32,000 bases of DNA, taken from positions 120,001 to 152,000 of the forward strand of contig JBAZYG010000002.1 of assembly GCA_041659445.1 (NCBI GenBank), in the 5' to 3' direction. The DNA comes from Candidatus Saccharimonadota bacterium. GTDB taxonomy: Archaea > Nanobdellota > Nanobdellia > Pacearchaeales > GW2011-AR1. Of the stretch, positions 1 through 32,000 are shown piece by piece. The notes beneath the pieces were generated by a model, which saw only the letters and a list, made by a program, of their open reading frames with translations, was not told where the DNA came from and did no database searches. Made by a program: the position numbers and the translations under genes. Within the stretch, counting starts at the first letter, position 1; each line of letters begins with the position of its first letter.

Positions 1-258
1 ATCTATTTGAGGTAATGTTCCTTCGTTTAATTTGGTTTCTGCAATTCTGTAAAAATACATTGAATCAAGGTCTGTTGATAAATATTCCCCTGTAGTTTGG
101 TCTTTAAGGATAGGTAAGTTTTGCAATCTTAAAAAACATCCCAGGAATAAAATTAACAATAAAAAGATTACTGTAATTATTATTTGAACTTTTTTTTGTG
201 AGAAAAAATTTATAACTTTTTCTGAATTTTCTTTCACTCTCTTCCAATTTTCACTCAT
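1..258 (-). CDS. Partial CDS (N-terminus only, runs off the window start): membrane glycosyltransferase, possibly AglB/STT3-type oligosaccharyltransferase
   Basis: My own minus-strand translation from the ATG at 258-256 stays open to base 1: MSENWKRVKENSEKVINFFSQKKVQIIIITVIFLLLILFLGCFLRLQNLPILKDQTTGEYLSTDLDSMYFYRIAETKLNEGTLPQID. It has one TM helix followed by a DxDxxYxxR-like loop (DLDSMYFYR) resembling the first external loop of STT3/AglB. It lies next to a GT4 GlcNAc-1-P transferase gene. Confidence 0.35.
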   Translation of the reverse strand, partial: MSENWKRVKENSEKVINFFSQKKVQIIITVIFLLLILFLGCFLRLQNLPILKDQTTGEYLSTDLDSMYFYRIAETKLNEGTLPQID

Positions 259-295
259 CTTTTTATCAAGAAAATTGATTTTAAAAACTTGTTTA

Positions 296-1297
296 TTAGA
301 AGAAAATTATAAATCCGATGCCAATGACAATTATTTGGAAGGCGTTTATTAATAGAGGGACTTCCCATTCATATGCTTTTTTGCTTGGTTTTATTTTCTT
401 TAAAATTCTTATTGCAATGTGTTCTAATCCATAATTTTTTTCATAAGGGGGGTTTAAACTTCCGTCGGGATTCAATTTACCAAAAGATTCTTTTTTAAGT
501 CTTCCTCTAATTTTTAAAATTGTTTCTAAAATATAGGGTATAAAAAAGAATATTGCAATTAATTCAACTTTTCCTAAAATTGCAATACAGGCAATCATAG
601 CTCCAACAGAATATGTCAAAATATCTCCTGGAAAAACTTTTGCAGGATATTTATTAAATAAATAAAATGCGATTAATGAAACAACCATACACATTGAAAT
701 AACACTTAGCCAAGGATTTCCTGTTAAAAATGTGACAATTGCGAGTGAGCCTAAGATTAAAATTCCTTGACTTGCTTCTAAGCCATTATACCCTGCTAAA
801 AAATTAAAAGTTGATGTTGCTCCGACGATTCCGATTGGAACAATTAAAAGTGGAAATAATATTCCAAGGTTAATTCCAAAAATATGCGTGTCTCCTGCAT
901 TAAGAACCATTAATGGAATTGCAGAAAAAATTAAAAGAATAATTCTTGTTCTATTACTTAATCCTCTTTTCCAACCAAGTAAATCATCAACAATACCGAC
1001 GATTGATGCAAAAAATAAAACTCCCAGTAAAGCAAAAATTTCAGAAGTGTGTGTATTTTCTTTAAATAAAAATGTTTTCAGTGCAATATATAATAAAGCA
1101 CCGAGAGTAACACCCACAAGAACAGCCATTCCACCGCCTTCTGCAACTTTTTTATTTCCTATTTTGTGAATATCTTTTCCTGTTAATCCTTCGGCATGCG
1201 CTCTTTTAATCCAAACAGGCAATGCTATGAATGTTATTAAAAAAGAAATCATTAATATAGGAAAAAATAAAACTCCCAAAAAAAATAAATTATCCAT
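296..1297 (-). CDS. Glycosyltransferase family 4 (MraY/WecA/AglH-like) UDP-GlcNAc:dolichyl-phosphate GlcNAc-1-phosphate transferase
   Basis: 333 aa polytopic membrane protein with family motifs VDDLLGWKRGL and FNFLAGYNGLEASQG plus a cytoplasmic-loop KYPAKVFPGD. Confidence 0.7.
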   Translation of the reverse strand: MDNLFFLGVLFFPILMISFLITFIALPVWIKRAHAEGLTGKDIHKIGNKKVAEGGGMAVLVGVTLGALLYIALKTFLFKENTHTSEIFALLGVLFFASIVGIVDDLLGWKRGLSNRTRIILLIFSAIPLMVLNAGDTHIFGINLGILFPLLIVPIGIVGATSTFNFLAGYNGLEASQGILILGSLAIVTFLTGNPWLSVISMCMVVSLIAFYLFNKYPAKVFPGDILTYSVGAMIACIAILGKVELIAIFFFIPYILETILKIRGRLKKESFGKLNPDGSLNPPYEKNYGLEHIAIRILKKIKPSKKAYEWEVPLLINAFQIIVIGIGFIIFF

Positions 1298-1318
1298 TTA
1301 AAACTTAAAATAATGCAG

Positions 1319-1326
1319 TTTTTAAA
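1319..1326 (-). promoter_or_regulatory. TATA box (tttttaaa on + strand), exactly 21 nt from the ATG at 1297; implies a leaderless mRNA
   Basis: A/T 8-mer with the same 21-nt spacing seen at at least 9 first-in-unit genes in this window. Confidence 0.45.
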
Positions 1327-1337
1327 TTTAATTGGTT

Positions 1338-2204
1338 TTAAGTGAATAGTAAAGGGGTAATATAAACTTCAATAAGTCCTGCAATAACTAAAATTATTAA
1401 TGAAATAAATATCAAGATTATAACATTTTCGAAGACCATTAAAAATCTTCTGCTTTTTAATCCATTTCTAGCTAATCCAACTCCGAGAATTCCTCCTGCT
1501 AAAGCAGTTATAAAGTATGCTGCTATTTCTGGAAGGCCATGGATCATATATCTTGAAATTCCTAATGGAATGGCAGATAATTTGTATTGTGTAAAAATTC
1601 CAATTGCTCCAGAAATTACTGTTGCATTCCATGCTAAAATAAAAATTGCACCTGCTCCAAAAATCAGCGAGAATAAAAGCGTGAATATCATTACATAAAC
1701 ATTATTTTCTAAAATAGATAAAAATCTATTTCCATTTGTAGCTGCACCAGTTACTCCTGAATTGGAAGAATTTGAAATAGAATATTGTTGTACACATTGT
1801 TCAACATTTCCAGGACTATTAATCATACAATAAGTTTCAATTTGAGCATTTAATATATTTGAATTTTGTAAAACAATTACCCAAAATGAAAATGCGACGA
1901 TAAATCCTAAAAATAACCAAATCAATGCAAAAATAGCATCTTTATGAACTTTCCAAACATGAAGCAATCCTTCAATTTCTTCGTCTTGTTTTTCTTCTTT
2001 TTTAATAATATAATACATGAATGGTAAAGAAAACATTACACAAAAAGTTACAACCATTAATCCAGAAAATTTATTCAAAACAGCATCTTTTGAGAAAAAT
2101 AAATGTACTAATAATAAAGATAAAGATGCATAAAGAATTCCAATAAAAAACATTTTCCAAGAACCTTTTTCAACTCTTTTTGGATTAACTAATGATTCAA
2201 GCAT
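1338..2204 (-). CDS. SpoIIM-like (stage II sporulation protein M family) integral membrane protein
   Basis: 288 aa with multiple TM helices. The C-terminal MIHGLPEIAAYFITALAGGILG resembles the HG-x-x-E-hydrophobic signature of the SpoIIM family. Confidence 0.45.
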   Translation of the reverse strand: MLESLVNPKRVEKGSWKMFFIGILYASLSLLLVHLFFSKDAVLNKFSGLMVVTFCVMFSLPFMYYIIKKEEKQDEEIEGLLHVWKVHKDAIFALIWLFLGFIVAFSFWVIVLQNSNILNAQIETYCMINSPGNVEQCVQQYSISNSSNSGVTGAATNGNRFLSILENNVYVMIFTLLFSLIFGAGAIFILAWNATVISGAIGIFTQYKLSAIPLGISRYMIHGLPEIAAYFITALAGGILGVGLARNGLKSRRFLMVFENVIILIFISLIILVIAGLIEVYITPLLFT

Positions 2205-2225
2205 GTTATATCTAAAAGAACATAA

Positions 2226-2233
2226 TTTTTAAA
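2226..2233. promoter_or_regulatory. Single shared TATA box (tttttaaa) for two divergent leaderless genes
   Basis: The 50-bp intergenic region divides as 21 nt + 8-mer + 21 nt. The minus-strand ATG at 2204 and the plus-strand ATG at 2255 are both exactly 21 nt from the 8-mer. Confidence 0.5.
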
Positions 2234-2254
2234 GTTTCTTGAATTAATTATTTC

Positions 2255-3076
2255 ATGAATAAAAAACAGATGTTTGATAAAATTGTAAAAGATATAAAAT
2301 CTGTGAAAATTCAAGGTGCAAGAAACATTGCAAAGCAAGCTCTTTATGCATATAATTTATTTCCAAATGAAAAATCAAGAAAAATTCTTTTGAATCTGAG
2401 GCCAACAGAACCAATGTTAAATAATGTTCTTCATAAAATTAATAATAAAAATTATTCAGAAATTTTAAATCATTTTGATGAAGCTCAGAATAAAATAAAT
2501 TCTTTTGTTTTTAAATTAATTCATAATGGGGATGTAATTCTTACACATTGTCATTCGACAAATGTAGTTAATTCTTTAATTTATGCTCATAAAAAAGGAA
2601 AAAAATTTGAAATTTATAATACAGAAACTCGTCCATTATTTCAAGGTAGGAAAACTGCAAAGCAATTAAAAAATGCTGGAATAAAAGTTACAATGTTTGT
2701 TGATTCTGCTTTAGGAATTGCATTATCCGGAGAACAAGGAAACAAAAAACCAAATAAAGTTTTTTTAGGTAGCGACGCTATTTTGAAAAAAGGAATTGTA
2801 AATAAAGTTGGAAGTGAAGTAATTGCACAAGTTGCGAAAAATCAAAAAGTTCCATTTTATATAATTGCAGATTCATGGAAATATTCTCCTAAACGAATAA
2901 CTCTTGAAGAAAGGAATTTTTCTGAAGTTTGGAAAAATCTTCCTAAAAATTCGAAAATAAAAATTGAAAATCCTGCTTTTGAGTTTGTTGATAAAAAATA
3001 TATTAAAGCAATTATTTCTGAACTTGGCGTTTTAAGTCCTAATAATTTTTTAAAAAAAGTTAAGATAAAGAATTAA
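2255..3076 (+). CDS. eIF-2B alpha/beta/delta-family protein, likely ribose-1,5-bisphosphate isomerase (or aIF-2B-like)
   Basis: 273 aa with family blocks GARNIAKQAL, VILTHCHSTNV, ETRPLFQGRKTAKQLKNAGIKVTMFVDSA and GSDAILKKGIVNKVGSEVIAQVAK. Confidence 0.7.
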   Translation: MNKKQMFDKIVKDIKSVKIQGARNIAKQALYAYNLFPNEKSRKILLNLRPTEPMLNNVLHKINNKNYSEILNHFDEAQNKINSFVFKLIHNGDVILTHCHSTNVVNSLIYAHKKGKKFEIYNTETRPLFQGRKTAKQLKNAGIKVTMFVDSALGIALSGEQGNKKPNKVFLGSDAILKKGIVNKVGSEVIAQVAKNQKVPFYIIADSWKYSPKRITLEERNFSEVWKNLPKNSKIKIENPAFEFVDKKYIKAIISELGVLSPNNFLKKVKIKN

Positions 3077-3089
3077 TTTTATAGGGTAA

Positions 3090-3359
3090 TTAAAAGTTAT
3101 TTAATTTTTTATCTTTTAGAATATATCTAATCATAAAAAAAGTTGCCAATCCTAAAGAAATGATTCCTGAGACAAGTAAAGTCAAGTTAAATTTTGAGAT
3201 TATAACCCCTATAAGAGTTAGTCCAATTCCCATAAATATTTCTGAATATAATCTACATTCGTTTGAGGAGTGTACTTCTTCACGAGGAACTAAGGCGATA
3301 TTTGGATCTTTATATTTTATAGTTCCTTTTTTGATGGGAAGTTTATTTATTTTTTCCAT
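3090..3359 (-). CDS. Hypothetical small membrane protein (two predicted TM helices)
   Basis: 89-aa ORF with hydrophobic stretches IFMGIGLTLIGVIISKF and LLVSGIISLGLATFFMI. No recognisable family. Confidence 0.3.
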   Translation of the reverse strand: MEKINKLPIKKGTIKYKDPNIALVPREEVHSSNECRLYSEIFMGIGLTLIGVIISKFNLTLLVSGIISLGLATFFMIRYILKDKKLNNF

Positions 3360-3552
3360 TTTTTGTTTTTTCAGAAGTATCTTTTAAAGAATTTAATATT
3401 TCTTCTTTCTTATCATTAGAAAGAGTTGGATCTAAACAAGATTTAATAATTTCATCACCTTCTTTTTCAGTAATAATCCCTTTGCTTAACAAAATATTCA
3501 TTATCTCAAAAATTAATTTCATTATATCTATTGAACCAATTCTTATTCCCAT
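3343..3552 (-). CDS. Hypothetical small protein
   Basis: 69-aa ORF overlapping the downstream ORF by 17 nt. No recognisable motif. Confidence 0.25.
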   Translation of the reverse strand: MGIRIGSIDIMKLIFEIMNILLSKGIITEKEGDEIIKSCLDPTLSNDKKEEILNSLKDTSEKTKNGKNK

Positions 3553-3623
3553 TTTTTTATAATCTTTTTATTACTTTTACCCATCTATTTTTAAAGATTT
3601 AATATTTTATAAATTTAAGTTAA

Positions 3624-4091
3624 CTAATGCTTATGTCCGCATTTACATTCTTCGTCTGAGCAATCACAATCTTCATCGCAATCACATTCATGAGTATGCT
3701 CATGCTCGTGTTCTTCTTGATATTCTAAAATCAATTTTGTTAATTCTGAATTTATTTTTTTTAATTCTTGTTCTAAATTATCTCGCGAAATATTCAATTT
3801 TTCTATTTGCTCTGAAATTATTTTTTTTGTCTCAGGAATAGATTTTTTAACAAAATTTTTATCGCCAACATCGACTATTAATTCTTCTGAAATTAAATTT
3901 GTCTTAACAAAAATTCCTCTTCCAACTTGTGACAAAATTTCTTTTCCAATTTTTCCTTTTAATTCATCCAAATCATTGTTCAATCTGCTTAAATCTAAGA
4001 TAGTTTCTTCTAATATTTGCAATTGTTGCTGAATTTGCATTATTTGTTGTTCAAATATTGAAAACTTCATTTGTAATTCTGATTCGTTCAT
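3624..4091 (-). CDS. pfdA: Prefoldin alpha subunit with a Cys/His/Asp/Glu-rich C-terminal tail
   Basis: Coiled-coil N- and C-terminal segments flank a double beta-hairpin core (EILSQVGRGIFVKTNLISEELIVDVGDKNFVKKSIPETKK), as in alpha-class prefoldin. The last 30 aa are EEHEHEHTHECDCDEDCDCSDEECKCGHKH. Confidence 0.6.
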   Translation of the reverse strand: MNESELQMKFSIFEQQIMQIQQQLQILEETILDLSRLNNDLDELKGKIGKEILSQVGRGIFVKTNLISEELIVDVGDKNFVKKSIPETKKIISEQIEKLNISRDNLEQELKKINSELTKLILEYQEEHEHEHTHECDCDEDCDCSDEECKCGHKH

Positions 4092-4112
4092 GTTAAGGTT
4101 AAAAAAAGAAGG

Positions 4113-4120
4113 TTTTTAAG
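4113..4120 (-). promoter_or_regulatory. TATA box (tttttaag on + strand), 21 nt from the pfdA ATG at 4091
   Basis: Same spacing rule as the other unit-first genes. Confidence 0.45.
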
Positions 4121-4131
4121 GGTTTTGGGCA

Positions 4132-4698
4132 CTAAGCAACATCCATTACTTTTTTAAAAATGCTCGAGAAAATAATTGAAAATACTAAATAAAATATAAA
4201 CCATCCCATGAATCCAAAAAATCTAACAGGCTCTCCTGTATTTGTTACAATTATCTTGAAATAATCATCAAACCATCGATAAAATAAAATTAATGGAACT
4301 GCAGTATAAGCAATTGAACCCATGCTTAATTTAAATTGTTGAGGCATGTAACTCATATTTTTTTTAGTTAATTCAGACATTTTTGCAGTATCGCCTTTTA
4401 ATCTAGCTTCTTTAATTTGTTTTTGTAAATCTTTTTGTTCTGCTTTTATTCTTTTCAATTCTTTTTGATCTGTTGTGTATTTTTGAACTAAAGTTATTAA
4501 AACATTTAGAATTAAAACTATAATCAACATGCCAATTGTCATATTCCAATCCAAGAGAAATCCTGCAGTTGGATCTAAAACAGTATGAATTGAATTTTTT
4601 ATCCAAGCCCATTTATCCCAGAGAGATGCAATTATCAACGAAGCAAACATAACAATTATAATTATTGTCATACTTTTTCTTCCGCTTTTATTTTCCAT
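4132..4698 (-). CDS. DUF106 / MJ0480-like archaeal YidC/Oxa1/EMC3-family membrane insertase homologue
   Basis: 188 aa with three TM segments and a long charged coiled-coil loop (QKELKRIKAEQKDLQKQIKEARLKGDTAKMSELTKKNM) between TM1 and TM2, as in MJ0480. In many archaea this gene follows secY-adk. Confidence 0.55.
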   Translation of the reverse strand: MENKSGRKSMTIIIIVMFASLIIASLWDKWAWIKNSIHTVLDPTAGFLLDWNMTIGMLIIVLILNVLITLVQKYTTDQKELKRIKAEQKDLQKQIKEARLKGDTAKMSELTKKNMSYMPQQFKLSMGSIAYTAVPLILFYRWFDDYFKIIVTNTGEPVRFFGFMGWFIFYLVFSIIFSSIFKKVMDVA

Positions 4699-4719
4699 GT
4701 TACTTTAACTCAAAAAAGG

Positions 4720-4727
4720 TTTTTAAA
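4720..4727 (-). promoter_or_regulatory. TATA box, 21 nt from the ATG at 4698
   Basis: tttttaaa on the + strand; the gap 4699-4719 is 21 nt. Confidence 0.45.
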
Positions 4728-4779
4728 GATAGCTTTTGTAATAATTTTGTAACTATTTAATTACAACTAAATCAAAAGA

Positions 4780-4787
4780 TTTAAATA
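4780..4787 (+). promoter_or_regulatory. TATA box (tttaaata), 21 nt upstream of the DGR target gene ATG at 4809
   Basis: The gap 4788-4808 is 21 nt, implying a leaderless transcript. Confidence 0.45.
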
Positions 4788-4808
4788 GTTAAATTTTATC
4801 TAATTTTC

Positions 4809-5678
4809 ATGGTAAAGCATGTTGATTTTAAGCGAAAAGAAATAATCATTCCAGGAGCAACAGTAATAACTTTAGATGCAGAATCTGCTTTAGGTTTTGC
4901 TCCAATTGAAGTTTATGCTCAAGCAAAAGCAAAAATAAAAAAAGATTTCATAGACAATGAAAGAGCAATAAAATCTTTAACTAACGGAATTAATTTTGAA
5001 ACATTAAAAGGTTCTCAATTTTTTTGGAATAATTATTTGAATAATTTTTTAAAAGAGCAAGGAATAAATGGAAGAATAATGAATATAAATGATTTAGGAA
5101 ATATTTATGCTTTAGATAAAAATTTCTTTGAAAATCATTATTCTGATACAATAAATTTATGTTTAAGAAGTGAAGAAATTGGTTGGAAAAATAATAAACA
5201 TATTTTAGAAGATTTAGTTAAACAAGTTAAATCAAGAGAAAAAAGTTTTTCTCCAAAAAATCCTTTAATTATTTCTAATTTAGAAATTGTAAGTGATAAT
5301 AATTCAAATAATTTTTATGGGCTTTTATTAAAACTTAAAGAAGATTCAATTCTTGAAAATGATGAAAGATTTGCTTTTGGAAAAAATAAAATAAAATTTG
5401 AAAGTTTATTTGGAGATGTTGAAAAGAATCTTTATACAAAAGAAAAAGATTTGTCTAGGGTTTATGCGAATGATAGTCAGAATGTGAATGGTGACAATGA
5501 CGTTTTGCATGATTCCAATGATAATGGCTGGGTGGTTTTTGTGAGCGACGAAGTCGCGAACTCTTCGCAAAATTTTAAAGAGCATTTAAAAAGTCTCAAA
5601 GAAGAAAGAGATAAGCAAATTACAGAAATAAATCAAAGATACATTCAAGCATTAGATATTTTGAAAGGAAAAAAATAA
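4809..5678 (+). CDS. DGR variable (target) protein, otherwise unknown family
   Basis: 289 aa. The VR is in frame (LSRVYANDSQNVNGDNDVLHDSNDNGWVVF, residues ~215-244), and the corresponding TR codons are AAY-rich (Asn). No signal peptide or TM segment is visible. Confidence 0.7.
   Translation: MVKHVDFKRKEIIIPGATVITLDAESALGFAPIEVYAQAKAKIKKDFIDNERAIKSLTNGINFETLKGSQFFWNNYLNNFLKEQGINGRIMNINDLGNIYALDKNFFENHYSDTINLCLRSEEIGWKNNKHILEDLVKQVKSREKSFSPKNPLIISNLEIVSDNNSNNFYGLLLKLKEDSILENDERFAFGKNKIKFESLFGDVEKNLYTKEKDLSRVYANDSQNVNGDNDVLHDSNDNGWVVFVSDEVANSSQNFKEHLKSLKEERDKQITEINQRYIQALDILKGKK
5451..5540 (+). repeat. DGR variable repeat (VR)
   Basis: 78/90 identical to 5852-5941. VR carries G/T where TR has A at 5472, 5493, 5502, 5503, 5511, 5531, 5532, 5535 and 5539. 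Confidence 0.8.
5545..5568 (+). promoter_or_regulatory. GC-rich hairpin(s) immediately 3' of the VR (DGR target-recognition hairpin candidate)
   Basis: gcgac-gaa-gtcgc (5545-5557) overlaps gcgaa-ctc-ttcgc (5556-5568). This is an isolated GC island in AT-rich DNA, absent downstream of the TR. Confidence 0.55.
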
Positions 5679-5702
5679 AAATTCATTTTTCTTCTTAACT
5701 TT

Positions 5703-5720
5703 CCTATCCTTGAGGATAGG
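5703..5720 (+). other. Perfect 7-bp stem hairpin cctatcc-ttga-ggatagg downstream of the target gene stop
   Basis: Direct reading. A related tatcc-aaa-ggata hairpin occurs at 5938-5952, just after the TR. Confidence 0.4.
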
Positions 5721-5790
5721 CCACAAGCTCTTTTATTAGTGGTTTCAAAAACCCAGTGAAATTCAACTTTGACAATTTGTAATTAAAATA

Positions 5791-5798
5791 TTATAAAA
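5791..5798 (+). promoter_or_regulatory. Candidate TATA box (ttataaaa) for the TR-RT transcript
   Basis: It lies ~54 nt upstream of the TR start, which would place the TSS near 5820 so that the TR and RT are co-transcribed. Confidence 0.3.
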
Positions 5799-5851
5799 TT
5801 GAAGAAGCGGTGGCTAACTTTAAGTTAGATAATTGGTAAAAGGGCTAAATA

Positions 5852-5941
5852 TTGTCTAGGGTTTATGCGAATAATAGTCAGAATGTGAATTCTAACAATG
5901 ACAATTTGCATAATTCCAATGATAATGGCTGAATGACTTAT
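5852..5941 (+). repeat. DGR template repeat (TR), noncoding
   Basis: Cognate of the VR. In the VR reading frame it encodes Asn-rich LSRVYANNSQNVNSNNDNLHNSNDNG and then a TGA stop, so it is not itself part of an ORF. It ends 20 nt before the RT ATG. Confidence 0.8.
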
Positions 5942-5960
5942 CCAAAGGATAGATAATAAT

Positions 5961-6953
5961 ATGGATATTTATAATGAAACCATTTCTTTAAAAAATTTAA
6001 TTTTTGCTTATAAAAAAGCAAGAAAAGGAAAAACAAAAAAAGATTATGTAATTAAATTTGAAGAAAATCTTGCTTACAATTTAAAAATTCTCTATGATGA
6101 ATTAAAAAATGAAACTTACAAACCAAAACCTTTGCAATCTTTTATTTTGAGAGACCCAAAAACTCGTAAAATTTCAAAATCAGATTTTCGCGATAGGATT
6201 GTTCATCATGCATTATGCAATATCCTTGAACCAATTTTTGAAAAAGTATTTATTTATGATTCTTGTGCAAATAGAAAAAACAAAGGAACCCTATTTGCAT
6301 TACAAAGATTTGGTAAATTTCAAAGAAAAGTTACGCATAATTTATCAAAACAAGCATTTTGTTTTAAGGCAGATATTAAACATTATTTTCAAGAAATTAA
6401 TAGGGATATTTTATTAAAAATATTGGAAAAGAAAATTAAATGTTCTAAAACTATAAATTTGATTCAATTAATCTTAAATAACTTTGAAAGTAAAAAAGGA
6501 ATGCCTTTGGGAAATTTAACTTCTCAGTTTTTTGCAAATGTTTATTTAAATGAATTAGATTATTTTGTAAAGCACGAACTAAAAGTAAAATATTACTTGC
6601 GTTATGTTGATGATTTTGTTATTTTGCATAAGTCAAAAGAGCAATTAAAAATCTGGAAAGAGCAAATTAATTATTTCTTAGAAAGTAAATTAAAATTAGA
6701 GCTTCATACCGAAAAATCAAAAATAATTAATTTGTCTTCAGGTTTGGATTTTGTTGGTTTTAGAAATTTTTATTATTTTAAATTGTTAAGAAAAAGAAAT
6801 ATTTTGCAAATCATTTTTAAAATTGAATTATATAAAAAACAAGATATTAATAATAAAAATATATTGGATGTTTTTCAAGGATGGAATGCTTGTGCAAAAT
6901 GGGCAAATAGTTTTGGTTTAAGAATAATTCTTTTCTTAATTTTAATAATTTAA
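5961..6953 (+). CDS. DGR-type reverse transcriptase
   Basis: 330 aa with RT motifs RDPKTRKISKSDFRDRIVHHAL, GMPLGNLTSQFFANVYLNELD (the [IL]GxxxSQ DGR signature), YLRYVDDFVILH (YxDD) and GLDFVGF. The 3' end overlaps the convergent secY stop by 4 nt. Confidence 0.85.
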   Translation: MDIYNETISLKNLIFAYKKARKGKTKKDYVIKFEENLAYNLKILYDELKNETYKPKPLQSFILRDPKTRKISKSDFRDRIVHHALCNILEPIFEKVFIYDSCANRKNKGTLFALQRFGKFQRKVTHNLSKQAFCFKADIKHYFQEINRDILLKILEKKIKCSKTINLIQLILNNFESKKGMPLGNLTSQFFANVYLNELDYFVKHELKVKYYLRYVDDFVILHKSKEQLKIWKEQINYFLESKLKLELHTEKSKIINLSSGLDFVGFRNFYYFKLLRKRNILQIIFKIELYKKQDINNKNILDVFQGWNACAKWANSFGLRIILFLILII

Positions 6954-8341
6954 ATATTTCCCATGAACTTTCTTAATGCGGGATTCATGTCCTCCATATG
7001 TTGTTTAGCAATACTTTGATAGAATTGGAACATAATCATAATTACTAATAAAATTGCAGTTCCTGAAACTAATGCTCCTAGTAAGTCTGTGAACGAAGCA
7101 AGCAAACCAATTGCAGCACCACCCATCACAGTTAAAGGCATAACATATCTTTCTAAAATACTTTCTAAAATTCTTATATCTTGTCTAAATCCTGCAACTT
7201 GTAATCCTGATGAAGCAATTCTTTTTGCTTGGGATTTAGCGTCCATACCAGAAGTTTTAACCCAAAACCACGAGAACAAAGCACAAAGAACTACATAAGA
7301 AATAATATGTGTAATTCCCTGAAATAAATAAATTGGTAAAAATCCTCCTCTGATTATTAATTCCAATAAGTTTGTATTTCCCATCCAGAACCCAACACCT
7401 GAAACAGCTTGTCCGTTGACAAAATGACCTAAAAATGTTGGATGTCCAAGCCAATTTTCTAAAATTCCTCCAAACAATTGAATATTTGCAACTAATGCAG
7501 CGACTAGAATAACGGGAATAACACTTGCATAAAAAAATGATAAAGGCCATTTAACACCGTATCCTCTGATTTTCCCGTATGAAAGAGGAACTTCAACTTT
7601 TAATGATTGAGCCCAAACAACTGCTAAGAAAATTAATACTGTGACAATTAAAGCAGCTAACGAAGAAATTAATTCTGTAGGATATTTATTAATTATTGAT
7701 TGAATGAATAATAAAATTTTACCAGAACAAGGAGTTCCAGAAAAATCAACAAGACAATTTTTTCCTTGAGCGTCGATGAACTGGAATGCACTTGTAATCA
7801 ATCTCCAAGAAACACCTGCACCAATAAATAAACTTACTCCTGAACCAAATCCCCATTTTTCAGAAACTTCATTCATGTAATAAATTGCAATTCCTCCGAG
7901 GATTAATTGGGCTATTACAATTCCTTTAAATCCAGTTGCTGCTTGAAGTCCATTCATTAAAACATAAACTAAAGATTCAAAGATTATAAAAAAGAAAGTT
8001 AATATTTTTTGAGTTCCTTGGAAAAACTTTTTACCTTCTGGTGTTGTTAAATCAATGTTTACTATTCCTGAACCTGTAAGTAATTGCAAAATAATCGACG
8101 CCATTACTATTGGTCCAATACCTAAAGATATAATTGAACCAAAATCTGTTCCTAAAATAATTGCTAAATATTCAAATCTATCTAACGCACTAGCAGTTAA
8201 TCCAAATAAAGATATATTAGCTAAAACAAAGAATGAAATCAAAATAATTATAGTCCATTTAAGTTTAACATTAAAACTCAGTTTTTTTTCATCTGGTTTT
8301 CTTACTTCTGGAATTAACTCAAATATCTTTTTCCAATCCAT
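6950..8341 (-). CDS. secY: Preprotein translocase subunit SecY
   Basis: 463 aa, 10-TM topology, conserved blocks GIGPIVMASIILQLL and the C-terminal cytoplasmic loop. It occupies the canonical position after L15. Confidence 0.93.
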   Translation of the reverse strand: MDWKKIFELIPEVRKPDEKKLSFNVKLKWTIIILISFFVLANISLFGLTASALDRFEYLAIILGTDFGSIISLGIGPIVMASIILQLLTGSGIVNIDLTTPEGKKFFQGTQKILTFFFIIFESLVYVLMNGLQAATGFKGIVIAQLILGGIAIYYMNEVSEKWGFGSGVSLFIGAGVSWRLITSAFQFIDAQGKNCLVDFSGTPCSGKILLFIQSIINKYPTELISSLAALIVTVLIFLAVVWAQSLKVEVPLSYGKIRGYGVKWPLSFFYASVIPVILVAALVANIQLFGGILENWLGHPTFLGHFVNGQAVSGVGFWMGNTNLLELIIRGGFLPIYLFQGITHIISYVVLCALFSWFWVKTSGMDAKSQAKRIASSGLQVAGFRQDIRILESILERYVMPLTVMGGAAIGLLASFTDLLGALVSGTAILLVIMIMFQFYQSIAKQHMEDMNPALRKFMGNI

Positions 8342-8362
8342 AATTATTTATCGAGAATATTG

Positions 8363-8370
8363 TTTTTAAA
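8363..8370 (-). promoter_or_regulatory. TATA box, 21 nt from the secY ATG (internal promoter between L15 and secY)
   Basis: tttttaaa on the + strand; the gap 8342-8362 is 21 nt. Confidence 0.45.
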
Positions 8371-8381
8371 GGTTATCAACT

Positions 8382-8882
8382 CTACTTCTTTTCTTTTTTC
8401 TTTGTGTGTTTTGGATTCTCAACAATCGGAGTTTCAATAATCTTTTTTTCTTTAACAATGATTTCTCCACCTGCTTTTTTTACTTTTTCAATAGCAGAAT
8501 TTGAAGCCTCGTATGCTCTGATTATTAATTTGTGTTTAACTTCTCCATCACCTAAAATTTTGTATCCTTCAAGATTAATTTCATAAACATCTTTATTTTT
8601 TTTACCATATTTTTCAAGATTAAGTTGGATTGTTCTTAAATTAATTCTTAATCTTTTATCTCTTTCAGTTTTTTTACTTGTTATTCCTTGTTTTCCAAAA
8701 TAATCATTTCCATATAATTTTGTTATTAATGTTTTTTTGTGGTCTGCTCTTTTACCGCTTCCAGCCATTCCAACTCCACCCTTATGTCCAGATTTCTTTC
8801 TTTTCTTTCTAGCTCCGCCTCCATGAGTTCCCATTTTTCTTCCATGCATTCTTGATTTTTTATTTCTTTTTTTAATTTTCAT
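8382..8882 (-). CDS. rpl15: 50S ribosomal protein L15 (uL15)
   Basis: Gly/Lys-rich N-terminus MHGRKMGTHGGGARKKRKKSGHKGGVGMAGSGKR; operon position. Confidence 0.9.
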   Translation of the reverse strand: MKIKKRNKKSRMHGRKMGTHGGGARKKRKKSGHKGGVGMAGSGKRADHKKTLITKLYGNDYFGKQGITSKKTERDKRLRINLRTIQLNLEKYGKKNKDVYEINLEGYKILGDGEVKHKLIIRAYEASNSAIEKVKKAGGEIIVKEKKIIETPIVENPKHTKKKEKK

Positions 8883-9282
8883 TTTTCTCCAATAAATCTA
8901 TTCCATCAAAAATAGGTTTAAATCTTTTTTCTATTCCTTGTTTATTCTTTTTACTTGCTAAAAAGCTGATATCAATTTGAATTCCAACAGGCCAAAAAGG
9001 ACCATCATCTAGTTCTCCATACCAAAGCATATTTCCTTCATTTGATATTTTTAAATAATAATTATTTTTTTCATCTCTCACACCAAATACTATTTTTTTC
9101 TCTTGGTTTTTAAAAATTTTATGGTTTCCTAAAAACACTCCTAAATATTCTTTTTCTGAACCCAATGAAGTTAAAGGATAAACTTCTCCAACTTTAGTTG
9201 GATTAACATAAATTATTCTTTTTTTTTCTGTAGAATCAAAGTTTAAATTTTCCCAAGCAATTTTTTTCAAATTTTTATCCAT
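8872..9282 (-). CDS. Orphan ORF e inserted between L30 and L15
   Basis: 136 aa with no recognisable family. The start is 1 nt after the L30 stop (TAAAATG junction) and the 3' end overlaps the L15 start by 11 nt. The first 7 codons are identical to those of S5. Confidence 0.55.
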   Translation of the reverse strand: MDKNLKKIAWENLNFDSTEKKRIIYVNPTKVGEVYPLTSLGSEKEYLGVFLGNHKIFKNQEKKIVFGVRDEKNNYYLKISNEGNMLWYGELDDGPFWPVGIQIDISFLASKKNKQGIEKRFKPIFDGIDLLEKNEN

Positions 9283-9283
9283 T

Positions 9284-9646
9284 TTATAACATTCTCCTTA
9301 TTAAATCATTAATTTTTTCTTTGTGGTTTCCTAAGACTCCGCCTTCTTCGACGTGCAATTTTGCTTTTATTCCTTTTCTAGGTGGATGTAATCTGAAAAA
9401 TGGTTTTAATTTTCCAGAAATGTCTTTTTTTCCTCTTTTGTTTACTAATTCTTTATATGTTTCATCGTCGATATTTCCATAAGCTACAAAACTATGAACT
9501 CTTTTTATCATTCCAATATTTTCTTTTGTATCTTCAATTACAACACAAGCATATTTTTTTCTTAATCTTAATCTATCTAAAGTATCAATTATTTCTTTTT
9601 TTATTCCTATTTTTCCTTTGATTCTTATAATTGCAATTTTACTCAT
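9284..9646 (-). CDS. rpl30: 50S ribosomal protein L30 (uL30)
   Basis: IAIIRIKGKIGIKKEIIDTLDRLRLRKKYACVV pattern; ATGA overlap with the S5 stop. Confidence 0.85.
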   Translation of the reverse strand: MSKIAIIRIKGKIGIKKEIIDTLDRLRLRKKYACVVIEDTKENIGMIKRVHSFVAYGNIDDETYKELVNKRGKKDISGKLKPFFRLHPPRKGIKAKLHVEEGGVLGNHKEKINDLIRRML

Positions 9647-10542
9647 TTTTTATCTTCTCCTATTTTTTTATTTGTTTTTTTAAGTGCATTAAAGCATGCT
9701 TTTACTGAGTTAAATGAAGTTCTTTGTTTACCGAAACTTTTACTATAAATATCTTTTATTCCTGCTAATTTTAAAACTTTCTTTAATTCTCCTGCAACAA
9801 CTAATCCAGTTCCTTGAGGAGCAGGTGTTAAAGTAATACTTACGCTTCCAGCTTTTCCTTCGACTTTGAAAGGAATTGAATGAGGATCATTACAAGAGCA
9901 ATCAAAACTTGAACAGGCTCTTTGAACTTTTATTAAATTTAATTTTGCTTTTCTTATAGCTTTATCTCTTGCAGGAAGAGTTTCAGTTGCTTTTCCAATT
10001 CCAAATCCAATATGTCCGTTTTCATCACCAACAACTGCCATTGCAGAGAAAGTTAATTTATTTCCTTCTTGAGTTTTTCTTTGAGTTTGCCTCCAAGCTC
10101 TTCTTTTACCGCCTCCAAATTTTCCTTTAGCTTGTCCAATTGAAATTAAATCTGTTTTCACGTCGATTAAATAATCAACAATTTTTTCTTCAAGTATTTT
10201 TTTATTGCTGTCAAGGATTTCGTCAATGTTTTTTATTTTACCATTTTTCACATCTCTTCCAAGTTGTGTTTTTGGTTGCCAAGATTCAATAATTGATGAT
10301 TTTGGGTCTTTGAATGTGATTTTCTCTTCTTCTTTTGCTGATTTTGAAAGAGCTTTTTTATTTTCTTCATCTATTTTTTTAAGAAGCATTTCTTCTTGTT
10401 CAAGTTCAATTTCTTTTTCTTTTTTAATTTTTATTTCAATCATTTCTTTTGTAGTTTTTTCAATTTCTTTAGCTTTTTTCAGTGCTTTTTCTTCAGAAAC
10501 AGTTCCATGAGCATCTATAGTTTTTTTCAAATTTTTATCCAT
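9643..10542 (-). CDS. rps5: 30S ribosomal protein S5 (uS5) with a ~85-aa Lys/Glu-rich N-terminal extension
   Basis: The conserved core runs from WQPKTQLGRDVKNGKI through GHIGFGIGKA and GTGLVVAGELKKVLKLAGIKD. At 299 aa it is longer than the ~210-240 aa I recall as typical for archaea. Confidence 0.9.
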   Translation of the reverse strand: MDKNLKKTIDAHGTVSEEKALKKAKEIEKTTKEMIEIKIKKEKEIELEQEEMLLKKIDEENKKALSKSAKEEEKITFKDPKSSIIESWQPKTQLGRDVKNGKIKNIDEILDSNKKILEEKIVDYLIDVKTDLISIGQAKGKFGGGKRRAWRQTQRKTQEGNKLTFSAMAVVGDENGHIGFGIGKATETLPARDKAIRKAKLNLIKVQRACSSFDCSCNDPHSIPFKVEGKAGSVSITLTPAPQGTGLVVAGELKKVLKLAGIKDIYSKSFGKQRTSFNSVKACFNALKKTNKKIGEDKK

Positions 10543-10543
10543 T

Positions 10544-11038
10544 TTATTTTTTATTTATTTTTAATTTAATTTCATTGAATTTGGTTGAGAAATCTTTTTT
10601 TAATTTTTTTCCGACGATTCTTTCTTCTTCTGGGAAAGTTTTTTCATCATGTTTTATTTTTAAACCAGAATCAACTAGTCCTTTTAAAAAACTATGAACT
10701 TTTGTTTTATGTTCTGTTCTAATCATTCCAAAATCAATTATTGGAGTTTCCAATTTTTTTTCTAATATTTTCTTTCCCATTAAATAACCTGTTAAGTAAC
10801 AAGCAGTAATTGATTTTAAACTTCCTTGATAATCCTCGGGCCATCCATATTTTAAAAGTTCTTTCGAGGTAATTCCAAAAATAGCTTTATCTTTTGCTTC
10901 TTGACTTACAACGTACTGTGAAATAATATATCTATTTGTTTTTCTGAAGACAACTCTAGGTTTCTCACTTTTTAAAAGACTTATTCTTTTTTTGTAGTCT
11001 GTTTTAAATTCTCTTCTTCGTATTTTTTGTATTCTCAT
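10544..11038 (-). CDS. rpl18: 50S ribosomal protein L18 (uL18)
   Basis: RRREFKTDYKKRISLLKSEKPRVVFRKTNRYIISQYV; operon position. Confidence 0.9.
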   Translation of the reverse strand: MRIQKIRRREFKTDYKKRISLLKSEKPRVVFRKTNRYIISQYVVSQEAKDKAIFGITSKELLKYGWPEDYQGSLKSITACYLTGYLMGKKILEKKLETPIIDFGMIRTEHKTKVHSFLKGLVDSGLKIKHDEKTFPEEERIVGKKLKKDFSTKFNEIKLKINKK

Positions 11039-11043
11039 TTTAG

Positions 11044-11448
11044 TTATTTATTTAATTTTAATATTTGTTTTAAATGTGCTTTGCTTTTGAATTCTTTGTT
11101 TCTTATTTTTTTTCTAAGTTCTTTAATTTCTTCTTTAGATAATTTTCCTTGTGTTCTTAATTCTTTTAAATAATTTCTTAATTTTCTAGTTATGATAATA
11201 TAGTCTCTTTTTCGAGTATTTACTTTTTTTCTAATTTTTCCTGTTGATCTTTTCTTCTTCTTTTTTATTATTCTTTTTCTTCCTTTGACGTTTTTAATAA
11301 TTATAGCACCATCTTTTGTTAAATCTCGAATATCTTGTTTAGTTATAGCTTCTTTTATTTCATCTAATCTTGCATTTATAAATACAATTCTTTCTTTACC
11401 AACATTCAATGTTCTTGCTGCAAGATTTTTCTTTTTACTTAAGTCCAT
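11044..11448 (-). CDS. rpl19e: 50S ribosomal protein L19e (eL19)
   Basis: KKNLAARTLNVGKERIVFINARLDEIKEAITKQDIRDL followed by a basic tail. Confidence 0.9.
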   Translation of the reverse strand: MDLSKKKNLAARTLNVGKERIVFINARLDEIKEAITKQDIRDLTKDGAIIIKNVKGRKRIIKKKKKRSTGKIRKKVNTRKRDYIIITRKLRNYLKELRTQGKLSKEEIKELRKKIRNKEFKSKAHLKQILKLNK

Positions 11449-11830
11449 TTTGATTTTTTTTCATATTTAATTTTTTTAAAAATGATTCTGGATTAAATTT
11501 TGTGAAAAGCACTTTCATTTCAATTGCTTTTTTAGCAATTTCAATTTTCTTTTTTTTACCTATTTTTCCTAAAATTCCGATGCTATTTTTATTTAATTTT
11601 TTTAAATCTTGTAAATTATTAATTTTTACTGGTTTTTTATTTTGAATTGTTCCTCTTATATTTTTTTCTTTTGCATATCCAATACTTACAACAACAGGAT
11701 ATCCTTTTCTTTTCTCTCTCATTTTATTATCTCTTCCTGTTGGTCTTCTCCATTTCAACATTTTTTTTCTTCTTTTTCCAAATGTTGAAAATCGTTTACT
11801 ATCTCTTCTTAAAAATTTCTTTTTTGTCAT
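11435..11830 (-). CDS. rpl32e: 50S ribosomal protein L32e (eL32)
   Basis: FLRRDSKRFSTFGKRRKKMLKWRRPTGRDNKMR motif; operon position. Confidence 0.85.
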   Translation of the reverse strand: MTKKKFLRRDSKRFSTFGKRRKKMLKWRRPTGRDNKMREKRKGYPVVVSIGYAKEKNIRGTIQNKKPVKINNLQDLKKLNKNSIGILGKIGKKKKIEIAKKAIEMKVLFTKFNPESFLKKLNMKKNQNGLK

Positions 11831-11831
11831 T

Positions 11832-12374
11832 TTAAATTTCTCTTCCGTTTTTATTTATTAAGTAAATTCCATCTTGAAAAATTCTTATATCTCTTCCTCG
11901 AATTTTAGTAGCTCTTTCTAAATTTGCTGCAGCTTGACCAGCCTTTTCCTTATCAGTAGATTTAATTGTTATTGTTTCCTTGTCAATATTAAATTCCACG
12001 TCGTCAGGAATTTCTGTTTTTCTTTCAATTTTTTCACCAAGGAAATTTTTGATTATAATTTCTTTTCCGTTTTGTTTTACTGTAAATGGGAAATGTACAA
12101 AACAAATTTTTAATTTGTATTCGAATTTTTCTTGAACTCCCTTTATCATATTTTTAATGTGGGAGTGCAATGTATTAATTTGTTTTTTCTCTTTTTTCGT
12201 AGCTTTTAAATGCCAAATTTTTATTATACCATCTTTTATTTCAAATTTTAGTTTTCCAAAATTTAATTTTCTTCTGTTTTCTCCTTCTTTTCCTTTGACA
12301 ATTAAAATTTTATCTTCTAGTTTTACTTCAACATCTTCAGGTATTTTTATTTTTTGAAACATTTCCTTTTTCAT
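11832..12374 (-). CDS. rpl6: 50S ribosomal protein L6 (uL6)
   Basis: IKIPEDVEVKLEDKILIVKGKEGE repeat-domain pattern. The ORF-track start at 12413 is a TTG, so I chose the first ATG (MKKEMFQ); the ATG at 12362 is also possible. Confidence 0.85.
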   Translation of the reverse strand: MKKEMFQKIKIPEDVEVKLEDKILIVKGKEGENRRKLNFGKLKFEIKDGIIKIWHLKATKKEKKQINTLHSHIKNMIKGVQEKFEYKLKICFVHFPFTVKQNGKEIIIKNFLGEKIERKTEIPDDVEFNIDKETITIKSTDKEKAGQAAANLERATKIRGRDIRIFQDGIYLINKNGREI

Positions 12375-12440
12375 TTTATTTTTGTTGGTTTTTTGAAAAA
12401 TGAAATTTACCAAAATTTATTTTGAGTTTTTTCATTTTAG

Positions 12441-12821
12441 TTAATAAAAATAAGCAATAACACTTCCTCCTATTTTTTCTTCTTGAGCTTCTTCATGAGT
12501 CATTAAACCTTTGTTTGTTGAAATAATCACTGTACCTATTTTTCTAGAAGGAAGATATCTTCTTCTATATTTTTCAATTTGATCTTTATCTGCACTAAAT
12601 CTTGGTTTAACAGCCTTGCATTCAGATAATTCTCCAATTGTTATTTCCAATGATTTTTCTTTTGGATTTATTTTGTATCTTTTAATTGCATTTTTTTGTT
12701 TCATAATTTTTAAAATTTCAATTAATAAATTTGAAATCCTATTTATTTTGATTTCTTGTTTTCCAGATTTCTTTGCATTCTTTATCATGTTTAAAGCATC
12801 AGCTACTATATCTTGTGACAT
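12441..12821 (-). CDS. rps8: 30S ribosomal protein S8 (uS8)
   Basis: MSQDIVADALNMIKNAKKSGKQEIKI ... GGSVIAYFY. The start was moved to M36 of the track ORF, giving 126 aa and a TAAAATG junction with the upstream ORF d stop. Confidence 0.85.
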   Translation of the reverse strand: MSQDIVADALNMIKNAKKSGKQEIKINRISNLLIEILKIMKQKNAIKRYKINPKEKSLEITIGELSECKAVKPRFSADKDQIEKYRRRYLPSRKIGTVIISTNKGLMTHEEAQEEKIGGSVIAYFY

Positions 12822-12822
12822 T

Positions 12823-13164
12823 TTATTTTTCAAGTGCCTCCCTAATTTTCTCCAATCTTTCATCAAATCCTTGTTGCATTGGGTGATAAAAATCTTGATT
12901 ATAACTTTTAAGATCAATAGATTCATTTTTAAATATTAAATCATTTTCATAAACATACCATTCAGTAATTGTTCTATCTTGAGGATATTTAACATCGCTT
13001 GATAAGAAATAATAAATATTCTTATTTAATTCTAGATTAAATTCCTTTCTAAGATAAATAGTATTTCTTCCAGAACCCTCTAAAACATTTTTAACTTTTA
13101 TCAAAGTATTCTCTTTCAAATTATTTAATTCTTCTAAACTATTTACTTTTTTTATCTTTTCCAT
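12823..13164 (-). CDS. Orphan ORF d inserted between S14 and S8
   Basis: 113 aa from MEKIKKVNS (the ATG 1 nt after the S14 stop). The longer track ORF would overlap S14 by 71 nt. No recognisable family. Confidence 0.5.
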   Translation of the reverse strand: MEKIKKVNSLEELNNLKENTLIKVKNVLEGSGRNTIYLRKEFNLELNKNIYYFLSSDVKYPQDRTITEWYVYENDLIFKNESIDLKSYNQDFYHPMQQGFDERLEKIREALEK

Positions 13165-13165
13165 T

Positions 13166-13396
13166 TTATGAATATTTTTTGAAACCAATTTCTTCTGCAA
13201 TCTCTCTGAAACAATGTCTGCAAAGATTGATTCCATATGTTTTTATATGTGCTCCAAATCTTCCGCATCTTTCACATTTTCTTGCAGCAATTCCAGTTTT
13301 TCTTTCTTTTGGTTTGCAATGTTTTATGAATTTTTCTTTTATTTCTGGTTTTGAATCTAATTGCTTGAATACTTTTTTCCAATCACTTGCTGTCAT
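13166..13396 (-). CDS. rps14: 30S ribosomal protein S14 (uS14, zinc-ribbon type)
   Basis: CERCGRFGAHIKTYGINLCRHCFREIAEEIGFKKYS (CxxC...CxxC). About 20 aa longer at the N-terminus than I recall for archaeal S14. Confidence 0.85.
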   Translation of the reverse strand: MTASDWKKVFKQLDSKPEIKEKFIKHCKPKERKTGIAARKCERCGRFGAHIKTYGINLCRHCFREIAEEIGFKKYS

Positions 13397-13893
13397 TTGA
13401 ATTTTGTTTGGAAGTTTTCTTCCATAAATTTAATTATTTCTTCTTTTGGAATCATTTGTTTTTTTGGAAATCTTCCTTTCTTTATTTTTCTTAATTTTAC
13501 TCTTCTTCCAGTTCTTTTAAATGATACTGTTACATCAAAACCCATAATTCCAATGTCTCTTTGATATTCCATTCCTGGAATTTCAATATATTCTTTTATT
13601 CCAAAAGAAAAATTATTTTCACTTATTTGTTTTTTATGTAAATTATTCTCAATTGCAGCAAGTAATTTTCTTAAAATATCTTCTGGATTTTTTCTTATTG
13701 TTACAACAGCTCCTATTTCTAAATTTGGTTTTACTCCTAGTGTTGGAATTCTTTTTCTTGAAGTTGTTTTTTTTGGTTTTCTTTTTGTTAGTAATTCTAA
13801 TAATTTGTATCCTTTTGTTAAGGGGTCTCCAATACCACTAACGCTCAAAACAACTTTCTCAATTTTTAATTTTCTCATTATATTTTCTGTCAT
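13393..13893 (-). CDS. rpl5: 50S ribosomal protein L5 (uL5)
   Basis: KIEKVVLSVSGIG ... GMEYQRDIGIMGFDVTVSF pattern. Confidence 0.9.
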   Translation of the reverse strand: MTENIMRKLKIEKVVLSVSGIGDPLTKGYKLLELLTKRKPKKTTSRKRIPTLGVKPNLEIGAVVTIRKNPEDILRKLLAAIENNLHKKQISENNFSFGIKEYIEIPGMEYQRDIGIMGFDVTVSFKRTGRRVKLRKIKKGRFPKKQMIPKEEIIKFMEENFQTKFK

Positions 13894-13894
13894 T

Positions 13895-14536
13895 TTATTC
13901 AGTCACCATTAATTGTTTAATTAAAATATGATATGAAATTTTATTTACTTCTATTTCTGCCATTTTTAGTTTATTGTCTATTTTTTTAATTACTCCTTTT
14001 TTTCCTGCATGTTTTCCACCAATTACAAAAACATTTGAATTTTCTTTAAATGGAATGCATTTTTCAATTTTGTTTTTTTCAAAGTCAATTAATACAGAAT
14101 CATTTACTTTACATTTTAATTCTGTTAAAAAATTTCTACCATCAAATAAATTTAATTGTGTCTTTTTTTTCTTTAGTATCTTTTTATCATCAATTTTTGA
14201 GATTTTTTTTGATTTTTCAGAATCTTTGATTTCTTCGAGGTCAAATTTTCCGAATTCTGATAAAATTAATTTATAATTTTTCTTAGATGGAACAATTGTT
14301 AAAGTGTCAAAAATTCTTAACATTTCTTTTTCTCCTTTTACTGGTTTGTTACATAACAATATTTCTTTTTTATGTATAGCTTTTTTTACTTCAGATCTAT
14401 TTTTTGCGATTTTCAAAACATCTCTTATTGCAATTAAAACAGGTAATCCTTTGGAATCTGATTTTAATACTAATTTTGTTCCCTTTCTCTTTATTGGCCA
14501 CGCTTTTGGTGCATTATTTCTTTTTAGGTGTTTCAT
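13895..14536 (-). CDS. rps4e: 30S ribosomal protein S4e (eS4)
   Basis: MKHLKRNNAPKAWPIKRKGTKLVLKS ... IGGKHAGKKGVIKKI (KOW-like). Confidence 0.9.
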   Translation of the reverse strand: MKHLKRNNAPKAWPIKRKGTKLVLKSDSKGLPVLIAIRDVLKIAKNRSEVKKAIHKKEILLCNKPVKGEKEMLRIFDTLTIVPSKKNYKLILSEFGKFDLEEIKDSEKSKKISKIDDKKILKKKKTQLNLFDGRNFLTELKCKVNDSVLIDFEKNKIEKCIPFKENSNVFVIGGKHAGKKGVIKKIDNKLKMAEIEVNKISYHILIKQLMVTE

Positions 14537-14949
14537 TTTTTATCCTCGTTGATTTTTTCTTTATTTTTTGAATTTGCTGAAATTTTAGCTAATCTTTTTT
14601 TGTCGTCTAAATTTAATTCAATAATTTGTAAGTTTGAAGGTCTTAATGGGATATTCACTTTTGAACCATCTTGTTTTTTTGTTTGAATTCCATCAATATA
14701 AACTTTCAATCTTTTAATTTTTATTTCATTTACTTTTCCTGTTTTTCCTTTGTGTTTTCCTTTTAAAATTTTGATTTTATCTCCTTTTCTCAAAACAACA
14801 TTTCTTTTTTTATATTTTTTTCTTAATTCTTTTGAAAGAGTGGTACTTAAAAATTTCTTTTTCAAGTGTATTGGGGCTTTTGCTAAGTATTTTCTTTTCT
14901 TTCTTGGTTGTTTACTTGAGTTCCAGTTTTTACTAAATTCTTTTTTCAT
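14533..14949 (-). CDS. rpl24: 50S ribosomal protein L24 (uL24)
   Basis: KOW motif LRKGDKIKILKGKHKGKTGKVNEI; operon position. Confidence 0.9.
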   Translation of the reverse strand: MKKEFSKNWNSSKQPRKKRKYLAKAPIHLKKKFLSTTLSKELRKKYKKRNVVLRKGDKIKILKGKHKGKTGKVNEIKIKRLKVYIDGIQTKKQDGSKVNIPLRPSNLQIIELNLDDKKRLAKISANSKNKEKINEDKK

Positions 14950-14950
14950 T

Positions 14951-15220
14951 TTAATTTATGATATTTCCAATTTTAGGAGGGTGATATTTAATACTATCAA
15001 AATATTTCTTATCAAATTCTTCTAATTCTTCTTTTGTAAAGAGGTTTATACTTTTTATATCTCCCATTAGATTGCAATGTCTTATAGTATATTCTGAAAC
15101 TGATGTTGGATTTTCTTTTTTTATTTCTTTTATAACATCTAAACTTGCGTTTATTAATGTTTCAAGTCCTTCTTTCACGATTTTCTTTTTTTCTTCAGTC
15201 AAATTTAATTTATATTCCAT
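14951..15220 (-). CDS. Orphan ORF c inserted between L14 and L24
   Basis: 89 aa, predicted helical, no recognisable family. TAAAATG junctions at both ends. Confidence 0.5.
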   Translation of the reverse strand: MEYKLNLTEEKKKIVKEGLETLINASLDVIKEIKKENPTSVSEYTIRHCNLMGDIKSINLFTKEELEEFDKKYFDSIKYHPPKIGNIIN

Positions 15221-15221
15221 T

Positions 15222-15623
15222 TTAATATACTATTGATGCCAATTTTGCAACAGAAGGCCATCTTTCTAAAATTTCTTTTGCAATTGGTCCTTTAATTTGT
15301 GTTCCCTTTGGGTTCCCTTTTTCATCTTTTAAAATTGCAACAGCGTTGTCCTCGAATGCAATTCTTTCTCCGTTTTTTCTTCTCCAAGGTTTTCTTTGTC
15401 TCAAGACTACAGCGTCGAAAACTTTCCCTTTCATATCTGGTACTCCTTTTTTAACAGATACTTTTACCCAATCTGCAATCTTTGCACTCATTTGTCTTGC
15501 TTTTTTTCCTTTTCCTTTTTTAACAGAGACTATTCTTACAACTTTTGCTCCACTATTATCTGCTGCGAGCACGACTGCTCCTAAATTTAATCCTGCAGTT
15601 GCTCTTGCACTAATTGCTTTCAT
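15222..15623 (-). CDS. rpl14: 50S ribosomal protein L14 (uL14)
   Basis: LNLGAVVLAADNSGAKVVRIVSVKKG ... AVVLRQRKPWRRKNGERIAFEDNA. Confidence 0.95.
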   Translation of the reverse strand: MKAISARATAGLNLGAVVLAADNSGAKVVRIVSVKKGKGKKARQMSAKIADWVKVSVKKGVPDMKGKVFDAVVLRQRKPWRRKNGERIAFEDNAVAILKDEKGNPKGTQIKGPIAKEILERWPSVAKLASIVY

Positions 15624-15679
15624 TCAAAATTACCTCCATGTCTTTTTTGGATGAATGAAAATCTTTGATTTGCTTTCAT
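15620..15679 (-). other. 19-codon relay mini-ORF (MKANQRFSFIQKRHGGNFE) bridging ORF b and L14
   Basis: Its ATG overlaps the ORF b TGA (ATGA) and its TGA overlaps the L14 ATG (ATGA), so it spans the whole 52-nt gap and contains the L14 SD. Confidence 0.35.
15633..15638 (-). promoter_or_regulatory. Shine-Dalgarno GGAGGT, 9 nt upstream of the L14 ATG
   Basis: The minus strand reads CATGGAGGTAATTTTGAATGAAAGC. Confidence 0.55.
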
Positions 15680-15978
15680 TTTTCTTCTCCTGATTTTATT
15701 TTTTCTAATTCAAGGGGGTATCCTGAAACATCCACATTCATATCTACCAGTTTTTGTCTAATCGAATTGTAAATTGTAGAGGCCATACTAGAATATTTTT
15801 CCATATAAGATTCATTTCCCATAACTGAAAAAATTATCTTTTTAACAAAATAATCTTTTCCTACTAAATCTAAAAGATTCAACCCTTGCTTTTCTGTAAA
15901 TCCTTCATCTAAGAGAGCTAAAAATTTTAATTGGAATTCATCTGTCTTTTTTTCTAATGTTTCATAAAGTTCTTTCAT
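15676..15978 (-). CDS. Orphan ORF b inserted between S17 and L14
   Basis: 100 aa, helical, no recognisable family. ATGA overlap with the S17 stop. Its last ~12 codons are a near copy of the S17 3' end. Confidence 0.5.
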   Translation of the reverse strand: MKELYETLEKKTDEFQLKFLALLDEGFTEKQGLNLLDLVGKDYFVKKIIFSVMGNESYMEKYSSMASTIYNSIRQKLVDMNVDVSGYPLELEKIKSGEEK

Positions 15979-16310
15979 TTTTTATCTTCTCCTGAATTTA
16001 TTTTTTCTAAAACTACAAAGTGAATTATTTTACTTAATGGACGGCATTCTCTAATTCTAATTAAATCTCCCACATTAATTTCTTTTTCCATACATCTTGG
16101 AAGTCTTGCATGAATTTTTGTTTTGTATCTTGCATATCTTTCATATTTTTTAACATAATTCATTCTTTCAAATTCAATTGCAATTCTTTTTTCATGTTTG
16201 CTTATAACAGTTCCTTTGAATATTCTTCCTCGTAATTTCAAGTTTCCATGAATAGGGCAATCCTTATCATTGCAAGCGCTTTCGATTTTTTTTATTTCTT
16301 GTTTTTTCAT
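15975..16310 (-). CDS. rps17: 30S ribosomal protein S17 (uS17)
   Basis: CNDKDCPIHGNLKLRGRIFKGTVIS ... VGDLIRIRECRPLSKIIHFVV. Confidence 0.9.
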   Translation of the reverse strand: MKKQEIKKIESACNDKDCPIHGNLKLRGRIFKGTVISKHEKRIAIEFERMNYVKKYERYARYKTKIHARLPRCMEKEINVGDLIRIRECRPLSKIIHFVVLEKINSGEDKK

Positions 16311-16311
16311 T

Positions 16312-16608
16312 TTAAATTATTGATTCCTCTTCAAATCCCAATTTAATTAATAATTCTTTTATTTTTTTGCTGTGGTCTCCTTGAAGTTCTATTTCATTGT
16401 CTTTAACAGTTCCTCCACATGCTAATTCGTTTTTCAATGATTTTGCTATTTTTTTTATGTTTACTTCTTTATCAAATCCGCTAACTATTGTTACCAATTT
16501 TCCATATCTTTTTTTGTCAGTTCTAACGCTAATTCTTTGCGAACTTTTTACAATTTGTTCGCAAACGCATGCTTGTATAGGTAAACCGCATTTAGGACAA
16601 ATTTCCAT
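16312..16608 (-). CDS. sui1: Translation initiation factor aIF1 / SUI1
   Basis: N-terminal CPKCGLPIQACVC knuckle plus the SUI1 core KRYGKLVTIVSGF ... LKNELACGGTVKDNEIELQGDH. Confidence 0.85.
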   Translation of the reverse strand: MEICPKCGLPIQACVCEQIVKSSQRISVRTDKKRYGKLVTIVSGFDKEVNIKKIAKSLKNELACGGTVKDNEIELQGDHSKKIKELLIKLGFEEESII

Positions 16609-16797
16609 TTACTTTTTTCCCTCCTTAATTGTTAATATTCTTGCAATCATTTTTTTGATTTCTTTTGATTTTGAAGAGCCTCCAGATTTTGAGCTAGCAG
16701 TTTTTGATTTCATCAATTCAAGTTTTAATTCTTGAATTTTATTTTCTCTTTCGGACTTAGGTATTTTTGTTATTTCTTTATATTTTAATTTATTCAT
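16609..16797 (-). CDS. rpl29: 50S ribosomal protein L29 (uL29)
   Basis: 62 aa with ERENKIQELKLELMKSK helical pattern; position between S3 and SUI1. Confidence 0.8.
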   Translation of the reverse strand: MNKLKYKEITKIPKSERENKIQELKLELMKSKTASSKSGGSSKSKEIKKMIARILTIKEGKK

Positions 16798-17473
16798 TTT
16801 TCTTTCTCCTATTTACTTTTTTAATTTCATCTTTTTTATTTTGATATTCTTCTTTATTTTGAGCCAATTTTTTTATTAGTTCGTCGTTAATATTTAATTT
16901 ATCTTTTAATATTGCATCTGGTTTTAAAATGCTTACTTTAACTCCGACTGTTCCAGGTTTTGTTTGTGCTGTAGCTTGAGCTCTGTCGACGACTTTTGCG
17001 CTGTCTCCTGTTTTTTTCAAGTAACCTTGTGAGAATCTCCATGTTCTTGCTCTTGAACTAGGAAGTTTTCCACTTAATCTTATTTCTGTGCCAAGTGCTT
17101 TCGCGTCCATAATTCTTTGAAGATATTTATAAGCTAAGATCTTAAATTTTAATGGTCCAAATCTTTCTAATCCTAATGCAATTTCATCTGCAACTAGTTG
17201 TGCATCTAAATCTGGAATTTTTATTTCGTCAATTTCAATATGTGGGTTTTCTAATTTGAATTCTCTTTTCAAAATATTTGTTAATTCTTCAATTTTTTCT
17301 CCGCCTCTTCCAATAACTAAACCTGGTTTGTTTGTTGAAATAATTATTTTTTCTCCTATAGGTGTGTATTCAATTTTAACTTTGCTGACTTTTCCTTTTC
17401 CAATTTCATTTTTTATTCTTTCTTTTATTGAAAATTCTTCTTTCTTAAATTTTACAGTATTTCTTTCTTCCAT
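16790..17473 (-). CDS. rps3: 30S ribosomal protein S3 (uS3)
   Basis: KH domain KPGLVIGRGGEKIEELTNILKREF and C-terminal domain RTWRFSQGYLKKTGD. Confidence 0.9.
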   Translation of the reverse strand: MEERNTVKFKKEEFSIKERIKNEIGKGKVSKVKIEYTPIGEKIIISTNKPGLVIGRGGEKIEELTNILKREFKLENPHIEIDEIKIPDLDAQLVADEIALGLERFGPLKFKILAYKYLQRIMDAKALGTEIRLSGKLPSSRARTWRFSQGYLKKTGDSAKVVDRAQATAQTKPGTVGVKVSILKPDAILKDKLNINDELIKKLAQNKEEYQNKKDEIKKVNRRKKNE

Positions 17474-17481
17474 TTTAATAT

Positions 17482-18111
17482 TTATTTTTTACCCTCGGTT
17501 TTTTTAATTTTTTTATTTTTCAAAAATGTTTTTTCATATGCAACGATTTTTAAATGAGTTCTCTTTTTTCTAACAGCTCCAAATCTTCCATATGGTTGTT
17601 GTCCTTTGTTTGCAATTGCTTCTTTTATAATTGGTTCACTTATTTCATTTTGATGTGCGTTTCCAAGTAATCCTTTTAATATTTTAATAAAATAAGTTGA
17701 TGCTCTAACAGGATATCTTCCAGACATCATTTTTCCTTTTCTGTGGGGAATTTCGCCTTTCATTGGAACTGCTTTTTTTAATTTAGTAACTTCTTCAAGT
17801 TCATTAATTGCTTTTTGAATTGGTTTATTTTTTATGAATTTACATATTGCCATTGCGTATTTTGTTGAAATTGGAACATTATTTGAATTAACAATTGCAA
17901 AATTTTTCTTTATTTTTGGAGTTGTTTTTTTAATTTCAGTTTTTTTGTCTTCGGTTTTTTCAATATTTTTTATTGTTTTGTCTTCTACAATTTTTTCTTC
18001 TGTAATTTTATTTTCATTTTTCTTTATAGGAGCTTCTGCTTTTGCTACATTTCCTGAAATTTTCTGAGATTTTTTCTCTAATTTTGTCGGAGCGTATTGT
18101 TTTTCTGTCAT
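17482..18111 (-). CDS. rpl22: 50S ribosomal protein L22 (uL22) with a ~60-70-aa Lys/Thr/Glu-rich N-terminal extension
   Basis: Core ISTKYAMAICKFIKNKPIQKAINELEEV ... HRKGKMMSGRYPVRAS. No internal Met would give a normal-length protein. Confidence 0.85.
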   Translation of the reverse strand: MTEKQYAPTKLEKKSQKISGNVAKAEAPIKKNENKITEEKIVEDKTIKNIEKTEDKKTEIKKTTPKIKKNFAIVNSNNVPISTKYAMAICKFIKNKPIQKAINELEEVTKLKKAVPMKGEIPHRKGKMMSGRYPVRASTYFIKILKGLLGNAHQNEISEPIIKEAIANKGQQPYGRFGAVRKKRTHLKIVAYEKTFLKNKKIKKTEGKK

Positions 18112-18113
18112 TT

Positions 18114-18515
18114 TTATTTTTTAGCTTTGTGTTTGCTTCCTTTTGTTGCACCAACGCCAGCTTTACTATGTTTAATTTTTCCTCTTGTAAGAGCAAATTC
18201 TCCTAATCTGTGTCCAAGCATTTCTCCAGTCACATCAAAAGGAACAAATTGATTTCCATTGTAAACTGAAATTTTCATTCCAACAAGTTCTGGAACAATA
18301 ATTATATCTCTATTGTGTGTTCGAATTTTTTTTCCTTTTCTATCTTTTTCTTTAAGTCTATTAACAAATTTTTCAATTTCTTGGAATTGTCTTATTGCTG
18401 TTCTTCTTTCTCTTGCATTTAAAAATTCTGCAAATTCCCGAATACTTAAAGTTTTCAATTCTTCAATTGTTTTCCCTCGATATGTAAATTGTTTTTTTGA
18501 TGTTTGTTGTTCCAT
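18114..18515 (-). CDS. rps19: 30S ribosomal protein S19 (uS19)
   Basis: RTHNRDIIIVPELVGMKISVYNGNQFVPFDVTGEMLGHRLGEFALTR. Confidence 0.9.
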   Translation of the reverse strand: MEQQTSKKQFTYRGKTIEELKTLSIREFAEFLNARERRTAIRQFQEIEKFVNRLKEKDRKGKKIRTHNRDIIIVPELVGMKISVYNGNQFVPFDVTGEMLGHRLGEFALTRGKIKHSKAGVGATKGSKHKAKK

Positions 18516-18516
18516 T

Positions 18517-19215
18517 TTACTTTCTTTTACCTGTTCTTCTTGGTCTTACTAATCCAACTCTTCTTCCTGGTGGAGCATTTCTCTTAGCAATCTTGCTCTT
18601 AGGATTCTTTCCTCTACCAGAACCAAATGGATGATCAATTGCATTCATTTTTACAGCAGATGTTCTTGGCCATAATTTACTTTTTGTTTTTTTAATATGA
18701 AATTTTTTTCCTGCTTTAACAACTGGTTTTTCTAATCTGCCGTCTCCTGCAATAGTGCCTATAATTGCTCGACATTCAGGGTTAAAGCTTTTTTCTTTTT
18801 TAGAAGGCATAACTAAAAATATTTCATTTCCTATAATCCTGCTAACTGTTGCAAAATTTCCTCCTGCTTTTATGAATTTTCCACCATCTCCAGGTCGGGA
18901 TTCAATGCAGTAAACTTTTGTTTTAACAGGAATATCTTTTAATTTTAAAATATTTCCAAATTTTATTTCTTTACTATCAAAATTAATTTTATCTCCTTCA
19001 ACTAATCCTTTAAATGCAGGAACAAAAAATATTCCATCTGAGTATCTTATTTTTGCTAAAGGGCATGTGTGTGCTCCTGAATCAATTAATTTTGTTATTC
19101 TTCCTTCTCCAGATAATCTTGATGGATAAATTAATCTATATTTGAATGCTTTTTTGCTTACTCTATATGTTGAACTTCCTTTTCCTCTAGCTTGTGAAAT
19201 TATTCTTTTTCCCAT
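18517..19215 (-). CDS. rpl2: 50S ribosomal protein L2 (uL2)
   Basis: GNFATVSRIIGNE ... MNAIDHPFGSGRGKNPKSK ... PGRRVGL. Confidence 0.95.
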   Translation of the reverse strand: MGKRIISQARGKGSSTYRVSKKAFKYRLIYPSRLSGEGRITKLIDSGAHTCPLAKIRYSDGIFFVPAFKGLVEGDKINFDSKEIKFGNILKLKDIPVKTKVYCIESRPGDGGKFIKAGGNFATVSRIIGNEIFLVMPSKKEKSFNPECRAIIGTIAGDGRLEKPVVKAGKKFHIKKTKSKLWPRTSAVKMNAIDHPFGSGRGKNPKSKIAKRNAPPGRRVGLVRPRRTGKRK

Positions 19216-19457
19216 TACATCATTCCTAACTTTGTAGCAATATCAATTGCCAAAGTGTTTTTATTTAATTTAGCGTAAACATATTTTTTGTTATTTCTGA
19301 TTAAAGTTCTCATTTTTTCAATTTTAATATTCAATAATTTTTCAAGTTCTTTTTTAATTTCAGTTTTTGTTAAAATCATTGGAGCTTCGAATGTTAAAAG
19401 GTTATCTCTTTCAATACCCATTACTGCTTTTTCTGTTACAACTGGTTTTAAACTCAT
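19215..19457 (-). CDS. rpl23: 50S ribosomal protein L23 (uL23)
   Basis: 80 aa, LLTFEAPMILTKTEIKKELEKLLNIKIEKMRTL; position between L4 and L2. Confidence 0.85.
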   Translation of the reverse strand: MSLKPVVTEKAVMGIERDNLLTFEAPMILTKTEIKKELEKLLNIKIEKMRTLIRNNKKYVYAKLNKNTLAIDIATKLGMM

Positions 19458-20263
19458 TTTTTCTCTCCTGAAAATTTATTTTCTAAATCCTTGATTGCTT
19501 TTTCAGTATAAATTGTTAATCTTCCTGGTTTTCCTTTTGCTAAATCCAAAATATTCAATTCTTTAACTTGCTTAACGTCGAATGCAGTTGTCTTTAATTT
19601 TTCATCATTTCCTAAAACCAAAAGTAATCCTGCATTTTTTTTGTATTTTCTTCCTCTTAATTTTCCAATTCCACTTCTTATTTCTTTTTTCTGAATTGAA
19701 ACTTCAAATAATTCTGTTCCAAGGATTTTTTTAAAAGAAGTTATCAATTCCCTGATTTTTAATTCAGTGATTTTAGATTCAACAATTAAAGGAAGTTTTG
19801 TAATTTCTTTGTTTCTTAATCTTTCATATTTTTGTTTTAAATATTTTTCATTAGCAGTTGCACTTAATGCAGATTTTAATCCGAGCAATAATTCTTTTTT
19901 GTTTATTTTTAAATCTAGAATTCTTGAAATTGCTTTTGGAGGATGTGCTCTTCTTCCGCCACGAGTATTTGGAACTCCAGCAGCAACCCAATTAAATTGA
20001 GTACCTTTTCTTGACATTGTTTTTCTTGGAACTCTTGACATTCCTCTTCCATATTGACTTTTCCAAGCGTGTCTTTTATGGACAATTTTTCCTGAAACAG
20101 AAGATTGATTTCCTGCACTTGGGTTTGAACCGTAAGGATGTTGAATTTTTCTTATTTCAAGAATTTTATAAATAATATCTTCTCGAACTTTTTCAGTAAA
20201 GAATTTAGGTAATTCAATTTCTTTTCCAGATTTTCCGTCGATTGTTAGTATTTTTGCTTTCAT
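19454..20263 (-). CDS. rpl4: 50S ribosomal protein L4 (uL4)
   Basis: HAWKSQYGRGMSRVPRK ... GGRRAHPPK pattern. Confidence 0.9.
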   Translation of the reverse strand: MKAKILTIDGKSGKEIELPKFFTEKVREDIIYKILEIRKIQHPYGSNPSAGNQSSVSGKIVHKRHAWKSQYGRGMSRVPRKTMSRKGTQFNWVAAGVPNTRGGRRAHPPKAISRILDLKINKKELLLGLKSALSATANEKYLKQKYERLRNKEITKLPLIVESKITELKIRELITSFKKILGTELFEVSIQKKEIRSGIGKLRGRKYKKNAGLLLVLGNDEKLKTTAFDVKQVKELNILDLAKGKPGRLTIYTEKAIKDLENKFSGEKK

Positions 20264-20610
20264 CTTAAAATTTCCTCTGTTTGTTTTAATAATAAATTAT
20301 CTAAACTTATTTTTCCTTCTTCTGCTAATTCTCTAAATTCTGGAATGTATTTTTCCACTATTTCTTCAGGAACTATTGTTGGACGAGTTTCATAATTTGC
20401 ATTTATGAATTTTTTTAGATAGAAGTTTAATTGTTTTTTTTGTTCCATTATACATTCTCTTTTCTCTTCTGGAGTGTAATTAAATGTAGAGATCTCTCTT
20501 TTAGCCATTGAAAGTGTCATGGAAATTAATTCTTCAAATCTATTCACTTCTTTTTTCATATGCTCTTCCATGCCTTCTTCTAGTTTTTGTTGATTTATTT
20601 GATATTTCAT
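20260..20610 (-). CDS. Orphan ORF a inserted between L3 and L4
   Basis: 116 aa, helical and acidic, no recognisable family. ATGA overlaps with both the L3 stop and the L4 start. Confidence 0.5.
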   Translation of the reverse strand: MKYQINQQKLEEGMEEHMKKEVNRFEELISMTLSMAKREISTFNYTPEEKRECIMEQKKQLNFYLKKFINANYETRPTIVPEEIVEKYIPEFRELAEEGKISLDNLLLKQTEEILR

Positions 20611-21566
20611 CTTAAATTTATTAATTCATAATTTTTCTTTAATTGTTTTTTAGTAGGCCTCATTGCAGAAGTTGCAATTAATTGTCTTTTTGCAGAACCT
20701 TGAACACTTCCGTAAACAAGAACATAATCTGTGTTTACATTTCCATAATTTTTCAAAGAATTTATTGGTTTTTCAGAAGCTTTAGATACATCAATTATTT
20801 TTCCGTTGTAGATTGCTCTTGTGAACATTCCCATTTGTCCTGGCATTGGAACTCTGAAAGTTACTCTTGGAGGATTCCATGGGCCAATACTTCCGACTTT
20901 TCTTTGTCCTTTTTCTGTTTTGTGGAATCTTAATTTAACACCAAATCTTTTAACAACACCTTGAAATCCTTTTCCTTTTGTTAATCCTCTTAAATCAATT
21001 AATTGTCCTTTTTCAAAAACTTCTGAAATAGTTATTTCTTTGTTGAAGTTTTTTTTAGCGAATTCAAATTTTTCATGCAAATTTCCTGTCAAGCCAATTT
21101 CAGAAATATCTGGTGATTTTTTTAATCCAGATTTTTTAACAACAGAATAAACAATTAATCTTAAATTATCAAATTCATCAAGTTTTATTTTTTCTAAATC
21201 TAATTTTGATTTGTTTTTTGGAAGTTTTATTTTTCTTTTTAATTCTTTGTCTAAATTTTCAGCAAGAATTTCTTTTTTCACGATTCCGTTTTTGTATAAT
21301 CTGATTGATAAAATTTTCATAGGCGGACATTCCAAAACAGTCATAGGAATTGTTATTTTCTTTCCTTTCATCATAGAATTGTTTGTTTCGTCTTTTACAA
21401 AACCAGAAATCATTCCAGCTTTGTAGCAAATAAATCCTTTCAATCCTTTTTTTTCAGTATTTTCAGAATTAATAGCATCCCAGTTTACACTAGGTAAAAA
21501 TTTATTGGCTCTTTTTCTCGGCCAAAACTGCAAACTTCCTTTTCTCGGTGTTTTCCTTGATGGCAT
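20607..21566 (-). CDS. rpl3: 50S ribosomal protein L3 (uL3)
   Basis: PRKGSLQFWPRKRA ... GKGFQGVVKRFGV ... GSIGPWNPPRVTFRVPMPGQMG. Confidence 0.95.
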   Translation of the reverse strand: MPSRKTPRKGSLQFWPRKRANKFLPSVNWDAINSENTEKKGLKGFICYKAGMISGFVKDETNNSMMKGKKITIPMTVLECPPMKILSIRLYKNGIVKKEILAENLDKELKRKIKLPKNKSKLDLEKIKLDEFDNLRLIVYSVVKKSGLKKSPDISEIGLTGNLHEKFEFAKKNFNKEITISEVFEKGQLIDLRGLTKGKGFQGVVKRFGVKLRFHKTEKGQRKVGSIGPWNPPRVTFRVPMPGQMGMFTRAIYNGKIIDVSKASEKPINSLKNYGNVNTDYVLVYGSVQGSAKRQLIATSAMRPTKKQLKKNYELINLR

Positions 21567-21644
21567 TTGTTATCCTTATTGTGTTTACTAACGCGGATGT
21601 TTTCATTTTACTTACCCTGGAATGATTTATCAAGAAAAACTTGG

Positions 21645-21652
21645 TTTATAAA
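21645..21652 (-). promoter_or_regulatory. Candidate TATA box (tttataaa) of the ribosomal-protein operon, 78 nt from the L3 ATG (leadered, unlike other units)
   Basis: This is the only clear TATA-like 8-mer in 21567-21671. AGGA lies 7 nt upstream of the L3 ATG. Confidence 0.35.
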
Positions 21653-21671
21653 GGTTACTGGGATGAAAATT

Positions 21672-22514
21672 TTATAGTTCATTTACTTTTTCAAGAGATT
21701 TAATGACTTCTGAATAATATAATCCTGGAGTAGAATTAGGATTATATTCAAAATTTATTAAAATAGATATCATTTTCCTCCTTCCATTTTCCCCATAATA
21801 ATAAAATTCCTGTTTTGAAAGTTTATAATTAAAATGGGTTGCTTTCTTTATTATCAATTTAACTAAAGAAATTGTTACAAATTCATAATATTGAATTTCA
21901 TCTGTTGAAGGAAATTTTTCTTTAAACATTTGAATAAACTCATTATTGTGTTCATCAGAAAGGTTTGAATTTAAAATACTCTTCAATTTATCTTTAAATT
22001 CCAGTTCATCTTCAGCCTCAGTTTCTGGAAAAGTCAAAAATAGAGAAAATTTATTATAATTCTTTTGAAATTGAAATAAAAGATCTAATATCCGTTCTAT
22101 AGAAGTATCATTCTTCGATAAATTTCCATCTAAATCTAAATTAATTACATCAACGGGGAAAAAAGTTGTTTCACCATTTATTAACTTATTATATTTTTCC
22201 TGAAAAAATCTTCCAATTTCATATGGGTGTGTTGTAGCATTGACCAATTTTTTAGCGAGTTTATTATGGATACTGGTTAATCTCTCAAAACAAATAACTT
22301 TTCCTTTGGTAATTGTGCAGGATTCTGTTTCGTTCTCTTCCCAATCAATTATTCCTTCTTCTTTAAATAATCTTAAATCTTGCATTTCATCGGAAGGCAA
22401 AGTTATTATAGAACATTCCTTTTCTTCTAATTTGCTTATCTCTTTAATGAATTCTACCCACTTTTTACGAATAAATTCTTTATGTCTTGAATTATTTTTA
22501 TAATTTGAAACCAT
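21672..22514 (-). CDS. Unknown protein, third gene of the MTase-GHKL operon (candidate effector/specificity partner)
   Basis: 280 aa from MVSNYKNN, whose ATG lies 1 nt after the GHKL stop (TAAAATG junction). The track start at 22541 would overlap by 26 nt. Only a weak Rossmann-MTase-like ordering is visible: IITLPSDE ... VICFER ... DVINLDLDG. Confidence 0.55.
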   Translation of the reverse strand: MVSNYKNNSRHKEFIRKKWVEFIKEISKLEEKECSIITLPSDEMQDLRLFKEEGIIDWEENETESCTITKGKVICFERLTSIHNKLAKKLVNATTHPYEIGRFFQEKYNKLINGETTFFPVDVINLDLDGNLSKNDTSIERILDLLFQFQKNYNKFSLFLTFPETEAEDELEFKDKLKSILNSNLSDEHNNEFIQMFKEKFPSTDEIQYYEFVTISLVKLIIKKATHFNYKLSKQEFYYYGENGRRKMISILINFEYNPNSTPGLYYSEVIKSLEKVNEL

Positions 22515-22515
22515 T

Positions 22516-24141
22516 TTATTTTTTTGAAGAATTCCATTCATCTATTTTTTGATAAAATAATGTTTTTAATTTCTTTATATCTCCTCCTGATTCTGAATAA
22601 GCAGACTCAAAAATTAAGAAGATATTTTCTAAAATATCCCAATCCTTTTTCTTATACCTTTCCTTGATTTTCTTATCGACATAAATTACCGAAGAATTAT
22701 CTTTTTGCTTAGAAATACTTAGAGGAGTATTCTTAATCAAATCTAATTTTTCTGTATTAGAGTCTTCCTCTATTTCTTTAAAAACAACTTTACTAGATTC
22801 TAAAATATTTTTTTGATTATTATTTTTATTCTCTTTTTTCTTCTTGTTTCTTTCCTCTTTTCCCCATTTGTACAATCCCAAAGTCATCTTTGCAAATATC
22901 TCTTCTGCTAGAAGTTTATGTAAGTAGTTTTGCAATGCTAAAAAATGGGGGTGAGTTTCTCTGAAAGATTTTCTGTCAATATTCATAGCGGCTTCCAATC
23001 CTTCTTCAATGTACACTTCACCAGAAATCCAATTTCGAAGAATCTGATTCGTATAAGTTGGATAAGATAATAATGAACTATCAAAACCAAATCTTGGTGC
23101 AACAGGGACATTCTTTATTCTTATCGCAACTCCATTTAATTCTCTAGGAAATATGGTGGTGTTTTGAGCATAAAAATATCCTTTAAATTTAATCATTTCA
23201 TCATTAATCTTTATTTTTTCTGCAAAAGAGATAAGATCAAATTTAACACCTTCTCTTTTTGGAAAGAAAATTGGTTTTTTTAGAAATATTCCGTCTAAAT
23301 CAACTTTAAAATTGAATTTTGTATGCATTTCTTTTATTTCTTCAATAATCTTATTTTTAATGCTCTCAACAGGACCTTCTTTAATATATTCAACAGGAAT
23401 ATATGAAGCCAAATCAATTATAAATTGTATATATGCATTATCCTCTTTAAAAGTTCTAAGCTTTGTTTTATAATGATGCTCGAGTAAATCACGCATATCT
23501 TTAAAATAATTTAAGGCAAAATCTTTATTCCTTTTCTTAGCTAATTCTGAGAAATATTGTCTATCATTAAGTAAATCTCTTACAGTATTTTTTAATCCAA
23601 CCAATCTTATTATTGTATAATGTTCATTTTTATCTTCATCAGAATTAATCAATTCATAAGATCCTTTGATTATTCCCCCATCTACTTCTATATTCTTTTC
23701 CCTAAATTCCTTGAAATTTATCTTTGCAGTAAATTTTATTGATTCATCTTTCTTTGTTGAGATTATCTCGAGTTCATCACAAATCTCATTAACTGCTATA
23801 AAGCCTATACCAATTTTACCAATTAAGGGTCTATTCGATTTGGAATATAATCCTTTATTTCTTTTATTAGATTTACTTATCCATGCAAAATTTTCGTCAA
23901 ATTCTAAGGCATTCATTCCTTCGCCATCATCAATTATAGTTATAATATCCTGAATAGGTTTTATTCTAATTGTAACTAGTTTAGCATCGGCATCAAAAGA
24001 ATTATTTATTAATTCTTTAATACAACTAGCCGGAGAACTATAAATTCCGGAACTTAAATCATCAATTATTTTTGCATGAACTTTTATATTTCCAGATTGA
24101 GATATATCCTTTTCTAAAGTTATTTTCTTTTCTTCAACCAT
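22516..24141 (-). CDS. GHKL (Bergerat-fold, HATPase_c_3 / MORC-MutL-Hsp90-like) ATPase
   Basis: N-box ELINNSFDADA, G1 box DDGEGM, G2 box GKIGIGFIAVNE in the first ~120 aa. The ~400-aa C-terminal region is unassigned. The gene overlaps the MTase stop by 8 nt. Confidence 0.75.
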   Translation of the reverse strand: MVEEKKITLEKDISQSGNIKVHAKIIDDLSSGIYSSPASCIKELINNSFDADAKLVTIRIKPIQDIITIIDDGEGMNALEFDENFAWISKSNKRNKGLYSKSNRPLIGKIGIGFIAVNEICDELEIISTKKDESIKFTAKINFKEFREKNIEVDGGIIKGSYELINSDEDKNEHYTIIRLVGLKNTVRDLLNDRQYFSELAKKRNKDFALNYFKDMRDLLEHHYKTKLRTFKEDNAYIQFIIDLASYIPVEYIKEGPVESIKNKIIEEIKEMHTKFNFKVDLDGIFLKKPIFFPKREGVKFDLISFAEKIKINDEMIKFKGYFYAQNTTIFPRELNGVAIRIKNVPVAPRFGFDSSLLSYPTYTNQILRNWISGEVYIEEGLEAAMNIDRKSFRETHPHFLALQNYLHKLLAEEIFAKMTLGLYKWGKEERNKKKKENKNNNQKNILESSKVVFKEIEEDSNTEKLDLIKNTPLSISKQKDNSSVIYVDKKIKERYKKKDWDILENIFLIFESAYSESGGDIKKLKTLFYQKIDEWNSSKK

Positions 24142-24967
24142 TTTTTAGTCTTTTAATTCCAAAAGAAACATACTTTTTATCTATTTCTATTCCCACGGAT
24201 TTTCTTCCTAAATCTTTTGCTGCCTTATTTGTTGTAAATGTTCCAGCATAGCAATCTAAAACAATGTCGCCTTTATTGCTACTTGCTTTTACAAAAACTT
24301 TTAATAATGGGAGAGGCAATTGACAAGGATGTTTTTCTTCTCTATCTTTTGAGACATTTTTTAACAAATTAAAATTTAAAAAATCAGGCATTTTTTCTTT
24401 AAAGATTTCAAATAAATCTTTTCCTTCTAAGCCATCATAAGGGGTTCTTCCTTTTTTCCCTTGTTCGATTAACTTTTTTATTTTTCCTACATCTGGATTT
24501 TTATAAGGTTGTAAGATAGCATCTTTATTGAATGTATTCTTCATAGTTTTTGTATAAAACAAAATTGATCTCTGAGTTCTTGTATAATTTGTTTTTGAAT
24601 GGCCTATATTGGAGGGATAATGCCAGGTTATCCATCTTCGAAATATCAATCCAGTTTTGTCAAGCATGGGCATACAATAAGCATTTACTTCTGGATAATT
24701 TATTAAATATAAACTTCCATCATCAGTGAGAATACGTGCCATTTCTCTTAATCTTTCTTCTAATTCTTTAAAATATTGATTCCACTTTTTTTTATCATTA
24801 TATTCATTATACTTCAATCCAATGTTATAAGGAGGATCTGTAATTATTAGTTTAACTGAATTATCAGGAATTTGTTTTAAAACTTCTAAACAATCTGCAT
24901 TAAATAAATAATGATTCCCGTTAATAATTTTGGCTTTTGGTTTAATTTTTCCTAAAAAACTTATCAT
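24134..24967 (-). CDS. Beta-class (N6-adenine or N4-cytosine) DNA methyltransferase
   Basis: Motif IV IITDPPYNIG lies N-terminal, with HPCQLPLPLL and motif I VLDCYAGTFTT C-terminal. This circular permutation is typical of beta-class amino-MTases. Confidence 0.8.
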   Translation of the reverse strand: MISFLGKIKPKAKIINGNHYLFNADCLEVLKQIPDNSVKLIITDPPYNIGLKYNEYNDKKKWNQYFKELEERLREMARILTDDGSLYLINYPEVNAYCMPMLDKTGLIFRRWITWHYPSNIGHSKTNYTRTQRSILFYTKTMKNTFNKDAILQPYKNPDVGKIKKLIEQGKKGRTPYDGLEGKDLFEIFKEKMPDFLNFNLLKNVSKDREEKHPCQLPLPLLKVFVKASSNKGDIVLDCYAGTFTTNKAAKDLGRKSVGIEIDKKYVSFGIKRLKNG

Positions 24968-24990
24968 ATTTTTAGAGTATCTATCTTTTA

Positions 24991-24998
24991 TTTTATAA
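24991..24998 (-). promoter_or_regulatory. TATA box (ttataaaa on the minus strand), 23 nt from the MTase ATG; dedicated promoter of the three-gene operon
   Basis: The minus strand reads tgTTATAAAAtaaaagatagatactctaaaaatATG. Confidence 0.4.
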
Positions 24999-25063
24999 CA
25001 TGTCTAGGTAAAATTTATTTAAATAAATTCGTGATACCTTTATAGTGATCAAAAATCATTCAT

Positions 25064-25768
25064 TCACGCTTCAAACTCAAAATCTTTCTTTGATTCAACA
25101 CTATCAATCTTTGAATGTCGAATTATTTTCCCTTTTCGTGTTGATTCTTCTCTAATTTTAGCATAATCCTCGCTGTTCTTTAAATTTGCAGGAACATTTA
25201 TTGATTCAATTACAAAATCATGTTTTATTTCAGCTTCTTTAAAATCATTTTTTTCAAACACAAAACTTTTTCCAATATTTTCATCTTCTGTTATTAACTT
25301 GCAAAAATCTGGTTTAACGTCTTTATCTCCTTTTCCTGGTTTTCCTGATTTCGGAGCTTTTGGTTTTATTTTTAAAGTATAATTCTCAAATGAAAGACTC
25401 AATGCAAAAAAATTCTTTGGAAATTTGTTCAGCAATCTTAAAATTTCTTCTCCAGACATTTCTTTGTCAATAGAATAATTTTTTACACCTTGAAATTGTG
25501 AAACTTTAACAAATTCAATTTCGCTTTTCAAATCATTTGTGGAAATTATTGAACCTGTTATTTTTGTTTTTGCTTTTCCAAGTTTTTCAGCAAGAATTCT
25601 TACAAATTCATTTGCAAATTCCGCACTTGTATTTATTGTGAATTTATTTTTTACTTTTTTAACAGAAACTACAGCCCTGTCTTTGAATTCTCCTTTAGAA
25701 AATTTTTGAAATTGTAAATGCACAAGATTATCTATTTTTTTATCAACTATCTTTTTTATGAAATTCAT
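25064..25768 (-). CDS. Hypothetical protein (two domains joined by a Lys/Pro/Gly-rich linker)
   Basis: 234-aa ORF with a TATA box 22 nt from its ATG. The linker is KPKAPKSGKPGKGDKDVKPD. No family recognised. Confidence 0.45.
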   Translation of the reverse strand: MNFIKKIVDKKIDNLVHLQFQKFSKGEFKDRAVVSVKKVKNKFTINTSAEFANEFVRILAEKLGKAKTKITGSIISTNDLKSEIEFVKVSQFQGVKNYSIDKEMSGEEILRLLNKFPKNFFALSLSFENYTLKIKPKAPKSGKPGKGDKDVKPDFCKLITEDENIGKSFVFEKNDFKEAEIKHDFVIESINVPANLKNSEDYAKIREESTRKGKIIRHSKIDSVESKKDFEFEA

Positions 25769-25790
25769 ATTAAGAATTAAATTGTTCTGC

Positions 25791-25798
25791 TTATAAAT
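25791..25798 (-). promoter_or_regulatory. TATA box, 22 nt from the ATG at 25768
   Basis: ttataaat on the + strand. Confidence 0.4.
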
Positions 25799-25814
25799 CT
25801 TATTGTTAAAAACC

Positions 25815-25822
25815 TTTATAAG
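25815..25822 (+). promoter_or_regulatory. TATA box (tttataag), 30 nt upstream of the ATG at 25853, with a GAGG SD in a short leader
   Basis: aaaaacctttataag ... aatGAGGaaaaaATG. Confidence 0.35.
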
Positions 25823-25852
25823 TTAGAATTTTCTTTATTTAATGAGGAAAAA

Positions 25853-26893
25853 ATGGGTGAAGAAGATATCAATTATTTAAATAAATTTGGATCAACAATT
25901 ATATTAATTGTTCTCTTAGTATTATCTTTTTTCTTGTTAAAATCAATTTTAATGTCTGTTTTATTGGGTTTGCTTTTGGCTTTTGTTTCTGCACCTGCTT
26001 TTATTTATCTTAATAAATGGGTCAAATCCAAAAATTTACTTGCTCTTTTGATTTGCTTGATTTTTGCAGCAATAATAATTATCCCCATTTGGTTTTTGAC
26101 ACCAGTTTTACTTAGGGAAACAATGGATTTATTCACAAAATCTCAAACAATTGATTTTGTAACTCCTTTAAAAAATGTCTTTCCCCAATTATTTGCAACT
26201 GAATCTTTTAGTAATGAAGTTTCTTCTGTAATTTATTCTTTCATAACAAAAATAACCAATTCAGCGATGAATATGGTTTCAAACATGATTCTTAATCTTC
26301 CTACATTAATACTTCAATTATTAGTTGTTATTTTTGTATTCTTTTTCACATTAAGAGATCATGAAAAATTCCTTGATTACATTAGAAGCATACTTCCTTT
26401 TTCGAAAGATGTTGAAAAAAAATTATTTAAATCATCAAAAGACATAACGTTCTCGGTTTTATATGGGCAAATAGTTCTTGGAATTATTCAAGGTGTTGTT
26501 GCAGGAATTGGATTTTTTATAGTCGGAATTGATAACTCGTTGTTCTTATCATTGCTTGCAATTTTAGCAGGAATACTTCCTATAATCGGAACTGCTGTGG
26601 TTTGGGTTCCTGTAGCAGTTATATTATTGGTTAAAGGACAAATCTGGCCGACAGTCGTTGTTGCAATTTTTGGAAGTTTAAGTTTCTTAATTGAAAATGC
26701 GTTCAAACCTATATTCATTGCAAAAAGAACAAACGTTCATTCAGCGATAATTTTACTTGGAATGATTGGAGGACTTTTCTTCTTAGGAATCTTAGGAATA
26801 ATAATTGGGCCTTTAATTTTAGCTTATTTGTTAATAATCTTAGAAGCATATCGAAATAAAAAAGTTCCTGGAATAATTGAACCGCAAAGTTAA
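25853..26893 (+). CDS. AI-2E family transporter (PerM / UPF0118) membrane protein
   Basis: 346 aa, ~8 TM helices, family-typical block GIIQGVVAGIGFFIVGIDNSLFLSLLAILAGILPIIGTAVVWVPVAVILL. Confidence 0.7.
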   Translation: MGEEDINYLNKFGSTIILIVLLVLSFFLLKSILMSVLLGLLLAFVSAPAFIYLNKWVKSKNLLALLICLIFAAIIIIPIWFLTPVLLRETMDLFTKSQTIDFVTPLKNVFPQLFATESFSNEVSSVIYSFITKITNSAMNMVSNMILNLPTLILQLLVVIFVFFFTLRDHEKFLDYIRSILPFSKDVEKKLFKSSKDITFSVLYGQIVLGIIQGVVAGIGFFIVGIDNSLFLSLLAILAGILPIIGTAVVWVPVAVILLVKGQIWPTVVVAIFGSLSFLIENAFKPIFIAKRTNVHSAIILLGMIGGLFFLGILGIIIGPLILAYLLIILEAYRNKKVPGIIEPQS

Positions 26894-26902
26894 ATGAATA
26901 AA

Positions 26903-26910
26903 TATAAAAA
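26903..26910 (+). promoter_or_regulatory. TATA box (tataaaaa), 21 nt upstream of the ATG at 26932
   Basis: The gap 26911-26931 is 21 nt. Confidence 0.4.
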
Positions 26911-26931
26911 TAAAATTTTCTATATTATAAA

Positions 26932-28425
26932 ATGGAATTAAAAGTAAGTTCTGAAAAGTGGTCTGCAGGATTGCCCGTTGTCATTATCGAGAAATCAACT
27001 GCAGAGAAATTAGGAATTCATACTAAAGAAAGAATTTCATTAAGAAAGGTTAGAAAAAATTCAACTTATGAAAAAGAATTTTTTTCAATAGTAGATATTG
27101 TAGAAAAACAAATTTCTCCGAATGAAATTATTTTATCTGAAGAAATAAAAAATATTCTGAATATTCACACTGGAGATAAAGTAGATATAAATCTTTCTTT
27201 GCCTTCTAAAAGTTTAAATTTTATAAAAGAAAAATTAAATGGAAAAAGATTGACAGAATCTCAAATGAAACAAATTATTCAAGATGTTGTAAATAATTCT
27301 TTATCAGAAACAGAAATTGCATTATTTGTTTCTGGAATGTATAGAAACGGAATGGTTTTTGAAGAAACAATTTCATTGATAAAAGCTATTTTAAATTGTG
27401 GGGAAAGAATCTCTTTTAAAGGAAAATTAGTTGTTGACAAACATTCTATCGGCGGAGTTGCAGGAAATAGGACAACACCTATAGTTGTTTCAATTTGTGC
27501 TTCGCAAGGTTTGATAATGCCAAAGAGTTCATCTAGGGCAATTACTAGTGCAGCAGGAACAGCAGATGTTATTGAGACATTAGCAAGAGTAGATTTTAAT
27601 ATTAATGAATTAAAAAAAATTGTTAAAAAAACAAATGCTTCAATGATTTGGGGAGGAGGATTAGAACTAGTTCCAGCAGATTCAAAAATAATTACAATTG
27701 AAAAACAATTAAATATTGATCCTGAAGCCCAGTTATTAGCGTCGATAATGTCTAAAAAATTAGCAGTTGGAAGTAAATATATTTTAATTGATATTCCTTA
27801 TGGAAAAACTGCAAAAGTTTCAAAATCTCGAGCTTTAAATTTAAAAGAAAAGTTTGAAAGAATTGGAAAATATTTTCATTTAAAATTAAAAGTTGTTTTA
27901 ACAGACGGCTCTCAACCAATTGGAAATGGAATTGGTCCTGCTCTTGAAATGATTGATGTATTGAAAGTGTTGAATCAAGATGAATCTCGTCCAAAAGATT
28001 TAGAAAAAAAAGCATTGTTCTTAGCTGGAGAAATTCTTGAAATGTCTGGAAAATCAAAAAAAGGTAATGGAATTAAATTAGCAGAATCAGTTTTAAAATC
28101 TGGTCAAGCATTTAAAAAATTTAAAGAAATTATTCTCGCTCAAGATGGAAAAATGAAAGATTTAAGTAGGAGTTTTAAATTTTCAAAAAACATTTTGTCG
28201 AATAAAAATTGTAAAATTAAAGAAATCGATAATATAAAAATAAGTAATCTTGCAAGAGAAGCAGGATGTCCTTCTGATAAATTTTCAGGACTTTATATTC
28301 ATGTTAAAAAAGGTGATAAAATAAAAAAAGGTGACAAACTTATAACAATTTATTCAGAATCAAAACCTAGATTAAAAGAAGCAGTAAAATTCTACGAACA
28401 AAAGAATCCTTTTGTATTTTCTTAA
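26932..28425 (+). CDS. deoA: AMP phosphorylase / thymidine-phosphorylase-family protein (archaeal DeoA type)
   Basis: 497 aa with an N-terminal extension domain plus DKHSIGGVAGNRTTPIVVSICASQGLIMPKSSSRAITSAAGTADVIE and GNGIGPALE blocks of the pyrimidine-nucleoside phosphorylase family. The ~500-aa length matches the AMPpase subgroup. Confidence 0.8.
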   Translation: MELKVSSEKWSAGLPVVIIEKSTAEKLGIHTKERISLRKVRKNSTYEKEFFSIVDIVEKQISPNEIILSEEIKNILNIHTGDKVDINLSLPSKSLNFIKEKLNGKRLTESQMKQIIQDVVNNSLSETEIALFVSGMYRNGMVFEETISLIKAILNCGERISFKGKLVVDKHSIGGVAGNRTTPIVVSICASQGLIMPKSSSRAITSAAGTADVIETLARVDFNINELKKIVKKTNASMIWGGGLELVPADSKIITIEKQLNIDPEAQLLASIMSKKLAVGSKYILIDIPYGKTAKVSKSRALNLKEKFERIGKYFHLKLKVVLTDGSQPIGNGIGPALEMIDVLKVLNQDESRPKDLEKKALFLAGEILEMSGKSKKGNGIKLAESVLKSGQAFKKFKEIILAQDGKMKDLSRSFKFSKNILSNKNCKIKEIDNIKISNLAREAGCPSDKFSGLYIHVKKGDKIKKGDKLITIYSESKPRLKEAVKFYEQKNPFVFS

Positions 28426-28434
28426 ATCTAAAAT

Positions 28435-28442
28435 TTTTTAAA
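28435..28442 (+). promoter_or_regulatory. TATA box, 21 nt upstream of the ATG at 28464
   Basis: tttttaaa; the gap 28443-28463 is 21 nt. Confidence 0.4.
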
Positions 28443-28463
28443 CCCTCTTTGCTTAATTTTCCT

Positions 28464-28742
28464 ATGAGAACAGAAGAACAAAACAGACAACTTGCAGAAT
28501 ATTTCAAAAGAAATCTTAAAAAAGGTTATACAGAAGAATCTTTAAAATTCGCTTTAATGAGGCAAGGATACTCTCGAACTGCAGTTGAACAAGCAATCGA
28601 GCAAGCACACAAGGAGTTATCAGAAAAAGCACCACTTTTTAAAGAAAAACCAATGATAAATTATGAAGTTGTTGATGAAAAAAACCAACCTGTTAAACTT
28701 AAAAAATCCTTTTTTAAAAAGATTAAAGACTGGCTTTGGTGA
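28464..28742 (+). CDS. Hypothetical small protein
   Basis: 92 aa from MRTEEQNRQLAEYFK. The track start at 28449 is a TTG, and the ATG at 28464 obeys the 21-nt TATA rule. Confidence 0.4.
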   Translation: MRTEEQNRQLAEYFKRNLKKGYTEESLKFALMRQGYSRTAVEQAIEQAHKELSEKAPLFKEKPMINYEVVDEKNQPVKLKKSFFKKIKDWLW

Positions 28743-28751
28743 ATCGAAATC

Positions 28752-28759
28752 TTTAAAAC
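28752..28759 (+). promoter_or_regulatory. TATA box (tttaaaac), 25 nt upstream of tRNA-Ser
   Basis: Spacing is appropriate for a TSS a few nt before the mature 5' end. Confidence 0.4.
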
Positions 28760-28784
28760 TCTAGTGAATTCTTATTAATTGTAC

Positions 28785-28864
28785 GCCTCCGTCGCATAAT
28801 GGTATTGCACTCGGCTTGAGACCGAGGCCCTTTGGGCTCCGAGGTTCGATTCCTCGCGGGGGCG
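28785..28864 (+). tRNA. tRNA-Ser (anticodon UGA), class II with a long variable arm, no encoded CCA, no intron
   Basis: Hand-folded. The acceptor is GCCUCCG/CGGGGGC (one G-U). The D arm is GCAU-AAUGGUA-UUGC. The anticodon stem is CUCGG/CCGAG with loop CUUGAGA. The variable arm is GCCC-UUU-GGGC, and the T arm is CGAGG-UUCGAUU-CCUCG. The discriminator is G, followed by TTTTT. Confidence 0.85.
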
Positions 28865-28878
28865 TTTTTGATTTTAGT

Positions 28879-28886
28879 TTTTTAAA
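28879..28886 (+). promoter_or_regulatory. TATA box, 22 nt upstream of the ATG at 28909
   Basis: tttttaaa. Confidence 0.4.
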
Positions 28887-28908
28887 CTCTGAATTCTTAT
28901 ATTTTGTT

Positions 28909-29583
28909 ATGAGAAAACAAAAAATAATTAATATTTTAGTTTTAATAATCTTTATTTTGATTGTTGTTTGGATTGTGTCGTCTTATATATCTAACGGTAT
29001 AATTTATAAAATTATTAATTTAGATTCAGAATACATTGTAAATATCCTTGGGCCATACAAAGCATGGGCGTTTGTGATTTATTTTTTAGTAATGGTTTGT
29101 GAAGTAATTTTTGCACCAATTCATCCTTTTCCTTTTTACGTCGCTGGTTCAATTTTATTTGGTCCTTTTATTGCAGGGGTTTTAGCATGTTTAGGTGGTG
29201 CTGTTGGAGGAGCAATAGCATTTAAAATTGCAAAAAAATGGGGAAGAAGATATGTTGAACGAATTTTTTCAAAGGAAAAAATAGAAAAGTTTGATAATTT
29301 TTCAAAAAAACGTGGAGGAATTTCAATTTTTCTTTTAAGATTAAATCCTTTGACATCAACAGATGCATGGAGTTATATTGCAGGAGTTTCAAAAGTTTCT
29401 TTTTGGAGTTTTATGATTTGGACTTTTTTAGGATTGATTCCGTCGACATTTTTGCAAACATATTTGGGAATTCCAATAAAAAATAATCCTTGGTTGTTCA
29501 AGATTTTCATGGCAATTGTAATTTTATATTTAATTGTTGCATTATTTTTAATTTTTTATTCGAGCAAGAAAAATTCTAAATAA
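28909..29583 (+). CDS. TVP38/TMEM64 (DedA/SNARE-associated superfamily) membrane protein
   Basis: 224 aa from MRKQKIINIL; the track ORF start at 28816 lies inside the tRNA. Family-like blocks are APIHPFPFYVAGSILFGPFIAG and RLNPLTSTDAWSYIAGVSKVSFWSF. Confidence 0.6.
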   Translation: MRKQKIINILVLIIFILIVVWIVSSYISNGIIYKIINLDSEYIVNILGPYKAWAFVIYFLVMVCEVIFAPIHPFPFYVAGSILFGPFIAGVLACLGGAVGGAIAFKIAKKWGRRYVERIFSKEKIEKFDNFSKKRGGISIFLLRLNPLTSTDAWSYIAGVSKVSFWSFMIWTFLGLIPSTFLQTYLGIPIKNNPWLFKIFMAIVILYLIVALFLIFYSSKKNSK

Positions 29584-31515
29584 TTAAAAATTTTTTTCAA
29601 AAAAATCCAAAACTCTGGAATCTGGACTTAACACAAAAACATAATCTTCTTTAAATCTCAATCCACGATATAGTTTTTGTAATAATTCTCTTTGAGCTTT
29701 GTCTTTGTAAAACATCCAATATTCTTGAGGTTTAGTTTTGTTTAATATTTTCCAAAAAGAATCTGAAATATTGGGGTTGGGATATTTTGTAAAAACAATA
29801 GACCTGCATTGGTCTCCTGGAAAATCAATTCCTCTTGAATCACGTGTCGAAAATAAAATACTGCTACGTCCTTCTTTAAATTCTTGAATTAAATTTCCTT
29901 CTTTGTCTTCTTCTTGGGTTTCTTTTATTTTTTCCCTGCTAATTAAATTTTTTAATTTGTAATTAATTATTTCTTCAGATGTTGGTAAATCTTGAAAAGC
30001 GTGAACATGAACCAATGTTTGCCCTTTTGATATTTCCAAGCATTTATCTAAGGCTTTTAGGTAATTTTCTCTAGAATGTATTCCATTTGAAAAATTAGAA
30101 TATTTGCAATCTTTTTCTAAACCTGTTTTTTTAACTTCAATTTTTCCTTGATTTTTTGTCTCAGCTTCGATTATTTTAAATTTTTTTAAACCAAAAATAT
30201 TTTTTAGAACTTCTTCAGAATGAATTGTTCCAGACATTAAAACAAAATTTTTGTTCATCTTAATTAATTCTTCAAATCTTTTTGCTAAATTAGTTGTTAC
30301 AATGTTTATAATAAAATCCCTTTCTATTTTATGTGCAGTTAAATAACTTTCATCCAAAAAATTTTCAAATTCATATGCAGTTTCTGCAATTTCAAGAATG
30401 TAACTTTCATCATCAACATCAGCAATCCATTTTCTTTCTAAAAATAATTTAAGTAAATCATAAAGTGATGTTTCTTTGAGTGAAATTATGTTTTTATTCT
30501 CTACTAATTTTTCAATTCTTTTGTCTTTTTTAATGGCTTTAATTAATTCAAATGCTTCTTCTAGTTTGTGAACATATTCTTGAGGAGGAGAATAATACAC
30601 TAATGCATTTTGTAATCTATCTAAGTTTATACTTTTTTGATTTGAAAAAGAATCTAAAAACTCATCGCATTCGTCGATTATTTCAATTTCTGTTTGGGGT
30701 TTTCTTCCTAAAACTGTTTCTAATTTATATTTAAGTGAATTAAAAACAATTACGTCCGAATTGACATAAGATTTGAATTGTTCATAAAAACTACATCCTG
30801 GATTTCTATAATAAAAAGTTCTTTCTTTGCCATCAACACCTGTGTATGTCTCTTTTTTTGTAACATTAGATAAATGTGATTCATATTTTGCAAGGAGAAC
30901 AGGACTCCAATAAGGACAAACAGGTGCAATAGATAATCTTTTTACATCTTTTATGCTGGAAAAATCTTGGATATTCACGTTACTATTTTGATTAAGATAT
31001 TGTCTTATTTTTTCCCAATTTTTTTCTTTAATTTCAATTTTACATGGGATTTTCAAATTATCTGCAGATTTATTTTCTTCAAGTAATTTTTTTGACTCTT
31101 CTCTTTTTTTAGCAAAAATATCATGTAAATTTAGATTAATTTCTTTTTTTATTTTTTGAAGAGCATTTTCATTTTCTTCTAAAAATTTACATTTGTGATT
31201 ATTCCTTCCTGTGATAATACTTATTTTTAATTTTTCTTTATTATTTTTTAATAAGTATTTGTTTTTTTCATAATCAAGTTTGTATTGTGTTTGAAGATTT
31301 TTTCCAGGAACAACTATAGATGTTTTTCCAATTTCTTTTGCAAGATTAAGTGCTATTGCAGATTTTCCTGTTCCGCAAACCCCTTTTATAAAAATCATTT
31401 TCTCTCCGTTTTTTATTTCTTGAATAACTTCTTTAACAATGTCTTCTTGGGTTTTTCCATTTGAAAAACATAATGGGTCAAGAAATTTTCCGTCTTCATA
31501 CAAATTCCATTTCAT
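29584..31515 (-). CDS. XPD/Rad3/DinG-family SF2 DNA helicase-like protein
   Basis: Walker A GVCGTGKSAIAL, motif II IIDECDEFLD, C-terminal STRDSRGIDFPGDQCRSIVFTKYPNP block. Four Cys lie between motifs I and II (NHKCKF, IPCKIE, VCPYW, PGCSFY), as expected for an Fe-S domain. Confidence 0.65.
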   Translation of the reverse strand: MKWNLYEDGKFLDPLCFSNGKTQEDIVKEVIQEIKNGEKMIFIKGVCGTGKSAIALNLAKEIGKTSIVVPGKNLQTQYKLDYEKNKYLLKNNKEKLKISIITGRNNHKCKFLEENENALQKIKKEINLNLHDIFAKKREESKKLLEENKSADNLKIPCKIEIKEKNWEKIRQYLNQNSNVNIQDFSSIKDVKRLSIAPVCPYWSPVLLAKYESHLSNVTKKETYTGVDGKERTFYYRNPGCSFYEQFKSYVNSDVIVFNSLKYKLETVLGRKPQTEIEIIDECDEFLDSFSNQKSINLDRLQNALVYYSPPQEYVHKLEEAFELIKAIKKDKRIEKLVENKNIISLKETSLYDLLKLFLERKWIADVDDESYILEIAETAYEFENFLDESYLTAHKIERDFIINIVTTNLAKRFEELIKMNKNFVLMSGTIHSEEVLKNIFGLKKFKIIEAETKNQGKIEVKKTGLEKDCKYSNFSNGIHSRENYLKALDKCLEISKGQTLVHVHAFQDLPTSEEIINYKLKNLISREKIKETQEEDKEGNLIQEFKEGRSSILFSTRDSRGIDFPGDQCRSIVFTKYPNPNISDSFWKILNKTKPQEYWMFYKDKAQRELLQKLYRGLRFKEDYVFVLSPDSRVLDFFEKNF

Positions 31516-31563
31516 AAGTTAAGAAAAAAATTCAAAGGTTATAAGGTTTATTAAAGTTAAAAT

Positions 31564-31872
31564 TCATTTAATCAGCTTTTTATATGCCTTTTCTAATTCC
31601 TGAAATTGAGCACAAGGTTCTCCATTAAATAATTCTGGTATTAAAATTTTGTTGGATAAATTATTATTTTCAAAAGAAATTCTATTTTTTTCTGTTATTT
31701 GACAGGGGTCTGTTTTTTCAATTATTCTTAAAATTATTGCATCAATATTCTTTTTAGATAATAGAAAACTGGCAAGAGTATGTACTTTATGCCCATCTTG
31801 AAATAAATCATAATCTGGCAAATAAATCGAATCATTGCTTCCTAATTTATAAATAGTATTCTCTTTAAGCAT
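31564..31872 (-). CDS. Hypothetical protein
   Basis: ~102 aa from the first ATG (MLKENTIY); the track start at 31878 is a TTG. No family recognised. Confidence 0.3.
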   Translation of the reverse strand: MLKENTIYKLGSNDSIYLPDYDLFQDGHKVHTLASFLLSKKNIDAIILRIIEKTDPCQITEKNRISFENNNLSNKILIPELFNGEPCAQFQELEKAYKKLIK

Positions 31873-32000
31873 TTTCAATTTTTGAAGAAATTTTTTGTTT
31901 AAAAATAAATGTGTTCTTGAGTATATATTTTAAAATTCTCGTTCTAACTAAGATTGCTCTCCGGATTTAATTTTTGAAATAAAAATTAAAATTTATCCGA

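What the first reader, a model, noticed from the sequence alone, without database searches (positions are those of the whole stretch)
4809..6953. Compact diversity-generating retroelement (target-VR / TR / RT) without avd
Bases 5451-5540, inside the 3' part of the 289-aa ORF, and 5852-5941, noncoding and 20 nt upstream of an RT gene, are 78/90 identical at a fixed offset of 401 nt. Nine of the 12 differences lie where the upstream-of-RT copy has A. That copy is AAY (Asn) codon-rich when read in the VR frame. The RT carries the DGR-specific LGNLTSQ motif plus YVDD. Together these are the defining signature of mutagenic retrohoming. The target protein has no family I can recognise and no signal peptide or TM segment, so the ligand-binding scaffold being diversified may be new.
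Basis: partly seen in the sequence, partly recalled or inferred. Interest (0 to 1): 0.85.

Follow-up and report, generated by a model that had tools for sequence, protein, structure and literature searches.

The report
Avd-less archaeal DGR with RT-16 leader
This is a genuine diversity-generating retroelement in a tiny DPANN archaeon (Pacearchaeota): a reverse transcriptase, a structured RNA and a template repeat that rewrite a short stretch of a protein of unrecognised fold. The kind is known, but this compact helper-free class offers a concrete, testable model of how such elements prime DNA synthesis.

Summary
The repeat is real: 5451-5530 versus 5852-5931 is 73/80 identical, against 42-49/80 in shuffles. 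However, four of those nine lie in a fixed end block (VR GGGTGG, TR GAATGA) that does not vary across the family. In the core, 5/7 differences sit at TR adenines (p=0.045), which is weak alone.

Comparative data settle it. Twelve related Pacearchaeota/Nanoarchaeota loci carry the same target-RNA-TR-RT cassette. In six, 11-17 VR/TR mismatches are almost all at TR adenines (p 1e-6 to 6e-9). Near-identical family members differ only inside the VR.

The RT matches Bordetella phage bRT over its full length (E 1e-46). No Avd-like gene is conserved in 13 cassettes.

New here: Rfam RT-16 fills the space between the target stop and the TR in every cassette. Its first hairpin is complementary, with covariation, to the short segment after the TR. 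I infer a permuted version of the Bordetella DGR RNA.

The target has five paralogs in the same genome. Its confident model (pLDDT 92) has no significant structural match, so a divergent C-type lectin is not excluded. Current activity of this copy is unproven.

The parts
4809..5678 (+). Target (variable-protein) gene, 289 aa, = WC812_04200 of a Candidatus Pacearchaeota MAG. The family is uncharacterised and has five paralogs in the same MAG.
   Evidence: ORF. Identity and paralogs. No Pfam, NCBIfam or PADLOC hit. 381 representative clusters at E<=1e-3. AF2 model pLDDT 92.2. No TM segment: maximum KD19 is 1.39.
5451..5530 (+). Variable repeat (VR), residues 215-240. In the model it forms two strands plus a loop.
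   Evidence: 73/80 identical to the TR, with 5 of 7 differences at TR-A. Hypervariable columns of the family alignment fall here. Secondary structure.
5530..5541 (+). IMH-like invariant 3' end of the VR (GGGTGGTTTTTG, encoding G-W-V-V). It differs from the TR end (GAATGACT) in a fixed way.
   Evidence: GGGTGG follows every VR and [GT]AAT[GA][AG] follows every TR in the related loci.
5545..5557 (+). GC-rich inverted repeat inside the coding sequence, GCGAC-GAA-GTCGC. It is a candidate target-site hairpin/cruciform. An overlapping second repeat lies at 5556-5568.
   Evidence: A hairpin of this type lies 10-20 nt after GGGTGG in most family members, with compensatory stem changes (GACGCC/GGCGTC, GACACC/GGTGTC, GCGAC/GTCGC) while the encoded residues differ. 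It is absent from the short paralogs L001, L006, L003 and L011.
5703..5853 (+). RT-16 RNA (Rfam RF03019), the structured leader that abuts the 5' end of the TR. P1 hairpin 5703-5720 (arms 5703-5709 and 5714-5720). Conserved junction CCACAA 5721-5726. P2 closing stem 5727-5736 / 5836-5845.
   Evidence: 69 bits against a gathering score of 50. The same family scores 81-93 bits in all 12 related cassettes and 68-101 bits in two further loci (L030, and L023 which is cut off), always ending at the TR start where the TR is present.
5852..5931 (+). Template repeat (TR): 27 A, 10 AAY codons in the VR frame. It is followed by AATGA (5932-5936), which creates an in-frame stop.
5937..5952 (+). Post-TR element. 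CTTATCC (5937-5943) is complementary to the P1 3' arm, and GGATAG (5947-5952) is complementary to the P1 5' arm. It is the proposed template strand of a template:primer-like duplex.
   Evidence: Cognate versus non-cognate duplex energies, permutation p 0.0002; window z = -6.6 against shuffles. The long-range pairing appears in the MFE of the 258-nt RNA (17 pairs). Covariation counts on 9 loci.
5961..6953 (+). DGR-type reverse transcriptase, 330 aa, intact, with LGNLTSQ and YVDD.

Best explanation
The region 4809-6953 is a two-gene diversity-generating retroelement (DGR) of a Candidatus Pacearchaeota (DPANN) archaeon.

Proposed mechanism: an RNA of roughly 5703-5960 is transcribed. It comprises the RT-16 leader, the 80-nt TR and a short tail. 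The 330-aa RT copies the TR into cDNA and misincorporates opposite template adenines. The cDNA then replaces the homologous 80-nt VR of the target gene. The transfer is bounded on the 3' side by the invariant GGGTGG block and probably helped by the GC hairpin 10 nt further on. In this way ten AAY codons of a beta-hairpin/loop surface are rewritten. The same TR probably also serves at least some of the five paralogous targets elsewhere in the genome.

What is shown: the anatomy, its conservation in 12 related cassettes, adenine-specific VR/TR divergence in this class, VR-confined variation among near-identical family members, and the DGR-type RT.

What is inferred: the RNA architecture is a permutation of the Bordetella phage DGR RNA.
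- The 3' arm of RT-16 P1 (5714-5720), which is followed by the conserved CCACA, pairs with the 7 nt that start exactly 5 nt after the TR end (5937-5943). That would form a template:primer-like duplex.
- The P2 closing stem ends 6 nt before the TR (5836-5845) and would play the role of the 'cPRT stop' duplex.
- On this model, priming would be in cis from a 2'-OH at the P1/CCACA junction, without Avd.

Not shown: any cDNA, the priming site, or present-day activity of this copy.
For: Repeat far beyond chance.

Cassette conservation: a target homolog followed by RT-16, TR and RT occurs in L002, L007, L009, L010, L017, L019, L020, L021, L024, L026 and L027, and in L025 with the RT inverted.

Adenine specificity in the class: L002 13/13, L007 13/15, L009 11/11, L010 12/12, L017 17/19, L021 11/11 (Fisher p 3e-6 to 6e-9). 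The window gives 5/7, p 0.045. L030 gives 11/11 and L032 10/10, both with other target types.

Population-type variation: P0009 and P0210 differ at 9 columns, all inside the VR. A 15-member 90% cluster varies mostly in the VR.

Paralogs: the VR of L001 matches the window TR at 51/53 non-A positions, against 87.5% identity in the rest of the gene. Seven of its nine differences are at A, p 0.006. All 12 VR residue changes of P0004 are reachable by A-only substitutions. No RT lies next to L001 or L005.

RT: full-length best PDB match is 8ub7_A at E 1e-46, against 1e-19 to 1e-20 for group II intron and retron-type RTs. NCBIfam group II, retron, Drt3a and AbiA models all score far below their cut-offs. 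The catalytic motifs are invariant in 7 relatives.

RNA: RT-16 hits. Long-range complementarity: 86.7% of cells paired, 8 pairs changed on both sides, 0/500 shuffles reach the observed score, slid controls 20-55% paired. A local post-TR hairpin is only 66.7% paired. The long-range pairing is present in the unconstrained MFE in 6 of 9 loci.

Precedent: the Bordetella DGR RNA forms a TR:Sp template:primer duplex next to an upstream:downstream 'cPRT stop' duplex (bioRxiv 10.1101/2023.10.23.563531). A hairpin downstream of the VR is a known target-site feature (PMC3240598).
Against: - The window's own VR differs from the TR at only 5 of 27 adenines and carries two non-A changes.
- No sequence variant of this exact gene is on record. 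The paralog P0003 has an identical VR in a second assembly.
- RT-16 scores lowest here (69 bits, against 81-101 elsewhere among complete cassettes).
- The short paralogs lack the downstream hairpin.
- The register of the P1 5' arm / post-TR pairing was chosen by hand, only 9 related sequences were available, and P1 is itself a well-supported local hairpin (92% paired). The long-range duplex is therefore an alternative conformation, not a proven one.
- No phylogenetic tree of the RT was built.
- An avd gene elsewhere in the genome cannot be excluded from a 32-kb window.
Confidence: 0.85

Rival explanations
1. A DGR by descent that is no longer active in this genome. RT, TR and VR are retained, but retrohoming has stopped and the repeats are drifting.
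For: Only 5 of 27 TR adenines differ in the VR, plus two adjacent non-A changes (5490-5491). The paralog L005 has 15 non-A differences from the TR and a 3-nt indel. P0003 and P0209 have identical VRs in two assemblies. This is the lowest RT-16 score among the complete cassettes. Decayed relatives exist: the L019 RT has a stop codon and the L002 RT is split.
Against: The RT ORF is intact with all invariant residues of its relatives. RT-16 is above the gathering score. P1 / post-TR complementarity is the strongest of all loci (z -6.6). The TR keeps 10 AAY codons. The L001 VR is 96% identical to the TR at non-A sites, against 87.5% in the flanking gene, which argues for recent templating.
Confidence: 0.2
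2. A retron or another defence-type RT with its non-coding RNA. RT-16 would be an msr/msd-like RNA, and the repeat with the neighbouring gene would be incidental.
For: Many close RT homologs are labelled 'retron-type reverse transcriptase' by JGI. The paper that described the RT motifs speculated that many belong to retrons (PMC5737381). A structured RNA lies directly upstream of the RT.
Against: The retron St85 RT model scores 46.7 bits against a cut-off of 235. Drt3a and AbiA are also far below their cut-offs. The best solved relative is 8ub7_A over the full length. The 80-nt repeat with adenine-specific divergence recurs in every related cassette, and a retron does not explain that.
Confidence: 0.02
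3. An ordinary partial duplication of the 3' end of the gene, or gene conversion among the six paralogs, with no reverse transcription.
For: The genome holds six paralogs that could exchange sequence. The window's adenine bias alone is only p 0.045.
Against: The duplicated piece is always exactly the hypervariable segment, always sits between RT-16 and an RT gene, always carries an in-frame stop at the W/R codon, and differs from its VR almost only at adenines in independent cassettes.
Confidence: 0.02
4. A group II intron remnant, i.e. an intron-encoded RT with intron RNA domains.
For: The TIGR04416 group II RT/maturase model gives the best NCBIfam hit (144.5 bits). DGR RTs resemble group II RTs generally.
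Against: The score is far below the 300-bit cut-off. The protein is 330 aa, without maturase or endonuclease extensions. Rfam finds no group II intron RNA in the window. The original authors also note that RT motifs lie on one side of the RT only.
Confidence: 0.01

Closest known systems
Bordetella phage BPP-1 DGR (mtd-avd-TR-brt), the prototype
   Same: The RT is of the same type: a full-length match to the solved chain 8ub7_A, E 1e-46, with the shared (I/L)GxLTSQ and YxDD motifs. The TR lies next to the RT. The VR lies in the 3' part of a target gene with AAY-rich template codons. The ends differ in a fixed way (IMH/IMH*-like). A GC-rich inverted repeat follows the VR (PMC3240598). The RNA shows pairing between sequences upstream and downstream of the TR (10.1101/2023.10.23.563531).
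   Different: There is no avd. The long structured RNA (about 150 nt) lies upstream of the TR, and only about 25 nt separate the TR from the RT start. In BPP-1 about 20 nt upstream and a 140-nt spacer downstream are needed. The hairpin here has a 5-6 bp stem and a 3-nt GAA loop, against 7-10 bp and a GRNA tetraloop. The VR is internal and followed by a 49-aa helical tail. The target is not recognisably a C-type lectin. The host is an archaeon, not a phage.
Nanoarchaeota/DPANN DGRs and the variable protein AvpA (Paul 2015/2017; Handa 2016, PMC5006420)
   Same: The host group is the same; DGRs are reported as prevalent in Nanoarchaeota, Pacearchaeota and Woesearchaeota (PMC6349945). The VR is short (about 27 residues), internal, and followed by a helical tail of about 46 aa whose DNA carries the hairpin. 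An invariant strand is encoded by the IMH. The variable proteins could not be classified from sequence.
   Different: The family profile finds no PDB chain even at E<=10, and Foldseek returns no archaeal DGR variable protein among its listed weak matches. The AvpA motifs quoted in the paper (GXXVVVYAH, HPXXXPFXG, RFXGV) are absent; this family ends the VR with G(R/W)VV. Avd-like proteins were reported for those archaeal DGRs, and 90% of the CPR/DPANN set has TR-(avd)-RT (PMC5758913). [quoted passage not shown]
Architecture A (accessory-gene-less) DGRs of Wu et al. 2018 (PMC5758913)
   Same: The core is TR-RT with an adjacent target and no avd, HRDC, MSL or CH1 gene. The authors already proposed an Avd-independent mechanism.
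   Different: As far as I could find, no RNA element or mechanism was proposed for them. Here a defined Rfam motif occupies the leader, and a specific pairing scheme is proposed.
Rfam RT-16 (RF03019) and RT-15 (RF03018) motifs (Weinberg et al. 2017, PMC5737381)
   Same: 5703-5853 is a member by score (69 bits against 50).
   Different: The motifs were described only as 'near RT genes', possibly retrons. Only RT-10 was linked to a DGR, downstream of the BPP-1 TR. Here RT-16 (14 loci) and RT-15 (L032) end flush with the 5' end of a TR in loci with adenine-specific VR/TR pairs. That assigns them to DGR RNAs.
Retron msr-msd RNA
   Same: This is an analogy only. A structured RNA lies 5' of the template, and a helix between the 5' region and the sequence 3' of the template would bring a priming 2'-OH next to the template end.
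   Different: The RT is not retron-type by the model cut-offs. The template is a copy of a coding segment, and the product is proposed to home into DNA.

Membership tests
Diversity-generating retroelement (DGR) | Reverse transcriptase of the DGR type ((I/L/V)GxxxSQ in motif 4, YxDD, compact at about 300-400 aa) | tested here: met
   LGNLTSQ and YVDD in a 330-aa protein. Full-length best solved match is 8ub7_A at E 1e-46, against 1e-19 to 1e-20 for group II intron and retron-type RTs. No phylogenetic tree was built.
Diversity-generating retroelement (DGR) | TR/VR pair whose differences fall at adenines of the TR | tested here: met
   Window: 5/7 in the core, p 0.045, weak on its own. Related cassettes: 11/11 to 17/19, p 3e-6 to 6e-9. 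Remote paralog L001: 7/9, p 0.006.
Diversity-generating retroelement (DGR) | Non-coding TR adjacent to the RT; VR in frame in the 3' part of a protein gene; AAY-rich template | tested here: met
   The TR (5852-5931) ends 30 nt before the RT ATG. The VR is in frame 0 of the 289-aa ORF. 10 of 26 TR codons are AAY, and an in-frame TGA follows the TR.
Diversity-generating retroelement (DGR) | IMH/IMH* asymmetry at the 3' end, and an inverted repeat downstream of the VR | tested here: met
   VR GGGTGG against TR GAATGA is fixed across the family. A GC hairpin with compensatory changes follows most VRs. Function was not tested, and the hairpin is absent from the short paralogs.
Diversity-generating retroelement (DGR) | Hypervariation confined to the VR in natural populations, with an invariant TR | tested here: inconclusive
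   Seen in the family: P0009/P0210 differ at 9 of 9 variable columns inside the VR, and the P0173 cluster varies mostly in the VR. It is not seen for this genome: P0001 has no variant on record, and P0003/P0209 have identical VRs. No reads were available.
Diversity-generating retroelement (DGR) | Accessory protein Avd (present in about 74% of DGRs, so not strictly defining) | tested here: not met
   No Avd-like Pfam hit among the small ORFs of the window that were scanned. No third conserved ORF among 13 cassettes. The rest of the genome was not searched.
Diversity-generating retroelement (DGR) | Adenine-mutagenised cDNA made from the TR RNA | not testable with these tools
   This needs an experiment or transcript/cDNA sequencing.
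C-type lectin-fold DGR variable proteins | Recognisable CLec/FGE-type domain around the VR (Pfam FGE-sulfatase, DUF1566 or Lectin_C, or structural similarity to Mtd, TvpA or AvpA) | tested here: inconclusive
Rfam RT-16 (RF03019) | Covariance-model score at or above the curated gathering score | tested here: met
   69 bits against 50, full-length match to model positions 1-158.
Retron | Retron-type RT and msr/msd RNA | tested here: not met
   NF038233 retron St85 RT scores 46.7 bits against a cut-off of 235. No retron RNA family was found by Rfam.
Group II intron | RT/maturase equivalog and intron RNA domains | tested here: not met
   TIGR04416 scores 144.5 bits against a cut-off of 300. There is no group II intron RNA hit in the window.

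The most novel reading that the evidence does not exclude
This is the type example of an Avd-independent DGR class whose RNA is a circular permutation of the Bordetella DGR RNA. The primer strand, the stop duplex and the RT-binding stem-loops (Rfam RT-16) would sit upstream of the TR instead of in a downstream spacer. A 330-aa RT plus a roughly 260-nt RNA would then suffice for cis-primed, adenine-mutagenic cDNA synthesis. The element would diversify a cytoplasmic-looking protein family with six paralogs in a genome of at least 0.7 Mb, whose VR-bearing domain is not a C-type lectin or Ig fold.
Probability: 0.3. Interest if true: 0.75.

Novelty: new variant of a known kind. Interest (0 to 1): 0.55.

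Why it matters
DGRs are the only known natural system of targeted protein hypermutation in prokaryotes, and they are being developed as in vivo diversification tools. Two questions are open in the literature.

First, how do the roughly quarter of DGRs that lack Avd start cDNA synthesis? PMC5758913 proposes an unknown Avd-independent mechanism. This class gives a minimal system with one small RT and one defined RNA. It also gives a specific pairing scheme that can be tested by compensatory mutagenesis.

Second, is the C-type lectin fold really the universal scaffold for DGR variation? PMC8144416 found it 'systematically' and predicted that unclassified archaeal targets would be further lectin variants. 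This family has a confident predicted structure that can be compared and solved.

The analysis also gives a function to two orphan Rfam motifs, RT-16 and RT-15. It shows that a tiny symbiont-type archaeon spends six genes on one diversified protein family. If the copy is inactive or the fold turns out to be a divergent lectin, the finding is an ordinary DPANN DGR.

Tried and rejected
- Pfam, NCBIfam and PADLOC on the target gave nothing. Pfam on all 66 family members at E<=1 gave no consistent family.
- A profile of the family against PDB sequences gave nothing meaningful.
- Foldseek of the full model against PDB and BFVD, and of the domain 105-249 against PDB, gave no hit at E<=0.5.
- hhalign of the family against the small L030-type DGR targets (which end LGVRFARK) found no relationship.
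- The DNA of paralogs P0002, P0004 and P0005 could not be fetched. The GTDB-representative and JGI scans did not contain this MAG. Those three paralogs were therefore checked only at the amino-acid level.
- A search of viral contigs with an RT-16 core pattern gave one uninformative locus, L029.
- The supplements of Weinberg 2017 and Wu 2018, and the Paul 2017 paper, are not held. I could therefore not check whether this target family is one of the published 'UVR' classes, or what was recorded for RT-16.
- My first automatic VR/TR finder missed heavily mutated pairs (L024, L026, L019). These were redone in register.
- A local hairpin in the post-TR segment was considered as the explanation for its similarity to P1. 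It is less well conserved (66.7% of cells paired) than the long-range pairing (84-89%).
- The sigma-70 promoter/terminator scan was not used, because the host is an archaeon.
Full report
**1. The observation**

The window is 27% G+C. Apart from the region in question it carries an archaeal ribosomal-protein/SecY cluster, an IF-2B-family protein, prefoldin and an EMC3/YidC-like protein.

The repeat is as described. At offset 401, 5451-5540 and 5852-5941 differ at 12 of 90 positions, and 9 of those have A in the second copy. The convincing core is 5451-5530 / 5852-5931, 73/80 identical. Twenty shuffles of the window gave at most 49/80, and an 18-mer of the repeat is expected 0.00 times by chance.

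The first copy is in frame in the 289-aa ORF 4809-5678. In that frame the second copy reads LSRVYANNSQNVNSNNDNLHNSNDNG-stop, with ten AAY codons. It ends 30 nt before the ORF 5961-6953. That ORF is a 330-aa RVT_1 protein with LGNLTSQ and YVDD.

Two corrections are needed:
- In the core only seven positions differ: five at template adenines and two adjacent non-adenine changes at 5490-5491. Fisher p is 0.045.
- The other four 'adenine' differences lie in a block where every related VR reads GGGTGG and every related TR reads (G/T)AAT(G/A)(A/G). They are a fixed difference between the two ends, like IMH and IMH* of the Bordetella element. They are not evidence of mutagenesis.

On its own, therefore, the window gives only weak statistical support for adenine-specific divergence.

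**2. Source and relatives**

The target protein is identical to WC812_04200 of a Candidatus Pacearchaeota metagenome-assembled genome. The same genome encodes five paralogs, 72-79% identical, on contigs of 221,868 and 486,529 bp. In the alignment the paralogs are conserved except in residues 217-240, which is exactly the VR.

DNA was obtained for two paralogs.
- L001 (P0003): its VR differs from the window's TR at nine positions, seven at adenines (p 0.006). It matches the TR at 51 of 53 non-adenine positions, while the rest of the gene is 87.5% identical to the window's gene. There is no RT beside it. This is what a remote target recently templated by the same TR would look like.
- L005 (P0006): it has 15 non-adenine differences and an indel, so it is not recently templated.
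- For the paralogs known only as proteins, most VR changes are reachable by adenine-only substitutions: P0004 12 of 12, P0002 7 of 8, P0005 9 of 13. This is a weak test, because AAY codons reach 15 residues.

**3. The class of element**

Scans of metagenomes and reference genomes with the family profile found 26 further loci. In twelve of them the target homolog is followed by an RT 58-74% identical to the window's.

Compared in register, VR/TR differences in these cassettes are almost all at template adenines:

| Locus | Differences at TR-A / all differences |
|---|---|
| L002 | 13/13 |
| L007 | 13/15 |
| L009 | 11/11 |
| L010 | 12/12 |
| L017 | 17/19 |
| L021 | 11/11 |

The p-values range from 3e-6 to 6e-9. 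Over all eight VR/TR pairs compared (window and L019 included), the spectrum of changes is A to G 69, A to T 28, A to C 3.

Clusters of near-identical family members behave as DGR targets should. P0009 and P0210 differ at nine columns, all inside the VR. A 15-member cluster varies mainly there. The family is sizeable, with 381 representative clusters at E<=1e-3.

The RT family is very large: more than 7,000 proteins at E<=1e-40. Those that carry names are labelled Pacearchaeota, Nanoarchaeota or Nanoarchaeia, and JGI often mislabels them 'retron-type'.

The RT's best solved relative, over its full length, is chain 8ub7_A (328 aa, E 1e-46). I take this to be the Bordetella phage bRT of the cryo-EM study. 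Group II intron and 'retron-type' RTs score 1e-19 to 1e-20. Curated models for group II, retron, Drt3a and AbiA RTs are all far below their cut-offs. The element is therefore a DGR by anatomy, by RT type and by the behaviour of its class.

**4. No accessory gene**

The five small ORFs of the window that were scanned, out of ten non-ribosomal ORFs tested, have no Avd-like Pfam match. An all-against-all comparison of ORFs of 60 aa or more in 13 cassette loci finds only two shared families, the RT and the target. [quoted passage not shown]

Absence of accessory genes is known for 29% of catalogued DGRs. It is unusual for the CPR/DPANN set, 90% of which has TR-(avd)-RT (PMC5758913). An avd elsewhere in the genome was not excluded.

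**5. The RNA**

The 173 nt between the target stop and the TR are not empty. 5703-5853 is a full-length match to Rfam RT-16 (69 bits, gathering score 50). All twelve related cassettes have it (81-93 bits), always ending at the first base of the TR.

A more distant RT (55% identical, L030) also has RT-16 flush with its TR. It diversifies different small proteins downstream of the RT, with 11 of 11 differences at adenines. A 41%-identical RT (L032) has RT-15 in the same position, with 10 of 10.

These motifs were published as orphan 'RT-associated' RNAs. Only RT-10 was linked to a DGR (PMC5737381).

Looking for a counterpart of the Bordetella spacer, I found that the short segment after the TR mirrors the first hairpin (P1) of RT-16:
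- In the window, P1 is CCTATCC-TTGA-GGATAGG, and the post-TR segment is AATGA-CTTATCC-AAA-GGATAG.
- Where P1 is CCTAGC...GCT(A/G)GG, the segment carries C(C/T)CAGCC or CCTA..., followed by GCTAG(G).
- Where P1 is CCTTAGAGG...CAGG (L030), the segment is CCTG...TCTCTAAGG.

The 7-8 nt complementary to the P1 3' arm always begin exactly 5 nt after the AAT of the TR end. The supporting numbers are:
- Cognate arm/segment duplexes are more stable than non-cognate ones (permutation p 0.0002) and than shuffles (z -1.6 to -6.6; the window is the strongest).
- The unconstrained minimum-energy fold of the whole RNA contains the long-range pairing in six of nine loci, including the window with 17 pairs.
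- On a hand-built alignment of nine loci, the long-range helices have 86.7% of cells paired, eight pairs with changes on both sides, and no shuffle of 500 as high. Slid controls are 20-55% paired.
- A local hairpin within the post-TR segment is only 66.7% paired, while P1 itself is 92% paired.

Caveats: the register of one of the two helices was chosen by eye, the sequences are few and related, and P1 and the long-range duplex are mutually exclusive.

In the Bordetella ribonucleoprotein, a template:primer duplex (TR 3' end with spacer 47-56, priming from A56) lies next to a 'cPRT stop' duplex between the spacer and the sequence just upstream of the TR. The same helices can be drawn here, with the connectivity permuted:
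- primer strand = P1 3' arm (5714-5720), followed by the conserved CCACA;
- stop duplex = P2 closing stem (5727-5736 / 5836-5845), ending 6 nt before the TR;
- protein-binding stem-loops = the interior of RT-16;
- template strand = 5937-5943.

This is inference. It makes sharp predictions, listed under next steps.

**6. The target site**

After GGGTGG most family members carry, 10-20 nt downstream and inside the coding sequence, a GC-rich inverted repeat with a 3-nt loop. Examples are GACGCC-GAA-GGCGTC, GACACC-GGA-GGTGTC, and in the window GCGAC-GAA-GTCGC at 5545-5557. The stem is kept by compensatory changes while the encoded residues differ (DAEGV against SDEVA). This corresponds to the hairpin/cruciform that promotes homing in phage DGRs, although it is shorter (PMC3240598). 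The short paralogs that stop right after the VR lack it.

**7. The target protein**

There is no Pfam, NCBIfam, PADLOC or PDB-sequence match for the protein or for the 66-member family. There is no hydrophobic segment (maximum 19-residue Kyte-Doolittle mean 1.39).

AlphaFold2 with the family alignment gives pLDDT 92.2 and pTM 0.82. The model has N-terminal helices, an alpha/beta part at 111-245, and a long C-terminal helix at 250-286. The VR forms two strands and a loop, and the invariant GWVV forms the last strand.

Foldseek finds nothing at E<=0.5 in the PDB or in BFVD. The domain 105-249 modelled alone (pLDDT 86.7) matches only OB-fold fragments, with TMq<=0.26. However, about a quarter of the top 50 weak PDB hits of the full model are C-type lectins, including CD23 (TMt 0.45) and Mtd. 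There is also a precedent: AvpA, a Nanoarchaeota variable protein with the same layout (internal short VR, helical tail carrying the hairpin), was unpredictable in silico and proved to be a divergent lectin (PMC5006420). The fold is therefore unassigned. A new scaffold is possible but not shown.

**8. Is this copy active?**

- For: the RT is intact and keeps every residue invariant in its relatives. RT-16 and the long-range complementarity are intact. The TR is AAY-rich. The L001 VR looks recently templated.
- Against: few adenine differences, two non-adenine changes in the VR, no recorded variants of this gene, and an identical paralog VR in two assemblies.

I put about 0.2 on the element being a recently silenced relic.

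**9. Verdict**

What is known:
- DGRs are reported as prevalent in Pacearchaeota and their relatives (PMC6349945).
- Avd-less DGRs have been catalogued.

What appears to be new:
- RT-16 and RT-15 are assigned to the 5' leader of DGR template RNAs.
- There is covariation evidence for a leader/post-TR duplex, implying a permuted, Avd-independent RNA architecture.
- A large, multi-paralog target family has a confident but unmatched predicted structure.

I rate it a new variant of a known kind, of moderate interest.

Noticed in passing
L024:1120-1205 versus L026:3766-3851: Two closely related cassettes have TRs that differ from each other only where the L026 TR has A (GAAG/GGAG, AATAAT/AATGGT, GAATTC/GTATTC, CTAATGG/CTTATGG). 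It looks as if the L024 TR had itself been adenine-mutagenised, i.e. cDNA homing into the template.
   Followed up: no
L020 and L021 (contig Ga0208648_1000010, ranges 126961-135998 and 74288-83325): Two apparently identical copies of the whole cassette and its neighbours, with identical VR and TR, lie about 50 kb apart on one 218.8-kb contig. This is either a large duplication or an assembly artefact.
   Followed up: no
L019:4913-5878; L002:4013-5120: Decayed relatives. The L019 RT has an in-frame stop and its VR has many non-A differences (35 mismatches, 18 at A). The L002 RT is split into two ORFs, although its VR/TR pair is still 13/13 at adenines.
   Followed up: partly
L030:2223-4606: The RT-16 + TR + RT module (RT 55% identical) is combined with a different target type. 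Two small tandem proteins (157 and 146 aa) lie downstream of the RT and end in ...LGVRFARK. The VR at 4484-4562 is 11/11 at adenines. There is no Pfam hit and no hhalign relationship to the window's family.
   Followed up: partly
L032:2180-2349: Rfam RT-15 (RF03018, 113.9 bits) also ends flush with a TR whose VR (upstream, at 1658) differs at 10/10 adenines. RT-15 is therefore a DGR leader too.
   Followed up: partly
L007:3995-5670; L114:2159-3858: Some cassettes carry two tandem copies of the target family upstream of RT-16. In L007 the second copy is about 25% identical to the window's target.
   Followed up: no
window 3624-4091 (-): The prefoldin-family protein has an unusual Cys/His/Asp/Glu-rich C-terminal tail (EHEHEHTHECDCDEDCDCSDEECKCGHKH), suggestive of metal binding.
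   Followed up: no
window 8872-9282 (-): A 136-aa ORF with no Pfam match sits inside the ribosomal-protein operon. I read its neighbours at 9284-9646 and 8382-8882 as L30- and L15-like by eye, without testing them.
   Followed up: no
window 6925-6953: The RT ends in a hydrophobic tail (LRIILFLILII). The 7-sequence RT alignment, which was built from tblastn-bounded segments, shows no counterpart in the relatives. Its stop overlaps the 3' end of the convergent SecY gene (6950-8341, -) by 4 nt. This may be a read-through extension.
   Followed up: no
window 5537-5572: Beyond the 5-bp GAA hairpin there is a second overlapping inverted repeat (GCGAA-CTC-TTCGC, 5556-5568) and an outer stem (TTTTGTGA / TTCGCAAAA) in the DNA fold. 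Paralog L005 conserves the first repeat but has a 3-nt deletion in the second.
   Followed up: partly
P0196, P0203: Two family members are labelled Patescibacteria and Acidiferrobacterales by NCBI. This may be binning contamination or transfer of the target family outside DPANN archaea.
   Followed up: no

What the first reader, a model, noticed from the sequence alone, without database searches (positions are those of the whole stretch)
8872..20610. Five unrelated orphan ORFs inserted between universally adjacent ribosomal-protein genes
The gene pairs L3|L4, S17|L14, L14|L24, S14|S8 and L30|L15 are normally contiguous in archaea and bacteria. Here each pair is separated by an ORF of 89-136 aa: a 20260-20610, b 15676-15978, c 14951-15220, d 12823-13164 and e 8872-9282. 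The five show no similarity to each other or to any family I recognise. All are on the operon strand and are joined to their neighbours by ATGA overlaps or TAA-A-ATG junctions, so they should be co-translated stoichiometrically with ribosomal proteins. They could be lineage-specific ribosomal or ribosome-associated proteins, assembly factors, or selfish hitchhikers exploiting the strongest operon in the cell.
Basis: partly seen in the sequence, partly recalled or inferred. Interest (0 to 1): 0.7.

Follow-up and report, generated by a model that had tools for sequence, protein, structure and literature searches.

The report
Small genes wedged into ribosomal operon
Five small, previously unnamed protein genes really do sit between ribosomal-protein genes in this tiny archaeon. 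Related archaea show the same thing at the same preferred junctions, with a large, fast-changing set of such genes whose function is unknown.

Summary
The window holds the S10-spc ribosomal-protein operon of a Candidatus Pacearchaeota archaeon on the minus strand. Five ORFs of 116, 100, 89, 113 and 136 aa split L3|L4, S17|L14, L14|L24, S14|S8 and L30|L15.

They are not chance ORFs (P below 5e-5 each). Their composition is native, they are soluble, they are unrelated to each other, and no curated family, solved structure or viral contig matches them.

They are not true orphans, however. Families a, d and e have small sets of homologues at 35-52% identity at the same junction in other metagenomes. 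Models of d and e are confident and match no known fold. ORF c is a weak member of an L14|L24 family. ORF b has one homologue, in a different context.

The pattern is clade-wide. In 152 related loci, 277 of 2348 junctions (12%) are occupied, nearly always by one same-strand, translationally coupled ORF. The same junctions recur as hot spots. Most inserts are singletons, some families sit at different junctions, and one relative keeps only a 38-aa relic of d.

Best reading: these are dispensable accessory genes that ride the operon for expression, not core ribosomal proteins. A ribosome-associated role is not excluded.

The parts
20260..20610 (-). ORF a, 116 aa, pI 5.2. It lies between L3 and L4 with an ATGA overlap at both ends. 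NCBI calls it hypothetical protein WC812_04345.
   Evidence: ORF list and junctions. Cluster look-up. Homologues P0009, P0011, P0014 and P0025 at 41-52% identity. These are encoded between L3 and L4 in L087, L088 and L174. Alignment A4. L002 (L3|L4) and L045 (L14|L24) are also members.
15676..15978 (-). ORF b, 100 aa, pI 4.9. It lies between S17 and L14, with an ATGA overlap with S17. Its 3' end repeats the S17 3' end (TCAGGAGAAGA...AAAAATGA).
   Evidence: Its only homologue is P0022 (37% identity, E 1.8e-7 against 1.84 billion proteins). P0022 sits on a 522-nt contig in a tightly coupled but non-S17 context.
15624..15675 (-). 52-nt spacer between b and L14, with its own GGAGGT Shine-Dalgarno-like motif. 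It is the only sizeable non-coding gap next to any of the five ORFs.
14951..15220 (-). ORF c, 89 aa, pI 6.1. It lies between L14 and L24 with TAA-A-ATG junctions on both sides. Its 3' end resembles the L14 3' end.
   Evidence: No homologue in the exhaustive search. It scores 20.7 bits (E 4.5e-6 in a 268-sequence set) against an HMM built without it from small L14|L24 proteins of related loci. Alignment A6. Flank repeat, p about 0.003.
12823..13164 (-). ORF d, 113 aa, pI 5.5. It lies between S14 and S8 with TAA-A-ATG on both sides. Its last codons carry the GGGAGG motif in front of S8.
   Evidence: Homologues P0008, P0015, P0016, P0023 and P0024 at 35-50% identity. P0008 and P0016 are encoded directly after S14, at the S14|S8 position, in L086 and L173. 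A 38-aa relic remains in L092. AlphaFold2 pLDDT 87, pTM 0.81. No PDB match.
8872..9282 (-). ORF e, 136 aa, pI 8.6. It lies between L30 and L15, with TAA-A-ATG upstream and an 11-nt overlap with L15.
   Evidence: Nine homologous representative clusters at 32-50% identity. Alignment A2, with 8 invariant and 8 nearly invariant columns. Directly downstream of L30 in L084, L085, L171 and L172 (L15 follows where the contig continues), and in the same gene arrangement on the unannotated short contig L170. Between L30 and L15 in L026, L131 and L152. AlphaFold2 pLDDT 88.9, pTM 0.84. No PDB or BFVD match.
8382..21566 (-). Host operon, in order: L3, a, L4, L23, L2, S19, L22, S3, L29, SUI1, S17, b, L14, c, L24, S4e, L5, S14, d, S8, L6, L32e, L19e, L18, S5, L30, e, L15. 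SecY follows at 6950-8341.
   Evidence: The same arrangement occurs in three other samples at 99.98-100% nucleotide identity.

Best explanation
The five ORFs are genuine small soluble proteins of a Pacearchaeota archaeon. Their genes have been intercalated, one per junction, into the S10-spc ribosomal-protein operon.

They belong to a clade-wide, fast-turnover pool of accessory genes. These genes occupy a few preferred junctions, are read from the operon transcript, and start by termination-reinitiation coupling (ATGA or TAA-N-ATG). Their output is therefore tied to ribosome synthesis.

They are dispensable passengers rather than core ribosomal proteins. Some (a, d, e) have been kept at one junction long enough to be under purifying selection and to have a selected, probably binding, function. 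Others (b, c) are near-orphans.

Shown: that they are coding, their conservation and synteny, their patchy distribution, loss, relocation between junctions, and the coupling grammar.
Inferred: co-expression, dispensability in this organism, and the mode of insertion. A short duplication of the upstream gene's 3' end is the only trace of insertion.
For: Real genes:
- The frames are open with P at most 5e-5.
- GC, GC3 and codon adaptation index are native.
- a, d and e have homologues at 35-52% identity where the flanking ribosomal proteins are 43-83% identical. Apparent dN is 1.4-2.8 times that of the flanks.
- Alignments show invariant aromatic, Gly and Pro columns.
- AlphaFold2 models of e and d are confident from only 10 and 6 sequences.

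Positional conservation:
- e homologues lie directly after L30, at the L30|L15 position, in every context examined.
- d homologues lie directly after S14.
- a homologues lie between L3 and L4.

Accessory rather than core:
- In 59 complete related operons, 0-11 junctions are occupied (mean 2.6), and 14 operons have none.
- L001, about as close to the window as the loci that carry d, has no insert at 17 junctions.
- L092 keeps only a 38-aa relic of d.
- 268 inserts fall into 195 clusters, of which 165 are singletons.
- 13 of 30 multi-member clusters span more than one junction. For example, a 153-161-aa family sits at L3|L4 and at L19e|L18, and a small hydrophobic family sits at five junctions.
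- Ordinary enzymes sit at such junctions in relatives: RNase_T-like, MazG, HD, NUDIX, GNAT, HAD.
- The pI of inserts is bimodal like a normal proteome, and a-d are acidic against pI 9.6-11.3 for the ribosomal proteins.

Coupling and insertion:
- 171 of 263 inserts start at -4 or +1 relative to the upstream stop.
- 255 of 277 occupied gaps are filled by one same-strand ORF, and only 11 by an opposite-strand ORF.
- The 3' end of the insert resembles the 3' end of the upstream gene more than in permuted pairs (z = 4.2). Cases include a, b and c here.
Against: - No expression data exist, so co-transcription and translation are inferred.
- Long retention of a, d and e beside the same ribosomal protein is also what a specific partner of that protein would show.
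- Hot-spot junctions are reused by unrelated families, which a purely neutral passenger model does not explain.
- dS is saturated in this AT-rich genome, so dN/dS values (0.4-0.6) are only upper bounds.
- I did not examine whole genomes, so I cannot say whether these families also occur outside ribosomal operons.
- The membership of c rests on about 21 bits.
Confidence: 0.58

Rival explanations
1. They are lineage-specific ribosome-associated proteins. Each would bind, chaperone or help assemble the ribosomal protein encoded next to it, or join the ribosome as an extra subunit. Translational coupling would deliver it in step with its client.
For: - Families a, d and e stay beside the same ribosomal-protein gene across deep divergence. 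For e, L30 itself is only 43% identical.
- The ORFs are tightly coupled to their neighbours.
- a-d are acidic next to very basic neighbours.
- The conserved columns of e and d are structural rather than catalytic, which fits binding modules.
- From my own knowledge: unknown ORFs in the Methanococcus spc operon later proved to be S4e, L32e and L19e, and eukaryotes have dedicated acidic chaperones for single ribosomal proteins (Acl4, Yar1, Tsr2, Sqt1, Rrb1).
Against: - Presence is patchy among equally related genomes, and d has decayed to a relic in L092.
- Unrelated families occupy the same junction, and one family can occupy several junctions.
- No sequence or fold match to any chain in the PDB, which includes archaeal ribosomes and pre-ribosomes.
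- Across all inserts there is no acidic bias.
- Enzymes with no obvious ribosomal role share these junctions.
Confidence: 0.27
2. They are selfish mobile cassettes that target junctions of the most highly expressed operon and spread between genomes and junctions.
For: - Thirteen families occur at more than one junction.
- Diversity is extreme and distribution is patchy.
- A short duplication of the upstream 3' end flanks some inserts, including a, b and c.
- The homologue of b lies in a different context.
Against: - No transposase, integrase or homing endonuclease is present in or beside any insert, and Pfam finds nothing.
- No relatives in 2.9 million viral contigs.
- Base composition and codon use are native.
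- 77 of 88 homologous pairs share the same junction, as vertical descent predicts.
- a, d and e are positionally stable.
- No benefit to the element itself is evident.
Confidence: 0.1
3. They are spacer sequence that happens to be open, or over-called ORFs, or an assembly artefact.
For: - c has no homologue in the exhaustive search, and b has only one.
- There is no expression evidence.
Against: - Open-frame probability is at most 5e-5 for each ORF in a 23-27% GC sequence where stops are frequent.
- Each ORF fills its gap exactly.
- a, d and e are conserved with invariant columns, and d and e also give confident folds.
- An identical arrangement was assembled independently in three other samples.
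Confidence: 0.03

Closest known systems
Non-ribosomal genes natively embedded in the archaeal S10-spc cluster (aIF1/SUI1, RNase P Rpp29, SecY, adenylate kinase), and the Hsp20 gene added to that cluster in some Thor- and Odinarchaeota (PMC10833476)
   Same: They are protein genes that are not ribosomal proteins, sit inside the conserved cluster on the operon strand, and are presumably expressed with it. The Hsp20 case is likewise a lineage-restricted addition, which its authors call unusual.
   Different: Those genes belong to known families and are single additions at fixed places. Here five unrelated unnamed families sit in one operon, and up to 11 in relatives. There are about 195 sequence clusters across the clade, with recurrent hot-spot junctions, gain, loss and relocation.
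Archaea/eukaryote-specific ribosomal proteins first seen as unknown ORFs in the Methanococcus spc operon (S4e, L32e, L19e). This comparison rests on my own knowledge.
   Same: They were small unknown ORFs intercalated between universal ribosomal-protein genes and translationally coupled to them.
   Different: Those proteins are basic, present throughout the archaea, and found in ribosome structures. a-d are acidic, all five are patchy within one clade, and none matches a chain of any solved ribosome.
Dedicated ribosomal-protein chaperones of eukaryotes (Acl4 for L4, Rrb1 for L3, Yar1 for S3, Tsr2 for S26, Sqt1 for L10). This comparison rests on my own knowledge.
   Same: This is a possible functional analogy: an acidic partner made together with one basic ribosomal protein.
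   Different: There is no sequence or fold similarity. Those chaperones are repeat-domain proteins encoded elsewhere in the genome. Binding was not tested here.
Gene cassettes of integrons and other promoterless accessory genes that depend on a host promoter. This comparison rests on my own knowledge.
   Same: They are small, highly diverse, mostly orphan, promoterless genes inserted in one orientation and expressed from an upstream promoter, with rapid turnover.
   Different: No integrase or attC-like repeats were found. The inserts are scattered singly among essential genes rather than arrayed, and coupling is at the level of translation.

Membership tests
Known ribosomal proteins (universal or archaeal/eukaryotic families) | Sequence homology to a ribosomal-protein family | tested here: not met
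   Pfam, NCBIfam and PDB sequence or profile searches gave nothing significant for a-e or for families a, d and e.
Known ribosomal proteins (universal or archaeal/eukaryotic families) | Fold shared with a chain of a solved ribosome or pre-ribosome | tested here: not met
Known ribosomal proteins (universal or archaeal/eukaryotic families) | Basic, RNA-binding composition | tested here: not met
   a-d have pI 4.9-6.1 and e has pI 8.6. All 23 ribosomal proteins of the operon have pI 9.6-11.3.
Known ribosomal proteins (universal or archaeal/eukaryotic families) | Present throughout the lineage | tested here: not met
   There was no tblastn hit for a-e in the 80 species-level relatives. Each family has only 1-9 representative clusters among 1.84 billion proteins.
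Known ribosomal proteins (universal or archaeal/eukaryotic families) | Physically part of the ribosome | not testable with these tools
   This needs proteomics of purified ribosomes or cryo-EM.
Mobile genetic element or selfish cassette | Encodes or neighbours a mobility enzyme (transposase, integrase, homing endonuclease) | tested here: not met
   No such domain is found in a-e or in the cross-junction families. The neighbours are ribosomal-protein genes.
Mobile genetic element or selfish cassette | Terminal repeats or target-site duplication | tested here: inconclusive
   The 3' end of the insert repeats the 3' end of the upstream gene in a, b, c and several relatives. The clade-wide excess is z = 4.2 on exact suffix length, but the repeat also contains the Shine-Dalgarno and stop/start signals, so function could explain it.
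Mobile genetic element or selfish cassette | The same element found at different sites | tested here: met
   13 of 30 multi-member clusters span more than one junction. Among the window's own families this holds for a (L045, L14|L24), c (S8|L6, S17|L14) and b (a different operon).
Mobile genetic element or selfish cassette | Carried by viruses or plasmids | tested here: not met
   There were no relatives in IMG/VR viral contigs for any of the five. Plasmid collections were not searched.
Anti-phage defence or toxin-antitoxin proteins | Match to a known defence or TA family | tested here: not met
   PADLOC gave no hit at E up to 0.1, and PHROGs gave only E of 0.005 or weaker.
Dedicated ribosomal-protein chaperones | Specific binding to one ribosomal protein | not testable with these tools
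   No complex prediction or experiment was available. Only stable adjacency (families a, d, e) and acidic charge (a-d) are consistent with it.
Spurious or non-coding ORF | No conservation of the protein sequence and a frame open by chance | tested here: not met
   For b and c the conservation evidence is thin.

The most novel reading that the evidence does not exclude
Pacearchaeota and Woesearchaeota may carry a large, rapidly turning-over repertoire of small proteins made in step with individual ribosomal proteins. These would act on the ribosome as dedicated chaperones, extra subunits or protectors against ribosome-targeting attack. Ribosome composition would then differ from species to species in these symbionts, and the five ORFs here would be one species' set.
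Probability: 0.2. Interest if true: 0.85.

Novelty: new variant of a known kind. Interest (0 to 1): 0.6.

Why it matters
The S10-spc cluster is the textbook example of gene order frozen across bacteria and archaea. A single Hsp20 insertion in Asgard archaea was described as unusual (PMC10833476).

Here a whole clade of ultra-small archaea treats the junctions of that cluster as landing sites. About one junction in eight is occupied, by roughly 195 mostly orphan families. The hot spots are reproducible, and there are traces of gain, loss and relocation.

This yields a defined set of candidates for lineage-specific ribosome partners in organisms that cannot yet be cultured. These are families a, d and e, two of which have confident models matching no known fold. 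It also offers a natural system for asking how new genes gain expression in genomes with few promoters, and how essential operons tolerate insertion. I found no description of this pattern in the searchable literature.

Tried and rejected
- **Concatenated word-index search.** A search with a+b+c+d+e joined returned nothing, not even the proteins themselves, so it is uninformative. The same concatenation worked in the exhaustive HMMER search.
- **dN/dS from the same organism.** Copies in other samples are 99.98-100% identical, so they carry no signal. At 50% identity dS is saturated (pS about 0.5), so the ratios are only upper bounds.
- **Metagenome scans.** A scan with the e family found nothing. 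The second scan, with L14, gave no relative closer than 83%.
- **Hidden homology between the five.** Rejected.
- **The 99-aa L30|L15 ORF of L092 as a diverged e.** Only hhalign E 0.018, so not established.
- **Gene fission of a neighbouring ribosomal protein.** Rejected. From my own knowledge, the neighbours have normal lengths; their Pfam matches cover most of each family model, except for L15.
- **Uniform acidic 'partner' composition across all inserts.** Rejected, because pI is bimodal.
- **Known RNA genes in the insert regions.** None found.
- **An apparent 10-member L14|L24 cluster.** It was partly an artefact of out-of-frame translation of the conserved L14 3' end. I corrected it by trimming starts.
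- **Paralogues in the flanks outside the operon.** No true paralogue of the cross-junction and other multi-member clusters found. The apparent hits are contig-end pieces of operons, an L19e|L18-gap ORF in L017 with 125 in-operon hits that appears to be a mis-called operon gene, and the known b and e homologues on L089 and L084. The flanks are too short to settle the question.


Full report
**What is in the window.** The region is the archaeal S10-spc ribosomal-protein operon on the minus strand of a 27% GC genome. Pfam confirms L3, L4, S17, L14, L24, S14, S8, L30, L15 and SUI1. The remaining genes follow the usual archaeal order: L23, L2, S19, L22, S3, L29, S4e, L5, L6, L32e, L19e, L18, S5 and SecY. 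I named them from their translations, and Pfam marks on the same genes in L081-L083 agree for L23, L2, S19, L22, S3, L29 and S4e. NCBI holds the five ORFs as hypothetical proteins WC812_04345, 04295, 04285, 04260 and 04220 of a Candidatus Pacearchaeota archaeon, each a singleton cluster at 90% identity. The same arrangement was assembled in three other samples at 99.98-100% nucleotide identity, so it is not an assembly artefact.

**Check of the observation.**
- a is bracketed by two ATGA overlaps.
- b overlaps S17 by ATGA, but a 52-nt spacer with its own GGAGGT follows it.
- c and d have TAA-A-ATG on both sides. For d this requires starting S8 at ATG 12821, as its homologue does in L092.
- e has TAA-A-ATG upstream and overlaps L15 by 11 nt.

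In this AT-rich sequence the other five frames of each ORF hold 1-20 stops. At most one of 20000 shuffles per ORF stayed open. The five share no similarity. They have no transmembrane segment. GC, GC3 and codon adaptation index are native. They match nothing significant in Pfam, NCBIfam, PHROGs, PADLOC or Rfam.

**They are not all orphans.** I ran an exhaustive HMMER search of the five proteins, concatenated, against 1.84 billion representative proteins. It found:
- four homologues of a (41-52% identity);
- five homologues of d (35-50% identity);
- nine homologues of e (32-50% identity);
- one homologue of b (37% identity);
- none of c.

Looking up where these homologues are encoded gave the same position each time.
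- e relatives lie directly after L30 in L084, L085, L171 and L172, with L15 following in L171 and L172 (and after a second small insert in L085). L170 is a short contig with the same three-gene arrangement, but its neighbours carry no Pfam call.
- d relatives lie directly after S14, with S8 next, in L086 and L173.
- a relatives lie between L3 and L4 in L087, L088 and L174.

A family HMM found further e members at L30|L15 in L026, L131 and L152. It found a members at L3|L4 in L002 and, notably, at L14|L24 in L045. The alignments show invariant and nearly invariant aromatic, glycine and proline columns.

Where a, d and e are 36-52% identical, the flanking ribosomal proteins are 43-83% identical. 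Apparent dN is 0.36-0.43 (0.74 for the most distant e pair), against 0.13-0.27 for the flanks. Synonymous sites are saturated. AlphaFold2 gave confident models for e (pLDDT 88.9, pTM 0.84) and d (pLDDT 87, pTM 0.81) from only 10 and 6 sequences. Both have an N-terminal helix, an 8-9-stranded sheet region and a C-terminal helix. Neither model matches anything in the PDB or BFVD: best E values are 0.08-0.4 and TM is below 0.4. Sequence profiles find no PDB chain either.

c scores 20.7 bits against an HMM built without it from 73-87-aa helical proteins at L14|L24 in related loci. That family also has a member at S8|L6 and a weak hit at S17|L14. I regard this membership as probable, not proven. 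The single homologue of b sits on a 522-nt contig. It is tightly coupled to its neighbours, but the upstream gene is not S17.

**The clade-wide pattern.** I fetched related operons with L14 from species-level genomes and from metagenomes. This gave 152 non-redundant loci, all Pacearchaeota, Woesearchaeota or Nanoarchaeota by their record titles. None carries a-e at tblastn E of 1e-3, apart from a fragment of d.

Even so, 277 of 2348 covered junctions (11.8%) hold more than 150 nt. In 255 of these one same-strand ORF fills the gap, and in only 11 is the best ORF on the other strand.

Occupancy is strongly uneven:

| Junction | Occupied |
|---|---|
| L30\|L15 | 48% |
| L3\|L4 | 29% |
| L4\|L23 | 26% |
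| S17\|L14 | 23% |
| L14\|L24 | 22% |
| S8\|L6 | 17% |
| S14\|S8 | 12% |
| L29\|SUI1, S4e\|L5, L32e\|L19e | 0-2% |

The window's five junctions are all among the frequently used ones. Among 59 complete operons, 45 have at least one insert. The mean is 2.6 and the maximum is 11.

After trimming starts, the inserts have a median length of 102 aa. Of 263 inserts, 171 start at -4 (ATGA) or +1 (TAA-N-ATG) relative to the upstream stop. With the window's five added, the 268 proteins form 195 clusters at phmmer E of 1e-3, and 165 are singletons. Their pI distribution is bimodal, like an ordinary proteome. A minority have known domains. An RNase_T-like exonuclease recurs at L4|L23, MazG occurs at L30|L15 and once at L32e|L19e, and there are single cases of HD, NUDIX, GNAT, HAD, B3_4 and metallo-beta-lactamase.

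**Turnover.** Homologous pairs mostly share a junction: 77 of 88, where 7% would be expected by chance. This points to vertical descent. However, 13 of 30 multi-member clusters span more than one junction. I verified several against the flanking ribosomal-protein hits.
- A 153-161-aa family lies at L3|L4 in L009 and at L19e|L18 in L035 and L166.
- A small hydrophobic family with a DGxGDLxSGxHHYLSSR motif lies at S8|L6, L24|S4e, S5|L30, S4e|L5 and L14|L24.

None of the families tested has a Pfam match.

Loss is visible too. L092 is the closest long relative, with L14 83% identical. Its S14|S8 spacer holds a 38-aa ORF that matches the first 32 or so residues of d. It keeps the TAA-A-ATG start and the G-rich motif before S8, but the rest of the gene is deleted. 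L001 is about as close to the window as the loci that carry d, and it has no insert at 17 junctions.

**A possible trace of how inserts arrive.** In a, b and c the last 10-25 nt of the insert repeat the last nucleotides of the upstream ribosomal-protein gene.
- a: TTTAAGATGA.
- b: TCAGGAGAAGA...AAAAATGA, with one 3-nt gap.
- c: AAAATTGG...ATTAA, p about 0.003.

Across 252 inserts, the exact common suffix with the upstream gene is longer than in permuted pairs: mean 1.31 against 1.03 nt, z = 4.2. Striking cases are L129 (20 of 21 positions), L028, L120 and L049. This segment holds the Shine-Dalgarno-like motif and the stop/start overlap. The repeat could therefore be a junction duplication made at insertion, or a functional requirement. 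In b the repeat is 52 nt from L14, which has its own motif, and this favours duplication. I treat this as suggestive only.

**Interpretation.** The five ORFs are real genes, and three of them have been under purifying selection at a fixed junction for a long time. Set against the patchy presence, the relic, the relocation, the diversity and the ordinary enzymes at the same junctions, the most economical reading is this: the ribosomal operon of these small-genome archaea is a permissive and favoured site for accessory genes. Such genes gain transcription and coupled translation there.

The alternative is that each is a partner of its neighbouring ribosomal protein. The stable adjacency of a, d and e and the acidity of a-d keep that reading alive. 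Nothing tested here adds further support. There is no similarity to any ribosomal or assembly protein in the PDB, and binding could not be tested.

A selfish-cassette reading lacks any mobility gene or viral carrier. Chance ORFs are excluded.

**Comparison with what is known.** Non-ribosomal genes inside the cluster are known: SUI1 is present here, and Rpp29, SecY and Adk are others. An Hsp20 insertion in some Asgard archaea was reported as an unusual event in a highly conserved cluster. Five full-text searches, and term look-ups inside three of the retrieved papers, found no description of multiple orphan inserts or of junction hot spots in Pacearchaeota or Woesearchaeota. That library is incomplete, so a prior report cannot be excluded.

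I rate this a new variant of a known kind. Accessory genes inside the ribosomal cluster are known, but not at this density, diversity or turnover.

Noticed in passing
window 4809-6953 (+ strand), between SecY (6950-8341, -) and the EMC3-like gene (4132-4698, -): This looks like a diversity-generating retroelement. A reverse transcriptase ORF lies at 5961-6953 (Pfam RVT_1). An 80-nt repeat at 5852-5931 lies next to it and is 91% identical to 5451-5530, at the 3' end of ORF 4809-5678. Five of the seven mismatches are A in the RT-proximal copy. An Rfam RT-16 RNA lies at 5703-5853. In relative L171, SecY is followed directly by the EMC3-like and prefoldin genes, so this cassette is itself an insertion in conserved gene order.
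   Followed up: partly
window 21672-24967 (- strand), just upstream of L3: An N6/N4 DNA methylase (24134-24967), a HATPase_c_3 protein (22516-24141, 541 aa) and an unnamed 289-aa ORF (21672-22541) precede the operon. Relative L092 has the methylase about 700 nt from L3 without the other two genes. This may be a restriction- or defence-like module.
   Followed up: partly
L092:11795-11908: A 38-aa ORF in the S14|S8 spacer matches the N-terminus of d. It is a deletion relic that keeps the coupled start and the G-rich motif before S8.
   Followed up: yes
L029:9305-9610, L041:15351-15638, L111:4204-4446, L137:13071-13379, L014, L115, L153: A small hydrophobic protein family (73-101 aa after start trimming, motif DGxGDLxSGxHHYLSSR) sits at five different ribosomal-protein junctions in seven loci. 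It has no Pfam match.
   Followed up: partly
L002, L004, L011, L022, L036, L053, L055 and others, junction L4|L23: A 197-223-aa RNase_T-like (DEDD) exonuclease gene is inserted between L4 and L23 in 15 related loci. It is the largest family among the inserts.
   Followed up: partly
L085:3077-3316: A second insert at L30|L15, downstream of the e homologue. It is a 79-aa, very acidic protein with a CxC...CPxC zinc-ribbon-like motif.
   Followed up: no
window 9643-10542 (S5) and 17482-18111 (L22): S5 (299 aa) and L22 (209 aa) carry long lysine/glutamate-rich N-terminal extensions ahead of the conserved domains. The tblastn matches to relatives start at about residue 80 of S5.
   Followed up: no
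window 15975-16797: SUI1 (aIF1) lies between L29 and S17. No RNase P Rpp29 gene is present at the place where, from my own knowledge, most archaea have it.
   Followed up: no
L174:2541-2819 and 3054-3338; L087:2834-3100: Loci that carry a homologues also have further unnamed inserts at L4|L23 and L23|L2 (88-94 aa) that the window lacks.
   Followed up: no

Follow-up and report, generated by a model that had tools for sequence, protein, structure and literature searches.

Does a trio of minus-strand genes beside the gene for ribosomal protein L3 form a defence system, and if so, what takes the place of a restriction nuclease? The trio lies in a window of 32,000 nt (the whole stretch of DNA analysed; G+C ~27%) from a Candidatus Saccharimonadota bacterium (GCA_041659445.1 JBAZYG010000002.1:120001-152000). 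An initial annotation had described it as a tightly coupled operon of a DNA methyltransferase, a MORC-like GHKL ATPase and an unrecognised protein. In a database search, the window matched a MAG assigned to Candidatus Pacearchaeota. All three ORFs are intact, and the coupling was confirmed from the sequence, as were all the motifs quoted at the time (DPPY, ELINNSFDADA, DDGEGM and GKIGIGF). The features, listed in the direction of transcription, are as follows.

24991-24998, minus strand: TATA-like octamer TTATAAAA, 23 nt 5' of the methylase ATG (assigned by position)
24134-24967, minus strand: gene 1, beta-class N6/N4 DNA methyltransferase, 277 aa (PF01555, 1.2e-51)
24134-24141, minus strand: 8-nt overlap ATGGTTGA of the methylase and GHKL genes, indicating translational coupling (methylase stop TGA, 24134-24136; GHKL start ATG, 24141-24139)
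22516-24141, minus strand: gene 2, GHKL (Bergerat-fold) ATPase, 541 aa (PF13589, HATPase_c_3, 2e-18)
23572-24087, minus strand: GHKL ATP-binding domain, aa 19-190 (invariant columns of alignment A2, 47 sequences)
22942-23394, minus strand: middle/transducer domain, about aa 250-400 (column counts, model secondary structure)
22519-22941, minus strand: long Lys-rich helix, aa 398-447, and small C-terminal alpha/beta domain, aa 451-540 (model, column counts)
22512-22518, minus strand: TAAAATG junction from the GHKL gene to gene 3 (stop TAA, 22516-22518; one A; ATG, 22514-22512)
21672-22514, minus strand: gene 3, 280-aa partner with a predicted class I methyltransferase (Rossmann) fold that lacks the Gly-rich SAM loop (AF2, Foldseek)
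21567-21671, minus strand: 105-nt spacer separating gene 3 from the gene for ribosomal protein L3, where the module ends (gene coordinates)

At other loci, gene calls place the junction between the GHKL gene and gene 3 anywhere from a 17-nt overlap to a 6-nt gap. Gene 3 would encode 289 aa from an alternative upstream ATG at 22541; the 280-aa start matches database record P0001 with 100% identity and coverage and agrees with the N-termini of homologues. The L3 gene (20607-21566) follows downstream, as originally reported, and no terminator-like hairpin was found in the 105-nt spacer. The trio had also been credited with its own TATA box. The octamer TTATAAAA is indeed present at the position given, but the window contains 19 copies of this 8-mer where chance predicts 17.6, so that it is suggestive by position alone. 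It is compatible with an archaeal promoter, without counting as evidence for one.

The GHKL ATPase and its methyltransferase-fold partner

The ATPase has at least 351 full-length relatives. Its full set of ATP-binding motifs is intact, with E43, N47, D50, D71, G73, G75, G108, G111, G113 and T176 invariant across A2, and the middle-domain arginine is retained as well. Invariant positions of the middle domain are K289, W371, E375, E383 and R390. The domain also contains the loop AMNIDR, an N-x-x-R loop which we take to resemble the catalytic-arginine loop of Hsp90. The conserved stretch E375-R390 is explained by ATPase catalysis rather than by cleavage. Following the loop are H397-P-H399, of which H399 is kept in 32 of the 47 sequences, and an invariant H408. 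The helix and C-terminal domain (aa 398-540) have conserved residues at K498, E505, F511, E512, G520, K524 and F529 but yielded no family or fold match specific to that region; they possibly serve in dimerisation.

Assignment of gene 2 to the GHKL group stands, its domain being of the HATPase_c_3 type found in MORC proteins. The MORC label itself does not: Pfam gave no match to the MORC S5 family at E ≤ 0.1, and the middle-domain loop is Hsp90-like. Moreover, a Foldseek search with the AF2 model (pLDDT 86) ranked the N and M domains of Hsp90, TRAP1 and GRP94 first, followed by TopoVI-B and MORC3, the latter at rank 38 after many Hsp90-family entries. Gene 2 is therefore Hsp90/paraMORC-like, not MORC proper. 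In sequence, the ATPase domain is closest to the HgiDII/BbrUII restriction enzymes. The NCBIfam model restrict_BbrUII (NF050001) matched it at 8e-23, though only over aa 19-189 and model positions 3-173 of 659, scoring 80.8 bits against a membership cut-off of 550. In hhalign, it aligned with the N-domain of a family relative from a Yersinia phage (P37) at 99% probability, with ~36% identity over 162 columns. Orthology to housekeeping proteins was rejected both for Hsp90 (HtpG; 44 bits against a cut-off of 455) and for MutL (40 bits against 180), each model matching the ATP-binding domain only.

Gene 3 had been said to match nothing recognisable, which no longer holds. Its AF2 model (pLDDT 89.7) retrieved exclusively AdoMet methyltransferases from PDB and BFVD in Foldseek, many with a probability of 1.0 but with TM values of merely 0.3-0.5, and displays the seven-stranded Rossmann-like fold of class I methyltransferases. 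The Gly-rich motif I (SAM loop) is absent from all members of the gene-3 family; the loop after strand 1 reads T-F/L-P-A/S-E-E, with no conserved Gly. Invariant residues are K12, R16, W19, T38, E77, N125-L-D127, Q150 and Y240. No methyltransferase family in Pfam or NCBIfam includes gene 3, and no sequence relative was found in the PDB. By sequence, gene 3 is distantly related to the uncharacterised family PP_RS20740 (NCBIfam NF047698 / Pfam PF28273), which it matched over aa 128-271 at 6.5e-12 (45.4 bits against a cut-off of 200). All its relatives likewise match in the C-terminal half; their scores, with that of gene 3, span 38-92 bits, as expected of distant kin rather than members, and precomputed PF28273 matches of the relatives are graded 'faint' or 'weak'. 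The protein from Pseudomonas putida that gives the family its name is a hypothetical protein from a furfural-tolerance screen (PMC9630843). The gene-3 superfamily comprises at least 772 protein clusters at 50% identity, in Bacteria and Archaea, and in one relative the gene-3-like domain is fused to a TIR domain. That gene 3 is a housekeeping enzyme was ruled out.

Consistent with the initial annotation, no nuclease was found in the trio. Searches of Pfam, NCBIfam and PADLOC detected no nuclease family in the ATPase or gene 3, and Foldseek returned GHKL/Hsp90 and methyltransferase folds only; judged by its predicted fold, gene 3 is not a nuclease. The trio has one half of a classical type II restriction-modification (R-M) system, a methyltransferase with intact catalytic motifs (DPPY as motif IV and a variant motif I, DCYAGTFTT), but for the other half shows no recognisable nuclease domain of the PD-(D/E)xK, HNH, PLD, GIY-YIG or half-pipe type. 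In PADLOC-DB v2.0.0, gene 3 matched no signature (including those of Mza, Hma, BREX, DISARM and Shedu), the methylase matched only generic MTase_II models (4.6e-56), and the ATPase matched only the type II restriction enzyme model REase_II PDLC03419, through its ATPase domain (1e-10). Beyond this domain match, neither the ATPase nor gene 3 corresponds to any validated or candidate system of that database; the score against the MzaB model was 21 bits versus 850.

Conservation of the pair and exchange of the third partner

A GHKL gene lies directly upstream of the gene-3 homologue on the same strand in 16 of 16 first-round loci, and directly 5' of it in all 57 metagenome loci with at least 1 kb of upstream sequence, and the junctions are tight throughout. 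The two proteins show correlated pairwise identities (Spearman 0.65). What is conserved is thus the GHKL/gene-3 pair, with the methylase as a replaceable third partner. Trios were found in Bacteroidota, ANME-2 and other metagenome contigs, so the expected co-occurrence of the genes across genomes is borne out, except that only the pair is invariant. Within the close clade, the minimal trio occurs more often than any other form. Carriers are sporadic (Bacteroidota, Pacearchaeota, ANME-2, Methanoperedens, Nanoarchaeota, Clostridia and Phycisphaerae), and searches of collections of phage, plasmid and viral contigs yielded no member of the module. Genes flanking related loci include those of type I R-M, GmrSD, Mrr-STAND, YobI, toxin-antitoxin systems, IS elements and resolvases, and some relatives have a separate SF2 helicase with a weak PLD match as well as an SMC-like ATPase.

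These data bear on the view that there is no system at all, the genes being unrelated neighbours or the GHKL gene a housekeeping Hsp90 or MutL orthologue. Such a view could point to the adjoining ribosomal-protein operon and to a base composition equal to that of the rest of the window. It is refuted by the co-occurrence statistics, which speak against adjacency by chance, and is opposed by the translational coupling of the genes, leaving it with hardly any credibility. Similarity to Hsp90 and MutL is limited to the ATP-binding domain (E ~1e-5 to 1e-12, far under the family cut-offs), and the sporadic distribution and variable flanks, often with restriction, toxin-antitoxin or IS genes, exclude orthology.

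What fills the third position depends on the gene-3 clade, with one kind of enzyme in each: N6/N4 methylases, C5 methylases (often accompanied by Vsr or a mismatch glycosylase) or B12-binding radical-SAM enzymes. Linkage to DNA-modifying enzymes is exclusive: in all 16 pairs with at least 2.5 kb of sequence on either flank, a gene for a DNA methylase or a B12 radical-SAM enzyme lies no more than 6 kb away. Among methylases of one class, identity follows that of the GHKL proteins. Together with the clade-specific choice of partner, this indicates functional coupling. At the same time, one methylase class has been exchanged for another while the GHKL/gene-3 pair was conserved.

Gene 1 of the window is a beta-class amino-methyltransferase, as first proposed, and also matches the NCBIfam adenine-specific methyltransferase model PRK11524 (2e-48, under its cut-off). 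It is an ordinary, compact protein with no extra docking domain, and shares 22-35% identity with the methylases of related loci. Its DPPY is atypical, every other PF01555 partner having SPPY, and suggests N6-adenine as the base modified here. The window may thus carry a swapped methylase of uncertain compatibility with the pair.

The C5-methylase versions include Vsr or HhH-GPD mismatch glycosylases, and the SPPY-methylase versions a UDG-like gene. Such repair genes usually accompany R-M systems that methylate cytosine. Together with the linkage to modifying enzymes, this places the pair in the 'R' slot of R-M-type operons. The same genes could be read differently, with the pair serving as MutL does for Vsr in very-short-patch repair, correcting deamination or mismatches that arise from a cytosine methylase and leaving foreign DNA alone. 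MutL is itself a GHKL ATPase, a parallel also drawn by Iyer et al. (PMC2292703), and nearly all PF01555 partners have the cytosine-type SPPY. Note, however, that Vsr and mismatch glycosylases do not discriminate between the models, because ordinary C5 R-M systems carry them too. The trio of the window has neither Vsr nor a glycosylase, and with a DPPY methylase the repair of deamination is irrelevant. An entire clade is tied to B12 radical-SAM enzymes instead of methylases, and the defence-island context and the TIR fusion favour a role in conflict. We regard a repair function as improbable.

The TIR fusion could also belong to an addiction or abortive-infection system, in which the ATPase and gene 3 would form a toxin directed at the host (gene 3, for instance, as an active though atypical methyltransferase of nucleic acid or of a small molecule, controlled by the ATPase) and the methylase would be only an antidote or stabiliser. 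The module is mobile, toxin-antitoxin genes flank several loci, and the conserved polar residues E77 and N125-L-D127 of gene 3 occupy the positions of methyltransferase motifs II and IV. However, the SAM loop is missing throughout the family, there is no sign of a non-DNA target, and linkage is specific to DNA-modifying and DNA-repair enzymes, making such a toxin quite unlikely.

A restriction-like reading of the module

We favour, with a probability of roughly 55%, the interpretation that the locus is an ATP-dependent R-M-like defence module, with the methylase on one side and the GHKL/gene-3 pair on the restriction side. The PF01555 methylase would mark the host's own DNA. The ATPase and the gene-3 protein, products of coupled genes, would act as one complex, the ATPase serving as a dimeric, ATP-driven clamp of the Hsp90/MutL/MORC kind. 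Gene 3, having lost the SAM loop, would most likely be a DNA or base 'reader' that probes the modification of the target; this role is conjecture, since none of the relatives of gene 3 is characterised or has a solved structure. Using ATP, the complex would engage foreign DNA that lacks the mark, followed either by cleavage through a so far unrecognised active site or by a block and hand-over to another nuclease. Candidate catalytic sites would be, in the ATPase, the H397-x-H399...H408 cluster and, in gene 3, E77 / N125-L-D127. In favour of this reading are the obligate pairing, the clade-specific linkage to modifying enzymes, the kinship of the ATPase domain with the HgiDII/BbrUII enzymes, the invariant ATPase residues, the defence-type distribution and the paraMORC precedent. 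Against it count that no nuclease domain or fold was detected in either protein, which leaves restriction a putative outcome, that E375-R390 is explained by ATPase catalysis and H399 is not invariant, that the methylase of the window is atypical, that PADLOC-DB gave no more than the domain match, and that collections of phage, plasmid and viral contigs yielded no member.

Alternatively, the trio may methylate without restricting. The pair would then load or activate the modifying enzyme, as MtsA/MtsB do for MtsC in MANTIS or BrxC does in BREX, for ATP-dependent epigenetic marking or as no more than the modifying part of a system with its effector located elsewhere. In MANTIS, ATPases can be needed for methylase loading and turnover (bioRxiv 10.64898/2026.09.23.753747). 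A trio without nuclease and a clade-specific partner fit this arrangement, and the SF2 helicase and SMC-like ATPase of some relatives would be possible real effectors. On the other hand, PF01555 and C5 methylases usually work alone, and the methylase of the window offers no domain for docking. Exchange of methylases on a conserved pair is easier without intimate contacts between the two, and no other form is as common in the close clade as the minimal trio. We consider this arrangement unlikely.

A more far-reaching version of the restriction-like reading is put forward tentatively. The module would represent a new restriction machinery, which either couples a base-flipping reader of modification status, derived from a methyltransferase, to an Hsp90-like clamp with a new nuclease site, or neutralises foreign DNA without cleavage. 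For the sister clade, this version would make a B12-dependent radical-SAM enzyme the writer of the 'self' mark, and hence imply an undescribed DNA modification.

Relation to known systems

The closest precedent is R.HgiDII, a genuine restriction enzyme that begins with a GHKL domain and whose C-terminal part is unassigned (PMC2441816). The R.HgiDII/R.BbrUII family shares with our module the GHKL domain, the adjoining methylase gene and the lack of a recognisable nuclease fold (PMC2441816). In contrast, HgiDII-type enzymes are single polypeptides of ~660 aa with C5 methylases, whereas the module always has a separate methyltransferase-fold partner, and the C-terminal two-thirds of the former resemble neither the middle and C-terminal domains of our ATPase nor gene 3.

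GHKL 'paraMORC' ATPases were predicted in R-M systems in 2008, as the initial annotation noted (PMC2292703). Compared by description, the module agrees with them in its GHKL and transducer-type middle domains, in an R-M-type neighbourhood with C5 or adenine methylases and Vsr, and in sporadic lateral spread in bacteria and archaea. For one paraMORC family a conserved HxH motif was proposed as nuclease site; H397/H399, following the middle domain, recalls this paraMORC5 motif by description and is a lead only. The SF2 helicases and RE-fold nucleases described there as partners are absent from our trio. Conversely, sections 4-6 of that paper contain no mention of a partner with a methyltransferase fold, of B12 radical-SAM partners or of two genes forming an obligate unit. 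The claim that the module is undescribed thus needs qualification: GHKL proteins in R-M systems were predicted and HgiDII-type enzymes are real, but our literature search found no description of the GHKL/gene-3 pair or the gene-3 partner.

The triplets of Bell et al. 2021 (PMC8011034) resemble the trio in combining a methylase (there a C5 methylase), a soluble protein with N-terminal HATPase_c_3 and a small Rossmann-like partner. They differ in having HEF_HK and a second HATPase_c and a receiver-like partner (Response_reg_2), and are mostly proteobacterial. BREX and MANTIS/Gao_RL likewise use a methylase to mark self DNA, and include an ATPase believed to control recognition and a small co-factor proposed as modification reader. 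However, their ATPases are of the AAA+/ORC type (BrxC, MtsA), their methylases are large gamma-class enzymes with target-recognition domains, and MANTIS has a PLD-helicase nuclease. The trio includes none of the signature proteins of these systems.

Should the pair prove to be the restriction half, a widespread class of R-M-like immunity would emerge in which an Hsp90/MutL-type ATPase and a repurposed methyltransferase fold replace known nucleases. The pair would then bear on how long-known GHKL restriction enzymes such as HgiDII work, on the prokaryotic roots of MORC-type chromatin ATPases responsive to DNA methylation, and on whether a possibly new DNA modification is made in the clade linked to radical-SAM enzymes. 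Cultured carriers make a direct test feasible: Mucilaginibacter frigoritolerans ATCC BAA-1854, M. corticis, Chitinophaga sp. and Reichenbachiella sp.

Gene order and surroundings of the locus

In the window, which originates from a Candidatus Pacearchaeota MAG with a G+C content of ~27%, three intact ORFs are present on the minus strand, with the junctions described in the initial annotation.

Genes of the locus
24134-24967, minus strand: gene 1, methylase, 277 aa (ORF call)
22516-24141, minus strand: gene 2, GHKL ATPase, 541 aa (ORF call)
21672-22514, minus strand: gene 3, 280 aa (ORF call; start backed by homologues and the public record)

The methylase and ATPase ORFs share 8 nt (ATGGTTGA), the junction between genes 2 and 3 reads TAAAATG, and the L3 gene begins 105 nt beyond gene 3. 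The TATA box proposed for the operon was found at its position but carries no statistical weight: the octamer occurs 19 times in the AT-rich window against 17.6 expected, and a sigma-70 promoter scan remained at background level. It was therefore dropped as evidence. Two neighboring ORFs were rejected as parts of the system, an upstream ORF of 234 aa (25064-25768) and one of 116 aa; both had 0 homologues in the 109 related loci fetched and 0 family matches. The 116-aa ORF (20260-20610, minus strand) lies between the L3 and L4 genes, with a 4-nt overlap on each side.

At the end of the ribosomal-protein cluster opposite the methylase-ATPase module, adjoining SecY, what looks like a retron-like or other reverse transcriptase-based element of a DPANN archaeon occupies 4809-6953 (plus strand). 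It contains a match to Rfam RF03019 'RT-16 RNA' at 5703-5853 (69 bits; gathering score 50), directly followed by a 330-aa reverse transcriptase ORF (5961-6953; RVT_1, 5e-22) and preceded by a 289-aa ORF without family match (4809-5678).

A conserved ATPase/gene-3 pair and its partner enzymes

We retrieved 24 close relatives of gene 3 and over 350 full-length ones of the ATPase. The three genes co-occur elsewhere, in the same order, on contigs of several lineages: a Bacteroidetes MAG, ANME-2 archaea, several unassigned metagenome contigs and eleven GTDB species, all Bacteroidota, among them cultured Mucilaginibacter, Reichenbachiella and Chitinophaga. The ATPase gene adjoined gene 3 in 16/16 non-redundant loci. 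Scanning metagenome contigs with a gene-3 profile yielded 76 non-identical loci. Of these, 57 extended at least 1 kb upstream, and every one of the 57 had a GHKL gene immediately 5' of the gene-3 homologue on the same strand. In loci with gene calls, the junction varied between an overlap of 17 nt and a gap of 6 nt, and pairwise identities among the ATPases correlate with those among the gene-3 proteins (Spearman 0.65). Given this constant adjacency, the tight junctions and the co-varying identities, the conserved unit is the pair of GHKL ATPase and gene 3, not the trio. That the genes adjoin by chance or serve a housekeeping role is very improbable.

Two loci carry signs of decay or mobility. 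On an ANME-2 contig, an IS1 transposase separates methylase and ATPase (L006:5112-6238), and a Bacteroidia MAG encodes a truncated ATPase of 210 aa without a methylase (L022:9350-9982).

Gene 1 belongs to the N6/N4 methylases (PF01555, 1e-51) and contains the motif DPPY noted initially. Of the 13 loci in the close clade, to which the window copy belongs, 12 encode a PF01555 methylase together with the pair; the sole exception has a truncated ATPase. The gene is upstream of the pair in most loci and downstream in both Mucilaginibacter loci. Close-clade methylases fall into two classes of about 425 and about 315 aa, both SPPY, and the nearest ATPase relatives of the window copy (65-67% identity) have a methylase only 24% identical to that of the window. 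The methylase classes have been swapped while ATPase and gene 3 stayed conserved. Under the established motif rules, SPPY is the mark of N4-cytosine enzymes. Motif IV is SPPY in every PF01555 methylase linked to the pair elsewhere (L001-L034, L069-L107) in contrast to DPPY in the window, and motif I is AGTFTT in the window versus GSG in the others. With its DPPY motif the window methylase stands apart from the others and may write m6A; in the window copy the methylase may have been exchanged or have diverged.

In other clades the pair has a different partner, either a C5 cytosine methylase, often with Vsr or a MutY/EndoIII-type glycosylase (fused or separate), or a B12-binding radical-SAM protein. 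A methylase or B12 radical-SAM gene was present within 6 kb of 16/16 pairs with at least 2.5 kb of sequence on each side, with one partner type per gene-3 clade (single linkage, 38% identity). This clade-specific match with partner chemistry would be in keeping with a putative 'reader' function of gene 3. In a sister clade without DNA methylase, the radical-SAM protein is encoded directly downstream of the pair (L007:9685-10890, L010:9841-11268, L012:9607-10752), and the same arrangement occurs in about 17 metagenome loci (e.g. L036, L037, L049-L054). If the radical-SAM enzyme writes a 'self' mark, this would be a DNA modification yet to be described. A role as methylase loader or epigenetic machine, for which the analogy is MANTIS, is rather unlikely, though the foremost alternative to a restriction-modification (R-M)-like defence module.

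A DGQHR (DndB/DpdB-like) protein is also encoded in some close-clade loci, as is a UDG-superfamily protein whose motifs are GSFP and PSPGSP. A larger cluster is conserved in other loci.

Accessory genes and larger clusters
UDG-superfamily protein of ~250 aa beside the trio, joined by a DGQHR protein in five cases, six Bacteroidota loci: L001:8919-11424, L015:12216-14779, L019:12279-14834, L018:3676-6896, L020:3870-7725, L016:6220-6999
L025:5184-15071, uncultured archaeon: larger cluster, complete
L028:3559-13115, Nanoarchaeota MAG: larger cluster, complete
L039:4023-9966, unassigned metagenome contig: first part of the larger cluster

The DGQHR protein is present in 5/6 of the UDG-bearing loci and measures ~590 aa, except in L018 (343 aa). 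L019 is a locus of the cultured Mucilaginibacter frigoritolerans ATCC BAA-1854. By analogy with Vsr and HhH-GPD proteins beside C5 methylases, both proteins probably serve an N4-cytosine methylase in repair or regulation; this parallel, and the lack of both genes in the window, led us to reject them as effectors. The larger cluster has the order ATPase, gene 3, SF2 helicase (with a weak PLD-nuclease match in L039), small ORF, SMC/AAA_15 ATPase, DNA_S_mod_dnd_assoc_4, radical-SAM protein and PF01555 methylase.

Folds and motifs of the two proteins

Gene 2 is a GHKL ATPase (HATPase_c_3, 2e-18) containing every Bergerat motif initially listed. Its confidently predicted structure (pLDDT 86) comprises a GHKL domain, a middle/transducer domain, a 50-residue Lys-rich helix and a small C-terminal alpha/beta domain. 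Foldseek ranked the N and M domains of Hsp90, TRAP1 and GRP94 first, with TopoVI-B and MORC3 lower. Thus, of the proposed MORC-like GHKL assignment, the GHKL fold and ATP-binding motifs stand, but the protein is not a MORC proper. All ATP-binding positions, K289 and R390 are invariant, the latter within an A-M-N-I-D-R loop similar to the catalytic-arginine loop of Hsp90. This loop is followed by H397-P-H399 (H397 in 42/47 and H399 in 32/47 sequences) and an invariant H408. The cluster recalls the HxH motif of paraMORC5, for which Iyer et al. proposed a role as nuclease site (PMC2292703).

The model of gene 3, likewise confident (pLDDT 89.7), matched only AdoMet-dependent class I methyltransferases in the PDB and BFVD, although TM-scores were low (0.3-0.5). 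It lacks the glycine-rich SAM loop; invariant polar residues (E77; N125-L-D127) occupy methyltransferase motif II/IV positions, and a basic N-terminal helix contains invariant K12, R16 and W19. Sequence searches returned no relative in the PDB and no match in the local Pfam copy. A weak match to the uncharacterised NCBIfam family PP_RS20740 (45 bits versus 200) does not make gene 3 a member of that equivalog family. At 50% identity, the gene-3 superfamily comprises 772 clusters (E <= 1e-3), 57 of them at E <= 1e-30. A 476-aa metagenome protein, P0303, combines a gene-3-like (PP_RS20740-like) domain with a C-terminal TIR domain, which resembles the TIRs in anti-phage proteins of retrons and of Thoeris type III. 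The fusion connects the family with immune effectors. A role as toxin/antidote or abortive-infection module is nonetheless improbable.

As noted initially, no obvious nuclease motif is visible, and none was found in gene 2 or gene 3 by Pfam, NCBIfam, PADLOC and PDB sequence searches or by Foldseek. [quoted passage not shown]

A proposed R-M-like module and its relation to known systems

An ATP-dependent, R-M-like defence module is the best-supported reading (probability roughly 0.55), and the restriction/defence idea of the initial annotation holds in its core. It is based on the modifying enzyme, the repair companions of cytosine methylation and the position of the pair in the restriction-gene slot of R-M-type operons; on a sporadic, laterally transferred distribution; on flanks of defence islands and mobile elements; and on an ATPase domain akin to that of a GHKL protein proven to be a restriction enzyme (PMC2441816). 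The methylase would mark self DNA, while the GHKL dimer and the methyltransferase-fold subunit would sense unmodified DNA and act on it. Such a module would work like R-M systems and like the systems with paraMORC ATPases that Iyer, Abhiman and Aravind predicted (PMC2292703). A role as MutL-like repair accessory is improbable. In Pfam, NCBIfam and PADLOC profile searches the ATPase fell outside both the MutL and Hsp90 families.

In profile comparisons, the BbrUII/HgiDII restriction enzymes are the family nearest to the ATP-binding domain. However, the ATPase is not a member (81 bits versus 550), and beyond the GHKL domain these enzymes are unrelated to the rest of the ATPase or to gene 3. The idea that gene 3 is the C-terminal domain of HgiDII in detached form was rejected (hhalign probability 3.7%). 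The locus belongs to none of the PADLOC v2 systems. The locus is a variant of the GHKL-ATPase-containing R-M-like systems, with an atypical DPPY methylase in the window copy. A literature search of incomplete coverage, with MADS gene content outside it, returned no publication on the obligate ATPase/gene-3 pair, on the methyltransferase fold of the partner or on the radical-SAM variant.

The pair was not found in the phage, plasmid and viral contig collections searched; the P2-like Yersinia phage P37 (MT239398.1) carries only an HgiDII-type gene. There (L109:3977-7022), a C5 methylase is followed by a 670-aa GHKL relative of BbrUII/HgiDII, which scores 329 bits against the family cut-off of 550 and is annotated only as a hypothetical protein.
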